Shown: positions 1 to 64,000 of the stretch, piece by piece | Layout: each line of letters begins with the position of its first letter | Position numbering within the stretch: position 1 is the first letter of the stretch | From: an uncultured Bacillales bacterium | GTDB taxonomy: Bacteria; Bacillota_I; Bacilli_A; RF39; UBA660 | Assembly (NCBI GenBank): GCA_948433085.1 | Contig: CAOJDP010000003.1 | Location: forward strand, 5,787 to 69,786 | Reading direction: 5' to 3' | DNA length: 64,000 nt | Made by a program: the position numbers and the translations under genes | Notes under the pieces: generated by a model | Seen by the model: only the letters and a program-made list of their open reading frames with translations | Told to the model about the DNA's origin: nothing | Database searches by the model: none

Positions 1-1
1 A

Positions 2-2143
2 CTTGGAAATTATTATTTAACCATAGAAAAGGCTGCACTTCCAGGGGAAGGAAGAGTATTTAAAAATACCAATGAAGCTTTAATGGCATATGAAAGAAGA
101 GAAGTTACACTTCATACTCGTATTGCTTTACCAATAAAAGGATTTAGACATAAAATATTTCCAGATACCTATGCAGATAAATATTTAGTAACAACACCAG
201 GTAAAATTATTTTCAACGAAATTTTCCCTGATACATTCCAATATATCAATGAAGGAACTGATGAAAATATAGAGGGAATTACACCTAAGAAATACTTGAT
301 TGATCAAGGATTGAATATCCCAGAAGAAATTGCTAAAATGCCACTTGTAAGGCCGTTTAATAAAGGTGTATTTAGTAAATTAATTGCACAAATTTATAAG
401 AGATATCAAACAACTGAAACATCAATTATGTTGGATAAATTAAAAGACTTAGGTTTTAAATATTCTACATTATCTGGAATCTCTATTTCAATCGATGATA
501 TCAAAGAGAGTGAGAAGAAAGATGAAATTGTTGCGAAATGTCAAGCAATGGTAGATCAAGTGAATAAGCAATTCAAGCGTGGATTGATTACAGATGACGA
601 ACGTTATAATAAAGTAATTGAAATTTGGTCAAATGCGAAAACAGAAGTTTCAAAAGACTTAGAAGAATGGGTAAAAAATAATAGAGAGAACTCAGTTTCT
701 ATGATGATTGATTCTAAAGCACGTGGAGATATAGGGTCTTTAACACAATTAGTTGGTATGAGAGGTCTTTTTAGTAAACCAAATGGTAAATCAGAAGAAA
801 TACCAGTATTATCGAACTTTAGTGAAGGGGTAACCATCAGTGAGTTCTTCTTATCAACCCATGGTGCTAGAAAAGGTGCAGTTGATACGGCTTTAAAAAC
901 AGCAGATGCTGGATACTTAACTAGACGTTTGGTAGATGTAGCGCAAGATATTATTGTCAAAGAAAATGATTGTGGTACAGAACAAGGTGTTGTTGTAGAA
1001 GCTTTCTATAATACAGATGGGACTTTAATAGAGTCATTACAAGATCGTATTGTTGGCCGTTATACCAATAAGAAAGTTATTCATCCAGAAACAAAAGAAG
1101 TGATTGCAGAACGTAATACTTATATTACAGAACAATTGGCAGATAAAATTATAAATGCAGGTATTACCAAAGTACCAATTCGTACAGTACTTACCTGTAA
1201 AAATGATCATGGCGTATGTCGTTACTGTTATGGTCGTAATTTAGCAACAGGTCAAATCGTAGAGATTGGTGAAGCAGTAGGAATTATGGCTGCACAATCG
1301 ATTGGAGAGCCTGGTACACAATTAACTATGCGTACATTCAACACAGGTGGAGTTGCTGGTGGAGATGATATTACACAAGGTCTTCCTCGTGTACAAGAAT
1401 TGTTTGAAGCACGTAATCCAAAAGGAAAAGCCACCATTTCTGAAATTAATGGTGTTGTAAAAGAGATTGAAGAAGAAAATGGAAAGTTTGTAATTTCTGT
1501 TCAAAATGATGCAGAGACAAAGAAACATACATCTAATTATGGCTCTAAACTTGCAGTTGAAAAGGGAGAAGAAGTGGTGTCAGGACAACGTTTAACACAT
1601 GGTGCGATTAGTCCAAAAGAATTATTGGTTGTAACAGATCCAATTACAGTACAACAATATATTTTATTAGAAATTCAAAAAGTTTACCGTTCTCAAGGTG
1701 TTGATGTAAGTGATAAACACGTTGAGGTAATGGCAAAACGTATGATTTCTCGTATTAAAATTGTAAATTCTGGTGATTCTTTATTCTTGCCAGGAACTAT
1801 GGTAAATATCAATGAATTTACAGAGGTAAATAAAAACTTAATTCTTGAAGGAAAACGTCCTGCTACTGGTAGACCTGTATTACTAGGAATTACGAAAGCA
1901 TCTTTAGAAACAGATTCCTTCTTATCAGCGGCATCTTTCCAAGAGACAACTCGTATTTTAACAGATGCTGCAATTCATGGTAAAGTTGATCATTTAAATG
2001 GATTAAAGGAAAATGTCATTATCGGTAAATTGATTCCTGCAGGAACAGGTGCAAAAGAATATCGTGATGTAGATTATAAACTAGAAGTACCTTATACAAA
2101 GGATGAACCACTAGAAGCATTAGAGCAAGAATTAATGGATTAG
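2..2143 (+). CDS. rpoC: DNA-directed RNA polymerase beta-prime subunit, 3' portion (5' end lies outside the window)
   Basis: The open frame runs from nt 2 with no stop (LGNYYLTIEKAALPGEGRVF...). The translation carries conserved beta-prime C-terminal regions (NADFDGD-distal trigger loop/bridge helix context, ...GLITDDERYNKVIEIW..., AAQSIGEPGTQLTMRTFNTGGVAG). Confidence 0.95.
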   Translation, partial: LGNYYLTIEKAALPGEGRVFKNTNEALMAYERREVTLHTRIALPIKGFRHKIFPDTYADKYLVTTPGKIIFNEIFPDTFQYINEGTDENIEGITPKKYLIDQGLNIPEEIAKMPLVRPFNKGVFSKLIAQIYKRYQTTETSIMLDKLKDLGFKYSTLSGISISIDDIKESEKKDEIVAKCQAMVDQVNKQFKRGLITDDERYNKVIEIWSNAKTEVSKDLEEWVKNNRENSVSMMIDSKARGDIGSLTQLVGMRGLFSKPNGKSEEIPVLSNFSEGVTISEFFLSTHGARKGAVDTALKTADAGYLTRRLVDVAQDIIVKENDCGTEQGVVVEAFYNTDGTLIESLQDRIVGRYTNKKVIHPETKEVIAERNTYITEQLADKIINAGITKVPIRTVLTCKNDHGVCRYCYGRNLATGQIVEIGEAVGIMAAQSIGEPGTQLTMRTFNTGGVAGGDDITQGLPRVQELFEARNPKGKATISEINGVVKEIEEENGKFVISVQNDAETKKHTSNYGSKLAVEKGEEVVSGQRLTHGAISPKELLVVTDPITVQQYILLEIQKVYRSQGVDVSDKHVEVMAKRMISRIKIVNSGDSLFLPGTMVNINEFTEVNKNLILEGKRPATGRPVLLGITKASLETDSFLSAASFQETTRILTDAAIHGKVDHLNGLKENVIIGKLIPAGTGAKEYRDVDYKLEVPYTKDEPLEALEQELMD

Positions 2144-2166
2144 ACTTAATAAGTCTTTTTCTTTTT
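2142..2166 (+). terminator. Rho-independent terminator immediately after rpoC
   Basis: Stem AGACTT/AAGTCT (2142-2147 / 2151-2156) with loop AAT, followed by TTTTCTTTTT. It overlaps the rpoC stop codon. Confidence 0.6.
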
Positions 2167-2495
2167 GAATTTAAATTCCAATCAAGTGAGAAGAGAGAAA
2201 TGTGGTTTATGAAATGAAAATTTTGGATATAAAATATTTTCTTTTAAGGTTTGATAGCTAGCGTATTTTTTGAAACCTATTCAAAAATAAAATATACCAA
2301 AATGACTTCTTTAAAAAGTTTTCTTTATGCAGTAAGAATGCTATTATACCTCAAAAGAAAATATTTTTTCCTTTCATTTATAGTAGCTATAAAATTTAAT
2401 TTTGCATTTTCTATATAGGAATGTATTAGTTCTTTTTGGTATTTTATATTTTGAATTCTAAGGATATCACTTAGAATTGACAACATTTTTTTACC

Positions 2496-2525
2496 TTGAC
2501 ATAAATGACACATTTAGAATATAAT
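2496..2525 (+). promoter_or_regulatory. Sigma-A-like promoter for the sensor kinase gene
   Basis: TTGACA (2496-2501), an 18 nt spacer, then TATAAT (2520-2525). A second TTGACA lies 19 nt upstream at 2477. Confidence 0.4.
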
Positions 2526-2556
2526 TTATAGTAGAGATAAAAAGGAGAATTAAAAT

Positions 2557-4608
2557 ATGCTACTGAATATAACAATAGGCAGAGAATGGGCGTTTTGGAC
2601 TGCTTTAATTATGACACTTATACTAGTAATTGTACTTTCATTTACAAAAAAAAGTAAAGAAGGAAACCGTGATAAACTTATTCAAACTTTAATTCGAAAT
2701 TCCGATACAATCTATATGATGTGTGAGCATGATCGAAGAAGTTTAATTTATATTACCCAAAATGTATTTGAAGTATTGGGATTAAAGGAAATACAAGGAA
2801 CACGTTCAGAAACAGATATCATTACAGAAATTTTTCAAGTTCCAGTAGTACAAAATGAATTGAGAAGCTGGAATGGAAATTCTGAATACATTACTCAAAT
2901 GTTTTCTTATCACAATCCTTTATATCAACATACAAGATGGCTTAAAATCAAAATTTATCCTTTTTGGGAAAAAGATGTTCAATATGATGTCATTTTAGTC
3001 TCAGACGTTACACAAGAACATGATCGTCAACATTTACTTGTAACACAAACAAAAGATATCAAAGCAAGAGAACAACAACTCAATCAAATTACATCTATTT
3101 CATATGATATGGAAATGAATATTGACTTATTATCAGGTGAAATGGAATATCGTAAGTTAAAAGAGGATGCAATTTATTTGGGAAATCATCAAACGGGAAA
3201 ATTTGAAACAGTATTTCCAGAGATGATTCATCACTATGTAATCGAAGAAGATCGAGAAAAAGTATTAAATATATTTTCATATGAACATTTGAAAGAAATT
3301 ACAGAAGGGGAAGATTTAGAACCTGTATCTGTTCGTTATCGTGTACAAAAAAATGAGGATATGATATGGTTAGAGAGTACAGCTTTCTTTATTGTCAGTC
3401 AGGGAGAAACCAAAGTGACAATTTTAACAAAAAATGTAACAGAAGATGCTGAATATATGCGTAGGCAAAACACAATGTTACAAAATGCGTTAAAGGAAGC
3501 AGAAAAAGCCAATGCTTCTAAATCTGAATTTTTAGCCGTAATGTCTCATGAAATTAGAACACCAATGAATGCAATTATTGGTTTATCAGAATCTGCTTTA
3601 GAAGAAAAACTTTCAACAGTCGTAAGAGAAGACTTAGAAAATATTAATAGTGCAAGTAATAATTTACTTGAAATTATTGACGGTATTTTAGATATATCCA
3701 AAGTGGAAAAAGGTGTTTTAGAATTACAAGAAAAGGAATACAATGTTGCTAAACTCTTAAAAGATGTAATCAATGTAGGAAAAGAAAGAGTTGGTAAGAA
3801 AAAAATTAGAATTGAAACAGAGATAGATGAGAATATTCCTGTGACAGTATTAGGGGATAGTAGTAAATTAAGACAGATATTGAATAACTTAATGGATAAT
3901 GCAGTCAAATTTACTGATCTTGGAACAGTTACTTTAAAAGCAACAGGAGTAAAGAAAAATTCTAATGTAGTTTTGAAAATTTCTATAGAAGATACAGGTA
4001 TGGGAATGTCGGAAGAAAAATTAGATGAAATTATAGCGCAATCAAATACTTCTAATACAGGTTTATCAATTGTAAAAAAATTAATTGAGCTATTGAAAGG
4101 TGAGTTAGAAGTTGAAAGTGTTGAAGAGACTGGAACTACATTTACTGTAACGATTACACAAAAAGTGATTGATGATAGGCCAATTGGTAATTTAGAGATT
4201 CATAAAACAAGAACAAAAAAAGTAAATCCATTTTCTATTCCAAATAAGAAAGTGCTTATTGTAGATGATAATAAGTTAAATTTAAAAGTAGCCTCTCGCC
4301 TATTGGAACCTTATCAAGTTAAAGTGGAAACAGTTATGAGTGGTCAAGCATGTTTAAATTTAATTGAAAAAAATCAGAAATATGATTTAATTCTATTAGA
4401 TCAAATGATGCCTGAGATGGATGGAATTGAAACTTTAAAAAAATTAAAAGAAAATTCAAAATTTAAAACACCTGTAATTGCTTTAACAGCAGATGCGATT
4501 GTTGGAAAAAAAGAAGAATATCTTGCATCAGGATTTAATGATTACTTACCAAAACCAATTGATAGTAATGAATTGCATAGAATTTTAAAAAAGTATTTGC
4601 AAAAGTAA
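2557..4608 (+). CDS. Hybrid sensor histidine kinase (N-terminal membrane anchor, PAS-like region, HisKA, HATPase_c, C-terminal receiver domain)
   Basis: H-box SHEIRTPMNAIIGLSE; N/G boxes (LMDNAVKFT, EDTGMGM, GLSIVKKLIELLKG); the C-terminal VLIVDDNKLNL...LILLDQMMPEMDG is a REC domain. Confidence 0.85.
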   Translation: MLLNITIGREWAFWTALIMTLILVIVLSFTKKSKEGNRDKLIQTLIRNSDTIYMMCEHDRRSLIYITQNVFEVLGLKEIQGTRSETDIITEIFQVPVVQNELRSWNGNSEYITQMFSYHNPLYQHTRWLKIKIYPFWEKDVQYDVILVSDVTQEHDRQHLLVTQTKDIKAREQQLNQITSISYDMEMNIDLLSGEMEYRKLKEDAIYLGNHQTGKFETVFPEMIHHYVIEEDREKVLNIFSYEHLKEITEGEDLEPVSVRYRVQKNEDMIWLESTAFFIVSQGETKVTILTKNVTEDAEYMRRQNTMLQNALKEAEKANASKSEFLAVMSHEIRTPMNAIIGLSESALEEKLSTVVREDLENINSASNNLLEIIDGILDISKVEKGVLELQEKEYNVAKLLKDVINVGKERVGKKKIRIETEIDENIPVTVLGDSSKLRQILNNLMDNAVKFTDLGTVTLKATGVKKNSNVVLKISIEDTGMGMSEEKLDEIIAQSNTSNTGLSIVKKLIELLKGELEVESVEETGTTFTVTITQKVIDDRPIGNLEIHKTRTKKVNPFSIPNKKVLIVDDNKLNLKVASRLLEPYQVKVETVMSGQACLNLIEKNQKYDLILLDQMMPEMDGIETLKKLKENSKFKTPVIALTADAIVGKKEEYLASGFNDYLPKPIDSNELHRILKKYLQK

Positions 4609-4841
4609 AAAGACAATCACAATTGTGGTTGTACTTTTGCTATAGGTTGAATTATAACAGAGTGAATTGGATAATGAAAGATTTGATATAACAACTTTTC
4701 ATAAAAGTGGAAGATTATGGAATAAGTAAATTACAATTATGGTTGTAGGGGGTAATCAAGTTCATTGAAAAGCAGTATAAGTAAGTGAACAAGTTTATAT
4801 TGATAGATTTATATGGAATTAAAAAGAAGGAGAAAAGTAGA

Positions 4842-5201
4842 ATGAAAGATGTAGAATTATTAAAAAAGAATGGGATTGATGTAGCACATGGTTTAGAATT
4901 ACTTGGAGATATGGAAATGTATGAAGAAACGTTGCAAGATTTCTTAACAGAATCTGAGACTAGAATACCTGATATAAAGAAATATAAAGAACTAGGAGAT
5001 ATGGATAATTATGCGATATTAGTGCATGCTATGAAAAGTGATTCAAAATATTTGGGATTTACTAAATTAGCAAATCTTTCATACAATCATGAAATGGAAA
5101 GTAAAGCTTCTAATATTGAATACATAAATGCACATTATGAGGAATTAATGCAAGAGGTTACCCATATTATTGAGATTGTAAAACAATATTTGAATATTTA
5201 A
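4842..5201 (+). CDS. Hpt (histidine phosphotransfer) domain protein
   Basis: HAMKSDSKYLGF fits the Hpt HxxKG signature. RBS AAGAAGGAGAAAAG lies upstream of ATG 4842; the track ORF starts further upstream at 4785 with no RBS. Confidence 0.6.
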   Translation: MKDVELLKKNGIDVAHGLELLGDMEMYEETLQDFLTESETRIPDIKKYKELGDMDNYAILVHAMKSDSKYLGFTKLANLSYNHEMESKASNIEYINAHYEELMQEVTHIIEIVKQYLNI

Positions 5202-5224
5202 AAATTCCCACAAGGGGAATTTTT
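5202..5224. terminator. Bidirectional hairpin terminator between the convergent Hpt gene and the minus-strand gene
   Basis: Stem AAATTCCC (5202-5209) / GGGAATTT (5215-5222) with a 5 nt loop and T-runs on both strands. Confidence 0.55.
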
Positions 5225-5225
5225 G

Positions 5226-5765
5226 TTATTCAGTTAATGTAAGTTGACCATCACCAACTGGTAGATTTGCGTAATTTGCATCTGTTATATTGAAGTTTCT
5301 AGTATCCGCTTCAGGATTTTCAATTTGTACTGTAGCTGTTGGATTATTCATTGTTGTTTGTTGTACACTATCGTCAAAAGTATGAGAACCATCTGACCCT
5401 GTTTGAATAAAATAAATAGTAGGTGGTGTTGTGCCTCCATGTGGTACAAATGGGAATACTGCGTCGCCATCAACATTTGTTTCAATCATTGCTCCATAAC
5501 GATTTCCACTCGCATCACAACGATAGAAAGTCGCACCTTCTATTGGAACACCAATATCTGTTCCATCATCGGTTACATGCAAAGTTAAAGTTCCATTTGC
5601 TGAAATTGTTAAATTATAAGTGTTTGTACCTGTTGTAATATTTAACTGTTTTGGGTTGATAGATGTATTATCATAGCCTTCTACTTCTGCAAGTACATTA
5701 TAAAGTCCATCAACAATTTCTTTACTTCCTTTTCCATTGGTAATTGGAACTATGTGTTGCGCCAT
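5226..5765 (-). CDS. Hypothetical protein, predicted beta-sandwich (carboxypeptidase-regulatory/Cna-B-like), no signal peptide
   Basis: 179 aa ORF. It is Gly/Thr/Asp-rich (GTLTLHVTDDGTDIGVPIEGATFYRCDASG...DGDAVFPFVP). Its local GC is higher than the window average. It overlaps the upstream gene by 16 nt. Confidence 0.5.
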   Translation of the reverse strand: MAQHIVPITNGKGSKEIVDGLYNVLAEVEGYDNTSINPKQLNITTGTNTYNLTISANGTLTLHVTDDGTDIGVPIEGATFYRCDASGNRYGAMIETNVDGDAVFPFVPHGGTTPPTIYFIQTGSDGSHTFDDSVQQTTMNNPTATVQIENPEADTRNFNITDANYANLPVGDGQLTLTE

Positions 5766-6088
5766 AAATCAATCCTCCCTTCTTTGATTGGCATATTTTC
5801 ATAATGACTATCTGTCAAAATGAATGTAACTGGGCGTATTGCATGATTGGTAAATAAAAAGGGAACTGTATTACAAAGGTGTGAATTAACGAGTACAGGC
5901 TTACATATTTTTCCCCATTTAGACGTAACCACTATGTTGTAAATATTCCATGGTAAATTCACAGTTAAAATTCCATTTTTATTTGTTTGATTTTGATAAA
6001 CTAATTTCTTTTTATCATCATAAATAAAGACTGTACCTCTACAGGATTCTAAGCTTCTTTCATTGAAACATTTTATTTGAAATTGCAT
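5750..6088 (-). CDS. Hypothetical protein, Ig-like/transthyretin-like fold suggested
   Basis: 112 aa ORF (GILTVNLPWNIYNIVVTSKWGKI). It is the upstream partner of a two-gene minus-strand unit. Confidence 0.45.
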   Translation of the reverse strand: MQFQIKCFNERSLESCRGTVFIYDDKKKLVYQNQTNKNGILTVNLPWNIYNIVVTSKWGKICKPVLVNSHLCNTVPFLFTNHAIRPVTFILTDSHYENMPIKEGRIDLWRNT

Positions 6089-6330
6089 TTAATCACCTCA
6101 GTCACTTGCTTTATTCTATTTTTAGAACAAGCTAATATAGTGTATGAATAGAAACACTTTATGGAAAGGCTAATACATTGCAAAAAAATATTTTTATATA
6201 ACATTCGATAGGACAAAATAGAAATCTGTATAATTGTTCCAAAAAATAAGTTAAAAAAACATTGAAATAATATAGATATTTTATTTGAAAATTCGGGATT
6301 TAATAAAACTGATTTTTTTAAGCTCCCATC

Positions 6331-6359
6331 TTGAACAAACGTTCGATATATGTTATACT
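6331..6359 (+). promoter_or_regulatory. uvrA promoter overlapped by a Cheo/LexA (DinR) SOS box
   Basis: -35 TTGAAC (6331-6336), 17 nt spacer, -10 TATACT (6354-6359). The Cheo box tGAACaaacGTTCg sits at 6332-6345 and matches GAAC-N4-GTTC. Confidence 0.55.
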
Positions 6360-6428
6360 AGGTATGTCAAAAAAAGGAATAAAATTGAATTCCTATGGTA
6401 TAATAAAAAACAATTGAGGTGAAAATAT

Positions 6429-9248
6429 ATGGATAAAATTATAGTAAAGGGAGCAAGAGAAAATAATTTAAAAAATATTTCCATTGAACTTCCTAAAAAT
6501 AAATTAATCGTTATGACAGGTGTATCAGGAAGCGGTAAAAGTAGTTTAGCATTTGATACTATATATGCAGAAGGGCAGCGAAGATATGTTGAAAGTCTAA
6601 GTGCTTATGCAAGACAATTTTTAGGTGGAAGTGAAAAACCAGATGTAGATAGTATTGAGGGATTATCGCCATCTATCAGTATTGATCAAAAAACGACCAA
6701 TAAAAATCCCCGTAGTACAGTTGGAACAGTAACAGAAATTTATGATTATTTTAGATTGCTATATGCAAGAATAGGAATTCCTTATTGCCCTGTCCATCAT
6801 AGACCAATCACTAGCCAGAGCATTGAAGAAATGGTTAATCAAATTATGAATTTAGAAGTGGGTACTAAAATTAGAGTTTTAAGTCCAATTGTACATGGAG
6901 AAAAAGGAACTCATAAAGATACTTTAGAACGTCTCAAAAAAGACGGTTATGTGCGTATTCGAATTGACAATGAAGAATATGATTTAAATGATGCCATTGA
7001 ACTTGAAAAAAATAAAAAACATAATCTTGCAGTTATTATCGATCGTTTGATTATGAAAGATGAAATCAGGAGTCGTTTATATGAATCAATCGAAATTGCC
7101 TCTAAACTTTCCAAAGGAAAAGTTGTCATTGATGTCATTGGTGGAGAAGAAATTGTTATGAGTGAATCTTACGCCTGCCCAGATTGTGACTTTTCATTAC
7201 CTGAGCTAGAGCCTAGAATGTTTTCATTCAATGCACCTTATGGAGCTTGTTCTGATTGTAAAGGATTAGGAATTAAATATAAGTTAGATGAAGATTTGAT
7301 CATACCAGATAAAAATATAAGTATTCATCAAGGTGCAATTAAAGCAATTAATATTGATGATACTTATAATATTACTTATACAGAATTAAACACTGTTTGT
7401 GATTTTTATCATATTGATATGGATTGTCCCATTAAAGAATTGAAACGAGAAGCATTGGATATTATTTTATATGGTTCTAAAGATATTTTAGAATTTCATT
7501 ACACATCAAAAACAGGAAATACAAGAAAAACAAAAAACTATTATGAAGGGATTATTACGAATTTAGAACGACGCTATATTGAAACAAAAAGTGCATGGAG
7601 TAGAGAATGGATAGAACAATATATGACAGAATCAGTATGTCCAACTTGTAAGGGTGCAAGATTAGATGCTTCTGTATTATCTGTTTTGGTTGGAGGCAAA
7701 AATATTTATGAAATGACACTTATGAGTATTGGCGATTTATATAAGTTTTTTCAAAATTTAAAATTAAGTAAAGAACAAACAGAAATTTCTAATCTAATTG
7801 TGAAAGAAATTAATTCTCGATTACAATTTTTAACTAATGTTGGACTTTCATATTTAACATTAGCGAGAAATGCAGGAACATTATCAGGAGGAGAAGCACA
7901 GCGAATTCGTTTGGCTACACAAATTGGTTCTCGTTTAACAGGTGTATTATATGTTTTAGATGAACCTAGTATTGGTTTACATCAAAGGGATAATCAAAGA
8001 TTGATTCATTCCCTACTCGAAATGAGGGATTTAGGAAATACTTTAATTGTTGTAGAACATGATACCGATACAATGTTAGCATGTGATTATTTAGTAGATA
8101 TTGGCCCTGGAGCAGGTTTGCATGGAGGACAAGTTATGGCAGAAGGTACTCCAGAAGAAGTGATGAAAAATCCAAATAGTTTAACAGGCAAATATTTATC
8201 AGGTAAAGAAGAAATAGAAATTCCTCTCAAGAGAAGAAAAGGCAATAAAAAGTTTTTAGAAGTAAAAGGCGCAACAGAAAATAATTTAAAAAACATTAAT
8301 GTTAAAATTCCATTAGGGACACTTACTTGTGTAACAGGAGTATCTGGAAGTGGGAAATCTACATTAGTGAATGAAATTTTATATAAAGTGGTTTCTAATA
8401 ATTTATATCGTGTGAAAGAAAAACCAGGCGCACATAAAGCAGTAAAAGGATTAGAACATATTGATAAAGTGATTGATATTTCGCAAACTCCAATTGGAAG
8501 AACTCCAAGAAGTAATCCTGCAACTTATACGGGTGTATTTGATGAAATTAGAGATGTATTTACAGAAACCAAAGAAGCCAAATTAAGAGGGTATGACAAG
8601 AGTAGGTTTTCATTTAATGTCAAAGGAGGACGTTGTGAAGCTTGCTGGGGAGATGGCGTAAAAAAAATTGAAATGCACTTTTTACCAGATGTTTATGTTC
8701 CCTGCGAAGTTTGTGGTGGAACAAGATACAATAAGGAAACTTTGGAGATTAAATACAAAGGGAAAAACATTTATGATGTATTAGAAATGCGGGTAGAAGA
8801 AGCACTAGATTTTTTTGAAAATTTTCCTAAAATCAAAAGTAAATTACAAATGCTATCTGATGTAGGTTTGTCTTATATTAAACTCGGCCAAGGGTCTCCA
8901 ACATTGTCAGGAGGAGAAGCAGGTAGAGTAAAGCTTGCCAAAGAGTTGCAGAAAAAGCCAACAGGAAAGAGTTTATTTATTTTAGATGAACCAACAACAG
9001 GGCTCCATAGTGATGATATAAAAAAATTGCTTGTGATTTTAAATCGTATTGTTGATAATGGAGACACAGTACTAGTTATTGAACATAATTTAGATGTTAT
9101 TAAGGTAGCAGATTATATTATTGATTTAGGTCCTGAAGGTGGAGATGGAGGCGGTACTATAATAGCGACTGGAACTCCAGAAGAAGTATCTAATGTAGAG
9201 TCTAGTTATACAGGTCAGTTTTTAAAGCAATTATTGGATAAGAAATAA
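6429..9248 (+). CDS. uvrA: Excinuclease ABC subunit A
   Basis: 939 aa. Two ABC ATPase modules (GVSGSGKSSLAFDT; GVSGSGKSTLVNE), LSGGEAQR/LSGGEAGR signatures, and the zinc-finger cysteines CPDCDF / CSDC and CEAC / CEVC. Confidence 0.97.
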   Translation: MDKIIVKGARENNLKNISIELPKNKLIVMTGVSGSGKSSLAFDTIYAEGQRRYVESLSAYARQFLGGSEKPDVDSIEGLSPSISIDQKTTNKNPRSTVGTVTEIYDYFRLLYARIGIPYCPVHHRPITSQSIEEMVNQIMNLEVGTKIRVLSPIVHGEKGTHKDTLERLKKDGYVRIRIDNEEYDLNDAIELEKNKKHNLAVIIDRLIMKDEIRSRLYESIEIASKLSKGKVVIDVIGGEEIVMSESYACPDCDFSLPELEPRMFSFNAPYGACSDCKGLGIKYKLDEDLIIPDKNISIHQGAIKAINIDDTYNITYTELNTVCDFYHIDMDCPIKELKREALDIILYGSKDILEFHYTSKTGNTRKTKNYYEGIITNLERRYIETKSAWSREWIEQYMTESVCPTCKGARLDASVLSVLVGGKNIYEMTLMSIGDLYKFFQNLKLSKEQTEISNLIVKEINSRLQFLTNVGLSYLTLARNAGTLSGGEAQRIRLATQIGSRLTGVLYVLDEPSIGLHQRDNQRLIHSLLEMRDLGNTLIVVEHDTDTMLACDYLVDIGPGAGLHGGQVMAEGTPEEVMKNPNSLTGKYLSGKEEIEIPLKRRKGNKKFLEVKGATENNLKNINVKIPLGTLTCVTGVSGSGKSTLVNEILYKVVSNNLYRVKEKPGAHKAVKGLEHIDKVIDISQTPIGRTPRSNPATYTGVFDEIRDVFTETKEAKLRGYDKSRFSFNVKGGRCEACWGDGVKKIEMHFLPDVYVPCEVCGGTRYNKETLEIKYKGKNIYDVLEMRVEEALDFFENFPKIKSKLQMLSDVGLSYIKLGQGSPTLSGGEAGRVKLAKELQKKPTGKSLFILDEPTTGLHSDDIKKLLVILNRIVDNGDTVLVIEHNLDVIKVADYIIDLGPEGGDGGGTIIATGTPEEVSNVESSYTGQFLKQLLDKK

Positions 9249-9305
9249 GATGAAAAAAGGAAATCAAGATCTTTTTCACTAAGATGAAGGTGAGGAGGTT
9301 AAGAT

Positions 9306-10154
9306 ATGCCAAAATTTTATAATGGATGTTATGATATCGTTTTTAAGACAGTAATTTGTGATGAAACAAATCCTCATATGTTAATCCAGTTTTTAGAGCC
9401 AATTTTAAAGGAGAAAATAGAAAACATAGAATATCTTCAAAATGAATTAAAAATGAACGATGTAAATGAAAGAAGAAAAATTATTGATTTACTAGTAAAA
9501 ACAGAGAATAAATATATACACGTAGAATTAAATCAAAATTACAAAGATTATTTACATATCAGAAATTTTTGCTTTTTTACGAATATCTATTCTAAGAATA
9601 CAAGGAAAGGAAATGCGTATGACTTGGTAAGTGAATACCTTCATATTGATTTATCTTATGGGGTGCATGATGAACAAGAATATAGGGAATATTGTGTAAT
9701 GGATCAAGGTAACCATTTGTATATAAAAAATTTTAAAATTATAGAATACAATATGGACAGGATAACGCAATTTTGGTATACTGCAAATAAAGAAAAGATT
9801 CAAAAATATAAATATTTAATCATGTTAAAAATAGATAGAGATTCTTTAAATGAACTTTCTAAAGGGGATAAATATATGGAAGAGTATAAGAAAAAAGTAG
9901 AGGAGTTAAATGATTCTAATGCTTTTACGAGTTGGATAACACCAGAAGAGGATGCAGAGATGATATTGAATACAGAAAAACATATTTCTTTTGACCAGGG
10001 AAAAGCTGAAGGAAAGGCTGAAGGAATTGAGATCGGGATAAAACAAACGGAAATAGAAACCGCTAAGAAAATGTTAATGGAAGGATTATCAATTGATTTG
10101 ATTATGCGAGTTACCAATTTGACAGAGAAACAAATAGAACAGATGAAGGCATGA
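9306..10154 (+). CDS. Rpn/YhgA-like PD-(D/E)XK nuclease (putative transposase_31 family recombination-promoting nuclease)
   Basis: N-terminal ...YDIVFKTVI...IDLLVKTENKYIHVELNQ (D...ExK core). The C-terminal region has the characteristic GKAEGKAEGIEIGIKQ...AKKMLMEGLSIDLIMRVTNLTEKQIEQM helical module. RBS GAGGAGG upstream. Confidence 0.75.
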   Translation: MPKFYNGCYDIVFKTVICDETNPHMLIQFLEPILKEKIENIEYLQNELKMNDVNERRKIIDLLVKTENKYIHVELNQNYKDYLHIRNFCFFTNIYSKNTRKGNAYDLVSEYLHIDLSYGVHDEQEYREYCVMDQGNHLYIKNFKIIEYNMDRITQFWYTANKEKIQKYKYLIMLKIDRDSLNELSKGDKYMEEYKKKVEELNDSNAFTSWITPEEDAEMILNTEKHISFDQGKAEGKAEGIEIGIKQTEIETAKKMLMEGLSIDLIMRVTNLTEKQIEQMKA

Positions 10155-10357
10155 AAGTGTCTTTTTTTGCTTAATAAATATATCAGCTATGCAATATAGC
10201 TAAGGAATCACCTCTCCTGCAAACATTATAATAAGGGGTGAGTATGATTATTGAATATGTTTCCTAAAAATGCACTATGAATTTTATCTATATTTGTGTT
10301 TCAAAAATAGTAATAATTAGTAATATGTAAATAGGATGTCGCTTCTCAGAGCTTTCC

Positions 10358-10386
10358 TTGACAAATAATACAATTTATTATACAAT
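10358..10386 (+). promoter_or_regulatory. Sigma-A-like promoter of the glycopolymer locus
   Basis: TTGACA (10358-10363), 17 nt spacer, TACAAT (10381-10386), about 110 nt upstream of the first locus gene. Confidence 0.4.
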
Positions 10387-10497
10387 TTTAGGTAGAAAAG
10401 CCAAGCAAAAAATGGATTTATAAATAGTATATTAATAGAAGAATAAAAAACATTGGTAAATTACCTATTTAATTGTTTCGGTATAAGGAGAATGATT

Positions 10498-11112
10498 ATG
10501 TACAAAATAGTAAAGCGTATTATGGACATCATGGTTGCACTTATTTTTTCAATTATTTTGTTACCTATATTTATTATAATATTTGTTGCAATCAAAATAG
10601 AAGATGGTGGTCCTATTTTTTATCATCAAATTCGTACAGGAAAAAATGGAAAGAATTTTAAACTATATAAATTTCGCTCAATGAATGTGCTCCCATTGGA
10701 ATTAGAAATGACAGTACCACATAATCAAAGAATTACCAAAGTTGGTAAGTTTTTAAGAAAAACTTCAATTGATGAATTACCACAAGTTATTAACATTTTA
10801 AAAGGTGAGATGTCTTTGATTGGACCTAGACCTTGGAAAACAGAATATTATGAATTATTCACAGAGGAACAAAAACAACGCTGTGATGTCTTACCAGGAA
10901 TTACTGGATTAGCACAGTCGAAAGGTCGTAATGGGATATCTATTTTTGATAAAATTAAATATGATATAGAATATGCAAAGAATGTCAGTTTTAAAATGGA
11001 TTTACAAATTATATTGGATTCTATCGTAATTATTTTTAAAAGAGAACATGCTGAAATTATGCAAGAAGATATTAAAACAGAATTAGAACAGTTAAGTAAT
11101 CAAACATGTTAG
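10498..11112 (+). CDS. Initiating phosphoglycosyltransferase (bacterial sugar transferase, WbaP/CpsE C-terminal-domain type)
   Basis: Bac_transf signature: an N-terminal TM helix, FYHQIRTGKNGKNFKLYKFRSM, and DELPQVINILKGEMSLIGPRPW. AAGGAG RBS lies 7 nt before ATG 10498. Confidence 0.9.
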   Translation: MYKIVKRIMDIMVALIFSIILLPIFIIIFVAIKIEDGGPIFYHQIRTGKNGKNFKLYKFRSMNVLPLELEMTVPHNQRITKVGKFLRKTSIDELPQVINILKGEMSLIGPRPWKTEYYELFTEEQKQRCDVLPGITGLAQSKGRNGISIFDKIKYDIEYAKNVSFKMDLQIILDSIVIIFKREHAEIMQEDIKTELEQLSNQTC

Positions 11113-11125
11113 GAGAAATATATAT

Positions 11126-12307
11126 ATGAAACAAAAAGTATTGTTCTTAATTCATACACTAGGAGTAGGTGGAGCAGAGAAGGTGCTTGTTAATTTGGCA
11201 AATCATATGAGTGATACATATGATGTGACTGTAATGACTGTAATTGATACAGGCATTTTTAGAATGGAATTGAATCATCGGGTAACATATAAGACAATGT
11301 TTAAAATTCCTTTTTTAAAGAATCATAAAAAAGAAGAATCGGGAAGTTTGCTTGATAAAACAAGTAGAAAAAAGAAAATACTTGCCAAATGCTACTCTAC
11401 AATTTGGAAATATATGCCTACAAAAATATTATATTGGTTAAAAATTAAAGAAAAATATGATATAGAAGTTGCCTTTTTAGAGGGGATTTGTGCAAAAGTA
11501 ATTGCAGCTTCTAATCAACATTCAAAAAAATTTGCTTGGATGCATGTAGACATTATCAATGAAAATAAATCTGATGCGGTTTTTCGTAACCAAAAGGTTG
11601 CCAAATCTTGTTATGAAAAATTTGATAAAATAGTAGCTGTTTCAGAAGGTGTTCAAAAACAATTTATAAAAAAGTTTAATTACAATCCCAAAAAAGTTGT
11701 CGTAAAACATAATGCAATTAATACATCAGAAATTTTAAAAAAAGCAAATGAAAAACTTTCAATTAAAATTCCAAAAGAATTTAAATTGATAACAATTGGC
11801 AGATTGTCAAAACAAAAAGGATATGATCGTTTACTATCTGTTGTAAAAAAATTAAAAGATGATCATATTTTATTTCATTTATGGATACTTGGCGTAGGTC
11901 CAAAAGAACAAGAATTGAAACAATTTGTTATAGAAAATCAACTTCAGGATTGTGTGGAATTTTTAGGTTTTCAATCAAATCCATTTCCTTATTTGAAAAT
12001 AGCAGACCTATTTGTATGTTCTTCTCGCGCTGAAGGATTTAGTACAGTAGCCTGTGAAGCAACTGTGCTTGGAGTTCCCATTGTAACAACTGATTGTTCA
12101 GGAATGAAAGAATTATTAGGGGATAATGAATATGGATTGATTACAGATAATAATGAAAAGGCATTCTATATTGGATTAAAAGAAATTTTAACAAATTCTA
12201 AAAAATATAATCATTATAAACAAAAAATTCAAGAAATTAAAAATATGTTTGATATTGATGTATCTGTGAAACAAATTGAGGAAATGTTTGGTGATACAAA
12301 TGCATAA
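11126..12307 (+). CDS. GT4-family glycosyltransferase
   Basis: N-terminal GVGGAEKVLVNLAN and C-terminal EGFSTVACEATVLGVPIVTTD (E-X7-E region) are typical of GT-B/GT4 enzymes. Confidence 0.85.
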   Translation: MKQKVLFLIHTLGVGGAEKVLVNLANHMSDTYDVTVMTVIDTGIFRMELNHRVTYKTMFKIPFLKNHKKEESGSLLDKTSRKKKILAKCYSTIWKYMPTKILYWLKIKEKYDIEVAFLEGICAKVIAASNQHSKKFAWMHVDIINENKSDAVFRNQKVAKSCYEKFDKIVAVSEGVQKQFIKKFNYNPKKVVVKHNAINTSEILKKANEKLSIKIPKEFKLITIGRLSKQKGYDRLLSVVKKLKDDHILFHLWILGVGPKEQELKQFVIENQLQDCVEFLGFQSNPFPYLKIADLFVCSSRAEGFSTVACEATVLGVPIVTTDCSGMKELLGDNEYGLITDNNEKAFYIGLKEILTNSKKYNHYKQKIQEIKNMFDIDVSVKQIEEMFGDTNA

Positions 12308-13490
12308 TCTAAGAAAAGTTTTATTTATTGTTTACTTTTATTTATTTTTCTTTGTGATGTTCAATCGTGAATTTACTCCTTTTGGAATGGACTTTAGAAT
12401 AATCGTTGGATTCTTGGGTGTGATTTTACTTTTGCTAGGAATAAAAGATATCATTTTGAGAAAAAAAATACTAAAAGTAAAAACAATTGATTATTGTATT
12501 ATCGTCTTTTTTTGTTTATCTTTTTTAAGTAATATTGTATGGTTGTTTAATGGCCTTGAAATGCAAAAGCATCAATTTACTATTATTTTTATCTCATATG
12601 GTTTTAATTTTTTATCCTATTTAGTCTTCCGATTGTACCAAAAATATATTAGTGTGAGTCACTTAAAATATGCAGTCTTGTTTTCGATATTTGCTTTATT
12701 TTATAGTATACTAATTGCCTATATGGAAATTGATATACAGAAATATATAATGAGTGGCTGTCAGGGTTTTGTGAAAGATTTGTCTCCTAATTTTTTAGGT
12801 GGAATATACCGTTACAGTGGTTATGCGGAAGATCCAAATTATGCAAGTTTATTTTTTGTGTTAGCTTCTGCGACTTATATTTACTGTCAAAAATTGCAAA
12901 ATAAAAAAATAAATTATGCATATCTATTATTGTTTTTCCTTGGTATCTTATTATCTGCCTCTAAAACAATAATGGTTGCAATTATGCCAGCAATATGTTT
13001 TATATTACTTAAGAATTGTAAATTTACAGGTTTTCTTAAAAAAATATGGATTCCAGTAATTATTTTTATTCCCATTTTATTTATTCTAAGTGATTTTAAA
13101 TTATTTCATTCTATGATTACAATGAATCAACGGTTTCATATGTGGGAGTATGCATTGGATTTATTTAAACAAAGTCCAATAATTGGAAATGGGTTTACTG
13201 CTTTTCGTTCCTATGCTGTAACAGTAAATTGGTGGTATGTACAATGTCATAGCACAATTTTCCAAATGTTATCAGAAACAGGTGCGATCTCTTTATTGTT
13301 ATTCGCTATTATTTTAACAAAAAATTTGCTAATCAATAATAAATATTTAACTTTTGTGACTGTTTTATTTTCTATTTATATGATTACTACTGAAACTGCA
13401 TATCATGTATATTTTATTTTTATTTTGGCCATTTTACCAATTGTAGTAAAGGAGTGTGAATTATGGAAAAAGCAATCATCTTCCTCGTAA
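12300..13490 (+). CDS. Wzy-type polysaccharide polymerase / O-antigen-ligase-family membrane protein
   Basis: About 10 predicted TM helices with a large loop. It is embedded among glycosyltransferase genes. The start was chosen at in-frame ATG 12300 (GGTGA RBS) rather than the track start at 12276. Confidence 0.65.
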   Translation: MHNLRKVLFIVYFYLFFFVMFNREFTPFGMDFRIIVGFLGVILLLLGIKDIILRKKILKVKTIDYCIIVFFCLSFLSNIVWLFNGLEMQKHQFTIIFISYGFNFLSYLVFRLYQKYISVSHLKYAVLFSIFALFYSILIAYMEIDIQKYIMSGCQGFVKDLSPNFLGGIYRYSGYAEDPNYASLFFVLASATYIYCQKLQNKKINYAYLLLFFLGILLSASKTIMVAIMPAICFILLKNCKFTGFLKKIWIPVIIFIPILFILSDFKLFHSMITMNQRFHMWEYALDLFKQSPIIGNGFTAFRSYAVTVNWWYVQCHSTIFQMLSETGAISLLLFAIILTKNLLINNKYLTFVTVLFSIYMITTETAYHVYFIFILAILPIVVKECELWKKQSSSS

Positions 13491-14560
13491 ATTCTTTATC
13501 AAATGGTGGTGCAGAACGAGTCGTAAGCAATATGGCAAATGAAATGGCTAAAAACGGCTTAAAAGTTTTTATTTTAACTGTATATAATGATGTAACTTAT
13601 GATTTTCATGATAATATAGAGATTATAAGTTTATCGAAAAGGAAATTAAATAAATATAAGAAAATAGGTTATCTTCCTTTTTTGGTACATCGTTTGAATC
13701 AATATTTAAATCATATTTTTAAAAATTATGAGGTAAAACTTATTACATCCCATTTATTGTATTCTAATTTGTTAAGTCGACTATCGAAATATCGTCAAAA
13801 AACGATTCAAGTCGTACATATTCCATATCAGCCATATGATAAGCATAATCATTGGTTATTTCAAAAAGGAATTCAGTTTTTGTATAATCATACACCCATT
13901 GTGACTGTTTCAAATGGATGTATGCATGAATTATTAGATATTTACCATGTGAAAACTAAAAAAATTACGACGATTTATAATCCAATCAATTTATTTGAAA
14001 TTCAAAAAAAATCACAAGAAAAATTACAAATAAAAAAGCCATATATTTTGTTTGTTGGAAGATTGTCAGAACAAAAAAGACCTGAGCTAATGTTAGATAT
14101 TTTTTATCAGGGAAAGTTTTATGAAAATTATCATTTGTATTATTTAGGCACTGGACCTTTAGAGAAATCTTTACAAGAAAAAGTAAAAAATTTCCATTTA
14201 GAAGAATCTGTTACTTTAAAGGGATGGTGTTCGAATGTATATCCTTATATGAAATCTGCTTCTATATTAGTGAATACCTCATCTTATGAAGCATTTCCTA
14301 TGATTTTAATCGAAGCACTTGCTTGTAATTGTAAGATTGTTAGTTTTGATATTCCATATGGGCCAAATGAGATATTAAAAGATGATTTATCTTGTTATTT
14401 GGCAAGAAATCAAAATATAGAAGATATGATTCAAAAAATAAGGGATGCTTTGGTAGATTATCCCAATGTTTTAGAAAATAGAGTAAGGGATTTAGATGTT
14501 GCTCTTATAAATGAAAAATATATGCAAACTTATTTAGATTGGAATAATAAACATGGATAG
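13463..14560 (+). CDS. GT4-family glycosyltransferase
   Basis: SNGGAERVV N-terminus and a C-terminal EAFPMILIEALACNCKIVSFD motif. RBS AAGGAGTG upstream. Confidence 0.85.
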   Translation: MEKAIIFLVNSLSNGGAERVVSNMANEMAKNGLKVFILTVYNDVTYDFHDNIEIISLSKRKLNKYKKIGYLPFLVHRLNQYLNHIFKNYEVKLITSHLLYSNLLSRLSKYRQKTIQVVHIPYQPYDKHNHWLFQKGIQFLYNHTPIVTVSNGCMHELLDIYHVKTKKITTIYNPINLFEIQKKSQEKLQIKKPYILFVGRLSEQKRPELMLDIFYQGKFYENYHLYYLGTGPLEKSLQEKVKNFHLEESVTLKGWCSNVYPYMKSASILVNTSSYEAFPMILIEALACNCKIVSFDIPYGPNEILKDDLSCYLARNQNIEDMIQKIRDALVDYPNVLENRVRDLDVALINEKYMQTYLDWNNKHG

Positions 14561-15572
14561 AGTTAGTATTATTGTTCCTGTTTATAATAACGAGAATTAT
14601 ATTTTAAAGTGTATGAATAGTTTATTGAATCAAACTTATTCTAATATTGAAATTATTGTAGTAGATGATGGTTCTACTGATTCAACTTATGAAGTATTAA
14701 AGCAATATCAAAATGAGATAATTATTCTTCATCAAGATAATCATGGAGTATCTTATAGTCGAAATCGTGGAATGGAAGTAGCAACAGGTACTTATATTAT
14801 GTTTGTAGATAGTGATGATTGGATTGCACCTGATATGGTAGAAACTTTAATGAAAATGACAGAGAATGGCTCTATCGATATTGTTAGATGTGGTTATATT
14901 CGAGAATATCCTAAACATAAAGATACTTTTCAAATTTGTACAGAAAATTTAAAAATAATAGACAATAAGAATATTATTTATGAAATGTTTATCAAAGACT
15001 ATCGTTTGGCTTCTCCTTGTTGCCAAGTGATACATAAAAAATGTATCGAAACAAAATTTGATGAAACCATTCAAGTAGGAGAGGATTATTTATTTAATTT
15101 AGCACTTTATACACATGCCTCCTCTTTTGTTTTTTTAAAGGATGCCTATTATCATTATTTGTATAATTTTGAAAGTGCAACAACTAGTGTTGGTAGGAAA
15201 AAAATAGAAAAAAGATGTGAAGATGCACTCTTAGTATATTCTAAATTATATGATTATTTAAAAATTTGGAAGATAGAAAATAAGAAGAATATACAGAAGG
15301 TATCTTATCGTATTGTGAAAGAATTAAATATGAAATTACTTGCTTGTTTTCAAAACCATCACATGCCAAAAAAGGAACAAAAAAAATTAATGGATATTTA
15401 TTTTCATCATGTGTTATTAAAAGAAGCAAGAAAAAAATTATCAGTTGCTATGATTTTAAAGTATTTTCATATTTATACCTTATTTCTTCTTTGTTTAAAG
15501 ATGAATTTAAAGAATTTGTATTATATTTTAGGACGAACAATTTATTATACCTTATATTCCATTAAAAAGTAG
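14553..15572 (+). CDS. GT2-family glycosyltransferase
   Basis: SIIVPVYN...VDDGSTDST...FVDSDD (DXD) GT-A signatures. Translationally coupled to the upstream gene. Confidence 0.85.
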   Translation: MDRVSIIVPVYNNENYILKCMNSLLNQTYSNIEIIVVDDGSTDSTYEVLKQYQNEIIILHQDNHGVSYSRNRGMEVATGTYIMFVDSDDWIAPDMVETLMKMTENGSIDIVRCGYIREYPKHKDTFQICTENLKIIDNKNIIYEMFIKDYRLASPCCQVIHKKCIETKFDETIQVGEDYLFNLALYTHASSFVFLKDAYYHYLYNFESATTSVGRKKIEKRCEDALLVYSKLYDYLKIWKIENKKNIQKVSYRIVKELNMKLLACFQNHHMPKKEQKKLMDIYFHHVLLKEARKKLSVAMILKYFHIYTLFLLCLKMNLKNLYYILGRTIYYTLYSIKK

Positions 15573-15579
15573 GTGATTT

Positions 15580-16515
15580 ATGAAGGCATTGGTTTCTGTG
15601 ATTGTTCCTATTTATCGTGTAGAGTTATATATAGAAGAATGCATTGATTCTATATTAAATCAAACTTATTCCAATTTAGAAATTATTTTAGTTGATGATG
15701 GAAGTGATGATCGATGCCCTAGTATATGTGATGCATATCAAAAGAAAGATTCACGTATTCATGTAATTCATAAGGAAAATGGGGGATTATCTGATGCAAG
15801 AAATGTAGGCATTGATGTTGCCAAAGGGGACTATATTTGTTTTATTGATTCTGATGATGCGGTGCATCCTTGTTTTATACAAACTTTGTATGATGATTTA
15901 ATATCTACAAATTCTGATATAGCAATTTGTCATTATGAAAAGGTAGATAGGATTCCTGATATGATAGAATTTCAAGGAAAATTAAATCGAAATGTTTATA
16001 CGCAAACAGAACTTTTAAATTCTTTATATGGACCCGAAACATTATCTATTATTGTGGCTTGGAATAAGTTATATCGTAGACATATTTGGGAGCAATTGCG
16101 TTATCCTGTAGGGAAAGTGCATGAGGATGAATTTGTGATTCACTATATTTTAGATCAGGTAAATCAGGTCGTAATTAATGCAGGAACATACTATTATTAT
16201 CGGCAAAGGGAAGGTAGTATTACGAGTTGTTATAATGAAAAACGGTTACATGCATTAGAAGCATTAGAGAATCGAATTCAATTTTATCAAACTATCGCAA
16301 ACGAAACACTTGTCCATCAAACAATGTATCAATACTTTTTTATGATTATAAGACATATGAAACAAATGCGTAAGCAAAAGCAATTTACGGATTTAAAAAA
16401 GGAGTTACGAAAAAAACTTGGGTATTTATGGAAAAGTTTAATCATTTGTAAAGATATTCCATTTTTGAAAAAGATAAAATTAAGTCTTTATGGAATGAAA
16501 AGTAAAATGCTGTAG
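15580..16515 (+). CDS. GT2-family glycosyltransferase
   Basis: VSVIVPIYR...VDDGSDD...FIDSDD GT-A signatures. AGGTGA RBS. Confidence 0.85.
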   Translation: MKALVSVIVPIYRVELYIEECIDSILNQTYSNLEIILVDDGSDDRCPSICDAYQKKDSRIHVIHKENGGLSDARNVGIDVAKGDYICFIDSDDAVHPCFIQTLYDDLISTNSDIAICHYEKVDRIPDMIEFQGKLNRNVYTQTELLNSLYGPETLSIIVAWNKLYRRHIWEQLRYPVGKVHEDEFVIHYILDQVNQVVINAGTYYYYRQREGSITSCYNEKRLHALEALENRIQFYQTIANETLVHQTMYQYFFMIIRHMKQMRKQKQFTDLKKELRKKLGYLWKSLIICKDIPFLKKIKLSLYGMKSKML

Positions 16516-16526
16516 GAGGAATTTGT

Positions 16527-17552
16527 ATGTTATGTAAAGATTTGTTAAAAAAGTTTCTGTATGTATCTGCTTATAAAAGATATATAAGAACTTGTAAAAA
16601 AAGTGGTCAAAAAAAATATATTTTGTTTGGAACTCCAAAACATGGTAATATTGGAGATCATGCAATTACTTTAGCAGTGTATCAATTTTTTAAAGATATG
16701 GGAAAACAGATATTTGAGGTTTCTAGTTTTGATCGTAAATATATTTTACCTTATATGCAAAAACATATTAATAAAGAGGATATACTTATGATTAATGGTG
16801 GAGGATTTATGGGATCGCTTTGGATAGAGGAAGAAAAGATGATTCGTGATGTATTTTCCCATTTTTTATATCATAAAATCGTTATTTTACCACAAACTAT
16901 ATATTATAAAGAAGATTGTTTAGGGATGAAGGAAATGAATACCTCTTTTAAACTTTATAATGCACATCAAGATTTAGTTGTATGTACTAGAGAAGCTATT
17001 TCTTATCGATTTGCTTGTGAACATTTTAAAATGGCAAAAGTAATTTTTGTTCCTGATATGGTATTATACTACGATAATTTTTGGAGTGATGAAAATAGAA
17101 AGAATGTTCTTTTTTGTCTTAGAAGTGATTCTGAAAAAAGTGTACAAGAGGCAACCATACAAAATATCAAAAAAATTTTTAATCAAATCAATCAACAAAT
17201 TGTGTATACAGATACAGTTATTCATAAGGGAATTTCTAAAAAAGAACGCAATTCTGTTTTTATCAATAAGTTGCTTGAATTTTCAAAATATGAGATAATA
17301 GTAACTGATCGATTGCATGGGATGATTTTTGCAGCGTTAACGGAAACCCCATGTATTGTTTTAAGTAATTATAATTATAAAGTAAAAGGTGTTTATGAAT
17401 GGATTAAGGAGCTAGAATACGTTCGCTTTATAGAAGATGAAAGTCAATTAGAAAAAAATATTTTAGAATTATTATCACAAAAATTCCCACATCAAAAAAG
17501 AGTGTGTGATAAAACAAAGTTTGCAGAATTAATTACTTTATTTGAGGAGTGA
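16527..17552 (+). CDS. Polysaccharide pyruvyl transferase (CsaB/WcaK family)
   Basis: N-terminal GTPKHGNIGDHAITLA and a C-terminal DRLHGMIFAAL...PCIVL motif are typical of PS_pyruv_trans. AGGAGG RBS. Confidence 0.75.
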   Translation: MLCKDLLKKFLYVSAYKRYIRTCKKSGQKKYILFGTPKHGNIGDHAITLAVYQFFKDMGKQIFEVSSFDRKYILPYMQKHINKEDILMINGGGFMGSLWIEEEKMIRDVFSHFLYHKIVILPQTIYYKEDCLGMKEMNTSFKLYNAHQDLVVCTREAISYRFACEHFKMAKVIFVPDMVLYYDNFWSDENRKNVLFCLRSDSEKSVQEATIQNIKKIFNQINQQIVYTDTVIHKGISKKERNSVFINKLLEFSKYEIIVTDRLHGMIFAALTETPCIVLSNYNYKVKGVYEWIKELEYVRFIEDESQLEKNILELLSQKFPHQKRVCDKTKFAELITLFEE

Positions 17553-17556
17553 AAAG

Positions 17557-18645
17557 ATGGATAAAATAAAAAAATATATAGAGTGTTATATTCCAACAGA
17601 AACCTGTAATTTTAGGTGTCATTATTGTTATATTGCACAGCAGGGAAAGTTTAAAAATAAATTAGCAAAATTCATTAAAACACCTCAAGAAATCAGAGCT
17701 GCTTTTACAAAAAAAAGGCTAGGTGGAACTTGCCTCTTTAATTTGTGTGCAGGTGGAGAAACATTATTAGTAAAAGAGATTGTGGAAATTACGCGTCAAT
17801 TATTAGAAGAAGGACATTATGTTATGATTGTAACCAATGGGTCACTTAGTAATCGTTTTAAAGAGTTTGCTCAATTTCCAAAAGCATTATTACATCGCTT
17901 GATTTTTAAATTTTCTTTTCATTATATAGAGCTCAAGAAAATGAAATTGCTTGATCAATATTTTGATAATGTAAATTTAATGAAAAAATCAGAGGCTTCT
18001 ATTGTAGTAGAAATTACCCCAAATGATGAAACAGAAGAATATATTTCTGAAATCAAGGAAATTTGTATGGAAAAGCTAGGTGCTTTGCCACAAGTTACAA
18101 TTGCTAGAAATGATAATGATCGAAGAATTAGTCATTTGTCTAAACATAGTTTTGAAGATTTTGTCAAAATATGGAGTGCGTTCGATTCCCCCATGTTGGA
18201 TTTTAAATCAACAATATTTTATAAAAAAAGAAAAGAGTATTGTTATGCAGGGGATTGGAGTATTTATGTCAATTTAGTAACAGGGGAATATTCTCAGTGC
18301 TATTGTGGAATTCGTCTTGGTAATGTCTATGAAAATATTAATCAGCCACTCAAATTGATAGCAATGGGGAAGAAGTGTTCTTTACCACACTGCTATAATG
18401 GTCATGCTTTTATTACACTTGGAGATATTCCAGAATTAGATGCGATTACATATGCAGAGCTTAGAAATCGTATCAGTGGAGATGGGACTGAATGGTTGAG
18501 TAAAGAAATGAAAGAATTTATTGGTACGAAATTGTCAGAATCGAATTCTAAATATAGTAGTATTCAGAAAATTAGCAATGAAGTAAAAAGGTATGGAACA
18601 GCATTCAATAATCGAATCAAAAAAAGGAAAACAAAAGATAATTGA
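17557..18645 (+). CDS. Radical SAM enzyme with a C-terminal Cys-rich (SPASM/twitch-like) extension
   Basis: CNFRCHYC CxxxCxxC motif, a GGE-like CAGGETLL motif, and C-terminal cysteines (CYAGDW...QCYCG...CSLPHC). RBS GAGGAGTGA precedes ATG 17557. Confidence 0.8.
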   Translation: MDKIKKYIECYIPTETCNFRCHYCYIAQQGKFKNKLAKFIKTPQEIRAAFTKKRLGGTCLFNLCAGGETLLVKEIVEITRQLLEEGHYVMIVTNGSLSNRFKEFAQFPKALLHRLIFKFSFHYIELKKMKLLDQYFDNVNLMKKSEASIVVEITPNDETEEYISEIKEICMEKLGALPQVTIARNDNDRRISHLSKHSFEDFVKIWSAFDSPMLDFKSTIFYKKRKEYCYAGDWSIYVNLVTGEYSQCYCGIRLGNVYENINQPLKLIAMGKKCSLPHCYNGHAFITLGDIPELDAITYAELRNRISGDGTEWLSKEMKEFIGTKLSESNSKYSSIQKISNEVKRYGTAFNNRIKKRKTKDN

Positions 18646-18647
18646 TT

Positions 18648-20186
18648 ATGAAAAAGCAAATTTTAATTAATATTATTGCTAGTATTATTGCATTTCTTGT
18701 TCAAATGGTAATTAGTTTTGGTTTAACCCCAATATTGGTTAATTCATTAGGGGAAGATGCTTATGGATTTATTGGTTTGGCTAATAATTTTGTTACTTAT
18801 GCGACTGTTTTTACAGTAGCAATTAATTCCATTGCTGGTAGATTTATATCTATTGCGTATAATAAGGGAGAAATAGAAAAAGCCAATTCTTATTATTCTT
18901 CCTTATTTTTTGCAAATGCAATATTATCAATTGTCATATTTTTCTTATCTATTTTTATTACAATTGAATTACATAATATTATAAAAATACCATTTTCACT
19001 TAATTATGATGTTAAGATTACTTTTTTGCTTGTATTTATTAATTTTATATTTTCTTTGTTCCATGTTACTTTTCAAGTGGTACCGTTTGTAAAGAATAAA
19101 GTAAGTTTAGTATCTGTTGTAACAGCAGTTTCTAATATTTTAAAAGTTGCGATTATTTTATGTTTATTTTCATTATTTCAACCTAAAATTTATTATATTG
19201 CCATTGCGACTTTAGCTTATAGCACTATTTTATTAGTATTATGTATTTGTATTTCCAAAAAATTATCTTCTGAATTAAAGATTCATGTGCATTCTTTTGA
19301 TTGGAAATCAGTAAAAACTTTATTTGTTTCAGGTATTTGGAATTCTATTAATAATCTAAGTAGAATTATATTAGTTGGTTTTGATTTATTAATTGCAAAT
19401 ATATTTGTAGGATCTTATTCTATGGGAATTTTGTCAATTTCCAAAAATATTCCAAATGCAATTGATACTTTATTATCCACATTAGCAGTTGCATTTGTTC
19501 CTAGTATTACTATTTCGTATGCTAAAAATAGAATTCAAGATGTTATCTCTGAAATAAAATTTTCTATGAAAATGATTGCTTTATTAATGATTGTTCCAGT
19601 TGCAGGGTTTATTATTTTTGGAACAGACTTTTATAGATTGTGGTTACATAAGTCGATAGAAGAAGTAAAATTAATTCAATTGTTATCTGTTTTAACTTTA
19701 ATTCCCTATATGTTTAGTATTTGCAACTTTACATTACCAAATATTGATACGATAACCAATAAATTAAAACGGGCTTCTATTTTCACGTTGGCAATGAGCA
19801 TCGTCACTTTAATTACAGAAATTGTCGTTTTAAAGACGTCTGATTTAGGTGTAATTGCAATTGCAAGTGTTAGTTCCTTTTATTGGGTAATAAAGTTAGC
19901 AATCTTTAATCCGCTCAATGCAGCTAAAAATTTAAATGTAAAATGGTATACATTTTATCCTGATTTTTTAAAATCATTTTTCTGTTTTTGTCTTATTTTG
20001 ATTTTATATCTATTTTTGTATCAATATATGTCTATTACTTCTTGGAAGGATTTAATTCTTTCAGCAATACTTTTTGGTACGATTGGATATGTGATTAGTT
20101 TTCTTTTCATTTTAAATAAAAAAGAAAAAAATTGGGTTTATAACAAAATTTCCAGCCGTTTGCCGTTTGTAAACGGGGGGGGGTAA
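18648..20186 (+). CDS. Wzx-type oligosaccharide flippase (polysaccharide biosynthesis protein, MOP superfamily)
   Basis: About 500 aa with 12-14 TM helices, inside a glycan locus. It ends ...FVNGGG* on a G9 tract. The start was set at ATG 18648; the track begins at TTG 18642. Confidence 0.8.
   Translation: MKKQILINIIASIIAFLVQMVISFGLTPILVNSLGEDAYGFIGLANNFVTYATVFTVAINSIAGRFISIAYNKGEIEKANSYYSSLFFANAILSIVIFFLSIFITIELHNIIKIPFSLNYDVKITFLLVFINFIFSLFHVTFQVVPFVKNKVSLVSVVTAVSNILKVAIILCLFSLFQPKIYYIAIATLAYSTILLVLCICISKKLSSELKIHVHSFDWKSVKTLFVSGIWNSINNLSRIILVGFDLLIANIFVGSYSMGILSISKNIPNAIDTLLSTLAVAFVPSITISYAKNRIQDVISEIKFSMKMIALLMIVPVAGFIIFGTDFYRLWLHKSIEEVKLIQLLSVLTLIPYMFSICNFTLPNIDTITNKLKRASIFTLAMSIVTLITEIVVLKTSDLGVIAIASVSSFYWVIKLAIFNPLNAAKNLNVKWYTFYPDFLKSFFCFCLILILYLFLYQYMSITSWKDLILSAILFGTIGYVISFLFILNKKEKNWVYNKISSRLPFVNGGG
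20175..20183 (+). repeat. G9 homopolymeric tract (candidate slipped-strand phase-variation site or homopolymer error hotspot)
   Basis: GGGGGGGGG sits directly 5' of the Wzx stop TAA (20184-20186). It is unique in this AT-rich window. Confidence 0.9.
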
Positions 20187-20247
20187 AATTTTAATTGTTA
20201 TTGTTATCATTTTTAGTTTTCTATTTTTAATTCAAAGAAAAGAAAAT

Positions 20248-20979
20248 GTGCAATATATTCATTTTTCAGTAGATGACACCATTCTATTGTTTGCTGATTT
20301 AGAGCAAAATAAAGATGTGTATACTAGTATATTTGAGAATGCTACTTTAAAATATTTTCAAAGATTACATAAGCAGTATGGATTAAAAGTTACTTTTTAT
20401 TGTTTCTACGAATTTTCGAATGTTTCTTTAGAAAATATTACCAGTCAGTATCGGAAAGAGTTTGAAGAAAATTCTCATTGGTTACAATTTGGATTTCACG
20501 CTTATGATGCAGGAAGAGAATATGATAAAGATTCTTTCCATTATAGTATTACAAATGATTATCTAACTGTTATTCAGGCATTAGAAAATATTGTTGGAGA
20601 AAAAGCGATTAGCAAGCATTTACGATTAGAGAAATTTTCTTTAAATGAAGGGAATGCAAATTGTTTAAAAGATGTGGGAATTCAAATTCTATTTGGAAGT
20701 GATACTTTAGAAAAAAATAGTTATTATTTAAACAGTGAACAATCTTATCAGTTGTTTACCAAGGGTTATTATTATGATTGGAAAAAACAACTTCAATTTT
20801 ATAAAACGGATATTCGAATAGAGCAATCAAAAGGTGTAGAAGATATGATTCAGGATATAAAAGGAGATTCTTATTTAGTTATTTTTACACATGAATGGTT
20901 ATTGAGTGATTTATTAAAAGAAAAAATGGAATTACTCTTGAAACAATTGCAGAAATATAAATATCAATTTTCTATATAA
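20248..20979 (+). CDS. Hypothetical protein, possibly a divergent NodB/CE4-like deacetylase-type fold (weak)
   Basis: GTG start with a weak RBS. It contains HFSVDD and FHAYDAGREY motifs. The frame is open upstream back to 20173 and there encodes a hydrophobic segment KILIVIVIIFSFLFLI. Confidence 0.45.
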   Translation: MQYIHFSVDDTILLFADLEQNKDVYTSIFENATLKYFQRLHKQYGLKVTFYCFYEFSNVSLENITSQYRKEFEENSHWLQFGFHAYDAGREYDKDSFHYSITNDYLTVIQALENIVGEKAISKHLRLEKFSLNEGNANCLKDVGIQILFGSDTLEKNSYYLNSEQSYQLFTKGYYYDWKKQLQFYKTDIRIEQSKGVEDMIQDIKGDSYLVIFTHEWLLSDLLKEKMELLLKQLQKYKYQFSI

Positions 20980-21002
20980 AGTTGGTAGAAGTGAGGTTAG
21001 TG

Positions 21003-22022
21003 ATGAAGAAAGAAATTAAAGTCAAGTTTGTAGATTTTTACGACTCTTATAATCCAAAAGAACATTTTTTGTATCAAGCGTTGGAAAGAAAATACCATGT
21101 TGTTTTATCTGATAAACCAGATTATTTGTTCTTTTCTGTATTTGGTGATGAACATTTGCATTATGACTGTATTAAAATATTTTATACAGGAGAAAATTTA
21201 TGTCCAGATTTTAATTTATGTGATTATGCAATAGGTTTTGAATATTTAGAGTATCAAGACCGCTATATGCGTTTACCAAATTATTACCATCCAGCATATG
21301 CAAAAGATTTGAATGCTATGTTGAAAAGGACATCATTTACAGAAGAAGATTTAGTGCAAAAGGAAGGATTTTGTAGTTTTGTTTATTCCAATGGAAATGC
21401 AGATCCTATTCGTGAAATATTTTTTGAACAATTATCTCAGTATAAACAAGTTCATTCAGGGGGTAAATTTAAAAATAATATTGGTGGACCCGTAGCAGAT
21501 AAAATTGAATTTCAAAGAAAATATAAATTTTGTTTAGCTTTTGAAAATTCTTCCCATCCTGGATATACTACAGAAAAATTAATTCAAGCTTATGCTTCTA
21601 ATGCAATTCCAATCTATTGGGGAGATCCATTTGTGACGAAAGTGTTTAATGAAAAATCGTTTATCAATGTAGGTGCTTATAATACGATAGAAGATGCGAT
21701 TGCTTTTATTCAAAAAATAGATAGGGATGATTCGCTTTATTTGGAAATGATGCATGAATCGCCATTATGTGTAGAAGAAAATGTGATTGCATATAAAATG
21801 GATGAATTAAGTGCTTTCTTATCCAATATTATGGAGCAACCTTTTGAAAAAGCGAAACGTTATAATCGAGTATGTATTGGAAAAAAATATATTCAAAAAT
21901 TGAAATTATGGAACAAAGCATATGATAAAAAAATAAAAGTGCGAATGAAAAAATTTATATTTAAAATGAAAAAATTTAGGGTAAATGTATTGAAAAAATA
22001 TAGATTATTTGGATATAGATAA
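21003..22022 (+). CDS. GT10-family alpha-1,3-fucosyltransferase-like glycosyltransferase
   Basis: GT10 signature KYKFCLAFENSSHPGYTTEKLIQAY (FxLxFENSxxxxYxTEK) and a C-terminal basic amphipathic repeat region (KKYIQKLKLWNKAYDKKIKVRMKKFIFKMKKF). GTGAGG RBS before ATG 21003. Confidence 0.65.
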   Translation: MKKEIKVKFVDFYDSYNPKEHFLYQALERKYHVVLSDKPDYLFFSVFGDEHLHYDCIKIFYTGENLCPDFNLCDYAIGFEYLEYQDRYMRLPNYYHPAYAKDLNAMLKRTSFTEEDLVQKEGFCSFVYSNGNADPIREIFFEQLSQYKQVHSGGKFKNNIGGPVADKIEFQRKYKFCLAFENSSHPGYTTEKLIQAYASNAIPIYWGDPFVTKVFNEKSFINVGAYNTIEDAIAFIQKIDRDDSLYLEMMHESPLCVEENVIAYKMDELSAFLSNIMEQPFEKAKRYNRVCIGKKYIQKLKLWNKAYDKKIKVRMKKFIFKMKKFRVNVLKKYRLFGYR

Positions 22023-22127
22023 TCTATTTTTTTATAAGAATGAATATAAGATATAATAGGATTTTTTTAAAAAATCTTATTTCTAAAATTCAAGATATTT
22101 GTTTGTCCTTCTTAATACAAAAATTTA

Positions 22128-22158
22128 TTTTCCATTCAAGTAATGGAAAAATTTTTTT
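22128..22158 (+). terminator. Rho-independent terminator ending the glycosyltransferase operon
   Basis: 9 bp stem TTTTCCATT / AATGGAAAA with a 5 nt loop, followed by ATTTTTTTAT. Confidence 0.5.
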
Positions 22159-22310
22159 ATGTAATCTATATTTAGTTGAGTAGCAATTAAACATAAATTT
22201 TCCTTTTACAATTGAGAAATACATATGCGAATAAAAACTTTAAAAAATATTTAATTTTTGAAAACGATATGTTATAATAATCTTGTGAAGCTAGTAGAAA
22301 GAAGTGAATT

Positions 22311-23756
22311 ATGTCAAAGAAAAAAAATAAAAAAAATAGAATAATTGTGCAAAGAATTGGAACAGTATTATCTATTTTATTATTCGCAATTTCATTTGTA
22401 TTTTTTACAATGTTATTTCAGGTAAGTGTATTGCCAATGAAGTATCTTTTAATTGTTTTAGGAATTTATTTACTTGTTGTGTTGGGCTCTGTAGCAATTT
22501 TATTGATTCCAAAGATTAAAATAAAGTTAAAAATAGTAGTAGAGATTTTATCTACAATCATAATTATTTTTGTAAGTTTTATTTCATTTTATTTATATAA
22601 GACAATGGATTTTATGGGGAATATTAAAGCGAAAGATTATCAAATTGAAAATTATTATGTAGTTGTTTTAAAAGATAGTAAATACGAAACATTAGAAGAT
22701 TTGAAAAGTAAAACAATCGGGCTTCATCGGAGTAATTTGGAGAGTCAAAAAGATGCAATCGAAACGTTGAATAAAAAGCTATCTTATACAGATGAAGAAT
22801 ACGAAGATTTTATGAAATTAGGGAAAGATTTATTAGACAAACAAGTAGATGCGATATATATGAATGGTTCATATTTGTCCATTTTACAAGAAGAAAATGA
22901 ATCATTTGAAGAAAAAACAAAATTACTAGCAACAATAGAGTTACAAGTAAAAAATGAAACAGTAAAAAAAGATACAAATGTAACAAAAGAGCCATTTAAT
23001 ATATATATTAGTGGAATTGATACATATGGGGATATTTCTTCTGTATCAAGAAGTGATGTAAATATTATTGCTACGGTAAATCCTGTTACACATAAAGTGT
23101 TGTTAACTTCAATACCAAGAGATTACTATGTAAGACTTCATGGAACTACAGGCTATAGAGATAAGTTAACACATGCTGGAATTTATGGAATTGATATGTC
23201 AATTACAACATTAGAGGATTTACTTGATATTGATATCAACTATTATGTGAGAGTGAATTTTACTACTCTCATAGAACTTGTAGATGCAGTAGGTGGTGTA
23301 ACTGTGAATTCAGATTATAATTTTACTGCTATTTCAGGAGAAAAATTTATAAAGGGTGACAATATCTTAAATGGATCACAAGCACTTGCTTTTTCAAGAG
23401 AACGTCATGCATTTATAGATGGAGATCGTCAACGTGGCAAAAATCAACAAAAAGTAATTACAGCAATTATTAATAAAGCATTAAGCTCTACAACATTAAT
23501 TACAAAATATACGAATATATTAAATTCATTGCAAGATAGTTTTCAAACAAATATGGACAGTAATAAAATATATGATTTAGTGAATATGCAATTAAATAAA
23601 ATGCCATCTTGGCAAATTGAATCCATTAATTTAGATGGAACAGGAAAAAGTGAATTTACTTATTCTTATAGTGGGCAAAAACTATATGTAATGGAACCAG
23701 ATGTTAGTACGGTAAATGCAGCGCAAGCAAAAATAAATGAAGTAATAGGAGGGTAA
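22311..23756 (+). CDS. LytR-CpsA-Psr (LCP) family glycopolymer ligase with N-terminal multi-TM region
   Basis: LCP domain: NIYISGIDTYGD...NIIATVNPVTHKVLLTSIPRDYYV...VRVNFTTLIELVDAVGGVTV...FSRERH. Three to four N-terminal TM helices. Confidence 0.85.
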   Translation: MSKKKNKKNRIIVQRIGTVLSILLFAISFVFFTMLFQVSVLPMKYLLIVLGIYLLVVLGSVAILLIPKIKIKLKIVVEILSTIIIIFVSFISFYLYKTMDFMGNIKAKDYQIENYYVVVLKDSKYETLEDLKSKTIGLHRSNLESQKDAIETLNKKLSYTDEEYEDFMKLGKDLLDKQVDAIYMNGSYLSILQEENESFEEKTKLLATIELQVKNETVKKDTNVTKEPFNIYISGIDTYGDISSVSRSDVNIIATVNPVTHKVLLTSIPRDYYVRLHGTTGYRDKLTHAGIYGIDMSITTLEDLLDIDINYYVRVNFTTLIELVDAVGGVTVNSDYNFTAISGEKFIKGDNILNGSQALAFSRERHAFIDGDRQRGKNQQKVITAIINKALSSTTLITKYTNILNSLQDSFQTNMDSNKIYDLVNMQLNKMPSWQIESINLDGTGKSEFTYSYSGQKLYVMEPDVSTVNAAQAKINEVIGG

Positions 23757-23768
23757 CCTCCTTTTTTG
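23747..23768 (+). terminator. Rho-independent terminator after the LCP gene
   Basis: AGGAGG / CCTCCT stem with loop GTAA (which contains the stop codon), then TTTTTT. Confidence 0.5.
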
Positions 23769-23954
23769 TAGAAAATAAAATATACAAGCGGTGTAAATAG
23801 GTTAAATAGATGCTCTAATGCTTAGATAGAATCTTTATAATTCTCAATAGTCATAGGATAAAACGAGAAGATATATAGAGTAATTTTTACTTCAATTAGT
23901 ACTTTTATTTTGTTGTAAAATTTTGTATAATGGAATGAGAATGGAGATGGAGAT

Positions 23955-25232
23955 ATGGCAGGTATCAAAATAAAATCTCATAAAGAAATGTCGAAAGATA
24001 GTTTTACAATTTATAATAAGCCAAAATACATTTATATTCCATTAATGGGAAGCAATGACCAAGATATTACAGTTTTCGTTAAAAAAGGAGACTATGTATG
24101 TAAAGGAGAAATGGTCGCTAGAAGAAAAGGTGCCTTTTCTATTCCTTTTCATACCAGTGTAAGTGGAACTGTAATTGGTTTTGAAGAAAAACTACATCAT
24201 AGTGGGACCTATGTCAGATGTATTAAAATTGAAAATGATTTGAAAGAGCGAGTAGAAGAATCACTAGAAATAAAAGAAAATTTATCCAAGGAAGAATTTA
24301 TTGAAACAATTAAAAATGCAGGAATTATAGGAATGGGGGGTGCAGGCTTTCCAACCTATATTAAATATCAAACCGATCAAAAAATAAAAACTTTAATTGT
24401 AAATGCAGTAGAATGTGAGCCATATATTACAGCAGATTATACTCTTGGAATTCAAAAAGCAGAAGCAATCTTAGAAACAATTGATCGAATAATGGAAATA
24501 AACGAAATTGAAAAAGCTTTTATTGCAGTTAAAAAAAACAATCAGCAATTCATTCAAGCTTTTCAATTTGTAATAGGTACTTATGTAAATATTGAAATTA
24601 AAATAGTGCCAGATTGCTATCCTATGGGATGGGAAAAAATGTTGGTAAAAACAATAACCAAAAAAACATATCAAAAACTTCCCATTGAAATTGGTGTAGT
24701 TGTAAATAATTTATCTACAATTTATGCAATACATCAAGCTTTAACAGGGATTCCACTCATTGAAAGAATAATTACCATTACAGGGGATTTGGTAAAAAAA
24801 CCACAAAATGTACAAGTAAAAATAGGAACTCCACTTCATGAAGTGATTGAAGCAATCAGTGGAATGAAACGTCATAAAGATGTTATTTGTATCGCAGGTG
24901 GTCCTATGATGGGGAATGCTTTAAAAGAAGATGATGTAATTGTGACAGCTGATTTGAATGGTCTGATTTTGTTAAAAGAAAAAGAGGAATGTAAGGAACA
25001 TACTTGTATGCGTTGTGGAAAATGTATAAATGTTTGTCCAGCAGGTATTGAACCAGTTCTTATCAAAGAATCATATCAAGATAAGGAACAATTAAATCGT
25101 TTGCAAGTTGGAAAATGTATTGAATGTGGTTTATGTTCTTATATTTGTCCAGCAAAAATAAATGTGAGAGAATATGTTAGAAAAGCGAAAAAGACTGTTA
25201 GAAAGGAGACTGCAAATGAAAGAATATCATGA
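23955..25232 (+). CDS. rnfC: Rnf electron transport complex subunit C
   Basis: NADH/FMN-binding GIIGMGGAGFPTYIKY and two 4Fe-4S motifs (CMRCGKCINVCP; CIECGLCSYICP). Confidence 0.85.
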   Translation: MAGIKIKSHKEMSKDSFTIYNKPKYIYIPLMGSNDQDITVFVKKGDYVCKGEMVARRKGAFSIPFHTSVSGTVIGFEEKLHHSGTYVRCIKIENDLKERVEESLEIKENLSKEEFIETIKNAGIIGMGGAGFPTYIKYQTDQKIKTLIVNAVECEPYITADYTLGIQKAEAILETIDRIMEINEIEKAFIAVKKNNQQFIQAFQFVIGTYVNIEIKIVPDCYPMGWEKMLVKTITKKTYQKLPIEIGVVVNNLSTIYAIHQALTGIPLIERIITITGDLVKKPQNVQVKIGTPLHEVIEAISGMKRHKDVICIAGGPMMGNALKEDDVIVTADLNGLILLKEKEECKEHTCMRCGKCINVCPAGIEPVLIKESYQDKEQLNRLQVGKCIECGLCSYICPAKINVREYVRKAKKTVRKETANERIS

Positions 25233-26661
25233 ACAAACAGGTCCTTTTTGTAGGGATCAAGATTCTACAACTAAAATGATGTTTCATTTAGTAATTGCTC
25301 TTTTACCAATTGTATTGTTTAGTTTTTATAAAAATGGGCTTGTTCCTTATCAACATCACAAAGTAGGATTGTATGGACTATTTCATCCACTTTTATTTAT
25401 TCTAATTCCTACAGTTGTTACCTATTTAACAGAGTGGGTAGGAGCACGGTTACTTTTACAAAAAAAGGGCTTAGAATTAAAAGATTATATGCGACATTCT
25501 TATGCATTAATACCAGGTTTGTTTTTAGGTTTGATTTTGCCTTTAAATACACCTATTCCTATTTTATTATTTGGCTCTGTATTAGCAACCTTAATTGGTA
25601 AATTGGTATATGGAGGATTTGGCAATAACATTTTCAATCCTGCACTCATTGGAAGACTCTTTATTATTACAACTTATGCTGGTGTAATTGCAAGTCAAGG
25701 AGGTTATTTCAATGCTTATGAATTAGATACCATTAGTCAAGCAACGCCTTTATCCAATCTTACAACAATAGAAGGGATTGGAAGTTATGAAACATTAGTT
25801 GCTCCTTATGGTACTTTGTGGAATTTTTTTACAGGAATGATTCCAGGTGCAGTCGGGGAAACAAGTGCTCTTTTATGTTTGTTTGCATTTCTTTATCTTG
25901 TATGGAAAAAAGTCATTAAATGGAAAATATCTATTTGTTATATTGGAACTGTTTTTCTTCTAACCGCATTGATTGGATGTTTAAATGGGCTTACTTTATG
26001 GTATCCTATGTTTCAAATATTGAGTGGAGGACTTTTCTTTGGTGCTATTTTTATGGCAACTGATCCAGTTACTTCCCCAGTTACAAAACAGGGACAGATT
26101 TTATATGGAATTTTTTTAGGAATTTTGACTGTAATACTCCGTTATTTTACAAGTTATCCTGAAGGTGTTTTAACGAGTATTTTGACAATGAATTTATTTG
26201 TTTTTATTATTGATAAATTAGGAATTCAAAGTAAAAATAAAGAAAAAAGTTTATTATTATTTGCATCTATTGTAATCATAATGGGAATTTTAGTATATCA
26301 AATAAATACACTGTATTCTTATCATGGTGAAAAAGTAGATCCTAACTTTTCATTGATAGAAGAACATCAAGTAGGAAAAAAAGTTATTTATAAGGTATCT
26401 CAAAAAGGAAATGGTGGACCAATTCTATGTGAAGTGGTTATTCAAAATGGAAAAATTGAAAAACTAGAGGTATTAGAGCACAATGAAACACCAAGTTATT
26501 ATTCAATTATAGAAAAAGAAAATTATTTAAATACTCTTATAAAAGAACAAATGCATTTACCAGAATTGGATACAGTAAGTGGGGCAACAATTTCATCTAA
26601 TGCATTAAAAAAACTAGTATTGAATACATTACAAGAATATGAGGAACATTATGGAAAATAA
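25216..26661 (+). CDS. rnfD-rnfG: Rnf subunit D fused to a C-terminal RnfG-like FMN-binding domain
   Basis: NqrB/RnfD-type polytopic N-terminus of about 330 aa, including GAIFMATDPVTSP. The C-terminal roughly 150 aa carry the FMN_bind signature DTVSGATISSNALKK. GGAGAC RBS precedes ATG 25216. Confidence 0.8.
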   Translation: MKEYHEQTGPFCRDQDSTTKMMFHLVIALLPIVLFSFYKNGLVPYQHHKVGLYGLFHPLLFILIPTVVTYLTEWVGARLLLQKKGLELKDYMRHSYALIPGLFLGLILPLNTPIPILLFGSVLATLIGKLVYGGFGNNIFNPALIGRLFIITTYAGVIASQGGYFNAYELDTISQATPLSNLTTIEGIGSYETLVAPYGTLWNFFTGMIPGAVGETSALLCLFAFLYLVWKKVIKWKISICYIGTVFLLTALIGCLNGLTLWYPMFQILSGGLFFGAIFMATDPVTSPVTKQGQILYGIFLGILTVILRYFTSYPEGVLTSILTMNLFVFIIDKLGIQSKNKEKSLLLFASIVIIMGILVYQINTLYSYHGEKVDPNFSLIEEHQVGKKVIYKVSQKGNGGPILCEVVIQNGKIEKLEVLEHNETPSYYSIIEKENYLNTLIKEQMHLPELDTVSGATISSNALKKLVLNTLQEYEEHYGK

Positions 26662-26751
26662 AAAAATTAAGGGCGTATTCGCGCTAACAATAACAACCTT
26701 TATATGTACATTGCTTCTTTATTTGATTATGAATTTTATTGGGGGTTAACA

Positions 26752-27288
26752 ATGTCTTTAAATTCATTTTATTATAAGTTGTTACACATTGAATCAAAAC
26801 CTTTATCAGAAACTTACATTTTATGGGAAATTGAGGAAACTATAAAGGAAGAAATGGATTCGATTCAAAATTGGTCAAGTAGTATTGAGGGACTTTGTAA
26901 AGTTGCAAGTTACCATATTGGTGAAATGCTAAGACAAAAAGGGATATCTATTGCGTATTTGAATACTAAGAATTTTTCTTGTGCGTTTGAGCATGTTGCA
27001 CTATTAGTTTACTATGAAATAAGCAATGAAATAAAGTATATTTTAATTGATGTAACATATGAACAATTTCTTCCTGTTGCAAATAGAAGACTTAATCCTA
27101 AATTGAAAAGCTGGCCTGGGATATGTTTAATGGAAAATAATTTTAGTTTGTATGAAAACTTATGTACCAAAGGTTATTCTTCCATTACAATCAAGGACTT
27201 AAATGATTATATGAAAAGTTTTGGATATACAAACAATTTAAATAATAATTTATTTGATGTGATTCTACATACACATAAGAAAAAATAA
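26752..27288 (+). CDS. Hypothetical protein inserted between rnfDG and rnfE
   Basis: 178 aa from ATG 26752 (GGGGG RBS). No TM helix and no recognisable Rnf subunit signature. It has a Cys...His...Asp arrangement (SCAFEHVALLVYY...ILIDVTYEQF) faintly reminiscent of transglutaminase-like cores. Confidence 0.4.
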   Translation: MSLNSFYYKLLHIESKPLSETYILWEIEETIKEEMDSIQNWSSSIEGLCKVASYHIGEMLRQKGISIAYLNTKNFSCAFEHVALLVYYEISNEIKYILIDVTYEQFLPVANRRLNPKLKSWPGICLMENNFSLYENLCTKGYSSITIKDLNDYMKSFGYTNNLNNNLFDVILHTHKKK

Positions 27289-27301
27289 AAGGAGATGACT
27301 T

Positions 27302-27928
27302 ATGAAAATTATAAAAAATGGAATTTTTTATGAAAATCCTGTTTTTGTGTTATTGTTAGGCTTATGTTCTACTTTAGCTATTACAACAAAGTTTGAAAAT
27401 GCTTATTTAATGGGCATTTGTGTAACATTTGTTTTAATTGGATCTAATGTTATTATTTCATTGATTCGTAGATGGATTCCAGATAATGTAAAAACACCTG
27501 TTTTCATTTTAATTATCGCAACATTAGTAACAATCATAGAATTAATTGTAAAAAATTACGCAAATGATGTTTATGAGGTATTTGGAATTTATCTTCCACT
27601 TATTGTTGTCAATTGTATTATTTTAGGAAGAGCGATAGTAGTGGCATCTAAACAAAATGTAGGCTACAGTGCTTTAGATGGGTTAGGAATCGGCTTGGGT
27701 TATACATTGGCAATCATGTTAATCGCACTTATTCGAGAGGTATTTGGAAGCAATACGATTACTTTAATGGATTCCATTAGTAGCCTGACAGGATACCGAG
27801 CAATTTATCATGTTTTTCCTGAAAATTTTATTCCAATTTCTTTTCTAGTTTCCCCAGCGGGTGCTTTTCTGACATTGGGTATTTTAATGGGAGTTTTTAA
27901 TTCTATTCGTAAAAGGAGGACAACATGA
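27302..27928 (+). CDS. rnfE: Rnf electron transport complex subunit E
   Basis: NqrD/RnfE signature NPVFVLLLGLCSTLAITT...; six TM helices. Confidence 0.85.
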   Translation: MKIIKNGIFYENPVFVLLLGLCSTLAITTKFENAYLMGICVTFVLIGSNVIISLIRRWIPDNVKTPVFILIIATLVTIIELIVKNYANDVYEVFGIYLPLIVVNCIILGRAIVVASKQNVGYSALDGLGIGLGYTLAIMLIALIREVFGSNTITLMDSISSLTGYRAIYHVFPENFIPISFLVSPAGAFLTLGILMGVFNSIRKRRTT

Positions 27929-28488
27929 ATCTTATTCATTTATTTTTAGTAAGTTTTTTAACAGAGAACATTGTACTTACAAAATTTCTAGGAATTTGTC
28001 CTTTTGTTGGGACTTCTAGTAAAGAAAAAAGTGCAGCAGGAATGGGTGGTGCAGTAACATTTGTAGTCACTATCTCTGGAATATTGACATATCTTTTATA
28101 CCATTATGTATTAGTACCCACAGATACTGTGTATTTAAAAACTTTGCTATTTGTATTGGTTGTTGCTTGTATGGTACAAATAATCGAGATGGTAATCAAA
28201 AAATGGAATCCAAAGTTATATCAAAATTTAGGAATTTATTTACCGCTGATTACCACCAATTGTGCGGTTTTGGGTATTTTATTACTTAATATTACAAATC
28301 AATATTCCTTTTTAGAGATGCTTACTTATTGTATTGGATCTAGTTTAGGTTTTACCGCAGTGATTTATACCTTTGCAACCATACGTGAGCAGTTGGAAAA
28401 AAGAGATGTTCCTGAATATTGGAAAGGATATCCAATTGCGTTCATCACAGTAGCAATCATGTCACTTCTTTTTTCGAGGTATTTATGA
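27925..28488 (+). CDS. rnfA: Rnf electron transport complex subunit A
   Basis: NqrE/RnfA signature LGICPFVGTS...GIYLPLITTNCAVLG. Overlaps rnfE by 4 nt. Confidence 0.85.
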   Translation: MNLIHLFLVSFLTENIVLTKFLGICPFVGTSSKEKSAAGMGGAVTFVVTISGILTYLLYHYVLVPTDTVYLKTLLFVLVVACMVQIIEMVIKKWNPKLYQNLGIYLPLITTNCAVLGILLLNITNQYSFLEMLTYCIGSSLGFTAVIYTFATIREQLEKRDVPEYWKGYPIAFITVAIMSLLFSRYL

Positions 28489-28598
28489 TTGCATATATTA
28501 TTTTAGTTTTATTAACTTTTCTGTATCTATTTTTATCAAAGAAAAATAAATGTCAAAATTGTAGCATGTGTAATCATTGTAAGGGGAGGAAAGAATGA
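28485..28598 (+). CDS. Candidate 37-aa membrane-anchored Cys-rich micro-ORF (TM helix plus CQNCSMCNHC)
   Basis: Its ATG overlaps the rnfA stop (ATGA) and its TGA overlaps the next ATG (ATGA). GAGG RBS 8 nt upstream. It is below the ORF-track length cut-off. Confidence 0.35.
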   Translation: MIAYIILVLLTFLYLFLSKKNKCQNCSMCNHCKGRKE

Positions 28599-28858
28599 TA
28601 GGTATTTTAATTATGACTTTAATTGCTTTTATTTTATCTATTATTTTAGTTATTATTTACGATAAAACAATAGAAAAACCAAATAAGTATTTAAAATATT
28701 TGCCTGGCTATAATTGTGGTGCTTGTGGGTTTGGTAGTTGTAAGGGTATGAGTGAGGCAATGGAGAAAGATATTATGCATTATAAAAAGTGTAGACCTTT
28801 AAAAGGAGAGGCGCTTCAAAAAATGGAAGAGATGGTTTGTCAACAAATAGGAAAGTAG
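28595..28858 (+). CDS. rnfB-like: RnfB N-terminal domain only (TM helix plus CxxCxxxxC...C Fe-S motif); ferredoxin domains absent
   Basis: GYNCGACGFGSCKGMSEAMEKDIMHYKKC matches the RnfB N-domain cysteine pattern. The ORF stops after 87 aa and no CxxCxxCxxxCP ferredoxin repeats follow in any frame. Confidence 0.55.
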   Translation: MIGILIMTLIAFILSIILVIIYDKTIEKPNKYLKYLPGYNCGACGFGSCKGMSEAMEKDIMHYKKCRPLKGEALQKMEEMVCQQIGK

Positions 28859-28928
28859 TGCATGAAAATTTAACGAGAAAATTAGTGAAAAGGCATTTCT
28901 AATTTGAACAATTTTTGATATACTAATT

Positions 28929-29201
28929 ATGAAAGGGCTGATTGTAATGAAAAAATACTTTGTAATTGTAGGCGTTATTGGACTTGTTTTTGCAGTATCA
29001 AAAGTAAGTGCATGGGGATTTGGCCATCCAAAAGATGTTACGTTAGAACCTAGTACGCAAGTTCAAACAAGTATACATCATGGTAACACTTATCATACTT
29101 GTAATGCGTATTGTGAACATGCAAATACAGCTATAGATGCTTATCATTATCCTCATCAATATAATGGTTATCATCAAAAAGGGGGATGTCATCATCGCTA
29201 A
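28929..29201 (+). CDS. Small secreted His/Cys-rich protein
   Basis: Sec-type signal peptide (MKKYFVIVGVIGLVFAVSKVSA). The mature part of about 63 aa has 9 His, 3 Cys and several Tyr (HHGNTYHTCNAYCEHANTAIDAYHYPHQYNGYHQKGGCHHR). The start may be the internal ATG 28947. It has its own extended -10 (TGaTATACT). Confidence 0.5.
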   Translation: MKGLIVMKKYFVIVGVIGLVFAVSKVSAWGFGHPKDVTLEPSTQVQTSIHHGNTYHTCNAYCEHANTAIDAYHYPHQYNGYHQKGGCHHR

Positions 29202-29298
29202 AAATGAAGATGACTACATAAATTGTATTATGTATTTTTAGTCTAGAAAAGGAAGAATTATAAAATAGTTTGTAAATGGATTTCTATTTGCAAACGAG

Positions 29299-29317
29299 AA
29301 GGGTTATCCCTTTTTTT
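29299..29317 (+). terminator. Rho-independent terminator closing the rnf / small-peptide unit
   Basis: AAGGG / CCCTT stem, loop TTAT, then TTTTTTT. Confidence 0.5.
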
Positions 29318-29542
29318 GATGATTACAATGCGTTTGTAAATCATGAAAACGGCATTGTATGTCATAAAAATTCACAAGGAAAGCAGAAAGAATAATATAG
29401 TAAATTTATAAATTATAGAGTATTCATAGGAAAGAATTAACATTTTTGGTATATAGAATTGAAAAAAATGTTGGAAATTTGTAAAAACATGTTATAATAG
29501 AAAACAATTATTTTGAAGGTTTTAAACCATAAGGGGGAAAAT

Positions 29543-31294
29543 ATGACAAAGGTAACTTATTTAGAAGAACAATTGAACAAAAAAATGGAAGAAAATCAGT
29601 CTATTGTAGCTTTAATTGGACTTGGAAAAAATGCGAAACAACTTTATTTAGATTACATAAAAAAACATAATATTGAACTTGTATTGGTTGTAGAGTTAGA
29701 ATCTAAAAAAGAAAATACGAAAACATATTTAGAGGAAAATGGATTTTCTAATACAAAGATATTTTCTATTCCAGATGAATTAAAAAGTAGTGAACATTTG
29801 CCACAAAATATATTTGATAACTTGGTAGCAGTTAGCAATATATTAGAAATTACACATGTTATAATTGATACAGAACCGAAATCCCATTATATGTATTTAG
29901 AATTTGCACTTAAAAACAATATTCATGTACTAACAGATTTGCCTATTACGATTACACAAAATATAGATCATATGAAAAAAATTAAAGCAATTAAAAACCA
30001 ATACTATAATATTTTAGATTTATCCAATTCATCTGAATCCATATGTAAAATTATGTGTCAAAAACAATACCATAGAGGATATGAATATATTCTTCAACAA
30101 ATAGACACGATTGTAAAAAAATATCAAATACCAATTACTTATATCAGTATTGATTACTCAAATGGATTATGGCAAATGCCTCACGATATTCTTTGTAAAG
30201 AAAACTATCCTTATCGCTTTTTATTTGAAGAAGGGTATCATTATATTAATTTTTTAAGTGATTTGTTACAAATGAATAATCAACTGTCAGAATCTAAAAA
30301 AATAGTAGATGGAGAAATTTATACCAATTGTCTTACATTAGAAGATACATTTTCTACTTGTAATCAAGAAGATTATAAGAGATTATTTAAAAATCAAGAT
30401 ATTCCTACTTATTATGATGGTGCGATAGAAATTCCTAAGGGTGGAGAAGGAAATTTCTATAGTTTAATGAAATTTATGAATAAAGAGCAACAAACGATAA
30501 CGAATGTTAACTTAAACTTGTCCCATTATGGATTTTCTCGTCGAGGTCAAATTGAAGAAAATACAGGTGCGGTTAAACATGAATATATGAGTATTCAAAT
30601 TGGAACGTTATTTAAAATACAAGTGCATAGTTATCAATCTAAGGAAGAAAAAGATAGAAAAAAAAGTACAAGTGAAGAAAATGTAGGCGGTTTGGATCAT
30701 TTTGATATTGATATTTATAGAAATGTTGATATTATAGGTGGAAAAGCATTTGAACGAATTAAATTGTCGGAACTCTATAATGAAAAAGAAGCACAAGAAA
30801 CAACTGATTATGATAGTTTAGCAAAAGAAAATTATTTAAAGCAATTTTTAAATAAACAATGTAATCAAGGGGATATGAAACAACAAGCATTGGGTATGGA
30901 ACTTTTATATGGCTGTATTCTAGGTATCCATAATGTTTTTAAAAATAAGAAAGGGCCTGTAAAAATACAGTTAAAAAATAGATATACTCAACCTGTCATC
31001 ATAGAGGATTTAAAGAAATGTTCTACTAAAATTAATTCAAAAGAGAAAAAAGATGCGATTGATTGTTATGAAATTTCAGGAATCCAATATGAATTTGGTG
31101 TAGTTATGAATCAAATTTATAGTAATAATCATTATGAGGTATATCTATATGTTAGCAATCACCGTGATAAAGCAGATTTACTATTTTATAGAGACATTAA
31201 ACATATCTTTATTGCAAAATTATATTTTCAAATCTTAAAAAAGGTTGCTAGAACAGAAAATATGAATCGAATTGCTAAATTGTTAAGAATATAA
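29543..31294 (+). CDS. Hypothetical protein with N-terminal Gfo/Idh/MocA-like NAD(P)-binding region and an unassigned C-terminal extension of about 400 aa
   Basis: IVALIGLGKNAKQ (Rossmann GxGxxA) and ITHVIIDTEPKSHYMYLEFALKNNIHVLTDLP resemble the Gfo/Idh/MocA N-domain. AAGGGGGAAAAT RBS before ATG 29543. Sigma-A promoter TTGGAA-N17-TATAAT upstream. Confidence 0.5.
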   Translation: MTKVTYLEEQLNKKMEENQSIVALIGLGKNAKQLYLDYIKKHNIELVLVVELESKKENTKTYLEENGFSNTKIFSIPDELKSSEHLPQNIFDNLVAVSNILEITHVIIDTEPKSHYMYLEFALKNNIHVLTDLPITITQNIDHMKKIKAIKNQYYNILDLSNSSESICKIMCQKQYHRGYEYILQQIDTIVKKYQIPITYISIDYSNGLWQMPHDILCKENYPYRFLFEEGYHYINFLSDLLQMNNQLSESKKIVDGEIYTNCLTLEDTFSTCNQEDYKRLFKNQDIPTYYDGAIEIPKGGEGNFYSLMKFMNKEQQTITNVNLNLSHYGFSRRGQIEENTGAVKHEYMSIQIGTLFKIQVHSYQSKEEKDRKKSTSEENVGGLDHFDIDIYRNVDIIGGKAFERIKLSELYNEKEAQETTDYDSLAKENYLKQFLNKQCNQGDMKQQALGMELLYGCILGIHNVFKNKKGPVKIQLKNRYTQPVIIEDLKKCSTKINSKEKKDAIDCYEISGIQYEFGVVMNQIYSNNHYEVYLYVSNHRDKADLLFYRDIKHIFIAKLYFQILKKVARTENMNRIAKLLRI

Positions 31295-31342
31295 TTTCAT
31301 ATATAAATAGAAACGTGATATAATGTAATAGAGGTAGATAGT

Positions 31343-32680
31343 ATGTACCAAAATCAAAAAATTCTAATTTTAGGTATGGCCAGAAGTGGTTATGAAGTCG
31401 CAAAACTATTGTCCAAATATCAAAATGAAATTACCATTACAGATGGAGTAAAACAGGATGAATTTCAAGTAGAAGAATTGAAAAAGTTAAATATTCCTGT
31501 TATTATTACACAAAATCAAGCAGAATTATTAGATGAAAGCTTTGATGTAGTTGTAAAAAATCCTGGTATTAAATATACGCATCCATGTGTTCAAAAAGCA
31601 GGTCAACTTAATATTCCAGTTGTAAATGAACTAGAAGTTGCGTATACTTTTTTACCCAAAGATACTAAAATTATTGGAGTTACAGGTTCTAATGGGAAAA
31701 CAACAACGGTTACTTTACTATATGAAATACTCAAACAGAAATTTGAAACGCATTTATGCGGTAATATTGGGTGCCCACTTTCTAGTATAGTTTTGAATGT
31801 TAAAAGTGGTGATTTACTTGTAATAGAGATATCGGATCATCAGTTATGTGATATGTATCAATTTAAAACAGATGTCAGTATACTGACGAATATCAGTGAT
31901 GCGCATACAGATTTTCATGACTCACATGAACGTTATGTTGCAGTTAAAAAACGAATTTTCAACCATCATGATGAACACAATTATGGAATCATCAATTATG
32001 ATAATCAGGAAGCAATGGAAGTAACGAAAGATATCGTTACACATAAGATTTATTTTTCTAGAACAGCGAAACAAGATTGTTATTTAGAGGATGGAAAGAT
32101 TTATTATGCACATCAACCGTTTTTATCTATCGAGGATATTTGTTTAAAAGGAAACCATAATTATGAAAATATAATGGCTACTATATTGGTTGCAAAATTA
32201 TTTAACATAGAAGATTCCATAATCAAAAATATATTGAAAAATTTTAGTGGTGTAGAACATCGAATGGAATATGTTACAACGATTCAAAATCGAGAATTTT
32301 ATAATGATTCTAAATCTACTAATAATGTGGCAACTATAACTGCTTTACAATCTTTTCAAAAACCTGTTCATTTATTATTAGGGGGCTTAGATCGTAACCA
32401 AAATTTTGAAGAGTTGTATCCTTATATGACATTCGTAAAAAGAGTGTATTGTTTTGGAGAAACCAAAGAAAAAATTTTTCAATTTTGTAAAATGAAAGAT
32501 ATTGCGTGTGAATTATTTAATGATTTAAAAGAAGCAACGAAAAAAGCTTATCAAATGTCAAGTGAACAAGAAATTATTTTGCTGTCGCCAGCTTGTGCCT
32601 CATGGGATCAATATACTTGCTTTGAAGATCGTGGAAATTCATTTAAAGAAGTCATTCGTACATTCTATAAAGAACAATAA
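31343..32680 (+). CDS. murD: UDP-N-acetylmuramoyl-L-alanine--D-glutamate ligase
   Basis: ILILGMARSGYEVAKLL Rossmann region and GVTGSNGKTTT Mur-ligase P-loop; 445 aa. Confidence 0.9.
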   Translation: MYQNQKILILGMARSGYEVAKLLSKYQNEITITDGVKQDEFQVEELKKLNIPVIITQNQAELLDESFDVVVKNPGIKYTHPCVQKAGQLNIPVVNELEVAYTFLPKDTKIIGVTGSNGKTTTVTLLYEILKQKFETHLCGNIGCPLSSIVLNVKSGDLLVIEISDHQLCDMYQFKTDVSILTNISDAHTDFHDSHERYVAVKKRIFNHHDEHNYGIINYDNQEAMEVTKDIVTHKIYFSRTAKQDCYLEDGKIYYAHQPFLSIEDICLKGNHNYENIMATILVAKLFNIEDSIIKNILKNFSGVEHRMEYVTTIQNREFYNDSKSTNNVATITALQSFQKPVHLLLGGLDRNQNFEELYPYMTFVKRVYCFGETKEKIFQFCKMKDIACELFNDLKEATKKAYQMSSEQEIILLSPACASWDQYTCFEDRGNSFKEVIRTFYKEQ

Positions 32681-32800
32681 TAAGTTGTTCTTTTCTTTAC
32701 AGAAAATCCTTACAATTTTGTCATAAACAATGCTTCTTTAGTCTTTCAATTGAAAACAAAAATAAAATATGGTATACTTTATAACAATGAAGGTGATCAA

Positions 32801-34828
32801 ATGAAATTAGAAATGGTAGTTGAATCAATTAAAAAAATAGTTGTATTTGTTAAACTCTATTTTAAAACAAATATCTTATTTATGACATTTGTCATCTCAT
32901 CTGTGATAAATGCTAGTATTCTACGTTTTGTAACTGTAAAAAATTATTTTGATATTCGACCTGTAATTGCAGATTTAGCAGTTGTACTCATTATTGGAGC
33001 AATGGGATATTTTATAAAAGCAAAGCACCAATTTCGTTATTATTTTACGTGGTCAATTATTTTTACTTTGTTGTGTTTGATTAATTCTATTTATTATACA
33101 AATTTTTTATCTTATGTATCTGTATCTTTGTTAGAAACATCTTTACAAGTACTTGGAGTTACTGATGCTGTTGTAGAAAATGTAATGGAATTGAAAGATT
33201 TTTGCTATATATGGCAGATTATTGTAATGTTGTTTGTGCATAATAAGCTGAAAAAAAGAGGTTATTATGATTACGTAGCAAAAATAGAAAAGGGAAAAAT
33301 ACGTGCCTTGAATACATTAGTAGTTGGATTAATTTGCATTGGAATGTTTATTTCTACATTAACTTCTACAGATATTAGTAGATTAAACAAACAATGGAAT
33401 CGTGAATACTTAGTGATGCGTTTTGGTGCGTATACCTATCAATTCAATGATTTAGTTGCTACTTTAAGAGCTTCTATCAACCCTTTGTTTGGCTATGATG
33501 AACATGCCAAGGCATTTCGTGAATATTATGAAGCAAAAGATAACCATCAAGTTGAGAATCAATATACAAATACATTAAAAGGTATGAATGTAATTGCAAT
33601 TCATGCAGAGAGTATACAGCAGTTTGTATTGGATACTGAATTCAATGGGGAGCCTGTAGCCCCAAATTTAAAAAGGCTTGCTAGTGAAGGTTTGTATTTT
33701 TCTAATTTTTATGCTCAAGAAAGTGTAGGCACAAGTAGTGATAGTGAATTTACTTATAATACATCTTTGATGCCTGCATCTAGTGGAACTGTATTTGTAA
33801 GTTATTTCGATCGTGAATATGTAACAATTCCTAAACTTTTAAAAGAACAAGGGTATTATACTTTCAGTATGCATGGAAATAATGGATCTTTTTGGAATCG
33901 TTTGAGTGCTCATAAAAGTTTAGGGTATGATAAATTTTATAATTATAGGACTGATTTTGAAATAGATGAAACAATTGGTTTGGGGTTGTCAGATCAATCG
34001 TTCTTTCGACAAGCTGTTCCAAAAATAAAAGAGATTAGTTCTAACTATAATAATTTCTATGGCTTGTTAATTATGTTGACAAATCATACTCCATTTTCTG
34101 ATATAGAAGGGCATACAGATTATGAAGTAAATTATAAATATCAAGTTTTAAATGAGGAAACAGGCGAAATGGAAGAAAGAGTAGCGCCTTATATGGAAGG
34201 AACAAAATTGGGCAACTATTTTAAATCTGTACATTATGCGGATGAAGCTTTAGGTCAGTTATTAGCAGATTTAGACCGTGAAGGGTTATTAGAAAATACT
34301 GCAATTGTAATTTACGGAGACCATGATGCAAAATTAAAAAAATCAGAGTATAGACGTTTTTATAATTATATTCCTGAAACAGATAGTGTACGTGCATCAG
34401 ATGATCCTGCTTACCAAGAGGTGGATTATTATTCTTATGAATTAAATCGTAAAGTACCATTTATTATATGGACAAAAAATAAAAACTTAAAAGGCGAAGT
34501 CACAAAAGTGATGGGAATGTATGATGTATTGCCTACTTTAGGTAATATGATGGGGTTTACAAGTCCCTATGCTTTAGGTCATGATATTTTTAATATCGAT
34601 GAAAATGTAGTTGTTTTTCCTGATGGAAATTGGTTAACAGATAAAATGTATTATAATCGAAGTAATGACTCTGGGAAGCTATTGAATCCTCAAGATACAG
34701 TAAGTGTAGAATATATGGAAAAATATACTGAAATCGCTGATAAAACCATTTCAATTTCGAATTCTATTATTGTGTATGATTTGATTCAAAAAACAAGAGA
34801 AACTCAAAAATTATTAGGACAGGAGTAG
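32801..34828 (+). CDS. ltaS: Lipoteichoic acid synthase (LtaS-family polyglycerol-phosphate transferase)
   Basis: Five N-terminal TM helices plus an extracellular sulfatase-type domain (NFYAQESVGTSSDSEFT...HGNNGSFWNR...YGDHD). AAGGTGA RBS before ATG 32801. Confidence 0.88.
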   Translation: MKLEMVVESIKKIVVFVKLYFKTNILFMTFVISSVINASILRFVTVKNYFDIRPVIADLAVVLIIGAMGYFIKAKHQFRYYFTWSIIFTLLCLINSIYYTNFLSYVSVSLLETSLQVLGVTDAVVENVMELKDFCYIWQIIVMLFVHNKLKKRGYYDYVAKIEKGKIRALNTLVVGLICIGMFISTLTSTDISRLNKQWNREYLVMRFGAYTYQFNDLVATLRASINPLFGYDEHAKAFREYYEAKDNHQVENQYTNTLKGMNVIAIHAESIQQFVLDTEFNGEPVAPNLKRLASEGLYFSNFYAQESVGTSSDSEFTYNTSLMPASSGTVFVSYFDREYVTIPKLLKEQGYYTFSMHGNNGSFWNRLSAHKSLGYDKFYNYRTDFEIDETIGLGLSDQSFFRQAVPKIKEISSNYNNFYGLLIMLTNHTPFSDIEGHTDYEVNYKYQVLNEETGEMEERVAPYMEGTKLGNYFKSVHYADEALGQLLADLDREGLLENTAIVIYGDHDAKLKKSEYRRFYNYIPETDSVRASDDPAYQEVDYYSYELNRKVPFIIWTKNKNLKGEVTKVMGMYDVLPTLGNMMGFTSPYALGHDIFNIDENVVVFPDGNWLTDKMYYNRSNDSGKLLNPQDTVSVEYMEKYTEIADKTISISNSIIVYDLIQKTRETQKLLGQE

Positions 34829-34832
34829 GTAC

Positions 34833-35474
34833 ATGAAAAGCGAAAAAATACGAAAGAGAAGAATAAGAATATGGCCTGTTATTTCGTTTCTTGTTCTTTG
34901 TTGTTTCTTAATTCTAGTATTATGTTTAAAAGATATTTATAAAAGTTTGAAATCTAGTGGAGAAGCTGAAGTTGAAATTTTATCTACAATTGAAACTTAT
35001 GGATATACTTTAAATGAAAATGATTCTCCTTATGTGGAAGAATTGTTTAAAGAATTGAAAAAGGAGTTGGAGAAAGAAAATGTAGAGGAAGAAAAATATG
35101 CTTCTTTGTTAAGTCAAATTTTTGTTGCAGATTTTTATTCATTAAAACATGCAATTAATAAAAATGACATTGGTGGAACGCAATTTGTTTATGAAGCATA
35201 TCAGAATGATTTTGTTGCTTTGGCAAAAAACAGTGTTTATGCTACGATAGAAAATAACATTTATGGAACAAGGAAACAAAGTCTTCCTCTTGTAACTGCA
35301 GTGGAAGTAACGAGTATTGAACAAATGGAATATGAAAGTGATTTGGTAGTTGATGAGGAAGCATATCAAGTGGATCTTTATCTTACATATGAAGAGGATT
35401 TGGAATATCCAAATCATGTTACTTTGATTGTAATTCATAATCATCATAAATTGCAGATTGTCAAAATGAATTAG
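34833..35474 (+). CDS. Hypothetical membrane-anchored acidic protein co-transcribed with ltaS
   Basis: Basic N-terminal tail plus one TM helix (RIRIWPVISFLVLCCFLILVLCL). Starts 4 nt after the ltaS stop. Confidence 0.5.
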   Translation: MKSEKIRKRRIRIWPVISFLVLCCFLILVLCLKDIYKSLKSSGEAEVEILSTIETYGYTLNENDSPYVEELFKELKKELEKENVEEEKYASLLSQIFVADFYSLKHAINKNDIGGTQFVYEAYQNDFVALAKNSVYATIENNIYGTRKQSLPLVTAVEVTSIEQMEYESDLVVDEEAYQVDLYLTYEEDLEYPNHVTLIVIHNHHKLQIVKMN

Positions 35475-35829
35475 GGTAGTAAAAGATTATGGGTTGTTTC
35501 GTAAGGATACAAATTTGTTTTTTATGGCGAAGATTATAATCTTTTAGTTATTGATTTAGGGAATAGCGAATTTCTTGAAAAAGTTGATAACTTGTTGGAT
35601 ATTGATTAGAAAAATATGACTTTAAGGATTTGATTATCATAATCATTATATAATACCAAGGGCAATAGAACATGACTTTTGTGATAAAAATGGAGAGAAA
35701 ATAAGTTTGGTTATTTTTAATCACAATGCTGATGTGTAGGATTATTAAAAAATAATCCAATATTTATAAAAATAGGTTAGAAAATATTATAATTATCTTA
35801 CAGAGCAATTTGCCGAAAGGATGGTATTT

Positions 35830-36498
35830 ATGAAAAAAACGATTTTAACTATTGTACTATGTGGAGTTATGGTTTTGGGAGTTGTTGGTTGTGGAAGTGA
35901 AACAAAAAAAGTAGATCACTTAAGAGAAACTTATAATAAAGTTAATGAATATTTCGGAAATGAAAAAGCAGATCGTAGTAATTTAGGTGATTATTCCCTT
36001 GATGAGGAAAATAATGTTGTAATTGTAATATTAGTAGATAATAGTAAAGAAAAACAAGAAGATTTTATAAAAAAAATTGGAGTCGATTCTCAATATATTC
36101 TATTTGAACAAGGTGGGCCATATACGACTTCAGGAATAGACTTTTATATTACAAAACCAGAAGTATACAATAGTATTAGATTTAATGAGTATTATACATT
36201 TGATAATCGTACAATTTATTTAGCAGGTAATCTCAGAGAATTTTATGTAAAAGAGCAAGACAAAGATATTACGCTAAAAACTTACCTAACAACTGCATTT
36301 CAAACCTTTGATGAAGGTATAAAACATATTACTGCCAAATTAGAGTTAAAAGATATTTTAAAAGATGGTGGAACAAAAATTTACAAATCAAAAGCGAAAG
36401 ATATTGCAATGATAGTATGTAATACCACCAAAAATGATAAAAATATATTTATTGGAGATTACTCTATGGAGTATATAGAGGGAGATTGTATAAATTAG
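35830..36498 (+). CDS. Hypothetical lipoprotein
   Basis: Signal peptide with lipobox LGVVGC. AAAGGA RBS before ATG 35830. Confidence 0.55.
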   Translation: MKKTILTIVLCGVMVLGVVGCGSETKKVDHLRETYNKVNEYFGNEKADRSNLGDYSLDEENNVVIVILVDNSKEKQEDFIKKIGVDSQYILFEQGGPYTTSGIDFYITKPEVYNSIRFNEYYTFDNRTIYLAGNLREFYVKEQDKDITLKTYLTTAFQTFDEGIKHITAKLELKDILKDGGTKIYKSKAKDIAMIVCNTTKNDKNIFIGDYSMEYIEGDCIN

Positions 36499-37066
36499 CA
36501 AATTGTGATTTAATGAGTAGACTGAAAGGTTTGCTTTTTTATTGATTCAATTTAATACATAGGATATTTATTGATAATGAATAAGGGATAAATTTAATAG
36601 AAAAAATAATTTTTATGAATGGTAGTTCTAAAGGTGGAAATGCTTTTAGAATAGGAGAAGAAATTCAAAAGAAGCGAGTCATGAAGTTTTACAAATGTCT
36701 GATTATAGATAAATCAATATGGGTAAGTCTATGAGGACGACCAAATCAACGAGATTTTTCATTATTTAGTGAGTCTTTTTTCCTAACTAAAATACGATAG
36801 AAGAAAATTTTATTGAACTTTCTACAAAAGGATTTTTTATTTATTACTTTCATGTGGTATACATCAAATGTGATTGCTTTTGGTGGAAGGTATTGTATCC
36901 ATAATTGTTTTTTAACTTTGATTTTGTTATATTTTTTGTTAGGAATTTGATGTAAAAGTTATAAAGATGCTCGTTTTAAATATACGATTTACACTATCTG
37001 GAATTAGTATAATTTGACATAATTTGAATAAAGTGATAAAGTATATGACGCAAAAGGGGTGAAAAA

Positions 37067-37792
37067 ATGAAAAACCAAAGTATATTAGAAAAAAAGAGAA
37101 CAGTTTTTGAGTTACTTGCTGAAATTTGTTATAATCCTGAAAATATTTCAAGTGATTCCTTATATCAGGTTGCACTTTATCTTTATCAAAATGCATCGTT
37201 GGGGCCCAAAGGAACGAAAAAAGTATCTGATTATTTAGTGACATTATATGATTTGAAAGATGCAGAGCATACTAATTTATATGCGTTATGTCAACAGGAA
37301 AAAACGAGGTCAATTTTATCAAAAATATATAAAAGCTTTGATCATAAACCAATGAAACAATTTGTAAAAGAGAATGCAATTCAAGTATTACAAAGTGCAT
37401 CAAGGGTAATGACAGAAGGAAAGATAGTTGATAGTTTTTATAAGGATTTGTTTTATCATACTTTTTATGAATTATGTAAAATTTGTAAACAAGATATAGA
37501 AAATGGTAGAATGTATTTACAAGCGAGAAATTTAGTTGAACTTTTAAAGAAAAATCAGCAATGTCAAGAAGAGATTTGTAATCAATTGATGACTGCGAAA
37601 GCAAGACTAGAAGTACTTGTTCATACATCGAAAAATCTTGTTTATTTGAAAAAAATTGCTCATTATATTGTTGCATTAGAACATGCACAAGAGACGCAAA
37701 ATTATACACAAATGCAAGAAGAAACAAGATATGCAAATGCGATATTTTATCAAGCAACAAGAAGTAGTTACTATAAAAAGAGAAACCAATAG
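37067..37792 (+). CDS. Hypothetical all-helical cytoplasmic protein
   Basis: 241 aa ORF with AAGGGGTGA RBS. No recognisable motif. The antisense ORF 37272-37853 is judged spurious. Confidence 0.45.
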   Translation: MKNQSILEKKRTVFELLAEICYNPENISSDSLYQVALYLYQNASLGPKGTKKVSDYLVTLYDLKDAEHTNLYALCQQEKTRSILSKIYKSFDHKPMKQFVKENAIQVLQSASRVMTEGKIVDSFYKDLFYHTFYELCKICKQDIENGRMYLQARNLVELLKKNQQCQEEICNQLMTAKARLEVLVHTSKNLVYLKKIAHYIVALEHAQETQNYTQMQEETRYANAIFYQATRSSYYKKRNQ

Positions 37793-37833
37793 ATAGTTCT
37801 CTTTTTTCTTTTGTTTTCATATACTTCAAATAG

Positions 37834-38082
37834 GTGATGTACATGCAGGTCATAAAGAATATCAGAAGTTATCTATTAGAAGATGAATTTCAAATTCGTA
37901 TTTTGGATGGTAGAGTAAATGTTGTAAATTATGATAGCATAGGTCAAATTGATGATCATAAAGTGGTCTTAAAGCACGAAAGTGAAAGTGTGGTTATTAC
38001 TGGAAATCACCTTGTTGTATCGAGATTAATGATAGATGAAATATTAGTAACTGGAGAAATCAAAAATATAGAACTCAGGTGA
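37834..38082 (+). CDS. yqfC: Sporulation protein YqfC-like
   Basis: 82 aa. The pattern ...ILDGRVNVVNY...VVITGNHLVVSRLMIDEILVTGEIKNIEL resembles YqfC. It is immediately upstream of yqfD. Confidence 0.6.
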   Translation: MMYMQVIKNIRSYLLEDEFQIRILDGRVNVVNYDSIGQIDDHKVVLKHESESVVITGNHLVVSRLMIDEILVTGEIKNIELR

Positions 38083-38086
38083 AACT

Positions 38087-39265
38087 ATGAAAAATGCAAT
38101 TTTTAGTAAATTAACAAGTAAAATACGAATTTGTGTCAAGGGCAAAAATATAGAGCGATTCATAAAAAGACTCGCTAGTAAAAATATAGAATTGTATGAA
38201 ATTGAAAGGATTACTTATAACGAAATAAATCTTGTGATTTTAAAATCCGATTATTCTACTGTGGAAGAGATTAAAACAATTTATGATATTTCTGTGAAAG
38301 AAGTGTATGGATTCGAGAGATTAAAACAGTTGTTAGCAAAAAATAAATATATGATAGTTGCTTTTTGTATTGGTCTTGTCTTTTTATATGTACTTACACA
38401 TACAACATTTGAAATAGAAGTTATTCATAACAAAAAAGAGCTTAGAACACTTTTGCAAGAAGAACTTGCAAAAAATGGAATTTCCAAATGGAAACCAATT
38501 CGTTCTTATGAACAAATTCAAAATATCAAAAAAAATATTTTAGAGAAATATAAAGATAAAATAGAATGGTTAGAAATTGAAACGGTTGGTACAAAGTATA
38601 TCGTGAGGGTGGAAGAGCGTATTTTGAATGAAAATCCGCAAGCCTCATCCATACAAGATATCGTAGCTAAAAAGCCAGCTATTCTTCTTAAAATAGAGGC
38701 AGAAAATGGGGAAATTGTAAAAAATATAAATGATTATGTGAAAACAGGGGATACTGTGATTAGTGGGAATATCAAATTGAATGAGGAAGTGAAACAACAA
38801 ATTCCTGCAATTGGAAAGATCTATGGGGAGGTATGGTATAAAGCAACGGTAGAATATCCTTTTACCTATTATGAAGAAAAAGAGACAGGAAAAAAACATA
38901 CTGTATATACATATCAACTGTTTCATAAACGAATTGAATTATTTAATTTTCATGCATATAAAGATAAAAAGATAGAATCAAAAACGTTATGGAAAAGTAA
39001 TCTGCTTCCATTTTCTCTTGTGAAAGAAAATCAAAAAGAACTTGAAATTATTGATGAACAATATACGCAAGAAGAAGCAATTCAAAAAGCCACAGAACTG
39101 GCTACAAAAAAAATAGAAGCACAATTATCTGAAAAAGAAGAAATAATTCGAGTACAACAATTGAAAGTTAATACAAATGAGCGTACAATAGTAGTAGAAT
39201 TGTTTTTTGCAGTAATGGAAGATATTACAGATACAAAACCAATCGAACCCATTACACAAGAGTAG
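38087..39265 (+). CDS. yqfD: Putative stage IV sporulation protein YqfD-like
   Basis: 392 aa with an N-terminal soluble domain, a central TM segment (YMIVAFCIGLVFLYVLT) and typical YqfD length. Synteny with yqfC. Confidence 0.65.
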   Translation: MKNAIFSKLTSKIRICVKGKNIERFIKRLASKNIELYEIERITYNEINLVILKSDYSTVEEIKTIYDISVKEVYGFERLKQLLAKNKYMIVAFCIGLVFLYVLTHTTFEIEVIHNKKELRTLLQEELAKNGISKWKPIRSYEQIQNIKKNILEKYKDKIEWLEIETVGTKYIVRVEERILNENPQASSIQDIVAKKPAILLKIEAENGEIVKNINDYVKTGDTVISGNIKLNEEVKQQIPAIGKIYGEVWYKATVEYPFTYYEEKETGKKHTVYTYQLFHKRIELFNFHAYKDKKIESKTLWKSNLLPFSLVKENQKELEIIDEQYTQEEAIQKATELATKKIEAQLSEKEEIIRVQQLKVNTNERTIVVELFFAVMEDITDTKPIEPITQE

Positions 39266-39273
39266 GTGAATTT

Positions 39274-39894
39274 ATGTTTGATTTAACAGTATTTAATATT
39301 TTAAAAAATATATGGCCTATGATTCTAATTTTTACAGTAATTTTATCTTCTATTCGTATTGTGTATTTGTTGATGCATGAAGAAAAATTTGTATTTTATA
39401 AAGAATTGATGACTTTGGGATTTGTCATCTATGTAATGTGTTTATTTCATGTGGTTACATTTCAAGATGTTAGTTGGTCCAGTTCTAACTTTATTCCTTT
39501 TCAAGAAATGTTTCGATATCGTATTTTTAGCGAAATGTTTTTTAGAAATGTAGTTGGAAATATGATTATGTTTATGCCTTATGGATTTTTTATTTCTTAT
39601 TTTTTAAAACTTAAGCAAAAAAGTATTATATTGGGACTTAGTTTATTGGTTTCTTGTACTATTGAAAGTACGCAATATTTAATTGGACGAGTATTTGATG
39701 TGGATGATATTCTTTTAAATATATTAGGCGGTTTATTAGGATATGGTGTGTATCGATTGGTAGAGTATATTCAAGCACGTCTACCTTTATTTTTAAAAAA
39801 TCAGTTTTTTTATAATACTATAGCTATTTTTGTAATTGTGTTTATATTAATTTATCTTTATAAAGTATTAGGAGTTGGATTTTATAATGTTTGA
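39274..39894 (+). CDS. VanZ-like family membrane protein
   Basis: PYGFFISYFL...STQYLIGRVFDVDDILLNILGGLLGY is characteristic of VanZ-like proteins. Confidence 0.65.
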   Translation: MFDLTVFNILKNIWPMILIFTVILSSIRIVYLLMHEEKFVFYKELMTLGFVIYVMCLFHVVTFQDVSWSSSNFIPFQEMFRYRIFSEMFFRNVVGNMIMFMPYGFFISYFLKLKQKSIILGLSLLVSCTIESTQYLIGRVFDVDDILLNILGGLLGYGVYRLVEYIQARLPLFLKNQFFYNTIAIFVIVFILIYLYKVLGVGFYNV

Positions 39895-40327
39895 AATTGT
39901 GAATGAAACAAAAGCGTTGATAGAAGAAATAGAAGATATAAGGCATACGTTAGAATGTGCAATTGAACATCAGTGTGCAAAGAATGTAGAATTTAATGTA
40001 ATTATTGTGAATAATTCTTATATTCAATATTTAAATAAAGAATATCGGGGTATTGATAGAGTCACTGATGTGATTAGCTTTGCATTAGAAGATACAAAGG
40101 ATATCGTATATGATAATTATCGTTTACTAGGTGATATTTATATTTCTCTAGATCAAGCAAGGGAACAAGCAAATACTTATCAACACAGTTTAAAACGAGA
40201 ACTTTGTTTTCTTTCTGTGCATGGTTTTTTACATTTACTTGGCTATGACCATATGAAAGAAGACGATGAGAAAGTCATGTTTGCACTGCAGGAGGTTATT
40301 TTAAATGAAGCAAATATTACGCAATAA
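39887..40327 (+). CDS. ybeY: rRNA maturation endoribonuclease YbeY
   Basis: Metal-binding HGFLHLLGYDH motif. GGAGTTGGA RBS before ATG 39887; the track ORF begins at TTG 39875. Confidence 0.9.
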   Translation: MFEIVNETKALIEEIEDIRHTLECAIEHQCAKNVEFNVIIVNNSYIQYLNKEYRGIDRVTDVISFALEDTKDIVYDNYRLLGDIYISLDQAREQANTYQHSLKRELCFLSVHGFLHLLGYDHMKEDDEKVMFALQEVILNEANITQ

Positions 40328-40703
40328 AGATACAGGTAATTTTTTGATAAGGTATTGGAAAAGTTTTCTTCATGCCTTAGATGGGTTAAGGTATGCTTTT
40401 AAATATGAGCATAATATGTATATTATTGCTTTAGCGATATTTGTTGTTGTTTTTTGTGGTTGTTATTTTAAAATTACTTTAATAGAATGGCTATTTTGTG
40501 TGTTTTCAATGGGAATTGTCATGATAGTAGAACTTATTAATTCTGCATTAGAAGCTGTTTGTGATTTGGTTACATTAAAAGAAAATGTTCTTGTCAAAAT
40601 AGCAAAAGATACTGCATCTTCCGCTTCTCTCATTTGTTGTATTACTGCAGCTATCGTTGGTCTTTCTATTTTTGTACCTAAAATTTTTGTTATATTTGAA
40701 TAA
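40305..40703 (+). CDS. dgkA: Diacylglycerol kinase / undecaprenol kinase family membrane protein
   Basis: 132 aa, three TM helices, and the conserved ELINSALEAVCD region of prokaryotic DAGK. Confidence 0.8.
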   Translation: MKQILRNKDTGNFLIRYWKSFLHALDGLRYAFKYEHNMYIIALAIFVVVFCGCYFKITLIEWLFCVFSMGIVMIVELINSALEAVCDLVTLKENVLVKIAKDTASSASLICCITAAIVGLSIFVPKIFVIFE

Positions 40704-40879
40704 TGTTGTAAAATAAATTTAATATATGTTTTTTAAAATATTACTATTGTTTTTTACAGAAAATAAAAATTGATTAAAAATTTTTATTTTTTTTGTATAT
40801 AATTTCTTTCATATTTTGTAAATGTATGATTTGCATGCAAAAGCAAAGAATGATAAACTTCGCATAGAAGGAGGAAGTG

Positions 40880-41788
40880 ATGATAAAAAATATAAGAATG
40901 GATGTACTTCCAAAAGGTAAAATTATTCCACCAATTTATGATTTTATGTTTACTACTATATTTAATAAGGAAGAAAATATTGTAATATTAGAAAATTTTT
41001 TATCCCTTTATTTAAAAATGCCGTTAGAAAGCATGAAAGGAAATGTGAAGATTCGGTCAAGAAATTTAATGCTTGAAAATAAACATGCTGCAAATAAACA
41101 AGTTGATTTACTATTACAGTTAGAGAATGGTAAAATCAATATAGAAGTATCTACTGGAATATCTAGTGGTATTATTAATCGAAATTTGGTATTTATATGT
41201 AATGCACATTCTACTAGTTATCAGTATGGAGATAGTGATTATACTAAATTAGGCTCTACAATTCAGATTAATTTAGTGTATGATAAGCAACATTTCGTAG
41301 GAAAAAAATTTAGAGAAGAATATTATATGCGTGATGAACAAGGAAATATACTGACTAAAAATTTGAGAATTGATTATGTAAATATAGCAAGATTAAAAGA
41401 ATCGTGTTATACTAATAGTATAGACGAGATAGAAAATTTTTGTAGGGCATTAGTTACAACAAATGAAGAGGAATTTAAAAGGTGGATGGGTGGAATGAAT
41501 ATGGAATGGGAAGCAAAGGAAAAAATGGAAGAGGAGGTATTGAAGTACAGTAATGATCAAGAGGTAATTGCAATTTATTCCAAGTATACGAAAAAGGAGT
41601 TAGAAAGAAATACACTGTTACATGATTGGAAAGAAGAAGTGTTCAAAAATGGAATCGAACAGGGCATTGAGTATAATGTACCCTATAATGTACCCATAAG
41701 TATGGACAATTATAGAAGGGAATCAAAAAAGGAATCCAAAAGGGAATGCGTCAAAAAAGTATTGAAATTGCAAAAAAATGTTGCATGA
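40880..41788 (+). CDS. Second Rpn/YhgA-like PD-(D/E)XK nuclease paralog
   Basis: The core DLLLQLENGKINIEVSTG parallels DLLVKTENKYIHVELNQ of the 9306 gene. It has a Lys/Glu-rich C-terminal tail. GAAGGAGGA RBS. It sits between dgkA and cdd. Confidence 0.65.
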   Translation: MIKNIRMDVLPKGKIIPPIYDFMFTTIFNKEENIVILENFLSLYLKMPLESMKGNVKIRSRNLMLENKHAANKQVDLLLQLENGKINIEVSTGISSGIINRNLVFICNAHSTSYQYGDSDYTKLGSTIQINLVYDKQHFVGKKFREEYYMRDEQGNILTKNLRIDYVNIARLKESCYTNSIDEIENFCRALVTTNEEEFKRWMGGMNMEWEAKEKMEEEVLKYSNDQEVIAIYSKYTKKELERNTLLHDWKEEVFKNGIEQGIEYNVPYNVPISMDNYRRESKKESKRECVKKVLKLQKNVA

Positions 41789-41947
41789 ACATATAGAAAT
41801 ATTTATGATTATGAAGATAACAGGGCTATCAAAGCAAGAAATAGTAGAACTAGAATAAAAAAATTTTTATAAAATATGTGATTAGAGTTATATGCTGAAA
41901 AAATATAGAAAGTGTATTTGTGTTTACATTGTGGGCTATAGAAGCGT

Positions 41948-41976
41948 TTGACTTTCATTCTAAAAAAAGGTAAAAT
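41948..41976 (+). promoter_or_regulatory. Sigma-A-like promoter for cdd-era
   Basis: TTGACT (41948-41953), 17 nt spacer, TAAAAT (41971-41976). Confidence 0.45.
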
Positions 41977-41997
41977 GAAATCATATGGAGGGATTCA

Positions 41998-42384
41998 ATG
42001 AAAGAACAATTAGAGCAATTAATTCAAAATGCATCGACACCTTATTATCATTTTCCAGTTGCTTGCATTGTAGAATGTAGGGATGGGAATACATTTCATG
42101 GTGTTAATGTAGAAACTTCGTCTCCAGCATCAGGAAGTTGTGCAGAACGGGTTGCTTTATTTTCAGCTATAGCAGCTGGATATCACAAAGGAGATTTTAA
42201 AACTTTATATATTTATAATACAACAGAAAAATCTGTTTTTCCATGTTTTATTTGTAGACAGACATTAATGGATTATTGTGATTTAGACACAAAAATTATT
42301 TCCTATAATAGCTTAGGAGAAGTAATAGAGGTTACAGTGAAAGATTTATGTCCTTATCCATTTGATCAAGAGGATCTTAAATGA
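41998..42384 (+). CDS. cdd: Cytidine deaminase
   Basis: Zinc ligands in CAERVALFSA and PCFICRQ; 128 aa. Confidence 0.9.
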   Translation: MKEQLEQLIQNASTPYYHFPVACIVECRDGNTFHGVNVETSSPASGSCAERVALFSAIAAGYHKGDFKTLYIYNTTEKSVFPCFICRQTLMDYCDLDTKIISYNSLGEVIEVTVKDLCPYPFDQEDLK

Positions 42385-43265
42385 AAAGTGGTTTTGTTAG
42401 TTTAGTTGGGAGACCTAATGTAGGAAAATCGACGTTACTCAATCAGATTATTGGGAAAAAAGTTGCAATTACATCAAATAAACCGCAAACAACAAGAAAT
42501 ATGATTCAGGGGATTTATAACGAAGAGGGATTCCAAATAGTTTTTGTAGATACACCTGGAATTCATAAACCATCTCATAAACTGGGTAATTATTTAAATC
42601 GACAAGCTTATTATAGTATCAATGATGTTGATATAATTTTGTTTTTGGTGGACGCGAGTGAAACGTTAGGTGGTGGGGATCAGTATATTATCAAAAAATT
42701 AAAGGAAATAGAAAAACCAGTTATCTTAGTAATGAATAAGATTGATAAATTTTCAAAAGAAGCTTTATTAGAAAAAATGAATAAATATAAAGATTTGTAT
42801 CCTTTTCATGAGATTGTCCCAGTATCTGCTCTGAAAAATGATAATGTCAAAACTTTAATATCCGTAATTAAAAATTATCTTCCAGATAGTATTGCATATT
42901 ATGATTCTAATCAAATTACGAATAAACCTTATGAATTTACCATCGCAGAAATTGTAAGGGAAAAAGTGTTTGAATTAACAGAACAGGAAGTACCACATTC
43001 ACTGACTTGTGTGGTGGAATCTATAGAACAAAGAAAAGAAAGTTATCACATCCATGTTGCAATTATAGTAGATAGGGAGTCGTTAAAAAAAATTATAATT
43101 GGTTCTCGTGGCAATAAGATTAAAGAAATTGGAATACGTGCACGAAAAGAGCTGGAAACTTTGTTAAATAAAAAAGTTTATTTAGAGACTTTTGTAAAAA
43201 CAATTCCAAAGTGGAGAGATAAGGAAAAGTATCTAATGGAATTTGGGTTTCGGGATTTTGAATAA
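42381..43265 (+). CDS. era: GTPase Era
   Basis: G1 GRPNVGKSTLLN, G3 DTPG, G4 NKID, and a C-terminal KH domain. Overlaps cdd by 4 nt. Confidence 0.95.
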   Translation: MKSGFVSLVGRPNVGKSTLLNQIIGKKVAITSNKPQTTRNMIQGIYNEEGFQIVFVDTPGIHKPSHKLGNYLNRQAYYSINDVDIILFLVDASETLGGGDQYIIKKLKEIEKPVILVMNKIDKFSKEALLEKMNKYKDLYPFHEIVPVSALKNDNVKTLISVIKNYLPDSIAYYDSNQITNKPYEFTIAEIVREKVFELTEQEVPHSLTCVVESIEQRKESYHIHVAIIVDRESLKKIIIGSRGNKIKEIGIRARKELETLLNKKVYLETFVKTIPKWRDKEKYLMEFGFRDFE

Positions 43266-43463
43266 TAACTGTGGTTACAATTTATGATGAAATATGTATT
43301 ATGAGATGACTAGCAAAGTTATAAATTTCTTATCAATTGGGATGTGAAGTTTTACTTGATGGTTAAAAGAACAGATATTACATTGAAGTGTGCAGATTTT
43401 GTAGAACTATTTTTTGTATAAAAAAGAAAGAAACTTCTTATGATAAAATAGGAAGGTGAATTT

Positions 43464-43559
43464 ATGAATAAACAATTATTATGGGATTTATTTGAAAATA
43501 CAGGAAAAATTGAATATTATATGAAATATAAAGAAGTAGAAAAACAAGAGAAAAAATAA
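43464..43559 (+). CDS. yqzL: YqzL-family small protein
   Basis: 31 aa (MNKQLLWDLFENTGKIEYYMKYKEVEKQEKK). It has the conserved era-yqzL-recO position and the W..F..TG.I..Y..YKE pattern. GGAAGGTGA RBS. Confidence 0.5.
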   Translation: MNKQLLWDLFENTGKIEYYMKYKEVEKQEKK

Positions 43560-43570
43560 AGGATTACATT

Positions 43571-44311
43571 ATGATAGAGGAAATAGAAGGAATTATAATT
43601 AGTGAAAGAGCTTATAGCGAGACTAGTAAAATTATTTCCATACTTACAAAGAAATATGGAATTGTAAGTTGTCTCGCAAAAGGCGCTAGAACTTTAAAAA
43701 ATGAACTTAGAAATGTAACAACTAAAATGACCTATGGTCTTTTTCATATGCATTATAAGGAAGGAAAATTATCCACTTTAGTGAGTGTTGATATTATAGA
43801 ATCGTTTCGTAATATAAAAAAAGATATTGTTAAAATTAGTTATGCAAGTTTTCTTTTAGAACTTGCGGAGCAAGTGATGAAACAAAATCAAAATGAAGAA
43901 ATTTATGTATTGTTAATTTCTAGTTTGAAAAAAATAGAAATTGGATTTGATCCTTTTGTTATTACTAATATATTAGAATTAAAGTATTTAGAGTATTTGG
44001 GAGTTATGCCAATTATAAATGCATGTAGTATTTGTGGTAAAAAATACTCAATCGCAACACTTTCCGCAGATAAAGGTGGTTATGTATGTAACCATTGTTT
44101 AACAAATGAAAAAATAGTAAGTAATAAAACTATTAAATTGGTTCGTATATTTTATCATGTTAATATTGATAAAATTACCAATTTAGATATTAAAGAGGAT
44201 ATCAAAAAAGAGGTAAATCAATTTTTAGAAAGTTATTATGATAACTATACAGGTTTATATTTAAAAAGCACAACTTTTTTAAAGAATTTAAATAAAACAG
44301 AATTGAAATAG
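43571..44311 (+). CDS. recO: DNA repair protein RecO
   Basis: N-terminal OB-fold region and a C-terminal zinc finger CSICGKK...CNHC. Synteny after era. Confidence 0.85.
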   Translation: MIEEIEGIIISERAYSETSKIISILTKKYGIVSCLAKGARTLKNELRNVTTKMTYGLFHMHYKEGKLSTLVSVDIIESFRNIKKDIVKISYASFLLELAEQVMKQNQNEEIYVLLISSLKKIEIGFDPFVITNILELKYLEYLGVMPIINACSICGKKYSIATLSADKGGYVCNHCLTNEKIVSNKTIKLVRIFYHVNIDKITNLDIKEDIKKEVNQFLESYYDNYTGLYLKSTTFLKNLNKTELK

Positions 44312-44319
44312 GAGGGAAT

Positions 44320-44763
44320 ATGAACACTTATATTTATTTAGTTTGTCCATTTACAACATTAGTAATTTGTCAAATTATAAAATTTATAATAGAAGCCATT
44401 CAAACAAAAAAGTGCAACTGGTCAAGATTATTTAATGGAAGTGGAGGAATGCCAAGTAGTCATGCAACCTTTTCGTCTTCCATTACAATGTTGATTGGCT
44501 ATCAACTAGGCTTTGATAATCCATTGTTTGCTGTTTCATTAGTTTTTATGTTAATTGTTGCTTATGATTCTATGGGATTAAGACTTGAAAGTGAAAAGCA
44601 AGCACAAGCAATTAATATAATGTTTGAGAAATTTGAAAGAGGTAGATGGAAAAAAGGATATCACAAGCTAAAAGAAGAATTAGGGCATCAACCCCTTGAA
44701 GTTTTGATAGGGTTGTTGTTGGGAACAATATCTGCTTTTTTATTTTCAAATTTTATAGGGTAA
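44320..44763 (+). CDS. Divergent PAP2 (YuiD/DUF212) family membrane protein
   Basis: The GSGGMPSSHATFSSS motif is typical of the acid-phosphatase/vanadium-haloperoxidase-related DUF212 family. Confidence 0.7.
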   Translation: MNTYIYLVCPFTTLVICQIIKFIIEAIQTKKCNWSRLFNGSGGMPSSHATFSSSITMLIGYQLGFDNPLFAVSLVFMLIVAYDSMGLRLESEKQAQAINIMFEKFERGRWKKGYHKLKEELGHQPLEVLIGLLLGTISAFLFSNFIG

Positions 44764-45044
44764 ATTGATAGAATGAAATTAAAAAATTTTTAGATGAAAT
44801 TCATGCGCAATAATAGAATTTTAAAATTAAAAAATTATATATAAGGATTTTATAAAATTCAAAATTTATGGAAAAAACTTTTAAAATAGCTTGTCAAAAT
44901 TTGTATTCTATGATACGATTATAACGGTGGAGGAAACTTCACCTATATATGAGTTTTCATATATAATGCAACGTGTAATTTTTTGTTTAATAACTTTAAA
45001 AGCATATGCATGAAACGTTAACGAATGTTTTTGTAAGTTATTGA

Positions 45045-45068
45045 AAAAACCCTTTATGGGTTTTTTCG
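45045..45068. terminator. Rho-independent (bidirectional) terminator in an otherwise gene-free interval
   Basis: AAAAACCC / GGGTTTTT stem with loop TTTAT, flanked by A-run and T-run. Confidence 0.55.
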
Positions 45069-45353
45069 TTTTTAGAAATGTTAATTGAAAATGAAAGTAA
45101 TTGTTCAATTAACTTATTTTTTTGAACAAATTAATGGTTTACTTTAGTGATAAGTGATTGGCTACTTTATTTAGAAGATTTGATAGATTATCTGAATTAT
45201 CAACTAAAAATAGATATTTCATTCAATATGACTTTTATTGATATTGATTGCTTAGATTCATTTTATCAAAAATTGCCGAAATCAAAAATTTAGTATAATT
45301 GACAAATTGTGTATGAAATACTATAATGTAATAGAATAAAGGAAGTGTTGTAT

Positions 45354-46019
45354 ATGACAATAGATAAAAGGTATATTAATCAAATTGAAGTAATGATTAA
45401 TCTATTTACGATTACAAATGGGAAATTAAAAGTTTTACTCTTTAGAAGAGAGGAAGAACCTTTTAAAGGCTATTGGATGTTACCTAGTAATTTACTTATG
45501 GTAAATGAAACTTTAGAGGAGTGTGCAGAAGCAACAATTGATGAATTTACAGGATTAAATGAAATATATTTAGAGCAATGTCATTTATTTAGTAAAGTGG
45601 ATCGATTACCAAATGATCGTATTTTAGCAAGTTCATTTATTGCCTTAGTAGATAGTAAAACACTTGAGTTGAAACAAAAGAAAAGGGCTTTTCATAGCGA
45701 ATGGTTTCCAGTAGATGCTATTCCAAAAACTGTTTATGATTATGCTTCTATTATTGAGAATGCAACACAGTATTTGAGAAATCAGATGTTAAATACTTAT
45801 ACTTTGAAACGTTTATATCCAAGTGATTTTACGTTACCAGAATTGCAAATCCTATGTGAGCAAATTTTAGGAACTGAATTGGACCGAAGAAATTTTAGAA
45901 AAAAACTTTTAAATTTAGATATATTAGAAGATACGAGGGATAAAACCAGTGGGGGGAATGGACGACCAGCTAAGCTTTATCGTTTTAAAGAGAACATTGG
46001 GAATAAATTCTTATTTTAG
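45354..46019 (+). CDS. NrtR-like regulator (degenerate Nudix domain plus C-terminal winged-helix DNA-binding domain)
   Basis: A degenerate Nudix box (LMVNETLEECAEATIDEFTGL lacks the RE..EE core). The C-terminal FTLPELQILCEQILGTELDRRNFRKKLLNLDILEDT...GRPAKLYRF matches the NrtR wHTH. AAGGAAGTG RBS. Confidence 0.45.
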   Translation: MTIDKRYINQIEVMINLFTITNGKLKVLLFRREEEPFKGYWMLPSNLLMVNETLEECAEATIDEFTGLNEIYLEQCHLFSKVDRLPNDRILASSFIALVDSKTLELKQKKRAFHSEWFPVDAIPKTVYDYASIIENATQYLRNQMLNTYTLKRLYPSDFTLPELQILCEQILGTELDRRNFRKKLLNLDILEDTRDKTSGGNGRPAKLYRFKENIGNKFLF

Positions 46020-46028
46020 GGGGAATAT

Positions 46029-46481
46029 ATGAATCATTTTGGTTTTGGGGTTATAGGCTTTTTATTTGTATTATGTTTTTTAGGGATATGCATATACATA
46101 TCTGTATTTCATTTTCAAAAATTGACAGTATCAAATTCCTATTCTAAAAATTCTTATACAGTGTCTAGTGGTGGAATTGGGAAAATGGGCAATGATTATA
46201 GTTATATCGTGCATGATTCAATCCATGAATATCGAGATTTAGAATTTAAATTAGAACAATATGCAAAAGAATATGTAAGTCAAAATTCTATTATAAGTGA
46301 AAATAAAATTATAATTACATTGCAAACAATGCAAGAAAAGAAGATCGTAGGCACTATACGTGATTCTAAACAATCTATATGCAAAGGATATGTAATTTAT
46401 AATTCTGAAAGAAAAACATATATGCCATATTTAAAATGTGGTAGTTATCATAGTATTGATTATCTTGATTATCTGGAATAG
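46029..46481 (+). CDS. Hypothetical membrane-anchored protein
   Basis: One N-terminal TM helix and no recognisable motif. Follows the regulator gene by 9 nt. Confidence 0.4.
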   Translation: MNHFGFGVIGFLFVLCFLGICIYISVFHFQKLTVSNSYSKNSYTVSSGGIGKMGNDYSYIVHDSIHEYRDLEFKLEQYAKEYVSQNSIISENKIIITLQTMQEKKIVGTIRDSKQSICKGYVIYNSERKTYMPYLKCGSYHSIDYLDYLE

Positions 46482-46733
46482 ATAATCTTTTTACTTTTTG
46501 AAAAGCATAGAGCGTTTAAAAAAAGTATAGTATATTTTAAGTAGTTTTTAATCAGTTCTTAAATGTCGTTATAACCTTTATTTATAAGTACTTATGGCAC
46601 CTTTGTTTTTGGAGGGTATTCTTATAAATTGTTATAATTTCTTATAATTTCACTTTCAAAAGTAGTAGTAAAATTTGATTAAATTTTTATAAGTTTGTTG
46701 CAAATAAAGCGCTTTATAATAAAAATTAAACTT

Positions 46734-47087
46734 TTATTGATAAAAGTTAACAATGTTTTCTTTCAATATAAATAAAAGTAAGAGAGAAAATATGAGTATC
46801 ATAAAAGACTCTGGACTGTAATTATCTTCATGTGATTTTCCCTTGAGTATGATAAATCCTATTTCATCTAAAAATATACCCATACTTATCGATAGTAAAT
46901 ATATGTTTGTATAATAGTTTGATATACAAAAAAGCAGAATTGTAGACATTAGTCCAAACATCCAATGATGGGTCCTAAAATTTTTTATAGTTGGACTAGG
47001 TTTATTATATACATATACTAGTACTCGTGTAATTATAACTGTTATCATAGTAAATAAAAAATATTGATCATATATAGTCATATTCAA
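46734..47087 (-). CDS. Hypothetical small polytopic membrane protein
   Basis: 117 aa with four hydrophobic segments. AGGTGA RBS on the minus strand. Confidence 0.4.
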   Translation of the reverse strand: MNMTIYDQYFLFTMITVIITRVLVYVYNKPSPTIKNFRTHHWMFGLMSTILLFCISNYYTNIYLLSISMGIFLDEIGFIILKGKSHEDNYSPESFMILIFSLLLLFILKENIVNFYQ

Positions 47088-47110
47088 TCACCTATCTTTA
47101 AGGAATATAA

Positions 47111-47139
47111 AAATCCTTGTAAATTTTTTCCAAGGATTT
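47111..47139 (-). terminator. Hairpin terminator downstream of tRNA-Ser
   Basis: AAATCCTTG / CAAGGATTT 9 bp stem with an 11 nt loop, followed by a T-rich stretch on the minus strand. Confidence 0.4.
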
Positions 47140-47153
47140 TAAATAATCATAAA

Positions 47154-47244
47154 TGGCGGAGTAGAGAGGATTTGAACCTCCGCGCCAGTTGCCCGACCTA
47201 CACCCTTAGCAGGGGCGCCTCTTCAGCCTCTTGAGTACTACTCC
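47154..47244 (-). tRNA. tRNA-Ser (anticodon GCU), class II with long variable arm
   Basis: The reverse complement folds as a cloverleaf: acceptor GGAGTAG / CTACTCC, discriminator G plus encoded CCA, anticodon loop CUGCUAA (GCU), long variable arm, and T-arm GAGG-TTCAAAT-CCTC. Confidence 0.85.
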
Positions 47245-47256
47245 AAGACAACTATA

Positions 47257-47285
47257 ATTTTACAAGATAATGTTTTATCTGTCAA
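47257..47285 (-). promoter_or_regulatory. Consensus sigma-A promoter for tRNA-Ser
   Basis: On the minus strand: TTGACA, 17 nt spacer, TAAAAT. The -35 lies within a perfect palindrome TGTCAAG-TCG-CTTGACA. Confidence 0.55.
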
Positions 47286-47365
47286 GTCGCTTGACAAAAT
47301 AATCTAAAAAATTTTTGGAATTTGAAAATGCCATGGTATACTAAAATCATAGATAGGAGAGAGTT

Positions 47366-48301
47366 ATGAAGAATTTTTTAATTATCATCTTAATGATTGG
47401 CATTATATTAGGTACAGGCTATGGTGTTTACTATGAAATTGAGATGAAAAAGGAAGAGTGGGGACAGAGAGAAGAAACCAATACTTCGACTGTTCAAACG
47501 AAGGAATTAGCAATCAATGATGAGTTAGTCACATCTTTAATGGAAGTAGTACACTACTTAAATGATGGGCTACTTTGGGATTATCAAACAAAAGGCAAAC
47601 CATATTTTGGATATTGGTACCAGAAAGATATTACTTCTCAAAATGAAATATCCAACCAAATAAAATTATATCTTGCCTTACGTTCTTTATATAAAGACGA
47701 CGATTGGCATAAGAATGATATTGTTCAAGTCCCTAAAACAGACGTGGAATACGCATTAGAAAAACTATTTGGTGACAAAAATATAGTACACGAAAGCTTA
47801 AATGGAACAGGGTGCAATTATACGAATTTTATGTATGACGAACAAACGGGAATTTACCAACAAGAATCCCTATTTTGTGGGGCAATCTTACCACCTCATT
47901 ATATTGCACAAATAGAAAAGGCTACAAAATATGATGACCGAATTGAAATTATAGAACATGTTGCTTATATTGATTTTTCTGAAAGTGAGAATGGTGAAAA
48001 TATAAATGTATATAAAACAAACCAAGAAAAAATAGCTTCTTTAGAATATACAGACAATGAAAAAGAACTTTTAAAACAATATGCAAGCGGGTTAGATACC
48101 TATCAGTATACTTTCCAACTGAAAAATGGCAACTATTATTTAAGTGCAATTGAAAAAAGAACTAATGATAAAGTTCTTTTTTTAGTTCTTCAATGTTTTC
48201 ATTATATAAACTTAGAAAATCTTCTTTTTCAGAATTTTCTTGTTCTGATAAATTTGATAATGAATGGAGCTCAATTATATTCAAATGATTATTTTGAATA
48301 A
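47366..48301 (+). CDS. Hypothetical secreted / membrane-anchored protein
   Basis: N-terminal signal anchor (FLIIILMIGIILGTGYG). Its own promoter is TTGGAA-N16-TGgTATACT. The last about 46 codons overlap the convergent minus-strand gene and look low-complexity. Confidence 0.5.
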   Translation: MKNFLIIILMIGIILGTGYGVYYEIEMKKEEWGQREETNTSTVQTKELAINDELVTSLMEVVHYLNDGLLWDYQTKGKPYFGYWYQKDITSQNEISNQIKLYLALRSLYKDDDWHKNDIVQVPKTDVEYALEKLFGDKNIVHESLNGTGCNYTNFMYDEQTGIYQQESLFCGAILPPHYIAQIEKATKYDDRIEIIEHVAYIDFSESENGENINVYKTNQEKIASLEYTDNEKELLKQYASGLDTYQYTFQLKNGNYYLSAIEKRTNDKVLFLVLQCFHYINLENLLFQNFLVLINLIMNGAQLYSNDYFE

Positions 48302-49019
48302 GAGAAGCTACTGTTTCATTTAAAGTTCCTTGATGAAATGTGTAGAAATATTGGATGATTCCATTACGCGCTAAAGTTTCTACATCACTGATTACTTTTT
48401 GTGTAATGTTATTTTCATCTAAAATAATTACTTGGAAACCATTTTTTTCTAAAAATTGTAAAGCTCTGTTATCTGTTACTATCGTTTTATTTGTAGCATT
48501 TTCACCCAATAATTTTAATTTTGCATCTATATTAGAGATTTCAATTTTTAAATTTTCATAATTTTTATCAATTTCTTCTTTCAAATAATGATTACTAATA
48601 TATTCAGATAAGCCATTTTTAATATTTAAACTAAGCATCAAGAAATTGGAAGGATCTAACCATAATTCTTCAGGCCGATTATTTTGTTCCATACTTAATG
48701 TTGTATCAATAATCATTAAATTTTTATTGTGTTTAAACATTTGTTTTACATAATCTTTTTCGTTGCTAAGACCATTGAAAATATACATATTTCCTTTACT
48801 GTAATCTTTAATTTGTTTATCCGTTAATGTATAAGTAGTAGGATTTACACCACTTGGATAAATACTATAGATTGTACTATGTTCCCCATATAGTCTTTTT
48901 GTAATATATTCAATTGGGTAAATAGAGGTATAAATTGTAATATCCTCTAAACTATCCCTTTTAAGACAACCTGTTCCAAGTAATAAAATTGATAATAAAA
49001 TAATACTTAACTTTTTCAT
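48162..49019 (-). CDS. ZnuA/TroA-like (cluster A-I) solute-binding lipoprotein, orphan
   Basis: Lipobox LLGTGC. The fold signature TIYTSIYPIEYITKRLYGE...YIFNGLSNE...WLDP is present, but the usual metal-ligand His residues are not obvious. No ABC permease or ATPase genes are adjacent. Confidence 0.6.
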   Translation of the reverse strand: MKKLSIILLSILLLGTGCLKRDSLEDITIYTSIYPIEYITKRLYGEHSTIYSIYPSGVNPTTYTLTDKQIKDYSKGNMYIFNGLSNEKDYVKQMFKHNKNLMIIDTTLSMEQNNRPEELWLDPSNFLMLSLNIKNGLSEYISNHYLKEEIDKNYENLKIEISNIDAKLKLLGENATNKTIVTDNRALQFLEKNGFQVIILDENNITQKVISDVETLARNGIIQYFYTFHQGTLNETVASLIQNNHLNIIELHSLSNLSEQENSEKEDFLSLYNENIEELKKELYH

Positions 49020-49237
49020 TTTTTCTTCCTTTCTGGAACAGGATCATATCCAAATGTTCCCCATGGTGTACACCTTAAAATTCTTTTAATTGTATAGTAT
49101 GTTCCTTTTATACTGCCATATATTGTAATTGCTGTAATACCATATTCTGAGCAGGTAGGAATATGTCTACAATTTTGATGAAATTTACCTGGCATTTTTT
49201 GATAAATACGTATAAGTTTAATTAAAATATATTTCAT
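49016..49237 (-). CDS. yidD: Membrane protein insertion efficiency factor YidD
   Basis: 73 aa with the conserved CRHIPTCSEYG...RCTPWGTFGYDPVP motif. Overlaps the downstream lipoprotein gene by 4 nt. Confidence 0.8.
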   Translation of the reverse strand: MKYILIKLIRIYQKMPGKFHQNCRHIPTCSEYGITAITIYGSIKGTYYTIKRILRCTPWGTFGYDPVPERKKK

Positions 49238-49689
49238 ATTTACACCATATTCATTATACTAAATTCTTATTTATTTGTAAATATACTTATAAATAAGGTA
49301 TTTTTCTATATAAAATATAAAGAAGAAAATTTCTACTAAGTTTAACTTTATGCGTATAAATTTAAGTAACAATAATTAGCTCAAAAAATAATAATTTCTA
49401 ATTATGGCTATAATTTTGTAGATAAAATTGCATTTAATTTTATTTTTAACATAAAAGAAGTAATATAATGGTTATTTTCTTAATGGTATTTGTATAGATG
49501 ATAATCTAGAATGAATGAAAAAAGGATATTAAAAAGTAACAAAAGATAATTGCGAAAGTATTTATGTCTTGTAAAAAGAAATGATTCTTAATGAATCAAA
49601 AGGTAATGTGAGCTATCTTTTTTTACTAGAAATCATAAATTTGTTTTCAAATGTAATAAATTTTGCTATAATAGGTAAAAGGTGACAGT

Positions 49690-50712
49690 ATGAAAAATAT
49701 ATACGGAATGACACTGGAACAATTAGAAGATTATTTTTTAGCACACAATGAAAAAAAATTCAAAGCAACACAAGTTTATGAATGGCTATATAAAAAAAGA
49801 GTAACTTCTTTTTCCGAAATGACAAATATAAAAAAAGAAACCTTAGCATATATGAAACAAGATTTCAGTATGCAATCAATACAAATTCTAACCCAAAAAG
49901 AGGGAATAGATGTCATTAAATTTTTGTTTGTATTAGAAGACCATAACAAAGTAGAAGCAGTACTTATGAAACATGATTATGGAAACAGTTTATGTGTGTC
50001 TACAGAAGTTGGATGTAATATGGGATGCTCATTTTGTGAAAGTGGAAGACTCAAAAAAGTGAGACATTTAGAAACATACGAGATGGTTTTACAAATACTA
50101 GAAATTGAAAAACAATTCCATATTCGAATTTCGCATGTTGTATTGATGGGAATTGGAGAGCCTTTTGATAATTATGAAAATGTAATTCAGTTTATATCTA
50201 TTATCAATAATGGAAAAGGGATTGATATTGGTGCAAGACATATCACAGTATCTACTTGTGGCATTATTCCTAAAATAGAAGCATTCATAGAAGATGGGAA
50301 ACAAGTCAATCTTGCTATTAGTTTGCATGCTCCAAACAATATGCTTAGAAGTCAACTCATGCCAATTAATAAGATTTATCCAATTGATAAATTAATTCCT
50401 ATTTTAAAAAAATATATTCAAAGGACAAATCGTAGAGTAACTTTTGAATATATATTATTAGAGCATGTGAATGATACAGAAGCATGTGCTTTAGAATTGG
50501 CAGAACTTTTAAAAGGAATGAATTGCTATGTCAATTTAATTCCTTATAATGAGACTAGCCATGTAGAATTTAAAAAAAGCTCCAAGGAAACCATTATGCG
50601 ATTTTTAGATATTTTAAAAAAGAATAAAATCAATGTAACAATTCGTAAAGAATTTGGTGGTAATGTGGATGCAGCATGTGGACAATTACGTTCAAATTAT
50701 GAGGAGGCATAA
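49690..50712 (+). CDS. rlmN: 23S rRNA/tRNA m2A methyltransferase RlmN (radical SAM)
   Basis: CNMGCSFCESG radical-SAM motif and typical RlmN length and context. Confidence 0.92.
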   Translation: MKNIYGMTLEQLEDYFLAHNEKKFKATQVYEWLYKKRVTSFSEMTNIKKETLAYMKQDFSMQSIQILTQKEGIDVIKFLFVLEDHNKVEAVLMKHDYGNSLCVSTEVGCNMGCSFCESGRLKKVRHLETYEMVLQILEIEKQFHIRISHVVLMGIGEPFDNYENVIQFISIINNGKGIDIGARHITVSTCGIIPKIEAFIEDGKQVNLAISLHAPNNMLRSQLMPINKIYPIDKLIPILKKYIQRTNRRVTFEYILLEHVNDTEACALELAELLKGMNCYVNLIPYNETSHVEFKKSSKETIMRFLDILKKNKINVTIRKEFGGNVDAACGQLRSNYEEA

Positions 50713-50713
50713 T

Positions 50714-51454
50714 ATGGAATATTCCTATATGACGGATCCTGGAAAAGTAAGGGATCATAACGAAGATAGTGTAATAATAATTGAAAATAGAAATAAAGAA
50801 ATATTACTTGCAGTTGCAGATGGAATGGGGGGACATCATGCAGGAGAAGTCGCATCTAGTATTGCAATTTCTCATATTGGAAAACGCTTTAAAGAACTGA
50901 GCTCTGTTGGAAACAAAGAAGATGCAATTCATTGGTTACAAGAGACTGTAAGTGAAGTCAATGTTTTAATTTATAAACATACCATTGAACACCCTGAAAG
51001 TAAAGGAATGGGAACTACGTTAGTTACTTGTATTCTTACACCAGACTTTCTATTGTTTGGAAACATTGGAGATTCTTCAGGTTTTGCGATGCGAAAAGGA
51101 AAAATTCATAAAATTACAACAGATCATACTTTAGTCAATTTACTTGTAAAATCAGGAGAATTAACTGAAGAAGAAGCTAAAGAACATCCAAGAAAAAATG
51201 TATTGATGAAGGCATTGGGGGCAACTACCACAGTAGATATGGACATCTTTGATGTTGAACCAGATGTAGATGCTGTTATGCTATGTAGTGATGGTGTAAC
51301 GAATATGTTAGATTTTGAACAAATTGAAAAAGTGTTAAATGAGGATTTAACAACAGAACAAAAAGTTTCAAAAATGATACAGAAATGTAATAATCGTGGT
51401 GGAAATGATAATATCTCTGTTGCGTATTTGAGTAAAGGTGGTAGTGCAAAATGA
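50714..51454 (+). CDS. stp: PP2C-family Ser/Thr protein phosphatase (Stp/PrpC)
   Basis: DPGKVRDHNEDS, AVADGMGGH and DGV motifs. GAGGAGG RBS. Lies immediately upstream of the PASTA kinase. Confidence 0.9.
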   Translation: MEYSYMTDPGKVRDHNEDSVIIIENRNKEILLAVADGMGGHHAGEVASSIAISHIGKRFKELSSVGNKEDAIHWLQETVSEVNVLIYKHTIEHPESKGMGTTLVTCILTPDFLLFGNIGDSSGFAMRKGKIHKITTDHTLVNLLVKSGELTEEEAKEHPRKNVLMKALGATTTVDMDIFDVEPDVDAVMLCSDGVTNMLDFEQIEKVLNEDLTTEQKVSKMIQKCNNRGGNDNISVAYLSKGGSAK

Positions 51455-53232
51455 TTACAAGAGGACAAAAAATAAATGATCGTTATCAAATTATTCGAAC
51501 AATTGGAGAAGGTGGAATGGCCAATGTATATTTGGCACATGACTTAATTTTAGACCGTGATGTTGCTGTAAAAATACTAAGAGGAGATTTAGCCAATGAT
51601 GAGAAATTTGTCAGAAGATTCCAAAGAGAAGCAATATCTGCTAGTAGTTTAACACATCCAAATATTGTAGGAATGTATGATGTAGGAGAAGATGATGGAA
51701 AATATTTTATTGTGATGGAGTATATTGAGGGAAAAACTTTAAAGAATTTAATTAAAAAAAGAGGACTCTTAACATTATCAGAAGTTATTGATATCATGTT
51801 ACAATTGACAAGTGGAATTGCATGTGCTCATGATAGTTATATTATTCATAGGGATATCAAACCACAAAATGTGCTAATCTTAGATGATGGAACTGTCAAA
51901 ATTACAGATTTTGGAATCGCTATGGCACTGAATAGTAATGAATTAACACAAACGAATTCTGTTATGGGGTCTGTTCATTATTTACCACCTGAACAAGCCA
52001 ATGGGACAGGCGCAAGTATTAAAAGTGACATTTACTCCTTAGGTATTTTAATGTACGAATTGTTAACAGGAAAGCTTCCATTCAAGGGAGAAAATGCAGT
52101 AGAAATAGCCATTAAACAAATGAAAAATCCAATCCCAAGTATTTGCGATGACTTTCCAGATATTCCACAAAGTATAGAAAATATAATTTTAAAAGCGTGT
52201 GCTAAAAATCCTAAAAATCGTTATGAAAATGTAATGGAGATGCATAATGATCTTGAAACAGCTTTAAGTAAAGAACGCGCTGATGAAAAAAAATGGATAT
52301 ATCGATATCCTGAGCAAGATGGAGAAGAAAAAGTAAATATCAGTAGGTTTAAAAAGAACGAAGAAAAAAGAACAGATGAGAAAGAAAACAAAAAAGAGAA
52401 AAAGGCAAATAAGGTTTTGTGGATTACAGGAATTTTGTGTGTGCTGGCTGTTGTGATTGGCGTTACAATCATGCTCTTTGTTCCTAAAATGACAACAGTA
52501 CCTGATGTGGAAGTACCAGATGTTGCGAAAATGAGTGTAGTCAATGCAGAAGCAACCCTCAAAAAAGAAGGATTTGAAGTCGCAACAGATGTTGAAGAGG
52601 AATATGATGCCGAAATTGAAGCAGGTTTTGTAATTGGGACCAATCCAAGCGTTGGAAGAAGTGTTAAGAAAGGAACGAAAATTACTTTAGTGGTTTCTAA
52701 AGGCTTTGAGGGGATTGTGGTAGAAAATTATGTGGGGGAGAATATCAAATCTATTCAAGCAGCTTTGGAAGAACAAGGTATCGTTGTTTTAATAGAACAA
52801 AAAGAATTTAAAACTACTGATGATCAAAAAGAGGATATTATTTTAGAACAGGACATTAAAGAAGGAGAAAAATTGAAAAAAGGTGGTACAATCGTATTTC
52901 AAGTATCCACATTAGTTACTGTATATCCAGATTTTGTGAAAGAAGATTGGACATATGAAGGTATTGAAGAGTTTTGTGCAGAACATGGTATTTCATTGTC
53001 TAAAACCGAAAAAGAAAATGATTCTGTTCCTGAGGGTACTATTTTAGAACAAAGTAGGGAAGCAGGTAGTAAAGTTATGAGTGGGGTATCATTACGCATT
53101 ACTGTATCCAAAAAGAAACCAGTAGTTGAAAAACCAAAGGATGATCCAAAAGAAGATAACAAAGATGGTGAATCTACAGATCCGTCTACAAATAAAGAAA
53201 ATGACGATGAAGATAGTAAAAAAGGTGTTTAA
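51451..53232 (+). CDS. prkC: Ser/Thr protein kinase with C-terminal PASTA repeats (PrkC/StkP type)
   Basis: Hanks kinase motifs (VAVK, HRDIKPQN, DFG, a PPE-like region), a TM helix, then three PASTA-like repeats and a basic/acidic tail. Confidence 0.92.
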   Translation: MITRGQKINDRYQIIRTIGEGGMANVYLAHDLILDRDVAVKILRGDLANDEKFVRRFQREAISASSLTHPNIVGMYDVGEDDGKYFIVMEYIEGKTLKNLIKKRGLLTLSEVIDIMLQLTSGIACAHDSYIIHRDIKPQNVLILDDGTVKITDFGIAMALNSNELTQTNSVMGSVHYLPPEQANGTGASIKSDIYSLGILMYELLTGKLPFKGENAVEIAIKQMKNPIPSICDDFPDIPQSIENIILKACAKNPKNRYENVMEMHNDLETALSKERADEKKWIYRYPEQDGEEKVNISRFKKNEEKRTDEKENKKEKKANKVLWITGILCVLAVVIGVTIMLFVPKMTTVPDVEVPDVAKMSVVNAEATLKKEGFEVATDVEEEYDAEIEAGFVIGTNPSVGRSVKKGTKITLVVSKGFEGIVVENYVGENIKSIQAALEEQGIVVLIEQKEFKTTDDQKEDIILEQDIKEGEKLKKGGTIVFQVSTLVTVYPDFVKEDWTYEGIEEFCAEHGISLSKTEKENDSVPEGTILEQSREAGSKVMSGVSLRITVSKKKPVVEKPKDDPKEDNKDGESTDPSTNKENDDEDSKKGV

Positions 53233-54074
53233 TGCGAGGTAGAATTGTCAAAAATATTAGTAATGATTATACAGTAGAGTCTGAAAATAATATTTATATT
53301 TGTAAAAGTAGGGGAAAATTTCGGAATCTGCACATTACACCATTAGTAGGGGATTATGTAACATTTGATGAGAATAATTGTTATATTTTGGAAATAGAGA
53401 AAAGGAAGAATGAACTTGTTCGTCCACCTATTTCTAATATTGATCAGGCTTATTTAATTACAAGTGTGAAAAATCCTGATTTTTCTAGTAATTTGTTAGA
53501 CAAATTATTAGTGATTGTTGAGTTTCATAATATTAAACCAATTCTTTGCTTTACTAAAATAGATTTATTGAATGCAACGGAAAAAAAAGAGATGGATTTG
53601 ATTATCGACTACTATAAAAAAATTGGTTATACAGTTTACTATAATACAGAGTTAGAAAAAATTAAGACTTCGTTTCAAAATAAAACTAGTGTTTTTACGG
53701 GTCAAAGTGGAGCTGGGAAATCCACTTTATTAAATAAAATTGATGCATCTTTGAATCTTAAAACAGATGAAATTTCTTTTGCATTAGGAAGAGGAAAACA
53801 TACAACAAGACATGTAGAATTGATCCCTTTATGTAGTGGTTATGTCGCAGATACACCTGGATTTTCAGCTATTCAATTTTCCGAAATGGCTCTATCTGAT
53901 ATCAAGGATCAATTTGTAGAGTTTAATCTGTATCGTCATTTATGTGAATATAGTGATTGTATGCATTTATCGGAACAAAATTGTGAAATTAAAAAGAAAG
54001 TAGAAGAGAATATAATTTTAAAAAGTCGTTACGAAAATTATGTAAATTTTATAACAAAGAAAGAGAGAAAATAA
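53232..54074 (+). CDS. rsgA: Ribosome small-subunit-dependent GTPase A
   Basis: GQSGAGKSTLLN P-loop, OB-fold N-terminus and a C-terminal zinc finger (CEYSDCMH...C). Confidence 0.9.
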   Translation: MRGRIVKNISNDYTVESENNIYICKSRGKFRNLHITPLVGDYVTFDENNCYILEIEKRKNELVRPPISNIDQAYLITSVKNPDFSSNLLDKLLVIVEFHNIKPILCFTKIDLLNATEKKEMDLIIDYYKKIGYTVYYNTELEKIKTSFQNKTSVFTGQSGAGKSTLLNKIDASLNLKTDEISFALGRGKHTTRHVELIPLCSGYVADTPGFSAIQFSEMALSDIKDQFVEFNLYRHLCEYSDCMHLSEQNCEIKKKVEENIILKSRYENYVNFITKKERK

Positions 54075-54076
54075 AT

Positions 54077-54727
54077 ATGCAAGTAAGTGGCTCTATTTTA
54101 GGAATTTTGGAAAAAAATGAAAATAAAAAAGAAAAAATTGAACAATTGAGTCAAACAACATGTGACTATCTTCATTTAGATATTATTGATGGAATATTTG
54201 TAGAAGGAAAAATTACTGCAACAGAAGAGTTGCTTGCGTTGTTACAAGATATTAAAAAACCATTTGATGTTCATTTGATGGTAACAGATATTGGTACTTA
54301 TATCGATATATGGAAAGAAAAGCAACCTGCTTATATTACTTTTCATATTGAAGCAACGGAAAATCCAAGTTACTGGATTCAAAGCATAAAACATTTAGGA
54401 ATAAAAGTAGGTATTGCCATTTCTCCAACTACATCCATATCTGCTTTAAACCCTTATTTAGACCAGATTGATTTAGTTTTAGTTATGAGTATAGTACCTG
54501 GAAAAAGTGGCCAATCTTTTATTGAAAATTCAGTAGATAGAATTGAATATTTACAGCATTTACGTGAAGAGAATGGTTATTCCTATCAAATTGAAGTAGA
54601 TGGTGGTATAAATGCTGATACGCTTTCAAAAGTAAAATCAGCAGACATTATTGTGTCAGCTAGCTTTATTACCAATGCAGAAGACTATCAAGTACAAATC
54701 AATCAATTGAAAAACAAAGAATTTTAA
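54077..54727 (+). CDS. rpe: Ribulose-phosphate 3-epimerase
   Basis: TIM-barrel motifs HLDIIDG, HLMV and MSIVPGKSGQSF; 216 aa. Confidence 0.92.
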   Translation: MQVSGSILGILEKNENKKEKIEQLSQTTCDYLHLDIIDGIFVEGKITATEELLALLQDIKKPFDVHLMVTDIGTYIDIWKEKQPAYITFHIEATENPSYWIQSIKHLGIKVGIAISPTTSISALNPYLDQIDLVLVMSIVPGKSGQSFIENSVDRIEYLQHLREENGYSYQIEVDGGINADTLSKVKSADIIVSASFITNAEDYQVQINQLKNKEF

Positions 54728-54801
54728 AAAAGTTCTTTTTTTTTGTAAATTGAAAGGAAATAAAAAACTTTCATTGTATGTTAAAAATGAAGGAGGAGAA
54801 C

Positions 54802-57519
54802 ATGAAAACAAAAAAATTTCTCTGTTTGTTATTGCTGATTGGAATATGTGTTGTGTTTCAAATGGAAACAATTTCTGCAGAAGTAGCAAATGATCGTTTT
54901 TACGAGGGAGAATACATTTATGGAACTTACTATAAAAAAGTAAAGAATGGAGTTGGAAGATATGAAACTGCCCGTTTTTTAAACCGATCGGATGGCGAGT
55001 TTGTCTATTGTCTACAGCCATTTATAGAATTTGTAAATGGGGAATTACAAACGGCATATGATGAGGATTATGCGCTAGTAACAGGACTTACAGAAGAACA
55101 GTGGAGTCGGATAGCATTACTCGCTTATTATGGCTACCAGTATCGCCACCATACAGATTCTAAATGGTATGCGATTACGCAATTATTAATTTGGAAAACA
55201 GTAGATCCCAATAGTGATATTTATTTTACGGATACATTAGATGGAAATCAGTTGTCTCTTTATGCATCAGAAATTAAGGAATTAGAACAATTGATTTTTA
55301 ATCATGAATTATATCCTGATTTTGGCAATCAAAAAATGATATTGTCACCAGAACAAACAATAGTACTTACAGATAATCATCATGTTTTAAATCAGTTTTC
55401 TGTCAATCATGATACTGATATTTTCGCGCAGATTAGTGGAAATCAACTTATAATTACAGCAAAGTATTATGGGAATTATCAAATCAATTTGGTAAAAAAA
55501 GATTCTCTTTATGCAATACCGCCAATAGTATATGTGGCAGAAGAAGGGCAGGATGTATTCACAGTAGGGTCATACCCACCTTTACAAAAACAGATTACAA
55601 TTGAAGTGGCAGGTGGGAGAATTCGTTTAAAAAAAGTAGATCGTGAAACGACGATTGCGCAAGGTGATGCGTCTTTAATGGGAGCTATTTATGAAGTATA
55701 TGATCAGAATCAAAATTTAATTTCCACATTATACATTGATGAAAATCAAACAGCAGAAACAGATTTATTATCTTATGGATTATATACCATTAAAGAAGTC
55801 AAAAGCAGTACAGGATATCATTTAAATCCAAAAATTTATGAAGTGGAATTGGCTTCTGATTATGCAAATATTGTAGTGGAAGAAGATGTGATAAAAGGAA
55901 ATATTCAAATTACAAAGCTAGATTCCAAAACAGGAATTTGTAAACCACAAGGAGAAGCTTCTTTAGCAGGTGCAGTTTATGGAATTTATAATTCGTCTAA
56001 TGTATTGGTAGATCAAGTAACAATTGGAACTGATTGTATTGGTTTTTCTAAAAAATTACCATATGGTATTTATGATATAAGAGAGTTAACTAGTAGTAAA
56101 GGCTATTATGTAAGTGGAGAATTACATAGTGTATATATACAAGAAGAAAAAACTTATTCGGTCATTTCAAAGGAGCCCATTATTGAAAATGAATTTGAAA
56201 TATATAAATTTTATGGAATAGTAGGTACAGAGAAGATTCGCGTAGAACCAAATGCAATTTTTGAATTAATAGATTATAACAATCAAGTGGTAACTACAAT
56301 TACAACGAATGAAAATGGATATGCTAAAATAAAATTGCCATATGGTAATTATAGATTACATCAAGTTTCTGGTGTAAAAGGGTATGAATTACTTGATAAT
56401 TTTTTATTTCAAGTTAATGAGACTTCACGAAATTTACAAATCTATTATTTTCATAATGGGATTTCAGCTGCTAAGTTAAAAGTAATTAAGATAGATAGTA
56501 ATACCAAAAAAACTTTATCCAAAGCAAAATTTAAAATTAAAAATTTGGATACTAACACTTATATATGTCAAACAATAGATGAGACGATTTGTGAATTTGA
56601 AACCAATGAGGAAGGGTTTATGATTACTCCTTTTCCATTAGAAATTGGAAATTATCTTTTGGAAGAAATAGAAGCGCCTAATGGATATCTGTTATCAAAA
56701 CCTGTTCATTTTTCTATTCGAAAAAACGATGCTTCTTTTATTGAAGATGATTTCTATGGACCACTTTTTCAAATTGTATATGAAAATACACCAATAGTTG
56801 GACAAATAGAAATTTCCAAATTGGGGGAGAAGATTATAATAAACGAAGATACATTCATCTATAGCTCAATTCCATTAGATAAGGTTCAATATGGTATATA
56901 TAATCAAGAGGGAATTTTAGTTGAAATATTGATAACCAATACAGAAGGTTATGCGAAAAGTAATTTTCTGCCATTAGGTATTTATTATTTAAAGGAAATT
57001 AAAACTTCAAATCAACATGTATTAGATGAAACCGAATATTTAGTAGAGTTATCTTCTGTGGATCCAAATACACCAATCATTTTTTCAAAAGTTTCATTTC
57101 AAAATCGTTTAGCAAAAGGAAATCTTTGGATTCAAAAGGTAGATACTGAAACAAAGTTGGGAATTGCAAATACGAAAATTGCAATTTATACAGAAGAGGG
57201 AATATGTATTCATCAGGGGGTAACAGATGCGGATGGTAAACTTTTTCTTTCCAACTTATGGATGGGTAAATTTTATATAGAGGAAGTAGAAAGTGCTGAG
57301 GGGTATCAATTGCGCAAAGAAAAAATTTATTTTACAATTGAAGAAAATGATGAAACAGTAGAAATAATGATGGAGAATGAAAAAATTGGAGAAGTATTAG
57401 GTGTTCATAAAGAAATAGAAGTACCAGATACTTTATTAGTACAACATAATTATTTGGATATTTTTTCTATCTTTTACTTTGCTGGTAGTATTTTTATTTT
57501 GATATATGGGAAGAATTAG
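54802..57519 (+). CDS. Cell-surface adhesin with N-terminal thioester domain (TED) and multiple SpaA/Cna-B-type repeat domains; C-terminal sortase-type anchor
   Basis: Signal peptide. TED motifs YCLQP (Cys, nt about 55009) and AITQLLIWK (TQxxΦW, nt about 55180). At least six repeats of the form G(D/E)ASLxGAxYxxY...GxYxIKExxxxxGY. The C-terminus has a VPDTL motif, a hydrophobic segment and a short basic tail. GGAGGAGA RBS. Confidence 0.7.
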   Translation: MKTKKFLCLLLLIGICVVFQMETISAEVANDRFYEGEYIYGTYYKKVKNGVGRYETARFLNRSDGEFVYCLQPFIEFVNGELQTAYDEDYALVTGLTEEQWSRIALLAYYGYQYRHHTDSKWYAITQLLIWKTVDPNSDIYFTDTLDGNQLSLYASEIKELEQLIFNHELYPDFGNQKMILSPEQTIVLTDNHHVLNQFSVNHDTDIFAQISGNQLIITAKYYGNYQINLVKKDSLYAIPPIVYVAEEGQDVFTVGSYPPLQKQITIEVAGGRIRLKKVDRETTIAQGDASLMGAIYEVYDQNQNLISTLYIDENQTAETDLLSYGLYTIKEVKSSTGYHLNPKIYEVELASDYANIVVEEDVIKGNIQITKLDSKTGICKPQGEASLAGAVYGIYNSSNVLVDQVTIGTDCIGFSKKLPYGIYDIRELTSSKGYYVSGELHSVYIQEEKTYSVISKEPIIENEFEIYKFYGIVGTEKIRVEPNAIFELIDYNNQVVTTITTNENGYAKIKLPYGNYRLHQVSGVKGYELLDNFLFQVNETSRNLQIYYFHNGISAAKLKVIKIDSNTKKTLSKAKFKIKNLDTNTYICQTIDETICEFETNEEGFMITPFPLEIGNYLLEEIEAPNGYLLSKPVHFSIRKNDASFIEDDFYGPLFQIVYENTPIVGQIEISKLGEKIIINEDTFIYSSIPLDKVQYGIYNQEGILVEILITNTEGYAKSNFLPLGIYYLKEIKTSNQHVLDETEYLVELSSVDPNTPIIFSKVSFQNRLAKGNLWIQKVDTETKLGIANTKIAIYTEEGICIHQGVTDADGKLFLSNLWMGKFYIEEVESAEGYQLRKEKIYFTIEENDETVEIMMENEKIGEVLGVHKEIEVPDTLLVQHNYLDIFSIFYFAGSIFILIYGKN

Positions 57520-58078
57520 CATAAAAGTATGTTGGATTTTGCTTGGAATCTTTTTACTTAGTTGGAAAAGGTCAAATACAATTGTTTCTTCCAATTTAGT
57601 AAAGGAAGAAAAAAAGATCGAAACTTTTATGATGCAGGAAGAAATAGGAGAAATTCGATTAGATTCGAGCGAAATGGATTCTTATATTGCAGTGATTGAA
57701 ATTCCTAAAATAGGTTTGAAAAAGGGTTTGTATGCAAAGAATAGCCCATATAATCAAGTGGATCAAAATATTCAAATTCTAGAATCTGATTCTCCTGATG
57801 TTTTGTATGGTAATTTCATTCTAGCAGGACATTCTGGCTGGGGAGAAATGGCTTATTTTAATTATCTTCATCAATTAGAATATCAGGACATCGTACTTAT
57901 TTATTACGAAGGGATTTGTTACCAATATCAAGTTGTAGATATTTATGAAATTGAAAAAACGGGAACTGCTAAAATTAAAAGAAATCCGAATCAAACCGTA
58001 TTGACTTTAATTACATGTAAAGAAAATAATAAACAACTTGTTATTATATGTGAATGTATATATCGAGAACTTTATTGA
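57506..58078 (+). CDS. Sortase (class B-like)
   Basis: N-terminal membrane anchor, catalytic His in ILAGHSG, the active-site TLITC motif and a downstream Arg. Overlaps the adhesin 3' end by 14 nt. Confidence 0.8.
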   Translation: MGRISIKVCWILLGIFLLSWKRSNTIVSSNLVKEEKKIETFMMQEEIGEIRLDSSEMDSYIAVIEIPKIGLKKGLYAKNSPYNQVDQNIQILESDSPDVLYGNFILAGHSGWGEMAYFNYLHQLEYQDIVLIYYEGICYQYQVVDIYEIEKTGTAKIKRNPNQTVLTLITCKENNKQLVIICECIYRELY

Positions 58079-58165
58079 AAAATAATGTTTATGTAACATT
58101 CGTATTTTTATTCAAAATTATTTATTTTTATTACAATAAATTATGTTGTACAATAGATAACTTTC

Positions 58166-58192
58166 AAAGAGGCCAATGCCTCTATTTTTTTG
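58166..58192 (+). terminator. Rho-independent terminator after the adhesin-sortase unit
   Basis: AGAGGC / GCCTCT stem with loop CAAT, followed by ATTTTTTTG. Confidence 0.5.
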
Positions 58193-58211
58193 TGTAAATA
58201 TGTAAAAATCC

Positions 58212-58240
58212 TTTACAAATTATCTTAAAAATAGTAAAAT
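58212..58240 (+). promoter_or_regulatory. mraZ (dcw cluster) promoter
   Basis: TTTACA, 17 nt spacer, TAAAAT. Confidence 0.45.
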
Positions 58241-58249
58241 GATGGTAGT

Positions 58250-58275
58250 AAGTGGTTTAAAGTGGCAAAAAGTGG
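58250..58275 (+). promoter_or_regulatory. MraZ operator: three AAGTGG direct repeats with 10 bp periodicity
   Basis: AAGTGG at 58250, 58260 and 58270, between the -10 element and the mraZ start. This matches the known MraZ-box architecture. Confidence 0.5.
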
Positions 58276-58284
58276 GTGATTCTT

Positions 58285-58716
58285 GTGTTCATGGGAGAAT
58301 ATCATCATACAATAGATGACAAGGGAAGATTGACACTTCCATCAAAAATACGTGAACAACTGGGGGATGAATTTGTTGTTACAAGAGGTTTAGATAATTG
58401 TTTATTTGTATATCCGAAAGAAGAATGGAATCAAGTAATTACAAAATATAAGGAATTACCAAATACCAAAGATGCAAGAAACTTTATGCGCTTTTTGTTG
58501 TCAGGGGCAACCATTACATTGTTTGATAAACAGGGTAGAATCAATATACCAATACCACTTAGTAAATATGCTTCTTTAGAAAAAGAATGTGTAATTATTG
58601 GTGTAAACGACCATTTAGAAATATGGAGTCTAGACGCTTGGAATCAATTTATTGATACCAATGAGGAAAACTTTTCTGATATAGCTGACAAACTATTTGC
58701 AATAGAACTTGGGTGA
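58285..58716 (+). CDS. mraZ: Transcriptional regulator MraZ
   Basis: (V)FMGEYHHTIDDKGRL...VTRGLDNCLF... matches the MraZ double SpoVT/AbrB-like pattern. A GTG 58285 start gives MFMGEY as in B. subtilis; GGGTGA RBS. Confidence 0.9.
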   Translation: MFMGEYHHTIDDKGRLTLPSKIREQLGDEFVVTRGLDNCLFVYPKEEWNQVITKYKELPNTKDARNFMRFLLSGATITLFDKQGRINIPIPLSKYASLEKECVIIGVNDHLEIWSLDAWNQFIDTNEENFSDIADKLFAIELG

Positions 58717-58720
58717 AATT

Positions 58721-59638
58721 ATGCATAAAAGTGTCTTATTAGAAGAATGTTTGTATTACTTAAACTTAAAAGGAGATAGTATAATTGTTGATTGTACTTT
58801 AGGTTATGGAGGGCATAGTAGCGAAATTTTAAAAAGAATACCACAAGGGTTTTTATACGCATTTGATCAAGATCAAGAAGCAATTACATATAGTCAAAAA
58901 CGTTTACAATCCATTTCATCTAATTATGAAATTATTAAAAGTAACTTTGTGTATTTGCAAGAAGAATTGCAAAAAAGAGATATACAAGAAGTAGATGGTA
59001 TTTTATTTGATTTAGGTGTTTCTAGTCCACAATTAGATGAAGATTATAGGGGCTTTAGTTTTCACAAGGATGCGAAATTAGATATGCGTATGGATTTAGA
59101 AAATCCAATTTCTGCATATGAAGTCGTCAATCAATATACATTAGAAGATTTGATTCGTATTTTCAAAGAATATGGAGAAGAAACCTATGCATTTAGTATT
59201 GCATCTAGTATTGTGAAAAAAAGAAAAGAAAAGTCAATAGAAACTACGCTAGAATTAGTGGAGATTATTAAGGCGAGTGTTCCTGAAAAATACAAAAGGG
59301 AAAAACATCCAGCACGTAAAGTGTTTCAAGCAATTCGTATTGAAGTCAATCATGAATTAGAAGTGTTTGAGAATGCATTAGAACAAGCTTTGTCAAAAAT
59401 CAAAATTGGTGGAAGAATTTGTGTGATTACGTTCCATTCCTTAGAAGATCGAATTTGTAAAAACAAATTTAAAGAAGTTAGTCAAGTCGATGTAAGTTTA
59501 AGCAAATTACCAGTTATTCCAGAAGCATACTTACCTAACTTTAAATGTATCAAAACACTAGAAACAAAAATACAAGAACGAAAAGAAAATAATCGTGCGA
59601 GAAGTGCGAAATTACGTGTGATTGAGAGAATAAAATAG
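58721..59638 (+). CDS. rsmH: 16S rRNA (cytosine1402-N4)-methyltransferase RsmH
   Basis: SAM-binding DCTLGYGGHS and FDLGVSSPQLD motifs. GGGTGA RBS before ATG 58721. Confidence 0.92.
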   Translation: MHKSVLLEECLYYLNLKGDSIIVDCTLGYGGHSSEILKRIPQGFLYAFDQDQEAITYSQKRLQSISSNYEIIKSNFVYLQEELQKRDIQEVDGILFDLGVSSPQLDEDYRGFSFHKDAKLDMRMDLENPISAYEVVNQYTLEDLIRIFKEYGEETYAFSIASSIVKKRKEKSIETTLELVEIIKASVPEKYKREKHPARKVFQAIRIEVNHELEVFENALEQALSKIKIGGRICVITFHSLEDRICKNKFKEVSQVDVSLSKLPVIPEAYLPNFKCIKTLETKIQERKENNRARSAKLRVIERIK

Positions 59639-59649
59639 GAGGAGAAAAT

Positions 59650-59946
59650 ATGGCAAAAAAACAAGTAAGAAAAGTACGTATTACAAAAGGTGAAAGATTA
59701 TTATACATAACAGCTGTTCTATGTTTTTCTTTGACCATATTATTAAAAATATTTTGTGGAGCAGGTACCCAACATTTAAGCATGAGTGTTGAAAAAGTAC
59801 GTTATGAAATCAATGATCAAGAAAAACGAAATGAAAGTTTAACAATGCAAGTGAATGAATTAACTGCTTTTGATAAAATTAAAGATGTTGTCAAAGATAT
59901 GGGATTAGCGTATAATAATGATAATATCATAGTCATTGATGATTGA
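59650..59946 (+). CDS. ftsL: Cell division protein FtsL-like (small bitopic membrane protein)
   Basis: 98 aa with a basic N-terminus, one TM helix and a coiled-coil C-terminus. Conserved position between rsmH and pbp. Confidence 0.6.
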   Translation: MAKKQVRKVRITKGERLLYITAVLCFSLTILLKIFCGAGTQHLSMSVEKVRYEINDQEKRNESLTMQVNELTAFDKIKDVVKDMGLAYNNDNIIVIDD

Positions 59947-59954
59947 GGTGTAAA

Positions 59955-62150
59955 ATGGAAAAGAAAAAGAATCACAAAACATGGAAAGTACCAAAATATA
60001 TGTTTTATTTCTTTTTCTTTTGTCTTTTTTTATTGTACATTCAGTTTGCCTATTTATCATTAGCTAAAACTGTATATGGCAAAGATATGGATGTTTTTGC
60101 AGAAACAAGAAATACAGTACATAAAACAATCAAAGCAACCCGTGGACGTATTTATGATATTAATCAAAATATACTTGCACTCAATGTTAGTTCTTATACA
60201 ATCATTGCTCATTTAGAAAAAAGTAAAGTTTATATGGGAGAAAATTATATCAAAAATAATGAAACAGATATCGTTGCAGAACAATTAGCTACAGTATTAG
60301 AAGTAGAAGCAGATTTATTAAAGGGTTATTTCAATCGTGGAAAAGAAAAAGATGTTTATCAAATTGAACTAGGAAGTGCAGGTAAAGGAATCACTGAATT
60401 AAAAAAGGAAGAAATAGAAGCTCTGGGGATAAAAGGAATTGATTTTACAGAAAGTCAAAAGCGTTATTATCCAAATGGTGATTTTGCTTCTTATGTAATT
60501 GGATACGCAAAAGATAACGAAGTTGTAGAAACAGATGAAAATGGAAATGTAGCTAAAATTATAGAAATTGTCGGGGAATTAGGGATTGAATCTAAATACA
60601 ATGATTTGTTAAAAGGAACAGATGGTTTTTTAGAATATGAAAGAGATCGTTATGGATATAAAATTGCAGGAACGAAGGAAACATCAGTAGCAAGTAAAGA
60701 TGGATATGATGTTTATCTTACAATTGATTCTAATATCCAAAGATTTATTGAAACAGCTATCAAAGATACTCAGAATATATATCATCCTGAATGGCTTATG
60801 ATTACTGCTATGGATGCAAAAACAGGTGATATTTTAGGGACAAGTGCGACACCGTCTTTTAATCCAAATTTAAGGGATTTAGTCAACTATGAAAATCCAT
60901 TGATTTCACAACCATTTGAACCAGGATCTACAATGAAAACTTATACTTATATGTGCGCTATGGAAAATGGAAAATATGATGGAAACGAATCATTTTTATC
61001 AGGTCAATATCAAATTGGAGAAGATACTGTAAATGATTGGAATAGTGGTGTTGGATTTGGAGTCATTACATTAGATAAAGGTTTTGAATATTCAAGTAAT
61101 GTTGGAATTGCAAATCTAATAGAAAAACATCTTTCAAGAAATGAACTTCAAGATTGTTTTCAAAAGTATGGTTTTGGTAAAAAAACAGAAATTGAATTGG
61201 CAAGAGAACAAGCTGGAAATATTAAGTTTACTTATCCAATTGAAATTGTAACTGCAGGATTTGGACAAGGAATTACGACAACAGCAATTCAGCAATTACA
61301 GGCACTTACTTTAATTGCAAACGGTGGCAAAATGCTAACCCCACATATTGTCAGTAAAATTATAAATCCTAATACAGGAGAACTTTATTATGAAAGAAAA
61401 ATAGAAGAAAGTGAACAATTAATCAAAACATCTACAGTCACTAAAATAAAGGAATTAATGTACAATACAATTCATGGAAGAGATGCAGGCTCAACAGGTT
61501 ATCCTTATGATATTGAAGGATATGAAATTATTGGAAAAACAGGGACTTCCCAAATTTTTGACAATGCATCTGGAACTTATATGGTAGGAAGTAATGCTTA
61601 TATTTTCTCTTTTGCGGGCATGTATCCAAATGATGATCCTGAAATTATTATTTATGCAGCTATGAAATTGCCTACACATGGTGCAAGTATAGGGCTATCT
61701 ACCGCAACCAAATCTGTAATGGAAAGTATTGCAAAATATAGAAATATGTTTACAACAAATGATAGTGTAGTAGAACAAAAAACATATGAACTGACTTCAT
61801 TTTATAACAAACCAGTAGAGGAGGTTGTTTCGAAGTTGCATCAGAATGGAATTACGCCTGTGGTTATTGGAAATGGGAATCGTGTTATCACACAATCTAT
61901 ACCAGAAGGAACGAGATTAGTAGAGGGAGATACTTTAATTTTATTGACGAATGGAACAGAATATACAATGCCTAATTTATATGGTTGGAGTCGTAAAGAT
62001 GCAGTTTCATTATTTGAACTTTTACAAATACCATATCAAATCGATGGTTATGGTTTTGTTACCAATCAGAGTATCCCTGAAGGAAGCTTAATTACGAAGG
62101 AAATGACCATTTCTTTAATACTAGAATCAAAAATGAATGCAACAACATAG
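59955..62150 (+). CDS. pbpB: Class B penicillin-binding protein (FtsI/PBP2B/SpoVD type) with two C-terminal PASTA domains
   Basis: TM anchor, dimerisation domain and transpeptidase motifs STMK (SxxK), SSN and KTGT, followed by two PASTA repeats. Confidence 0.9.
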   Translation: MEKKKNHKTWKVPKYMFYFFFFCLFLLYIQFAYLSLAKTVYGKDMDVFAETRNTVHKTIKATRGRIYDINQNILALNVSSYTIIAHLEKSKVYMGENYIKNNETDIVAEQLATVLEVEADLLKGYFNRGKEKDVYQIELGSAGKGITELKKEEIEALGIKGIDFTESQKRYYPNGDFASYVIGYAKDNEVVETDENGNVAKIIEIVGELGIESKYNDLLKGTDGFLEYERDRYGYKIAGTKETSVASKDGYDVYLTIDSNIQRFIETAIKDTQNIYHPEWLMITAMDAKTGDILGTSATPSFNPNLRDLVNYENPLISQPFEPGSTMKTYTYMCAMENGKYDGNESFLSGQYQIGEDTVNDWNSGVGFGVITLDKGFEYSSNVGIANLIEKHLSRNELQDCFQKYGFGKKTEIELAREQAGNIKFTYPIEIVTAGFGQGITTTAIQQLQALTLIANGGKMLTPHIVSKIINPNTGELYYERKIEESEQLIKTSTVTKIKELMYNTIHGRDAGSTGYPYDIEGYEIIGKTGTSQIFDNASGTYMVGSNAYIFSFAGMYPNDDPEIIIYAAMKLPTHGASIGLSTATKSVMESIAKYRNMFTTNDSVVEQKTYELTSFYNKPVEEVVSKLHQNGITPVVIGNGNRVITQSIPEGTRLVEGDTLILLTNGTEYTMPNLYGWSRKDAVSLFELLQIPYQIDGYGFVTNQSIPEGSLITKEMTISLILESKMNATT

Positions 62151-62197
62151 TTTACCATTTTAGCAGATTATGATAAAATAAATATAAGGTGATGAGA

Positions 62198-63370
62198 ATG
62201 AAAAAAGGTTTTACACTAATTGAATTATTAGCAATCATTGCACTCATTGGTATTGTTGCTTTGGTTGTATTTCCTGTTGTGTTAAAGAGCATACAAAATT
62301 CCAAACAAAATTTGTACGATATTCAAGTACGCGAAATCGAACAAGCAGGGGAAAAATGGGCAACAGAACATATTCAATATATGGATCGTACGCATTTAAA
62401 TTCGACAGGCGTTTCTTTATATAGTTTGATTTCTGCTGGGTATCTGCAAAGAAGTAAAGTGATGGATCCTAGACATCAAACAGAAATGAATGGTTGTATT
62501 CTAATTTCATATGATTCAAAAATCAATCAATATCAATATCATTATACAGAAGAGGTTTGTAGTCAAGCGATTACAAATGGTTATGTATATGAATTACAAG
62601 GCGACGGATGGAAACAACTTGAGGTGAATCCAATTGCTTCCGCAGCGGATGCCATAATTGATTATTATGCTAGTAATAATTTAATTAAAGCAGAAGGTCA
62701 AATGACAGCTGGTTTTTATGATGAAGGAGAACGTTATGTATTTCGCGGTGGAACAGTGAATAATTATGTAAAATTAAATGGTGGAACAGAAATTTACCGT
62801 ATTCTAAGCATTGATAAATCAACAGGCTCTATACGTTTAATGGGAACAACTGCAATCCCAAATTCATGGGATAGCGAAGGGGGACTTGTATTTGAAAATG
62901 CAAGCATAGTTACTGTACAATTGGATAATTATTATAATAATAGTTCGAATGGAATTCTTTTGCATGCGTCTAAAGTGGAAACAAACGTTAAATGGAATGT
63001 AGGTGCAATTACTGGTGATGCTTCTTACGATGTATTAAAATCATTAGAAAATGACCGTATTGCTTATACAAAAATTGGACTTCCATCTATTAGTGATTAT
63101 GTAGGAGCCTCTCCTGATTTATCTTGTCATTCTTCTATTATATCCGATGCATGTAAACAAGAAAATTATCTATATGAATTATGGAAAGATAAAAATACTT
63201 GGACAATTAATACAGACAATACGCAAGTGTGGTATGTGAATGAAAATGGAATATTGAATCATGCAGATCCGAGTACAATTTATTATATATATCCAGTGAT
63301 TGCACTTAAAAATAATGTTTATATTGAAACTGGTGATGGAAAACCTACAAGTCCTTATATATTTCAATAA
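62198..63370 (+). CDS. Large prepilin-type N-terminal cleavage/methylation domain protein (type IV pilin / pseudopilin-like)
   Basis: Class III signal MKKGFTLIELLAIIALIGIVALVV (the G|FTLIELL prepilin peptidase site) followed by about 360 aa of globular domain. AAGGTGA RBS. Confidence 0.6.
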   Translation: MKKGFTLIELLAIIALIGIVALVVFPVVLKSIQNSKQNLYDIQVREIEQAGEKWATEHIQYMDRTHLNSTGVSLYSLISAGYLQRSKVMDPRHQTEMNGCILISYDSKINQYQYHYTEEVCSQAITNGYVYELQGDGWKQLEVNPIASAADAIIDYYASNNLIKAEGQMTAGFYDEGERYVFRGGTVNNYVKLNGGTEIYRILSIDKSTGSIRLMGTTAIPNSWDSEGGLVFENASIVTVQLDNYYNNSSNGILLHASKVETNVKWNVGAITGDASYDVLKSLENDRIAYTKIGLPSISDYVGASPDLSCHSSIISDACKQENYLYELWKDKNTWTINTDNTQVWYVNENGILNHADPSTIYYIYPVIALKNNVYIETGDGKPTSPYIFQ

Positions 63371-63479
63371 AAATTATTGAAATTTTTTTGTAAATTTTAT
63401 TTAAAAAAGAAAAGAAAGGACTAGAAAAAAATGTTGAATTATGGTATTCTAATATATGGAGTAGAAACTAGGTGTATAG

Positions 63480-63998
63480 ATGGATTTAAGAAGTATAAAA
63501 GAGTTTATAAAAGATACAATTAAATATATTGTGATAGCAGTCCTTGTATTATTATTAATTATTTATGTGGTATCTTTGCAACAAGTAGTAGGACCATCTA
63601 TGAGTCCTAATTATCAAGATGGTGACATTCTTATTTTGAATAAATTGCAATATAGGCTCACAAAACCAACTCGTTTTGATGTAGTTGCTGTCAAATATAA
63701 AGATACCAAATATTTTATTAAGCGGGTGATTGGATTACCAGGAGAAACGATTGCTTATCAAAATGGTATTTTATATGTCAATGGAAAAAAAGTAGAAGAA
63801 AAATTTAAAACAACAGAAACAAAAGATTTTACTTTAAAAGATATAGGATATGAGAAAATACCAGAAGGCTTTTATTTAGTCGTTGGAGATAATCGGGCAA
63901 ATTCATTGGATGGCCGTTCTAAAGAAGTAGGTCTAATCTCAGAAGAAGATTTTATTGGTAAAGTTTTTCTTCGAATATGGCCTTTTAGAAGAAAGTAG
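63480..63998 (+). CDS. lepB: Signal peptidase I
   Basis: Catalytic Ser in GPSMSP, Lys in KRVIGLPGE, and the GDNR box. Confidence 0.85.
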   Translation: MDLRSIKEFIKDTIKYIVIAVLVLLLIIYVVSLQQVVGPSMSPNYQDGDILILNKLQYRLTKPTRFDVVAVKYKDTKYFIKRVIGLPGETIAYQNGILYVNGKKVEEKFKTTETKDFTLKDIGYEKIPEGFYLVVGDNRANSLDGRSKEVGLISEEDFIGKVFLRIWPFRRK

Positions 63999-64000
63999 GA

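Follow-up and report, generated by a model that had tools for sequence, protein, structure and literature searches.

The closest described relatives of the gene reported here are RpnA-E of E. coli and the plasmid-encoded RpnP2 (PMC10400941, PMC5350276), with which it shares the active-site pattern D, D, E-x-(Q/N), R. In RpnA, the active site was predicted to consist of D11, D63, E82, Q84 and R94, and these residues have been mutated (Kingston et al. 2017, PMC5350276). Rpn proteins consist of a conserved N-terminus followed by a hypervariable tail built on 4-amino-acid repeats, and the E. coli rpn genes contain both an internal start and an internal transcription start site, leading to a small protein, RpnS, in which the repeats start 8–20 residues past the initiating Met (Zhong et al. 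2023, PMC10400941). Toxin/antitoxin activity and a part in phage defence are also known from that E. coli work. When an rpn gene of C. difficile was expressed in E. coli, it too made RpnS from an internal start (PMC10400941).

The stretch of DNA analysed here (the window, 64,000 nucleotides from an uncultured Bacillales bacterium) encodes a protein of this kind, rpnL, and the locus is probably a single-gene Rpn toxin/antitoxin unit organized as a gene within a gene, with a predicted full-length RpnL and a nested RpnS (Table 1). As in the E. coli proteins, a conserved N-terminal domain is combined with a variable C-terminal tail, the tail forms a modelled three-helix bundle superposing on RpnA-S (PDB 7TH0), and the tract of 4-amino-acid repeats lies in the first long helix of the tail. 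In E. coli, a promoter and an in-frame start located inside the gene yield a small protein with the sequence of the tail; in rpnL the corresponding elements are predicted from sequence. The C. difficile Rpn offers a Gram-positive parallel, since it combines an internal start, as predicted for rpnL, with strain-to-strain variation in the 4-amino-acid repeats. The E. coli genes and the rpnL family are furthermore alike in occurring in several copies, in their patchy distribution and in their tendency to decay. Unlike E. coli Rpn proteins, which belong to PF04754, the rpnL product belongs to PF12784 and has Asn in place of Gln two residues after the active-site Glu, and the predicted small protein is 92 residues long compared to about 49 for RpnA-S. 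In stand-alone RpnSs/DUF4351 (PF14261) genes, the Rpn tail domain is likewise expressed as a small protein of its own, whereas that of rpnL is nested. rpnL is an expected instance of the published RpnL/RpnS mechanism, which nothing in our analysis contradicts; what appears distinctive at the sequence level is the PDDEXK_2 branch, the Asn at the Gln position, and a longer predicted RpnS with an invariant PEED...LNTEK segment.

Table 1. Features of the rpnL locus and of the second family member in the window.
Feature	Position	Strand	Details
Conserved leader of ~50 nt, accompanying the gene at different sites	9255..9305	+	alignment of 10 copies
rpnL, Rpn-family PD-(D/E)XK nuclease gene, full-length	9306..10154	+	282 aa, ATG-started, intact ORF
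Predicted active-site codons, whole span	9333..9563	+	five invariant residues
D10	9333-9335	+	
D61	9486-9488	+	
E74	9525-9527	+	
N76	9531-9533	+	
R86	9561-9563	+	
Predicted internal promoter, extended -10 type	9754..9782	+	promoter scan, 10 of 12 plus TG
Internal Shine-Dalgarno (SD) AAAGGGGA	9861..9868	+	encodes K186-G187-D188
rpnS, predicted internally initiated small protein, putative antitoxin	9876..10154	+	92 aa, M191-A282
C-terminal three-helix domain, HTH_Rpn_C / RpnS fold	9942..10148	+	residues 213-281; AF2, Foldseek, PF27070
Hypervariable 4-aa repeat GKAE-GKAE-GIEI-GIKQ	9999..10046	+	residues 232-247
Paralog 2, second Rpn-family gene	40877..41857	+	ORF to 41788; tail continues out of frame to 41857

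Family assignment, active site and tail of the rpnL product

The ORF proposed in the initial annotation of the window was found intact at its full length (Table 1), and PF12784 (PDDEXK_2) aligns to residues 10-204 of its product (E=3.8e-14). With scores of 53.4 bits (paralog 1, rpnL) and 56.5 bits (paralog 2), both family members in the window are well above the model cutoff of 27.4 bits. A Pfam scan at E<=1 returned PF12784 alone, with no PF04754 match for either paralog. The model TIGR01784 (Rpn family recombination-promoting nuclease/putative transposase) aligned to the rpnL product almost over its full length (positions 3-272 of 273; E=3.3e-12) with 46.8 bits, which is below the cutoff of 52.1, and homologs with 27–28% identity bear the Rpn family name in NCBI records. 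In an alignment of 29 homologs (40–75% identity), D10, D61, E74, N76 and R86 were invariant, with the same spacing as in RpnA (E+2, E+12) and Asn taking the place of Gln. The PF12784 match and the invariance of RpnA-type active-site residues bear out the earlier assignment to the Rpn superfamily of PD-(D/E)XK nucleases. The accompanying label "YhgA-type" is imprecise, given the PF12784 branch, the missing PF04754 match and the TIGR01784 score below cutoff, and the "DLL..ENxK..E core" previously pointed out is not a catalytic motif, as it combines a catalytic Asp with residues that are not catalytic; the conserved set is D10/D61/E74-x-N76/R86. By these sequence comparisons the rpnL product is a predicted nuclease that falls within the PDDEXK_2 branch of a broadly defined Rpn superfamily.

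An AlphaFold2 (AF2) model of the full protein had a mean pLDDT of 75, and its best Foldseek matches in the PDB were PD-(D/E)XK nucleases, including McrC (E=6e-3, prob 0.99) and Bax1. The N-terminal domain shares its fold with McrC, a likeness at the fold level only (13% identity), and McrC and other PD-(D/E)XK nucleases have neither the Rpn tail nor a nested small protein. The model places helices at residues 189-203, 213-258 (the long helix), 263-270 and 274-281. The last three of these matched the crystal structure of E. coli RpnA-S (7TH0) in Foldseek with prob 0.97, a TM(target) of 0.76 and an rmsd of 0.7 Å, with 32% identity over 37 aligned columns. This relation is seen by fold only, since PDB sequence searches using either the full-length protein or its tail returned only an irrelevant weak match (2o38, E=0.37-1.7). 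PF27070 (HTH_Rpn_C) is present, marked as faint, in the precomputed Pfam annotation of the identical protein P0001. A local Pfam scan of the tail alone returned no HTH_Rpn_C, only a weak match to KORA (E ~0.06-0.11), and no DUF4351 (PF14261) even at E<=10, while the tail did match the C-terminal end of the E. coli-type model NF007418 (E=0.005). An Rpn-type C-terminal module, as earlier suggested, is hence indicated by the precomputed PF27070 annotation, the match to 7TH0 and the hypervariable repeat.

The repeat, which the initial annotation had located as a GKAEGKAEGIE module within the internal product, is indeed present there (Table 1) and corresponds in the DNA to a 12-nt tandem repeat, GGAAAAGCTGAA, in 2.3 copies at 9999-10026 (Tandem Repeats Finder, TRF). 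Among homologs the number of repeats ranges from 0 to about 10, with for example nine GxxE units in L020 and ten GxKQ units in L021. The closest relative, P0047, has an N-terminal domain about 90% identical to that of rpnL, differs by exactly 8 residues at the repeats and has a divergent tail downstream, and among same-genome paralogs with more than 90% DNA identity the homology often ends exactly at the start of the repeat. Ahead of the repeats, the PEED...LNTEK segment has E214, E215, D216, N222 and T223 invariant among homologs. The rpnL product carries the signature of Rpn proteins, a conserved N-terminus joined to a tail with hypervariable 4-amino-acid repeats (PMC10400941).

Codon-level evidence for an internal start and promoter

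An in-frame ATG at 9876 preceded by an SD-like sequence had been put forward as a possible RpnS-like start, with an estimated product of ~93 residues. Both elements are present, the product is 92 residues long, and the last G of AAAGGGGA lies 8 nt ahead of the ATG. This position was compared across a DNA set of 25 intact homologs (18 from species-representative genomes, 6 from metagenome contigs, and the window itself), with the homolog codons threaded onto the protein alignment (40–75% identity). At the column of M191, 12 of the 25 have ATG and 10 have GTG; in the remaining three (ATA, GTA, ATT), ATG follows directly as the next codon. Where the column encodes Val, the codon is GTG in 10/11 cases, compared to 30/278 (10.8%) of Val codons elsewhere in the same genes, 2/47 at the remaining conserved Val positions of these sequences, which use GTA or GTT, and 2–7% in the host genomes. 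The enrichment corresponds to a binomial P of ~2e-9; as some homologs share genomes, the counts are partly non-independent, and the Val cases represent about eight independent lineages. Three codons before the start column, a conserved K-G-D is written AAA-GGA-GAT, generating AAGGAG or AAGGGG 8 nt ahead, with the Gly187 codon being GGA or GGG in 22/24 homologs. In a scan of all alignment columns, only at column 191 did start-codon conservation coincide with an SD upstream; no SD precedes the likewise conserved Met150 and Met173. ATG 9876, the very codon initially chosen, is thereby singled out and strongly supported by comparison as the predicted internal start.

Two other Met positions were considered and rejected. 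M219 (ATG 9960, after GAAGAGGAT) had appeal as it fits the published distance of 8–20 residues between Met and repeats, yet its column holds M, L, F, Y, K, R or V, with codons including TTA, TTT, TAT and AAA, and no conserved SD. The M211 column has ATG in many distant homologs, ATA or ATT in rpnL and its close relatives, and no SD. In the predicted RpnS, the repeats start 41 residues past the Met; the distance is longer because the predicted protein adds helix 189-203 and the PEED...LNTEK segment. In a related cluster, P0049 and P0050 both carry R86I, and P0050 also lacks 14 residues spanning the internal start, an anecdote that fits a coupling between the nuclease and the internal start.

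Upstream of this start, still within the ORF and ending 93 nt before ATG 9876, lies the predicted internal promoter, composed of a -35 element TGGACA (9754-9759), a 17-nt spacer and an extended -10 element TGgTATACT (9774-9782). In a sequence of 29% GC, a promoter-like match alone would mean little. The -35 element overlaps codons M150-D151, and Asp151 is encoded by GAC in 21/24 homologs, whereas GAC accounts for 69/490 (14%) of the other Asp codons of these genes. An unbiased scan of 20 non-redundant sequences ranked this column as the strongest synonymous-codon outlier in the gene (z=-8.9). The -10 element is written by W157-Y158 and the codon following them (TGG-TAT-NNT), giving TGgTATAAT or versions with TATACT, TATGAT or TACAAT. 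The 17-nt spacer is invariant among homologs, and 23/25 keep a distance of 102 nt between the Trp157 codon and the start column. Of the four sequences without GAC, three (L020, L047, L049) are also without the TGG-TAT element; the fourth, L001, has a perfect extended -10 (TGgTATAAT), an element that needs no -35. Since the -35 and -10 elements overlap the conserved residues NMD and WY, their conservation is partly at the protein level and only the synonymous positions count as independent evidence. Codon usage at synonymous sites shows purifying selection on the start codon, its SD and the -35 element. The conserved internal promoter and start signals therefore suggest that the two-signal RpnL/RpnS design is conserved in rpnL.

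Genomic context, paralogs and alternative explanations

The start codon of rpnL lies 57 nt past the stop of uvrA (939 aa, 6429-9248), and downstream of it follow genes for Bac_transf, GT4, Wzy_C, GT1, two GT2, a pyruvyl transferase, a radical SAM protein and a Polysacc_synt flippase. The identical protein P0001 is encoded on contigs of four other metagenomes with an unchanged gene neighbourhood, and with the order of uvrA, rpnL and glycan genes repeated in this way, the earlier description of a position at the border of a glycan locus is correct. No terminator was found in the uvrA-rpnL interval, and a promoter scan of the 57-nt spacer and the DNA just upstream returned no sigma-70-like match and no canonical -35. 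The leader does contain an invariant AAAAGGAAAT (9255-9264), a -10-like TAAGAT (9280-9285) and an SD, GTGAGGAGG (9290-9298), and DNA homology between paralogs starts 50–65 nt upstream of the start codon. The suggestion that each paralog has its own promoter thus holds for paralog 2, which has TTAAAA-18-TATAAT upstream, while for paralog 1 only the conserved -10-like TAAGAT was found. For the glycan cluster, the same scan returned a separate near-consensus promoter (TTGACA-17-TACAAT, 10358-10386).

Paralog 2 is present as initially annotated, with an ORF starting at 40877/40880, a PF12784 match (E=4.4e-15) and 26% identity to paralog 1 over the N-terminal 170 residues (BLASTP, E=7e-13). It keeps D22, D77, E90 and R102, with Ser at the Gln/Asn position. 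Three-frame translation of its tail revealed GIEQGIE, then an insert of about 47 nt with a 12-nt duplication of TATAATGTACCC, followed by KGIKKGIQKGMRQKSIEIAKK in another frame, an A7 run, and MLHEHIEIFMIMKITGLSKQEIVELE with a stop in the third frame, ending at 41857; intact tails are seen in distant homologs. The A7 homopolymer break could be an assembly error, which is less likely for the insert. The tails of the two paralogs, previously described as divergent, do differ, but both are of one type, which in paralog 2 is disrupted in frame. No further stand-alone tail gene was found within the window by tblastn. Two gut metagenome-assembled genomes (MAGs) labelled "uncultured Bacillales" contain at least 6 and at least 7 family copies, respectively, and 9/27 family loci examined are frameshifted or truncated. 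The contexts of other copies are mostly housekeeping, and include positions between prmC and polC, between a Rce1-like gene and a flippase/DinB pair, and between a YhcG nuclease gene and LytR_cpsA_psr.

The gene could conceivably encode an ordinary single-product Rpn nuclease, with the ATG, SD-like string and promoter-like hexamers inside it being by-products of conserved residues in an AT-rich gene. Such a view would draw on the fact that sigma-70-like matches are no commoner in the region than in shuffled sequences (7 vs 9.0 ± 3.0), that K-G-D, N-M-D and W-Y are conserved at the protein level, and that GGA is the commonest Gly codon regardless (46%). Amino-acid conservation leaves the synonymous choices at Val191 (GTG) and Asp151 (GAC) unexplained, however, and a single product would account neither for the lost start column being compensated by an ATG one codon on nor for the conserved Met150 and Met173 standing without an SD upstream; we therefore regard a single product as unlikely. 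Going by its Pfam name, "PD-(D/E)XK nuclease family transposase", rpnL might instead be the transposase of an IS-like mobile element that spreads itself within the genome. Copy numbers of at least 6 to 7 per genome in the two MAGs, many pseudogenes, and the recurrence of a compact leader-plus-gene unit at unrelated sites would agree with this. On the other hand, neither terminal inverted repeats nor target duplications were found around that unit, and the ends of homology differ among copies, often stopping at the repeat tract, making a transposase most improbable. Zhong et al. likewise decided against a transposase role for rpn genes generally (PMC10400941). Searches against phages and plasmids returned only three distant matches (22–28% identity), giving no sign of the sub-family riding known mobile elements.

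A further proposal, made in the initial annotation, is that the main role of rpnL would be to promote recombination or exchange of the adjoining polysaccharide locus. The position between uvrA and the 10-gene glycan cluster speaks for it, as do two other copies near surface-glycan genes (one by a flippase, the other by LytR_cpsA_psr / UDP-glucose dehydrogenase), and the increase in RecA-independent recombination caused by overexpression of E. coli Rpn (PMC5350276) can be counted in its favour. Against this, another copy lies between prmC and polC, the glycan cluster has a strong promoter of its own, and the uvrA-rpn junction is common to a sister species in which the rpn copy has decayed. In that species, with a uvrA 84% identical in DNA, the copy after uvrA lacks the first ~100 codons and has TAA replacing E214, and the junction therefore looks like an old insertion decaying in place rather than an active one. 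With the sister-species junction decayed and other copies in unrelated contexts, the proposed role in glycan-locus exchange found no support, and we consider it very unlikely. As for defence, no PADLOC model was matched (PADLOC-DB 2.0.0, which may predate Rpn), the only hit being a weak match of the tail to a "putative invertase" model (E=0.004), and no defence island surrounds rpnL, its neighbours being uvrA and the glycan genes. A defence role would thus be an extrapolation from E. coli.

Proposed mechanism and implications

The preferred reading, a toxin/antitoxin unit with a nested antitoxin, builds on the family membership, conserved catalytic residues, tail fold and repeat variability shown above, while use of the internal promoter and start, toxicity of RpnL, its neutralisation by RpnS and any role in defence are inferred. 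Full-length RpnL (282 aa) would be transcribed at a low level, either by readthrough from uvrA or from a weak promoter in the ~50-nt leader, and would act as a PD-(D/E)XK DNA endonuclease with D10/D61/E74-x-N76/R86 as its active site. The internal promoter and the SD AAAGGGGA would direct separate synthesis of the 92-residue RpnS from ATG 9876, a protein corresponding to the RpnL tail and predicted to comprise a short helix, the PEED...LNTEK segment, the 4-amino-acid repeats and the RpnA-S-like three-helix bundle. By analogy with RpnA, RpnB, RpnC and RpnP2 (PMC10400941), RpnS would use the repeat-bearing long helix to pair with the RpnL tail, whose sequence is the same, leaving the nuclease inactive and DNA cleavage blocked. 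The number of repeats would determine which RpnS and RpnL partners match, and slippage of the 12-nt DNA repeat would alter that number, which would explain the steps of 4 amino acids. Release of the nuclease, for example upon phage infection, would then lead to DNA damage.

A variant of this scheme is that the nested protein is a distinct, longer kind of RpnS that inhibits the nuclease through the acidic PEED...LNTEK segment, the tail element best conserved in the family, for instance by occupying the DNA- or metal-binding site. We consider this improbable; it would echo the hyperactivating PDDE mutation D165A of RpnA and, if true, would differ from tail-tail dimerisation alone.

As predicted here, the nested RpnL/RpnS architecture extends to an uncultured low-GC gut lineage of the Bacilli and to the PDDEXK_2 branch. 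Anomalies in synonymous codons, such as GTG for Val and GAC for Asp, can reveal nested promoters and starts from sequence alone, which gives annotators a concrete rule for calling a hidden small gene and experimenters the exact positions to mutate.

Copy number and decay in the rpn family

The rpn family is expanded in two gut 'uncultured Bacillales' MAGs, CANSPQ01 and CAMUMB01 (loci L001-L026), with at least six copies in one genome and at least seven in the other, and their paralogs combine N-terminal domains of more than 90% identity with differing tails. Frameshifts or truncations affect 9 of the 27 loci examined. The DNA repeated with every rpn copy has its 5' edge at an invariant block, AAAAGGAAAT, which shows no likeness to a sigma-70 -35 element and is a candidate for a cassette boundary, a regulator site or an alternative sigma element.

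An rpn remnant (L026) occupies the same uvrA-adjacent site in a sister species (uvrA 84% identical at the nucleotide level), a comparison that covers the uvrA side and the remnant only, as the contig stops short of the downstream genes. The first ~100 codons, including those for the catalytic D and E, are missing, the codon for the invariant tail residue E214 is TAA, and the internal promoter signals GAC and TGG-TAT are gone.

Paralog 2, the second Rpn-family gene of the window, has a C-terminal tail broken up across three reading frames, with an insert of ~47 nt that holds a tandem 12-nt duplication, an A7 homopolymer, and a canonical repeat-plus-HTH tail lying out of frame (GIKKGIQKGMRQKSIEIAKK / MLHEHIEIFMIMKITGLSKQEIVELE, then stop). 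Paralog 2 is either a decaying gene or in part an assembly error.

Coordinates of features (window positions unless a contig is named)
Feature	Position	Detail
5' edge block	9255-9264	equivalent at -52..-43 in L001-L011 and L025
Tyr148 codon	9747-9749	TAC over-used, z=-5.1
Lys164 codon	9795-9797	AAG over-used, z=-4.2
Promoter in rpn-glycan spacer	10358-10386	TTGACA-17-TACAAT (11/12)
Paralog 2 tail, three frames	41660-41857	out-of-frame tail ends at 41857
Tandem duplication	about 41672-41695	TATAATGTACCC x2
A7 homopolymer	41773-41779
L026 remnant	3027-3700	contig CAMUMB010000076.1

Natural variants of the nuclease and tail

Among the homologous proteins, P0049 and P0050 (cluster of P0002) have a predicted catalytic residue replaced (R86I), and P0050 has in addition lost 14 residues, and with them the region of the internal start (KYMEEYTKKVEELN). 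The double change, a single case, fits a relaxed need for the putative antitoxin once the nuclease is dead. Other homologs, P0030 (390 aa) and P0035, contain the whole tail module (MTYEEDQ.KILNTEK ... EIAINLLKNGM...GLPLKEIEDL) in two or three tandem copies, which look like fused extra RpnS units.

Codon bias and transcription around rpn

Among the synonymous-codon outliers of the gene family, Tyr148 ranks second in strength and Lys164 third. The former lies just upstream of the predicted internal -35 and the latter ~15 nt downstream of the predicted internal -10, and both biases may belong to the promoter or to the start of the short transcript. Further downstream, a near-consensus promoter lies in the 300 nt that separate rpn from the first glycan gene; judged from this sequence, transcription of the polysaccharide cluster probably does not depend on rpn.

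Follow-up and report, generated by a model that had tools for sequence, protein, structure and literature searches.

A Wzx/Wzy-dependent polysaccharide locus of an uncultured gut Bacillota with a pyruvyl transferase and radical SAM gene pair and a flippase gene split at a G9 tract

INTRODUCTION

For the PSII wall polymer of Clostridium difficile, a Wzx/Wzy locus with an LCP enzyme is known for which no tyrosine kinase is described (PMC5065235). The locus analyzed here shares this layout, which is thus already known, and its LCP enzyme can be aligned from end to end with Cps2A of pneumococcus, a capsule ligase. It was found in a 64-kb stretch of DNA (hereafter, the window) from an uncultured low-GC gut Bacillota lineage, whose UvrA is 82-84% identical to those of MAGs labelled Bacilli, Tenericutes or Firmicutes. 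The cluster is genuine and in most respects of an ordinary kind, and its predicted product is a sugar polymer anchored to the cell wall. We consider it probable that it forms one Wzx/Wzy-dependent heteropolysaccharide locus with two special components: a module of a pyruvyl transferase (PvT) and a radical SAM enzyme (rSAM), and a Wzx-TM-CE4-like protein that is split at a G9 tract.

RESULTS AND DISCUSSION

Gene content, order and borders

Twelve co-directional genes lie at 10453-23756 on the forward strand, in the order PGT-GT4-Wzy-GT4-GT2-GT2-pyruvyl transferase-radical SAM-Wzx-CE4-like ORF-GT10-LCP. The families and their order are those of the original prediction and were recovered by the ORF list and a Pfam HMM search, in which each named family match exceeded the Pfam gathering score. 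The expected neighbors, uvrA on the left (6429-9248) and rnfC on the right (starting at 23955), were found as well, together with an Rpn-type nuclease gene at the left border (9306-10154, forward strand; PDDEXK_2, 53.4 bits; TIGR01784, 46.8 bits, slightly below the cut-off of 52.1), which is regarded as border context outside the pathway. The top-scoring promoter-like site within 9000-24500, TTGACA-17-TACAAT (10358-10386, forward strand; 11 of 12 matches, a consensus match only), coincides with the originally proposed start of the locus at 10358, and a terminator-like hairpin with a T-run (23747-23762, or 23747-23770 when delimited more widely, forward strand) overlaps the LCP stop codon and coincides with the proposed end. 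Two AT-rich hairpins with T-runs follow the GT10 gene on the same strand (22000-22027, -10.4 kcal/mol, z = -3.1; 22128-22150, -7.1 kcal/mol, z = -1.8), both of which a G+C-biased terminator scanner missed, and the nonamer TGTTATAAT at 22270-22278 (forward strand), ahead of the LCP gene, reads as a putative extended -10 element. These features are consistent with a terminator and a promoter belonging to the LCP gene itself, in agreement with its predicted separate termination.

The initiating enzyme is a small polyprenyl-phosphate glycosyl-1-phosphate transferase (PGT; 10453-11112; Bac_transf, 208.7 bits), which aligns to the C-terminal catalytic part only of WcaJ/WbaP-type models and for which the gene caller gave an alternative start at about 10498 (204 aa) in the identical contig L102. 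Four glycosyltransferases follow, namely two of GT4 (11126-12307, Glycos_transf_1, 116 bits; 13463-14560, Glycos_transf_1, 95.9 bits and Glyco_transf_4, 59.6 bits) and two of GT2 (14553-15572 and 15580-16515; Glycos_transf_2, 131 and 135 bits). The GT10 gene (20982-22022; FucT_N, 123.9 bits and Glyco_transf_10, 82 bits) encodes an alpha-1,3/4-fucosyltransferase-like enzyme with the alpha-1,3-fucosyltransferase motif FCLAFENSSHPGYTTEK, and its likely start is the ATG at 21003 (339 aa), as called in contig L001. The Wzx flippase is encoded at 18642-20186 (Polysacc_synt, 43.7 bits) and the LCP glycopolymer-peptidoglycan ligase at 22311-23756 (LytR_cpsA_psr, 132.7 bits). All of these genes are on the forward strand, as is that of the 404-aa Wzy-type repeat-unit polymerase (12276-13490), which matches Wzy_C with 47 bits (cut-off, 31.7) and has about 8-10 TM segments (8 by a crude hydropathy scan).

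The Wzy_C domain is common to WaaL and PglL-type enzymes, and the best matches of both GT4 enzymes are PglJ (for 11126-12307, its top NCBIfam match) and PglH, so the "Wzy" might instead be an O-oligosaccharyltransferase or ligase of a locus that glycosylates proteins and builds no polymer. We regard this as highly improbable, because the PglJ and PglH matches (161 and 156 bits) are far under their cut-offs of 500, this locus and its relatives alike end in an LCP ligase, and the size of 404 aa and the gene position agree with the Wzy of colinear loci.

Related loci share a backbone with this one and are mosaic around it. The colinear locus L016 (76.6% nucleotide identity) lacks the 2.17-kb segment of the CE4-like and GT10 genes; L099, from a related species, has the CE4-like gene and is missing GT10; and L013 and L014 have in common with this locus only PvT-rSAM-Wzx and the LCP gene.

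Wall polymer or capsule

The predicted absence of a kinase/Wzz module and of sugar-nucleotide genes holds for the whole window, since none of the 58 ORFs scanned (every non-nested ORF from 90 aa upwards and one shorter) gave a match to a Wzz, BY-kinase, CpsB or nucleotide-sugar family. The accompanying claim that housekeeping sugar precursors suffice is doubtful: a GT10 enzyme with the motif noted above should need GDP-L-fucose as its donor, which is no housekeeping precursor, and genes for GDP-L-fucose synthesis, which were not found in the 64-kb window, are expected outside it.

The layout had also been read as indicating a wall glycopolymer rather than a capsule. A Wzx/Wzy locus with a terminal LCP ligase is indeed present, but the layout alone cannot decide between the two. 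This is because residues 8-481 of the LCP align to residues 4-477 of the Cps2A model NF051849 (393 bits, under the equivalog cut-off of 650) with the Cps2A-like architecture of an N-terminal TM region, an accessory domain and the LCP domain, and because loci elsewhere that share the PvT-rSAM-Wzx-LCP backbone adjoin Wzz, ParA-type kinase and CpsB genes (downstream in L004/L018, upstream in L007/L024). These two observations, and the fact that the donor genes for GT10 must sit elsewhere in any case, would suit an ordinary streptococcal-type capsule locus whose CpsB/CpsC/CpsD (phosphatase, Wzz-like co-polymerase and BY-kinase) and sugar-nucleotide genes are located elsewhere in the genome. We think this rather unlikely, as the loci most closely related to this one (L016, L099 and L013-L015) also lack these families, with flanks of up to 10 kb covered, in line with the result for the window.

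The pyruvyl transferase and radical SAM pair

The pyruvyl transferase gene (16527-17552; PS_pyruv_trans of the PF04230 family, 96.4 bits) is directly followed on the forward strand by a radical SAM gene (17557-18645, alternative start 17542; 42.7 bits). The latter encodes 362 aa with the CxxxCxxC motif at C17/C21/C24 and four more invariant cysteines (C229, C248, C274 and C279; seven in total); its fold resembles that of BlsE, and an auxiliary Fe-S cluster is probable. The original prediction had treated it as an isolated extra tailoring step, and this view had to be abandoned on account of its conserved PvT partner. Among the best 80 of 194 species genomes carrying a relative, which come from many phyla, 56 have a PvT no farther than 200 bp from the rSAM, and 70 have one within 3 kb. 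These loci were picked via the rSAM and the counts therefore say nothing on PvTs without an rSAM partner; the ten genomes with no PvT within 3 kb include some truncated loci and one fusion that was scored as rSAM. Both gene orders occur among 54 same-strand adjacent pairs, with gaps mostly of 25 bp or less. Single-ORF rSAM-PvT fusions were found in a Bacteroides MAG (L095, 714 aa) and on the 414-kb contig L101 (705 aa), whose CE4-like gene is source-labelled uncultured Treponema. The matrices of pairwise identity for PvT and for rSAM are correlated with each other (r = 0.73, Mantel p = 0.001). We conclude that PvT and rSAM are a co-inherited and sometimes fused two-enzyme module across many phyla of gut anaerobes. 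Literature searches on a pair of pyruvyl transferase and radical SAM enzyme found nothing.

Sequence identity averages 53% in rSAM and 29% in PvT. Since rSAM is far better conserved, this suggests a constant chemical group as its target (a pyruvate-derived group or donor), with PvT adapting to each glycan. A different interpretation is that rSAM is unrelated to pyruvylation and is an independent anaerobic sugar-modifying enzyme travelling in the same cassette; enzymes such as BlsE, BtrN and AprD4 exemplify the types that come into question (epimerase, dehydrogenase, dehydratase or decarboxylase). In its favor, the rSAM fusion partner is a GT2 in L033 and a domain without detectable PvT similarity in L047 and L054, and the rSAM matrix correlates also with that of Wzx (r = 0.57). 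We give this interpretation a limited chance, because the direct adjacency of PvT in both gene orders across phyla and the two independent fusions speak against it, and a conservation far exceeding that of glycan-specific enzymes fits poorly to a substrate that varies by repeat unit.

A locus that combines a pyruvyl transferase with an LCP ligase and has no capsule kinase might also recall a CsaB-type pyruvylated secondary cell-wall polymer, whose pyruvate ketal anchors SLH-domain surface proteins, and the original prediction came near to this. The assignment is not supported and is very improbable. The PvT is no CsaB ortholog (its 39.5 bits fall far short of the CsaB equivalog cut-off, 213), no SLH-domain protein was found among the window ORFs scanned, and the locus holds Wzy and six glycosyl-transfer enzymes, unlike known pyruvylated secondary cell-wall polymers, which use a TagA/TagO-type disaccharide pathway. 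Furthermore, the PvT-rSAM pair is present in Gram-negative Bacteroidota, Akkermansia and Fibrobacter.

The G9 tract between Wzx and the CE4-like domain

The ORF at 20248-20979 (forward strand; 243 aa from the first GTG) had been left as an unknown gene. It has no Pfam match, even at E<=10, and encodes a CE4/NodB-fold domain whose family has no Pfam entry. All invariant residues of the family (H84, R126, Y159, R190 and H215; H5, D9 and D10 are nearly invariant) are retained over the 243 codons. The canonical HxxxH motif is missing from this family, and for this reason, together with the lack of a Pfam CE4 match, the protein may have a function other than deacetylation. Starting from CE4-like genes, three independent look-ups each led to a site beside PvT and rSAM (L099, L100 and L101).

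The Wzx gene ends in AAC GGG GGG GGG TAA, with the stop codon directly after a G9 homopolymer (20175-20183, forward strand) at the junction to the CE4-like ORF. The tract is the sole G/C run of at least 7 in the 64 kb; runs of at least 9 are expected about 0.008 times, which makes it approximately 100-fold unexpected. The frame in +1 relative to Wzx is open through 20173-20247 (forward strand), has no canonical start codon and continues into the CE4-like frame; it encodes a TM linker, TGGGKILIVIVIIFSFLFLIQRKEN, which is found as the N-terminal extension of a 273-aa variant of the family (P0178). When one G is removed, a 778-aa ORF results that aligns end to end with the natural single-ORF proteins P0303 (residues 3-763, 45.6% identity) and P0430 (residues 4-776, 42%), each of which carries Polysacc_synt at its N-terminus. 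Judged from these alignments, the formerly unknown ORF corresponds to the second half of a fused Wzx-TM-CE4 gene, and the same split is seen in L099.

Together, these features suggest a candidate phase-variable or frameshift-controlled switch. Tract lengths are G9 in the window, L001 and L002, G10 in the otherwise identical contig L008, and G6 in L099, so no in-frame (ON) allele is present among the genotypes seen in this lineage. The difference between G9 and G10 is drawn from contigs with about 4-5x coverage, and in L002, another contig of this kind, an rnf gene contains an evident 1-bp homopolymer error; the polymorphism in tract length is therefore not established. This leaves some room for the reading that there is no switch, i.e., that the fusion has decayed or the length of the tract was misassembled, and that the CE4-like ORF is either a 243-aa cytoplasmic protein starting at GTG 20248 or a pseudogene. 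The gene caller does accept the 243-aa ORF, and soluble forms exist, as 65 of 115 standalone family members are without an N-terminal hydrophobic segment (the other 50 have a hydrophobic, signal or lipobox segment). Nevertheless, we hold this reading to be rather unlikely, since the invariant residues are intact downstream, a G9 tract sits exactly at the junction, inspection by eye found no good Shine-Dalgarno sequence ahead of GTG 20248, and poly-G/C tracts of at least 8 are frequent in related loci, also within CE4-like and rSAM genes. In addition, the 25-codon linker is kept open, although it has no start codon, in two species with a nucleotide divergence of about 24%, which would be difficult to account for if the linker were not translated.

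Proposed pathway

The observed families, gene order, folds, cross-genome linkage, fusions and frame logic of the tract lead us to propose the following pathway, in which the substrates, the membrane side of each step and the occurrence of switching are inferred. The repeat unit would be started on undecaprenyl phosphate by the small PGT and extended to roughly a hexasaccharide by the two GT4, two GT2 and GT10 fucosyltransferase-like enzymes. PvT and its radical SAM partner would tailor the lipid-linked unit at the cytoplasmic face, after which Wzx may flip it, Wzy polymerize it and the Cps2A-type LCP enzyme, presumably transcribed from its own promoter, transfer the polymer to peptidoglycan. 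The G9 tract puts the CE4-like catalytic domain out of frame with Wzx, and three events could restore the fusion, namely the loss of one G in DNA (slipped-strand phase variation), slippage during transcription of the G9 run, and a +1 shift of the ribosome at GGG-TAA. In the resulting protein, a deacetylase-fold editing domain would follow an additional transmembrane helix and probably lie outside the cell.

Two features make the locus interesting: the widespread and unstudied pairing of a pyruvyl transferase with a radical SAM enzyme, and the flippase-esterase gene that is divided by a G9 tract. If the fusion is restored, its deacetylase-fold domain could modify the exported polymer.

Gene Content and Borders of the Locus

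The locus (10453-23756, forward strand) consists of twelve ORFs that all point the same way and are separated by short gaps or overlap, and is read in the order polyprenyl-phosphate glycosylphosphotransferase (PGT), GT4, Wzy, GT4, GT2, GT2, pyruvyl transferase (16527-17552), radical SAM enzyme (17557-18645, 362 aa), Wzx (18642-20186), an ORF without a match (20248-20979, 243 aa), GT10 (20982-22022), and LCP ligase (22311-23756). HMM searches with Pfam agree with the original prediction on this order and on each named family, all above the curated cut-offs. The repeat-unit-initiating PGT is of the small, single-domain type (Bac_transf 208.7 bits), the polymerase matches Wzy_C with 47 bits against a cut-off of 31.7, and the MOP-family flippase Wzx, which belongs to the same operon as Wzy, matches Polysacc_synt with 43.7 bits against a cut-off of 28.2. 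GT10 matches FucT_N (123.9 bits) and the GT10 C-terminal domain (82 bits) in Pfam, and FCLAFENSSHPGYTTEK, read in its translation, corresponds to the alpha-1,3-fucosyltransferase motif FxLxFENSxxxxYxTEK. Genes for the supply of GDP-L-fucose (gmd/fcl or fkp) were not found in the window.

The predicted borders, uvrA with an Rpn/PDDEXK_2-family gene (9306-10154) on the left and the rnf operon on the right, are also those found here. The start originally proposed (10358) is the top promoter-like site within 9-24.5 kb, and the proposed end (23756) is a hairpin with a T-run overlapping the LCP stop codon. Because the stretch between GT10 and the LCP gene contains two AT-rich hairpins with T-runs and, after them, a TGTTATAAT element, the description of the LCP gene as separately terminated is a fair reading. 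GC content is 0.25-0.29 in the locus and 0.27-0.34 in the flanks, barely different, and gives no clear signal of foreign DNA. A second Rpn/PDDEXK_2-family gene occurs at 40877-41788, 31 kb downstream of the first; the two are only 26% identical, so that they were rejected as flanking repeats of a composite mobile element. UvrA is 82-84% identical to proteins of metagenome-assembled genomes (MAGs) labelled Bacilli, Tenericutes or Firmicutes; the host belongs to an uncultured gut lineage of low-GC Bacillota. A metagenome scan around rnfC gave only two loci, both distant (53% and 47% identity).

The scan of the window covered 58 ORFs, namely every non-nested ORF of 90 aa or more and one shorter ORF. 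No Wzz, BY-kinase or ParA-type kinase, no CpsB or CpsB_CapC family member, and no sugar-nucleotide enzyme was found among them; the original prediction had described the locus as lacking Wzz, BY-kinase and sugar-nucleotide genes. The remaining genes of the window are housekeeping genes: rpoC, murD, an LtaS-like gene, sporulation yqfD, era, recO, a PASTA kinase gene, and mraZ-mraW-PBP.

Several neighbours of the locus were recorded separately. A hybrid histidine kinase (HisKA-HATPase-receiver) and an Hpt protein are encoded upstream of uvrA (2557-5201), and a homolog of these phosphorelay genes lies directly upstream of a related polysaccharide locus in an uncultured Bacilli MAG (contigs L018, 3-1460, and L004, 2-460), so that the phosphorelay genes may be conserved neighbours of the locus. 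In the rnf operon, the RnfD gene (25174-26661) is a 495-aa ORF with a C-terminal FMN_bind (RnfG-like) domain, and a 194-aa ORF at the position expected for rnfG (26704-27288) has no family match. Just past the operon (29513-34828), a 593-aa protein with a GFO_IDH_MocA domain is encoded, together with murD and an LtaS-like protein of sulfatase fold that scores 263 bits, under the cut-off of 970; thus, more cell-envelope genes follow the locus downstream of rnf. At 54778-58078, a sortase gene follows the gene of a 913-aa surface protein that contains six SpaA-fold repeats and a thioester (TED) domain, an arrangement resembling a pilin or adhesin cassette.

Comparison with Capsule and Wall-Polymer Loci

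The locus shares a PGT, glycosyltransferases, Wzy, Wzx, and an LCP protein of Cps2A-like architecture with the Wzy-dependent cps loci of Streptococcus pneumoniae, and its glycosyltransferase set is likewise mosaic between relatives. The LCP protein aligns over its full length with the pneumococcal Cps2A model NF051849 (8-481 vs 4-477), with 393 bits, which is below the equivalog cut-off of 650. In the streptococcal-type order, cpsA (LCP) comes first and is followed by cpsB, cpsC and cpsD, which encode a phosphatase, a Wzz-like protein and a BY-kinase, and then by type-specific genes, whereas here the LCP gene is last, with its own promoter-like and terminator-like sites, CpsB/C/D are absent from the window ORFs scanned, the PGT is the small single-domain type, and sugar-nucleotide genes are lacking.

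Contigs with homologous loci differ from the window in an informative manner. From GT4 through Wzx, contig L016 and the window are colinear, with 76.6% nucleotide identity over 8.6 kb; colinearity resumes in the LCP gene (80%), and L016 has 328 bp in place of the 2.17-kb segment that carries the no-match ORF and GT10. L099 has the no-match gene without GT10. Contigs L013-L015 have only pyruvyl transferase-radical SAM-Wzx and the LCP gene in common with the window, and carry different glycosyltransferases, rml genes and a second LCP gene. In L004/L018 and L007/L024, the same backbone is directly adjoined by Wzz, ParA-type kinase and CpsB genes. Judged from these differences, the backbone is a mosaic, cps-type cassette that may or may not include the kinase module; the closest relatives of the window lack this module locally.

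Another known system with similar components is that of the CsaB-dependent pyruvylated secondary cell-wall polymers of Bacillus anthracis and Paenibacillus alvei, in which a PF04230 pyruvyl transferase acts on the lipid-linked precursor and LCP joins the polymer to peptidoglycan. A PF04230 pyruvyl transferase and an LCP ligase are present here too, but the pathway is Wzy-dependent and the transferase is not a CsaB equivalog. Since it scores 39.5 bits against the cut-off of 213 with the CsaB model TIGR03609, and no SLH-domain protein was found among the window ORFs scanned, a CsaB/SLH-type system is not supported by the sequence.

The layout had been taken to suggest a wall-anchored polymer rather than a classical capsule. 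This is plausible and not new, because a Wzx/Wzy locus with LCP for a wall polymer is documented for PSII of Clostridioides difficile, in a paper whose text never mentions a tyrosine kinase (PMC5065235); the layout by itself cannot decide between the two. The PSII genes (CD2783 PGT, glycosyltransferases, MviN flippase, CD2777 polymerase, and LcpA/LcpB) produce a branched wall polymer with a hexasaccharide repeat (PMC5065235), and by gene families the window locus resembles this Firmicute Wzx/Wzy-like route in its initiating transferase, glycosyltransferases, flippase, polymerase and LCP. The C. difficile locus differs in having the precursor genes manC and pgm2 and two LCPs, and the text of that paper does not show genes for a pyruvyl transferase, a radical SAM enzyme, GT10 or a CE4-like protein in it (PMC5065235). 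As a whole, the locus is a further Wzx/Wzy locus of known class, probably for an LCP-anchored wall polymer; the observation in the original prediction was right, and its interpretation partly right.

Pairing of the Radical SAM Enzyme with the Pyruvyl Transferase

The radical SAM enzyme has the CxxxCxxC and GGE-type SAM motifs and the partial TIM-barrel fold of the radical SAM superfamily (SPASM/twitch-like subgroup). Four further invariant Cys residues (C229, C248, C274, and C279) may belong to a C-terminal auxiliary Fe-S cluster domain, and the top folds are SPASM/twitch enzymes; the SPASM family of Pfam gave no match at E<=10. No curated NCBIfam model covers the enzyme, the best being a partial match to viperin (50 bits vs a cut-off of 180), and its relatives are named only "radical SAM protein" in the sources. 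The family is large and tightly conserved, with members about 55-60% identical across Clostridia. It differs from the carbohydrate-modifying enzymes of antibiotic pathways, BlsE, DesII, BtrN and AprD4, to which it is only 8-16% identical, in being located in polysaccharide loci and paired or fused with a pyruvyl transferase.

In every contig first inspected, the radical SAM gene touches a PS_pyruv_trans gene. A scan of 185,579 species-representative genomes, which do not include the species of the window, gave 194 carriers of the radical SAM gene, and the best 80 of the 194 were analysed. These come from Clostridia, Bacilli, Bacteroidota, Akkermansia, Gastranaerophilales, Fibrobacter, Brevinema, Kiritimatiellia, Bifidobacteriaceae, and an alphaproteobacterial MAG; the pair itself was found in Bacillota, Bacteroidota, Verrucomicrobiota, Spirochaetota, Fibrobacterota, Melainabacteria and other phyla. 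Candidate carriers that can be cultured are Butyrivibrio sp. AE2015, Gemmiger formicilis An812, Bacteroides bouchesdurhonensis, Odoribacter lunatus and Pygmaiobacter massiliensis. Among these best 80, a pyruvyl transferase gene lies within 200 bp of the radical SAM gene in 56 and within 3 kb in 70. The 54 adjacent pairs on the same strand show both gene orders, and the two genes usually overlap or are less than 25 bp apart. Both enzymes form a single polypeptide in a Bacteroides MAG (L095, 714 aa) and in L101 (705 aa), a 414-kb contig whose CE4-like gene is source-labelled uncultured Treponema; in L033, the radical SAM enzyme is fused to a GT2. The pairwise-identity matrices of the two enzymes are correlated (r = 0.73, Mantel p = 0.001). 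The step had originally been regarded as an extra radical-SAM tailoring step, and the adjacency and fusions assign the enzyme instead to the pyruvyl transferase.

Mean identity is 53% for the radical SAM enzyme, 29% for the transferase and 24% for Wzx. From this difference, we infer that the radical SAM enzyme may see a constant chemical group, while the transferase would adapt to each glycan. As candidate reactions, which we do not rank, the enzyme might modify the ketal or enolpyruvyl group, prepare the acceptor sugar, or make an altered donor.

Two other candidate features were rejected. Split pyruvyl transferase ORFs (L013, L015, and L006) had been considered as phase variation, and this was dismissed for the two loci examined: the split in L013 is a scaffold gap of N's, and that in L015 is a substitution cluster typical of low coverage. 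In two Gastranaerophilales-type contigs (L047, 107-2278; L054, 9977-12130), the radical SAM enzyme is fused to a C-terminal domain of about 370 aa without a Pfam match, which lacks support as a divergent pyruvyl transferase both in Pfam and in hhalign profile comparison (probability 0.15%).

A CE4-Like Domain Family

The no-match ORF encodes a domain with the (beta/alpha)7 NodB barrel of CE4/NodB polysaccharide deacetylases. It belongs to no Pfam family at E<=10, Polysacc_deac_1 included, and has no NCBIfam match at all. Across 34 homologs, H84, R126, Y159, R190 and H215 are invariant and H5, D9 and D10 nearly so; with respect to the canonical Asp/HxxxH metal triad, these conserved residues include D9/D10, H84 and H215 but form no HxxxH motif. 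A profile search gave 961 cluster representatives at E<=1e-30. An N-terminal hydrophobic, signal or lipoprotein segment is present in 50 of 115 standalone members, and P0178, a longer database variant, has a transmembrane N-terminus.

The domain is fused several times to the C-terminus of Wzx flippases, as in the database proteins P0303 and P0430, which carry Polysacc_synt. It is also joined to a phage BppU-type baseplate protein (P0333, 647 aa) and stands at the end of a GH106 alpha-L-rhamnosidase (P0384, 1087 aa); phages and glycan degraders presumably use it on polysaccharide substrates. Among CE4/NodB deacetylases compared here (ArnD, PgdA, Agd3, and PelA), ArnD acts on an undecaprenyl-phosphate-linked sugar. 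The present family differs from them in these fusion partners, in lacking HxxxH, and in having no Pfam or NCBIfam match.

Look-ups from the side of the CE4-like gene found it each time beside the pyruvyl transferase and radical SAM genes (L099, L100, and L101), and it lies within 3 kb of the radical SAM gene in 22 of the 80 loci from the best 80 of 194 genomes. Fusions of about 620 aa were rejected as radical SAM-CE4 proteins, the Radical_SAM domain being absent by Pfam in the four tested. A functional pair of the CE4-like protein with GT10 was also rejected, in view of L099 and of the association of the family otherwise with Wzx, the pyruvyl transferase, and the radical SAM enzyme, to which it is adjacent or fused.

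The G Tract between Wzx and the CE4-Like Gene

The 3' end of the Wzx gene reads …AAC GGG GGG GGG TAA. Apart from this G9 run (20175-20183), no G/C run of at least 7 occurs in the window, where about 0.008 runs of at least 9 are expected. The +1 frame is open from just past a TAA; it reads through TGGGKILIVIVIIFSFLFLIQRKEN into the CE4-like domain and contains no canonical start codon before the GTG at 20248. Deletion of one G yields a 778-aa ORF, which aligns end to end with the natural single-ORF protein P0303 (45.6% identity, 3-763) and with P0430 (42% identity, residues 4-776). The fused Wzx-CE4 product would have a mass of about 88 kDa and the junction peptide NGGGK-ILIV. As in contingency genes, this is a long G tract at which a change of one unit switches the frame between meaningful products. 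Poly-G capsule genes of Campylobacter jejuni and poly-C futA/futB of Helicobacter pylori are homopolymer-tract contingency loci. In HCAN_0660/0661 of Helicobacter canadensis, a phase-variable tract at the 3' end decides between two proteins and one fusion (PMC2823697). The likeness is that a G tract at the 3' end of a surface-glycan ORF would set its fusion with the next ORF; the differences are that the host here belongs to a Gram-positive-type gut commensal lineage and that the tract is only a candidate for length variation in populations.

Contigs of the same species have G9 in three cases (the window, L001, and L002) and G10 in L008, where it is the sole difference in 8.2 kb. These contigs have a low coverage of about 4-5x. 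This G9/G10 difference should be treated with caution because L002, an otherwise identical contig, shows a homopolymer error, and length polymorphism of the tract is not established. The L002 case is a C3 in place of C4 at window 27852-27855 in an rnf membrane-subunit gene, whose gene call is truncated, and probably arose from misassembly at low coverage. The related polysaccharide loci, 1.6 Mb in all, contain 24 G/C tracts of at least 8, including some within CE4-like and radical SAM genes. Those inside or at the start of such genes in other phyla (L081, 1989-1997, G9; L084, 11004-11013, C10; L094, 11248-11257, G10; L101, 9343-9351, G9) hint that homopolymer switching may be common in this module.

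In a second species (L099), the same split, the same +1 relation and the open linker are found with a tract of only G6; this retention of the out-of-frame state is no less suggestive of translational recoding. The window and L099 both have GGG-TAA with the downstream frame at +1. In the programmed +1 frameshift of prfB (RF2), a slippery P-site codon directly precedes the stop (CUU UGA C). The conserved out-of-frame GGG-TAA resembles such a site in having a slippery codon before the stop (GGG TAA A in the window), a G-rich, Shine-Dalgarno-like stretch just upstream, and a product that would be made in the +1 frame; the resemblance is purely one of sequence, and the gene context is unrelated. 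Alternatively, the out-of-frame pair of Wzx and the CE4-like gene, which exists elsewhere as natural single ORFs, may represent a decayed fusion.

Implications

A joint reading, which we offer as a tentative and rather doubtful proposal, is that the pyruvyl transferase and the radical SAM enzyme constitute a previously unrecognised two-enzyme tailoring system, spread horizontally through polysaccharide loci of gut anaerobes, which may install a pyruvate-derived substituent other than a plain ketal, such as a 1-carboxyethyl-type group that is radical-modified or reduced. The new CE4-fold domain would, in this organism, edit the polymer after export, and the G9 tract would toggle production of its flippase-fused form by phase variation or +1 recoding. 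For the locus in general, which substrates are used, on which side of the membrane the CE4 domain lies, and whether switching takes place are inferences.

The known class of wall-polymer loci gains one member from a poorly known, uncultured gut lineage. The split gene defines a protein family of about 1000 members (50% clustering) covered by no domain database, and offers a compact, testable case in which a homopolymer tract would decide if an external editing domain is attached to a flippase; such a tract-split Wzx-CE4 gene is not described in the literature searched. Since the pyruvyl transferase-radical SAM pair, often as a fusion, is present in 194 or more species genomes and has no description as a module and no mention as a pairing in the literature searched, it marks a predicted surface-glycan modification common in gut anaerobes. 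In polysaccharides such as PSA of Bacteroides fragilis, pyruvate groups determine both charge and recognition by the immune system, and a radical-SAM-dependent pyruvate variant would add a new factor to recognition between host and microbe and between phage and host.

Follow-up and report, generated by a model that had tools for sequence, protein, structure and literature searches.

A twitch-like radical SAM enzyme family associated with ketal pyruvyl transferases in bacterial polysaccharide loci

The window, i.e., the whole stretch of 64,000 nucleotides analyzed here, contains a polysaccharide locus in which a radical SAM enzyme (rSAM) is encoded between a pyruvyl transferase and a Wzx flippase. 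This raises the question of which reaction a radical enzyme could carry out in such a locus and with which of the neighboring enzymes it acts. The properties of the enzyme itself, the composition of the locus, and the contexts of its homologs are considered in turn.

Radical SAM core and auxiliary cysteines

The ATG of the rSAM gene is preceded by the ribosome-binding site GAGGAG at 17544-17549, and the stop codon of the pyruvyl transferase gene (17550-17552) sits between the two. The gene and its main motifs are as follows.

17557-18645, + strand: rSAM open reading frame of 362 amino acids; radical SAM enzyme of a pyruvyltransferase-associated, twitch-like family
17605..17628, + strand: CxxxCxxC (C17, C21, and C24, within CNFRCHYC), read from the sequence and kept in at least 330 of 332 homologs; predicted site of the SAM-cleaving [4Fe-4S] cluster
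17731..17763, + strand: C59-x4-C64-A-G-G-E-T, the GGE SAM-binding motif with two conserved flanking cysteines, from the alignment of 332 homologs
18241..18393, + strand: twitch-like region C229-x13-G243-x4-C248 ... C274-x4-C279, with the four cysteines and G243 kept in at least 99% of 332 homologs

The GGE motif comprises residues 66 to 68 within CAGGET; among the 332 homologs, G67 and E68 are conserved in 100%, C64 in 95%, and C59 in 83%. The Pfam model Radical_SAM (PF04055) matches with an E value of 8.6e-11 and 42.7 bits (cut-off, 29.5), and the AlphaFold2 (AF2) model (pLDDT of 95.3) shows the partial TIM-barrel fold that, together with the GGE motif, marks radical SAM enzymes. The gene product is by these features a real radical SAM enzyme with predicted SAM cleavage, which bears out the core that the original prediction had read from CNFRCHYC. 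The conservation of C64 and C59 beside the GGE motif had been overlooked in that reading.

rSAM contains 12 cysteines in total, at positions 10, 17, 21, 24, 59, 64, 170, 229, 248, 250, 274, and 279. An earlier count of seven in the C-terminal 120 residues has to be corrected, as the three motifs quoted for it hold five (C229, C248, C250, C274, and C279, spanning residues 229 to 279), four of which are conserved. C229, C248, C274, and C279 are each present in at least 331 of the 332 homologs (≥99.7%), so that the auxiliary cysteine pattern persists on alignment; C170 and C250, found in 187/332 and 141/332 homologs, respectively, are variable. The SPASM signature (PF13186/TIGR04085) consists of Cx9-15Gx4C, Cx2Cx5Cx3C, and a final C, i.e., seven cysteines for two auxiliary clusters, whereas the twitch signature is the truncated form Cx9-15Gx4C on a β-hairpin following the barrel. 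rSAM lacks the seven-cysteine motif, having four conserved C-terminal cysteines with Cx4C as the second half, and its isolated C-terminal domain gives no match in Pfam or NCBIfam, SPASM models included, even at an E value of ≤10. The element C229-x13-G243-x4-C248, with all three residues conserved to at least 99%, does fit the twitch signature, and the AF2 model shows C229 and C248 on either side of a β-hairpin (residues 235-239/244-246) and C279 followed by a helix. This argues for a twitch-like domain with a candidate single auxiliary [4Fe-4S] cluster, for which C229, C248, C274, and C279 would be the ligands; alternatively, the four cysteines could form a structural metal site. The idea of auxiliary Fe-S clusters would apply in the form of one predicted cluster and not of a SPASM pair.

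All NCBIfam matches of rSAM (viperin, STM4011, MoaA, QueE, and BlsE) are below threshold, and no curated family name could be given to the enzyme. PDB sequence searches with the single sequence and with a profile returned nothing significant. By fold, rSAM is closest to SPASM/twitch enzymes, with BlsE (PDB 7vob), the cytosylglucuronate decarboxylase/1,2-diol dehydratase of the blasticidin S pathway, as the top structural match at 11% identity. The BlsE family model TIGR04466 scores 15.9 bits where 400 are required, and the likeness is structural only. BlsE has been reported as a typical enzyme with a single [4Fe-4S] cluster (PMC3715490), in contrast to the four invariant extra cysteines of the rSAM family. 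Its substrate is a soluble nucleoside, and it belongs to an antibiotic pathway, whereas rSAM is encoded in a polysaccharide locus. The twitch dehydrogenases BtrN and SpeY show no significant sequence similarity to rSAM (E value of 0.15), differ from its Cx4C spacing in the downstream cysteines, and belong to aminoglycoside biosynthesis, unlike the putative glycan-tailoring enzyme beside a pyruvyl transferase described here. Compared with the SPASM enzymes anSME, SkfB, SuiB, and PqqE, rSAM has neither the seven-cysteine motif nor a second auxiliary cluster, and the peptide substrate, RRE domain, and precursor gene of the peptide-modifying members are missing. The only curated model that aligns near full length (residues 15 to 288) is STM4011 (NF038073), whose score of 36 bits, below the cut-off of 200, excludes membership and whose family is itself functionally uncharacterized. 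Viperin (NF038283) reaches 50.4 bits against a cut-off of 180 and covers only residues 14 to 99.

Maturases and cobalamin-dependent enzymes find no counterpart either. The 25 NCBIfam matches listed, of 27 with an E value of ≤0.01, include no anSME model, and none of the examined rSAM loci contains a sulfatase. rSAM begins at β-1 and has no B12-binding Pfam domain, the mark of B12-dependent methyltransferases. No PFL-like or Gly_radical gene lies beside members of the family in the loci, as would be expected for a glycyl-radical activase. One locus (L012) has a PFL gene ∼7 kb from rSAM, outside the glycan operon.

The glycan locus and the pairing with a pyruvyl transferase

The locus runs in one direction from the initiating transferase to a ligase.

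10453..11112, + strand: initiating polyprenyl-phosphate sugar phosphotransferase, at the head of the operon (PF02397, E 6.3e-62)
11126..15572, + strand: backbone assembly genes, GT4, Wzy-like polymerase (12276-13490), GT4, and GT2 (Pfam matches)
15580..16515, + strand: cassette GT2 glycosyltransferase (PF00535, E 2.8e-39)
16527..17552, + strand: Pvg1p-type ketal pyruvyl transferase (PyrT), conserved partner of rSAM (PF04230, E 3.7e-27)
18648..20186, + strand: Wzx flippase (Polysacc_synt, PF01943, E 3e-11), alternative TTG start at 18642
20248..20979, + strand: CE4/NodB-fold protein, putative de-N-acylase/esterase, accessory cassette member with no Pfam family
20982..22022, + strand: GT10 alpha-1,3-fucosyltransferase-like glycosyltransferase (PF18025, E 3.6e-36; PF00852, E 5.4e-23)
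22311..23756, + strand: LytR-CpsA-Psr ligase, last gene of the locus (PF03816, E 1.6e-38)

The first gene is closely preceded by the best promoter-like site (10358-10386), and a terminator-like hairpin (23747-23762) overlaps the 3' end of the last one. As originally stated, rSAM directly follows a pyruvyl transferase, whose PS_pyruv_trans match and stop codon are given above. The proposed overlap with the Wzx start depends on the start codon: the ATG at 18648 chosen by the gene callers leaves a 2-nt gap after the rSAM stop (18643-18645), while the TTG at 18642 would give a 4-nt overlap. With either start, the genes are closely spaced, and translational coupling is plausible.

PyrT aligns with Pvg1p of S. 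pombe (5ax7; phmmer E value of 2.7e-13), including the R/D/E and TDRLH motifs, and is by sequence a canonical transferase homologous to Pvg1p. The GT2 enzyme upstream shows 42 to 44% identity to the GT2 domains of GT2-PyrT fusions in four species loci (L018, L056, L037, and L038) and probably adds the sugar that is then pyruvylated. Modules of a glycosyltransferase and a pyruvyl transferase, which add a terminal sugar and then pyruvylate it, are described elsewhere (PMC4616057, PMC6801904). The Klebsiella K loci, the PSA locus of B. fragilis (WcfO), CsaB of P. alvei, and Pvg1p resemble the window in this respect but have no radical SAM enzyme; here, the module has rSAM as an additional, conserved member.

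The contexts of rSAM were sampled in 80 species loci with flanks of up to 8 kb. rSAM and PyrT are same-strand neighbors in 63/80 loci and fused in one more (together 64/80), and a further 11 loci contain PyrT within the fetched flank. The remaining loci are two with weak matches only and three with none; one of the former (L045) has a PS_pyruv_trans match above the Pfam cut-off and one of the latter (L073) a sub-threshold match, while the flanks of a Blautia locus (L028) contain no pyruvyl transferase. Both gene orders occur, with rSAM before PyrT in 37 loci and PyrT before rSAM in 26, and the pair is found in Wzx/Wzy as well as ABC-transporter pathways. At least 24 of the best 150 representatives at 50% identity are rSAM-PyrT fusions, in either order and including GT2-PyrT-rSAM. 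Examples of natural fusions are P0121 and L053:6801-9095. The mirror-tree correlation of rSAM with PyrT is 0.70, compared to 0.50 with Wzx or GT2. The pyruvyl transferase, treated as an incidental neighbor in the original prediction, is instead the defining, near-obligate partner of the rSAM family. Rare fusions of rSAM to methyltransferases, an SGNH hydrolase, GT-D, or GT2 indicate that the partner is not exclusively a pyruvyl transferase.

The members of the usual cassette are an exporter (either Wzx or Wzm/Wzt), in some cases a CE4-like hydrolase, and then rSAM, the pyruvyl transferase, and GT2. An exporter adjoins rSAM in most loci; the Wzx cluster found in the window does so in 30 and lies within two genes in 38 of 81 loci (the 80 species loci and the window). 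In some proteins, the CE4-like domain is fused to rSAM or to the C terminus of Wzx. The hypothetical protein encoded downstream of Wzx in [Eubacterium] eligens falls outside the CE4-like family. All of the ∼90 contexts examined are polysaccharide loci; synteny outside glycan loci, which would mark a housekeeping radical SAM enzyme, was not encountered among them, and rSAM holds as a component of the glycan locus.

Related pyruvyl transferases are carried on 109 plasmids, chiefly of lactic acid bacteria, and an L. plantarum plasmid cluster for exopolysaccharide (EPS) contains a related GT2-PyrT module (36.8% identity) without rSAM. A search for rSAM across plasmids found it only in E. eligens, with no homolog on any plasmid of lactic acid bacteria. 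The existence of such rSAM-free modules indicates that rSAM is an add-on step. A flavoprotein similar to FrhB was considered as a general third partner and rejected, since FrhB-like genes occur in only 2/80 loci; together with one rSAM-Fer4-FrhB-PyrT fusion (P0255), these may provide a few lineages with a dedicated reductase. Full-text literature searches turned up no account of rSAM being paired with pyruvyl transferases, and a 2019 review of glycan pyruvylation names no radical or Fe-S partner (PMC6801904).

Proposed role and competing explanations

The near-constant pairing points to an undescribed radical step in the decoration of cell-surface sugars. The reading favored here, with a probability of roughly 55%, is that rSAM is a glycan-tailoring enzyme, dedicated to partnership with the ketal pyruvyl transferase, that acts on the pyruvylated sugar before export. 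In this mechanism, at the cytoplasmic face of the membrane, the cassette GT2 would extend the undecaprenyl-PP-linked repeat unit by a terminal or side-chain sugar, and the Pvg1p-type transferase would then place a PEP-derived pyruvyl group on this sugar. Reductive cleavage of SAM at the C17/C21/C24 cluster would generate the 5'-deoxyadenosyl radical, which would take a hydrogen from the pyruvylated sugar, either from a ring C-H beside a ketal oxygen or from the pyruvyl group itself. The single auxiliary [4Fe-4S] cluster predicted at C229/C248/C274/C279 could take up or give back an electron. The modified unit would finally pass to the adjoining exporter, Wzx in the window and Wzm/Wzt in other species. 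The position of rSAM beside the exporter in most loci and the fusions of the CE4-like domain to rSAM or Wzx suggest cytoplasmic action just before export.

Substrate and product are both read from gene context alone. The substrate would be lipid-linked and already pyruvylated, and the first choice for the outcome is an oxidation or rearrangement of the pyruvylated sugar, e.g., by dehydrogenation to a keto sugar or by radical ketal ring-opening to a 1-carboxyethyl ether. By analogy with BlsE, a dehydration or decarboxylation may be considered next, followed by a possible epimerization with C64/C59 as the hydrogen donor. No precedent for radical SAM chemistry on pyruvate ketals was found. A more specific version is put forward only tentatively, with the odds against it: an undescribed radical chemistry on the pyruvyl substituent of the lipid-linked glycan, by abstraction of a hydrogen beside the ketal and subsequent ring-opening to a 1-carboxyethyl (lactyl) ether plus keto sugar or by oxidative or C-C-forming remodeling of the ketal, would yield a class of acidic surface-glycan decorations specific to strict anaerobes of gut and rumen, through a mobile cassette of exporter, CE4-like protein, rSAM, PyrT, and GT2 common to at least seven phyla.

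rSAM varies far less than PyrT, Wzx, or GT2, with a mean p-distance of 0.49 compared to 0.71 to 0.74, which fits recognition of a constant moiety. Such conservation also suits a constant small-molecule substrate, and rSAM could act earlier, on a soluble nucleotide sugar or PEP-derived donor, to supply an unusual sugar or donor to GT2 or PyrT. The closest structural relatives (BlsE, viperin, MoaA, and DesII) use soluble nucleosides or nucleotides, with a nucleoside sugar acid as the substrate of BlsE, the top match; in HMM comparisons, the N terminus is most similar to the nucleotide users viperin, MoaA, and QueE; and fusions of the types rSAM-GT2 and GT2-rSAM occur. These HMM similarities are, however, limited to the generic cluster- and SAM-binding N terminus and lie far under the cut-offs (50 versus 180 bits), and PyrT, not a glycosyltransferase, is the main partner in fusion and adjacency (24 versus 2 to 3 fusions). 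Nucleotide-sugar pathway genes do not accompany the cassette, and characterized pyruvyl transferases use lipid-linked or polymeric acceptors (PMC6801904). Action at the precursor level is considered unlikely. Action on the newly added sugar before pyruvylation, with an oxidation or epimerization creating the diol geometry or functional group required by PyrT, is quite improbable: a sugar altered in this way would be of use even if it were not pyruvylated, but the family nearly always has PyrT, and the strong conservation of rSAM relative to the acceptor-specific GT2 and PyrT is unexpected if a variable sugar is recognized. This order of events would agree with the sugar and cyclitol dehydrogenase activities of the twitch enzymes BtrN and SpeY, with conserved C64 and C59 as possible hydrogen donors in epimerization, and with the occurrence of both gene orders.

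Radical SAM enzymes can also act on proteins; anSME matures sulfatases, and activases mature glycyl-radical enzymes. A corresponding posttranslational modification of PyrT or the CE4-like protein by rSAM is very unlikely. The residues conserved to at least 88% in 60 rSAM-adjacent pyruvyl transferases all occur in at least one of two unpaired homologs from lactic acid bacteria, and nearly all are also present in Pvg1p, a proven stand-alone enzyme, which leaves no cysteine, serine, or glycine target site specific to the paired enzymes. Maturation of PyrT was rejected on this basis and on that of the rSAM-free L. plantarum module; the absence of rSAM homologs from the plasmids of lactic acid bacteria and the lack of glycyl-radical enzymes in the loci likewise speak against a maturase. 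Hardly any weight can be given to a maturase of a ribosomal peptide or cofactor that merely happens to lie in the glycan locus, although the fold neighbors include the peptide maturases SkfB, SuiB, PqqE, and EpeE. The N terminus starts directly at β-1, without an RRE or other extension, peptide-maturase HMMs come nowhere near their cut-offs, and the contexts across at least seven phyla are all polysaccharide loci. The earlier remark that no precursor-peptide gene is visible nearby agrees with the tightly packed operon, which leaves no room for one; its small intergenic open reading frames are only low-complexity junk.

Distribution and significance

The rSAM family comprises 1,927 matches among clusters at 90% identity and 336 clusters at 50% identity with an E value of <1e-30. 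The description of such enzymes as rare in polysaccharide loci fits the literature; in genomes, they are not rare. Carriers were found almost exclusively among metagenome-assembled genomes and isolates of anaerobic habitats, gut and rumen included, and the 80 species with sampled loci span at least seven phyla. A link of the family to the 1-carboxyethyl sugars of Butyrivibrio EPS is conceivable; no Butyrivibrio-named homolog is among the matches listed, and no usable paper connecting the family to these sugars was found.

Pyruvylated glycans are key surface epitopes, as in PSA of B. fragilis, the cell-wall polymers that anchor SLH domains, and Klebsiella capsules. To our knowledge, their biosynthesis has been thought to need only the PEP-dependent transferase. 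Across hundreds of anaerobic lineages, from gut, rumen, and other habitats, a strongly conserved radical SAM enzyme accompanies this transferase, often as a fusion, which implies an additional, oxygen-sensitive modification step that is so far uncharacterized. The analysis defines this large family and provides a concrete, testable hypothesis for its substrate. If the tentative pyruvyl radical chemistry is correct, it would represent a new class of acidic surface-glycan decoration in strict anaerobes of gut and rumen. The cultured carrier [Eubacterium] eligens ATCC 27750, prevalent in the human gut, encodes rSAM as EUBELI_RS11775 (NC_012780.1, 260568-261677) and allows the chemistry, as well as its influence on recognition by host or phage, to be tested directly. 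A fold and a genomic context are now also assigned to the CE4-like family, which has no Pfam entry.

The radical SAM gene and the fold of its product

The radical SAM gene is intact, with 362 codons, and lies in a glycan operon with the following features:

10358-10386, best promoter-like site
10453-23756, glycan operon, from the initiating transferase to the end of LytR-CpsA-Psr
15580-16515, GT2 glycosyltransferase
16527-17552, pyruvyl transferase (Pfam PS_pyruv_trans), upstream of the radical SAM gene
17544-17549, ribosome-binding site GAGGAG of the radical SAM gene
17557-18645, +, radical SAM gene
18648-20186, Wzx-type flippase (Pfam), downstream of the radical SAM gene
23747-23762, terminator-like hairpin

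The stop codon of the pyruvyl transferase gene (17550-17552) falls between the GAGGAG site and the radical SAM ATG, and the Pfam match confirms the predicted position directly after a pyruvyl transferase. The predicted overlap of the radical SAM stop with the Wzx start depends on the start codon: TTG 18642 gives an overlap of 4 nt, and ATG 18648 leaves a gap of 2 nt.

The enzyme carries CxxxCxxC at C17/C21/C24 and a CAGGET (GGE) motif and scores 42.7 bits against Pfam Radical_SAM (gathering score, 29.5), which bears out the radical SAM core of the original prediction. Of its 12 cysteines, the C-terminal third contains five (C229, C248, C250, C274, and C279), not the seven first counted. The auxiliary pattern itself is upheld on the HMM alignment of 332 full-length homologues, with C229, C248, C274, and C279 each present in at least 331, a conservation equal to that of the SAM-cluster triad. 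C64 (95%) and C59 (83%), beside the GGE motif, are also conserved; C250 (141/332) and C170 (187/332) are variable.

SPASM and twitch domains open with the signature Cx9-15Gx4C, which the conserved C229-x13-G243-x4-C248 fits exactly. In the predicted model, this segment brackets a β-hairpin, and a helix follows C274-x4-C279. The seven-cysteine SPASM pattern is not present, and the isolated C-terminal domain shows no match to SPASM HMMs even at an E value of ≤10. We therefore take the protein to be a remote member of the twitch-like radical SAM enzymes, bearing a single four-cysteine auxiliary site; of the suggested SPASM/twitch-like C terminus, the twitch part stands and the SPASM part does not. 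We infer that this site holds an Fe-S cluster.

Profile searches place the enzyme in the superfamily, with every curated subfamily model below its cut-off; no NCBIfam model comes near its own. Viperin scores best (50 versus 180 bits, N terminus only), followed by STM4011 (36 bits; cut-off, 200) and BlsE (16 bits; cut-off, 400). PDB sequences give no significant match with phmmer or a 98-sequence profile. Structural comparison of the predicted model yields scores of 14.9 for anSME, 14.7 for SkfB, 14.3 for MoaA, 14.0 for viperin, and 13.8 for SuiB, with lower scores for BtrN (11.1) and SpeY (10.1); Foldseek ranks these neighbours identically, with TM scores of ∼0.5. Assignments to the BlsE, anSME, viperin, STM4011, SPASM-HMM, and B12 families were rejected, each failing a defining test. 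The enzyme belongs to the radical SAM superfamily and probably resembles twitch/SPASM-type tailoring enzymes in its mode of action. Residues 335 to 362 (18560-18645) form a long Lys/Arg-rich C-terminal helix, variable in sequence and constantly basic across homologues, possibly a tail that binds Und-PP or sits at the membrane interface.

Distribution and pairing with a pyruvyl transferase

The family comprises 1,927 matches among 90%-identity clusters and 1,371 in an exhaustive 50%-identity library (336 with an E value of <1e-30), labelled at source only as "radical SAM protein" or generic activase. With each GTDB species represented by a single genome, 119 species carry it, of which 80 loci were fetched as a context sample covering Clostridia, Bacilli, Bacteroidales, Akkermansia, Fibrobacter, Helicobacter bilis, Synergistaceae, Desulfuromonadales, Kiritimatiellia, and Bifidobacteriaceae.

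An HMM built from the pyruvyl transferases of the fetched loci shows the two genes directly adjacent on the same strand in 63/80 loci, with the radical SAM gene first in 37 and second in 26. They are fused in one locus, and 11 further loci carry the transferase elsewhere in the retrieved flanking DNA (at most 8 kb). The match is weak in two loci, one of which (L045) scores above the PS_pyruv_trans cut-off on Pfam inspection, and absent in three, one of which (L073) has a sub-threshold PS_pyruv_trans-like N terminus on a neighbouring giant glycosyltransferase. Independent metagenomic contexts agree, including an ABC-transporter (Wzm/Wzt) locus with reversed gene order. Both domains occur in one protein in at least 24 of the best 150 cluster representatives, with the layouts radical SAM-pyruvyl transferase, the reverse, and GT2-pyruvyl transferase-radical SAM. 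Adjacency in both orders, with two export pathways and in different phyla, together with frequent fusion, assigns the enzyme on genetic grounds to the pyruvyl transferase step. A literature search found no published description of this pairing, and the family is rated as uncharacterised and widespread, with a specific, previously unnoticed functional partner.

One metagenomic representative (P0255; 1,305 amino acids) has the order radical SAM-Fer4-FrhB-pyruvyl transferase, in which the ferredoxin and FrhB-like flavoprotein parts might reduce the radical SAM cluster from within the same polypeptide; FrhB-like genes are otherwise rare (2/80 loci). FkbM or class-I methyltransferases, SGNH, GT-D, GT2, and Polysacc_deac_1 are fusion partners once or twice each.

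Unbiased clustering of all neighbouring ORFs recovers a recurring cassette that starts with an exporter (40 loci with Wzx and 24 with Wzt), followed by a CE4-like protein without a Pfam family (about half of the loci) and then by the radical SAM enzyme, the pyruvyl transferase, and GT2. GT2-pyruvyl transferase fusions adjoin the radical SAM gene in several genomes, and the GT2 in the window is 42 to 44% identical to their GT2 domains. Wzx proteins are usually very divergent; those beside the cassette form one BLAST cluster in 40/81 loci compared. Wzx seems to be inherited together with the pair, a pattern compatible with an exporter specific for the modified sugar. Eight loci (L059, L066, L070, L072, L075, L077, L082, and L084) contain a second, tandem paralogue with HMM scores of 260 to 380, versus 470 to 650, and all eight carry the CE4-like protein, versus 39/80 overall.

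Modules of a glycosyltransferase and a pyruvyl transferase are well known from Klebsiella K loci, Bacteroides fragilis PSA, CsaB, and Pvg1p (PMC6801904, PMC4616057). None of these has a radical SAM enzyme, in contrast to the present cassette. Homologues of the transferase (33 to 37% identity) lie on plasmids of Lactiplantibacillus plantarum, Pediococcus, Leuconostoc, and Weissella; the L. plantarum plasmid inspected has GT2 and the transferase in an EPS cluster without the radical SAM gene, and the Pediococcus copy lies outside any glycan cluster. Only two plasmids carry the radical SAM gene, both from [Eubacterium]/Lachnospira eligens. The radical SAM enzyme is therefore an add-on, confined to strict anaerobes. 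The cultured strain [Eubacterium] eligens ATCC 27750 shows the same arrangement of glycosyltransferase, pyruvyl transferase, radical SAM gene, and Wzx on a 627-kb replicon, inside a CpsB/Wzz/CpsD capsule locus (NC_012780.1, 248577-273677; L093). Its exact protein sequence occurs on 151 public contigs, and this prevalent human gut species offers a ready experimental model.

Proposed tailoring step and its alternatives

Mirror-tree correlation with the radical SAM enzyme is 0.70 for the pyruvyl transferase versus 0.50 for Wzx or GT2. The enzyme is far more conserved than all three (mean p-distance, 0.49 versus 0.71 to 0.74), which suggests that what it recognises is an invariant group and not the glycan, which varies; the obvious candidate is the pyruvyl group. 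Its position beside the exporter and the accessory domain fused to it or to Wzx both suggest that it works on the lipid-linked unit on the cytoplasmic side, immediately before export. Together with the pairing, these features favour, with a probability slightly above one-half, a sequence in which GT2 adds a sugar, the transferase pyruvylates it, and the radical SAM enzyme then abstracts hydrogen from the resulting pyruvylated sugar, the putative auxiliary cluster handling the electron. The outcome might be dehydrogenation, analogous to BtrN and SpeY; BlsE-like dehydration or decarboxylation; epimerisation via C64/C59; or radical ketal ring-opening to a 1-carboxyethyl ether and a keto sugar. 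The last is our own chemical reasoning, and we found no precedent for it. Action on a soluble precursor instead is unlikely, and action before pyruvylation slightly more so.

The partner in the window is homologous to Schizosaccharomyces pombe Pvg1p (E value, 2.7e-13), with aligned HxNxGD, GGG, RxDxE, and TDRLH motifs. Positions at least 88% conserved in 60 radical SAM-adjacent copies are all kept in one or both of two unpaired lactic acid bacterium homologues, and nearly all in Pvg1p. By these alignments it is a canonical ketal pyruvyl transferase, and the comparison therefore reveals no paired-specific residue usable as a modification target. This counts against a protein maturase acting on the transferase, which is improbable; a RiPP maturase is more improbable still.

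Wider operon and window

Further features in the window are as follows:

9306-10154, +, PD-(D/E)XK transposase-family gene, between uvrA and the glycan operon start
20982-22022, +, GT10 α-1,3-fucosyltransferase-like gene (FucT_N and Glyco_transf_10), same operon
25174-26661, +, Rnf operon ORF with an RnfD-type domain (NQR2_RnfD_RnfE) and a C-terminal FMN_bind domain

The GT10-like gene suggests that the surface glycan is fucosylated and possibly mimics host glycans. The transposase-family gene may delimit a polysaccharide locus that is mobile or variable; its GC content equals that of its flanks (∼27 to 29%). A GC content of ∼28% throughout and the Rnf complex after the glycan locus fit an anaerobic Firmicute of very low GC content. 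Function-assigned ORFs (6.4 to 31.3 kb) are all on the plus strand, as are most other ORFs of >100 amino acids. GC skew is positive throughout positions 1-64000 (+0.15 to +0.31), which makes it probable that the window belongs to the leading strand of a single replichore. The ORF at 25174-26661 is apparently an RnfD-RnfG fusion, and its called start overlaps the preceding RnfC gene by ∼59 nt.
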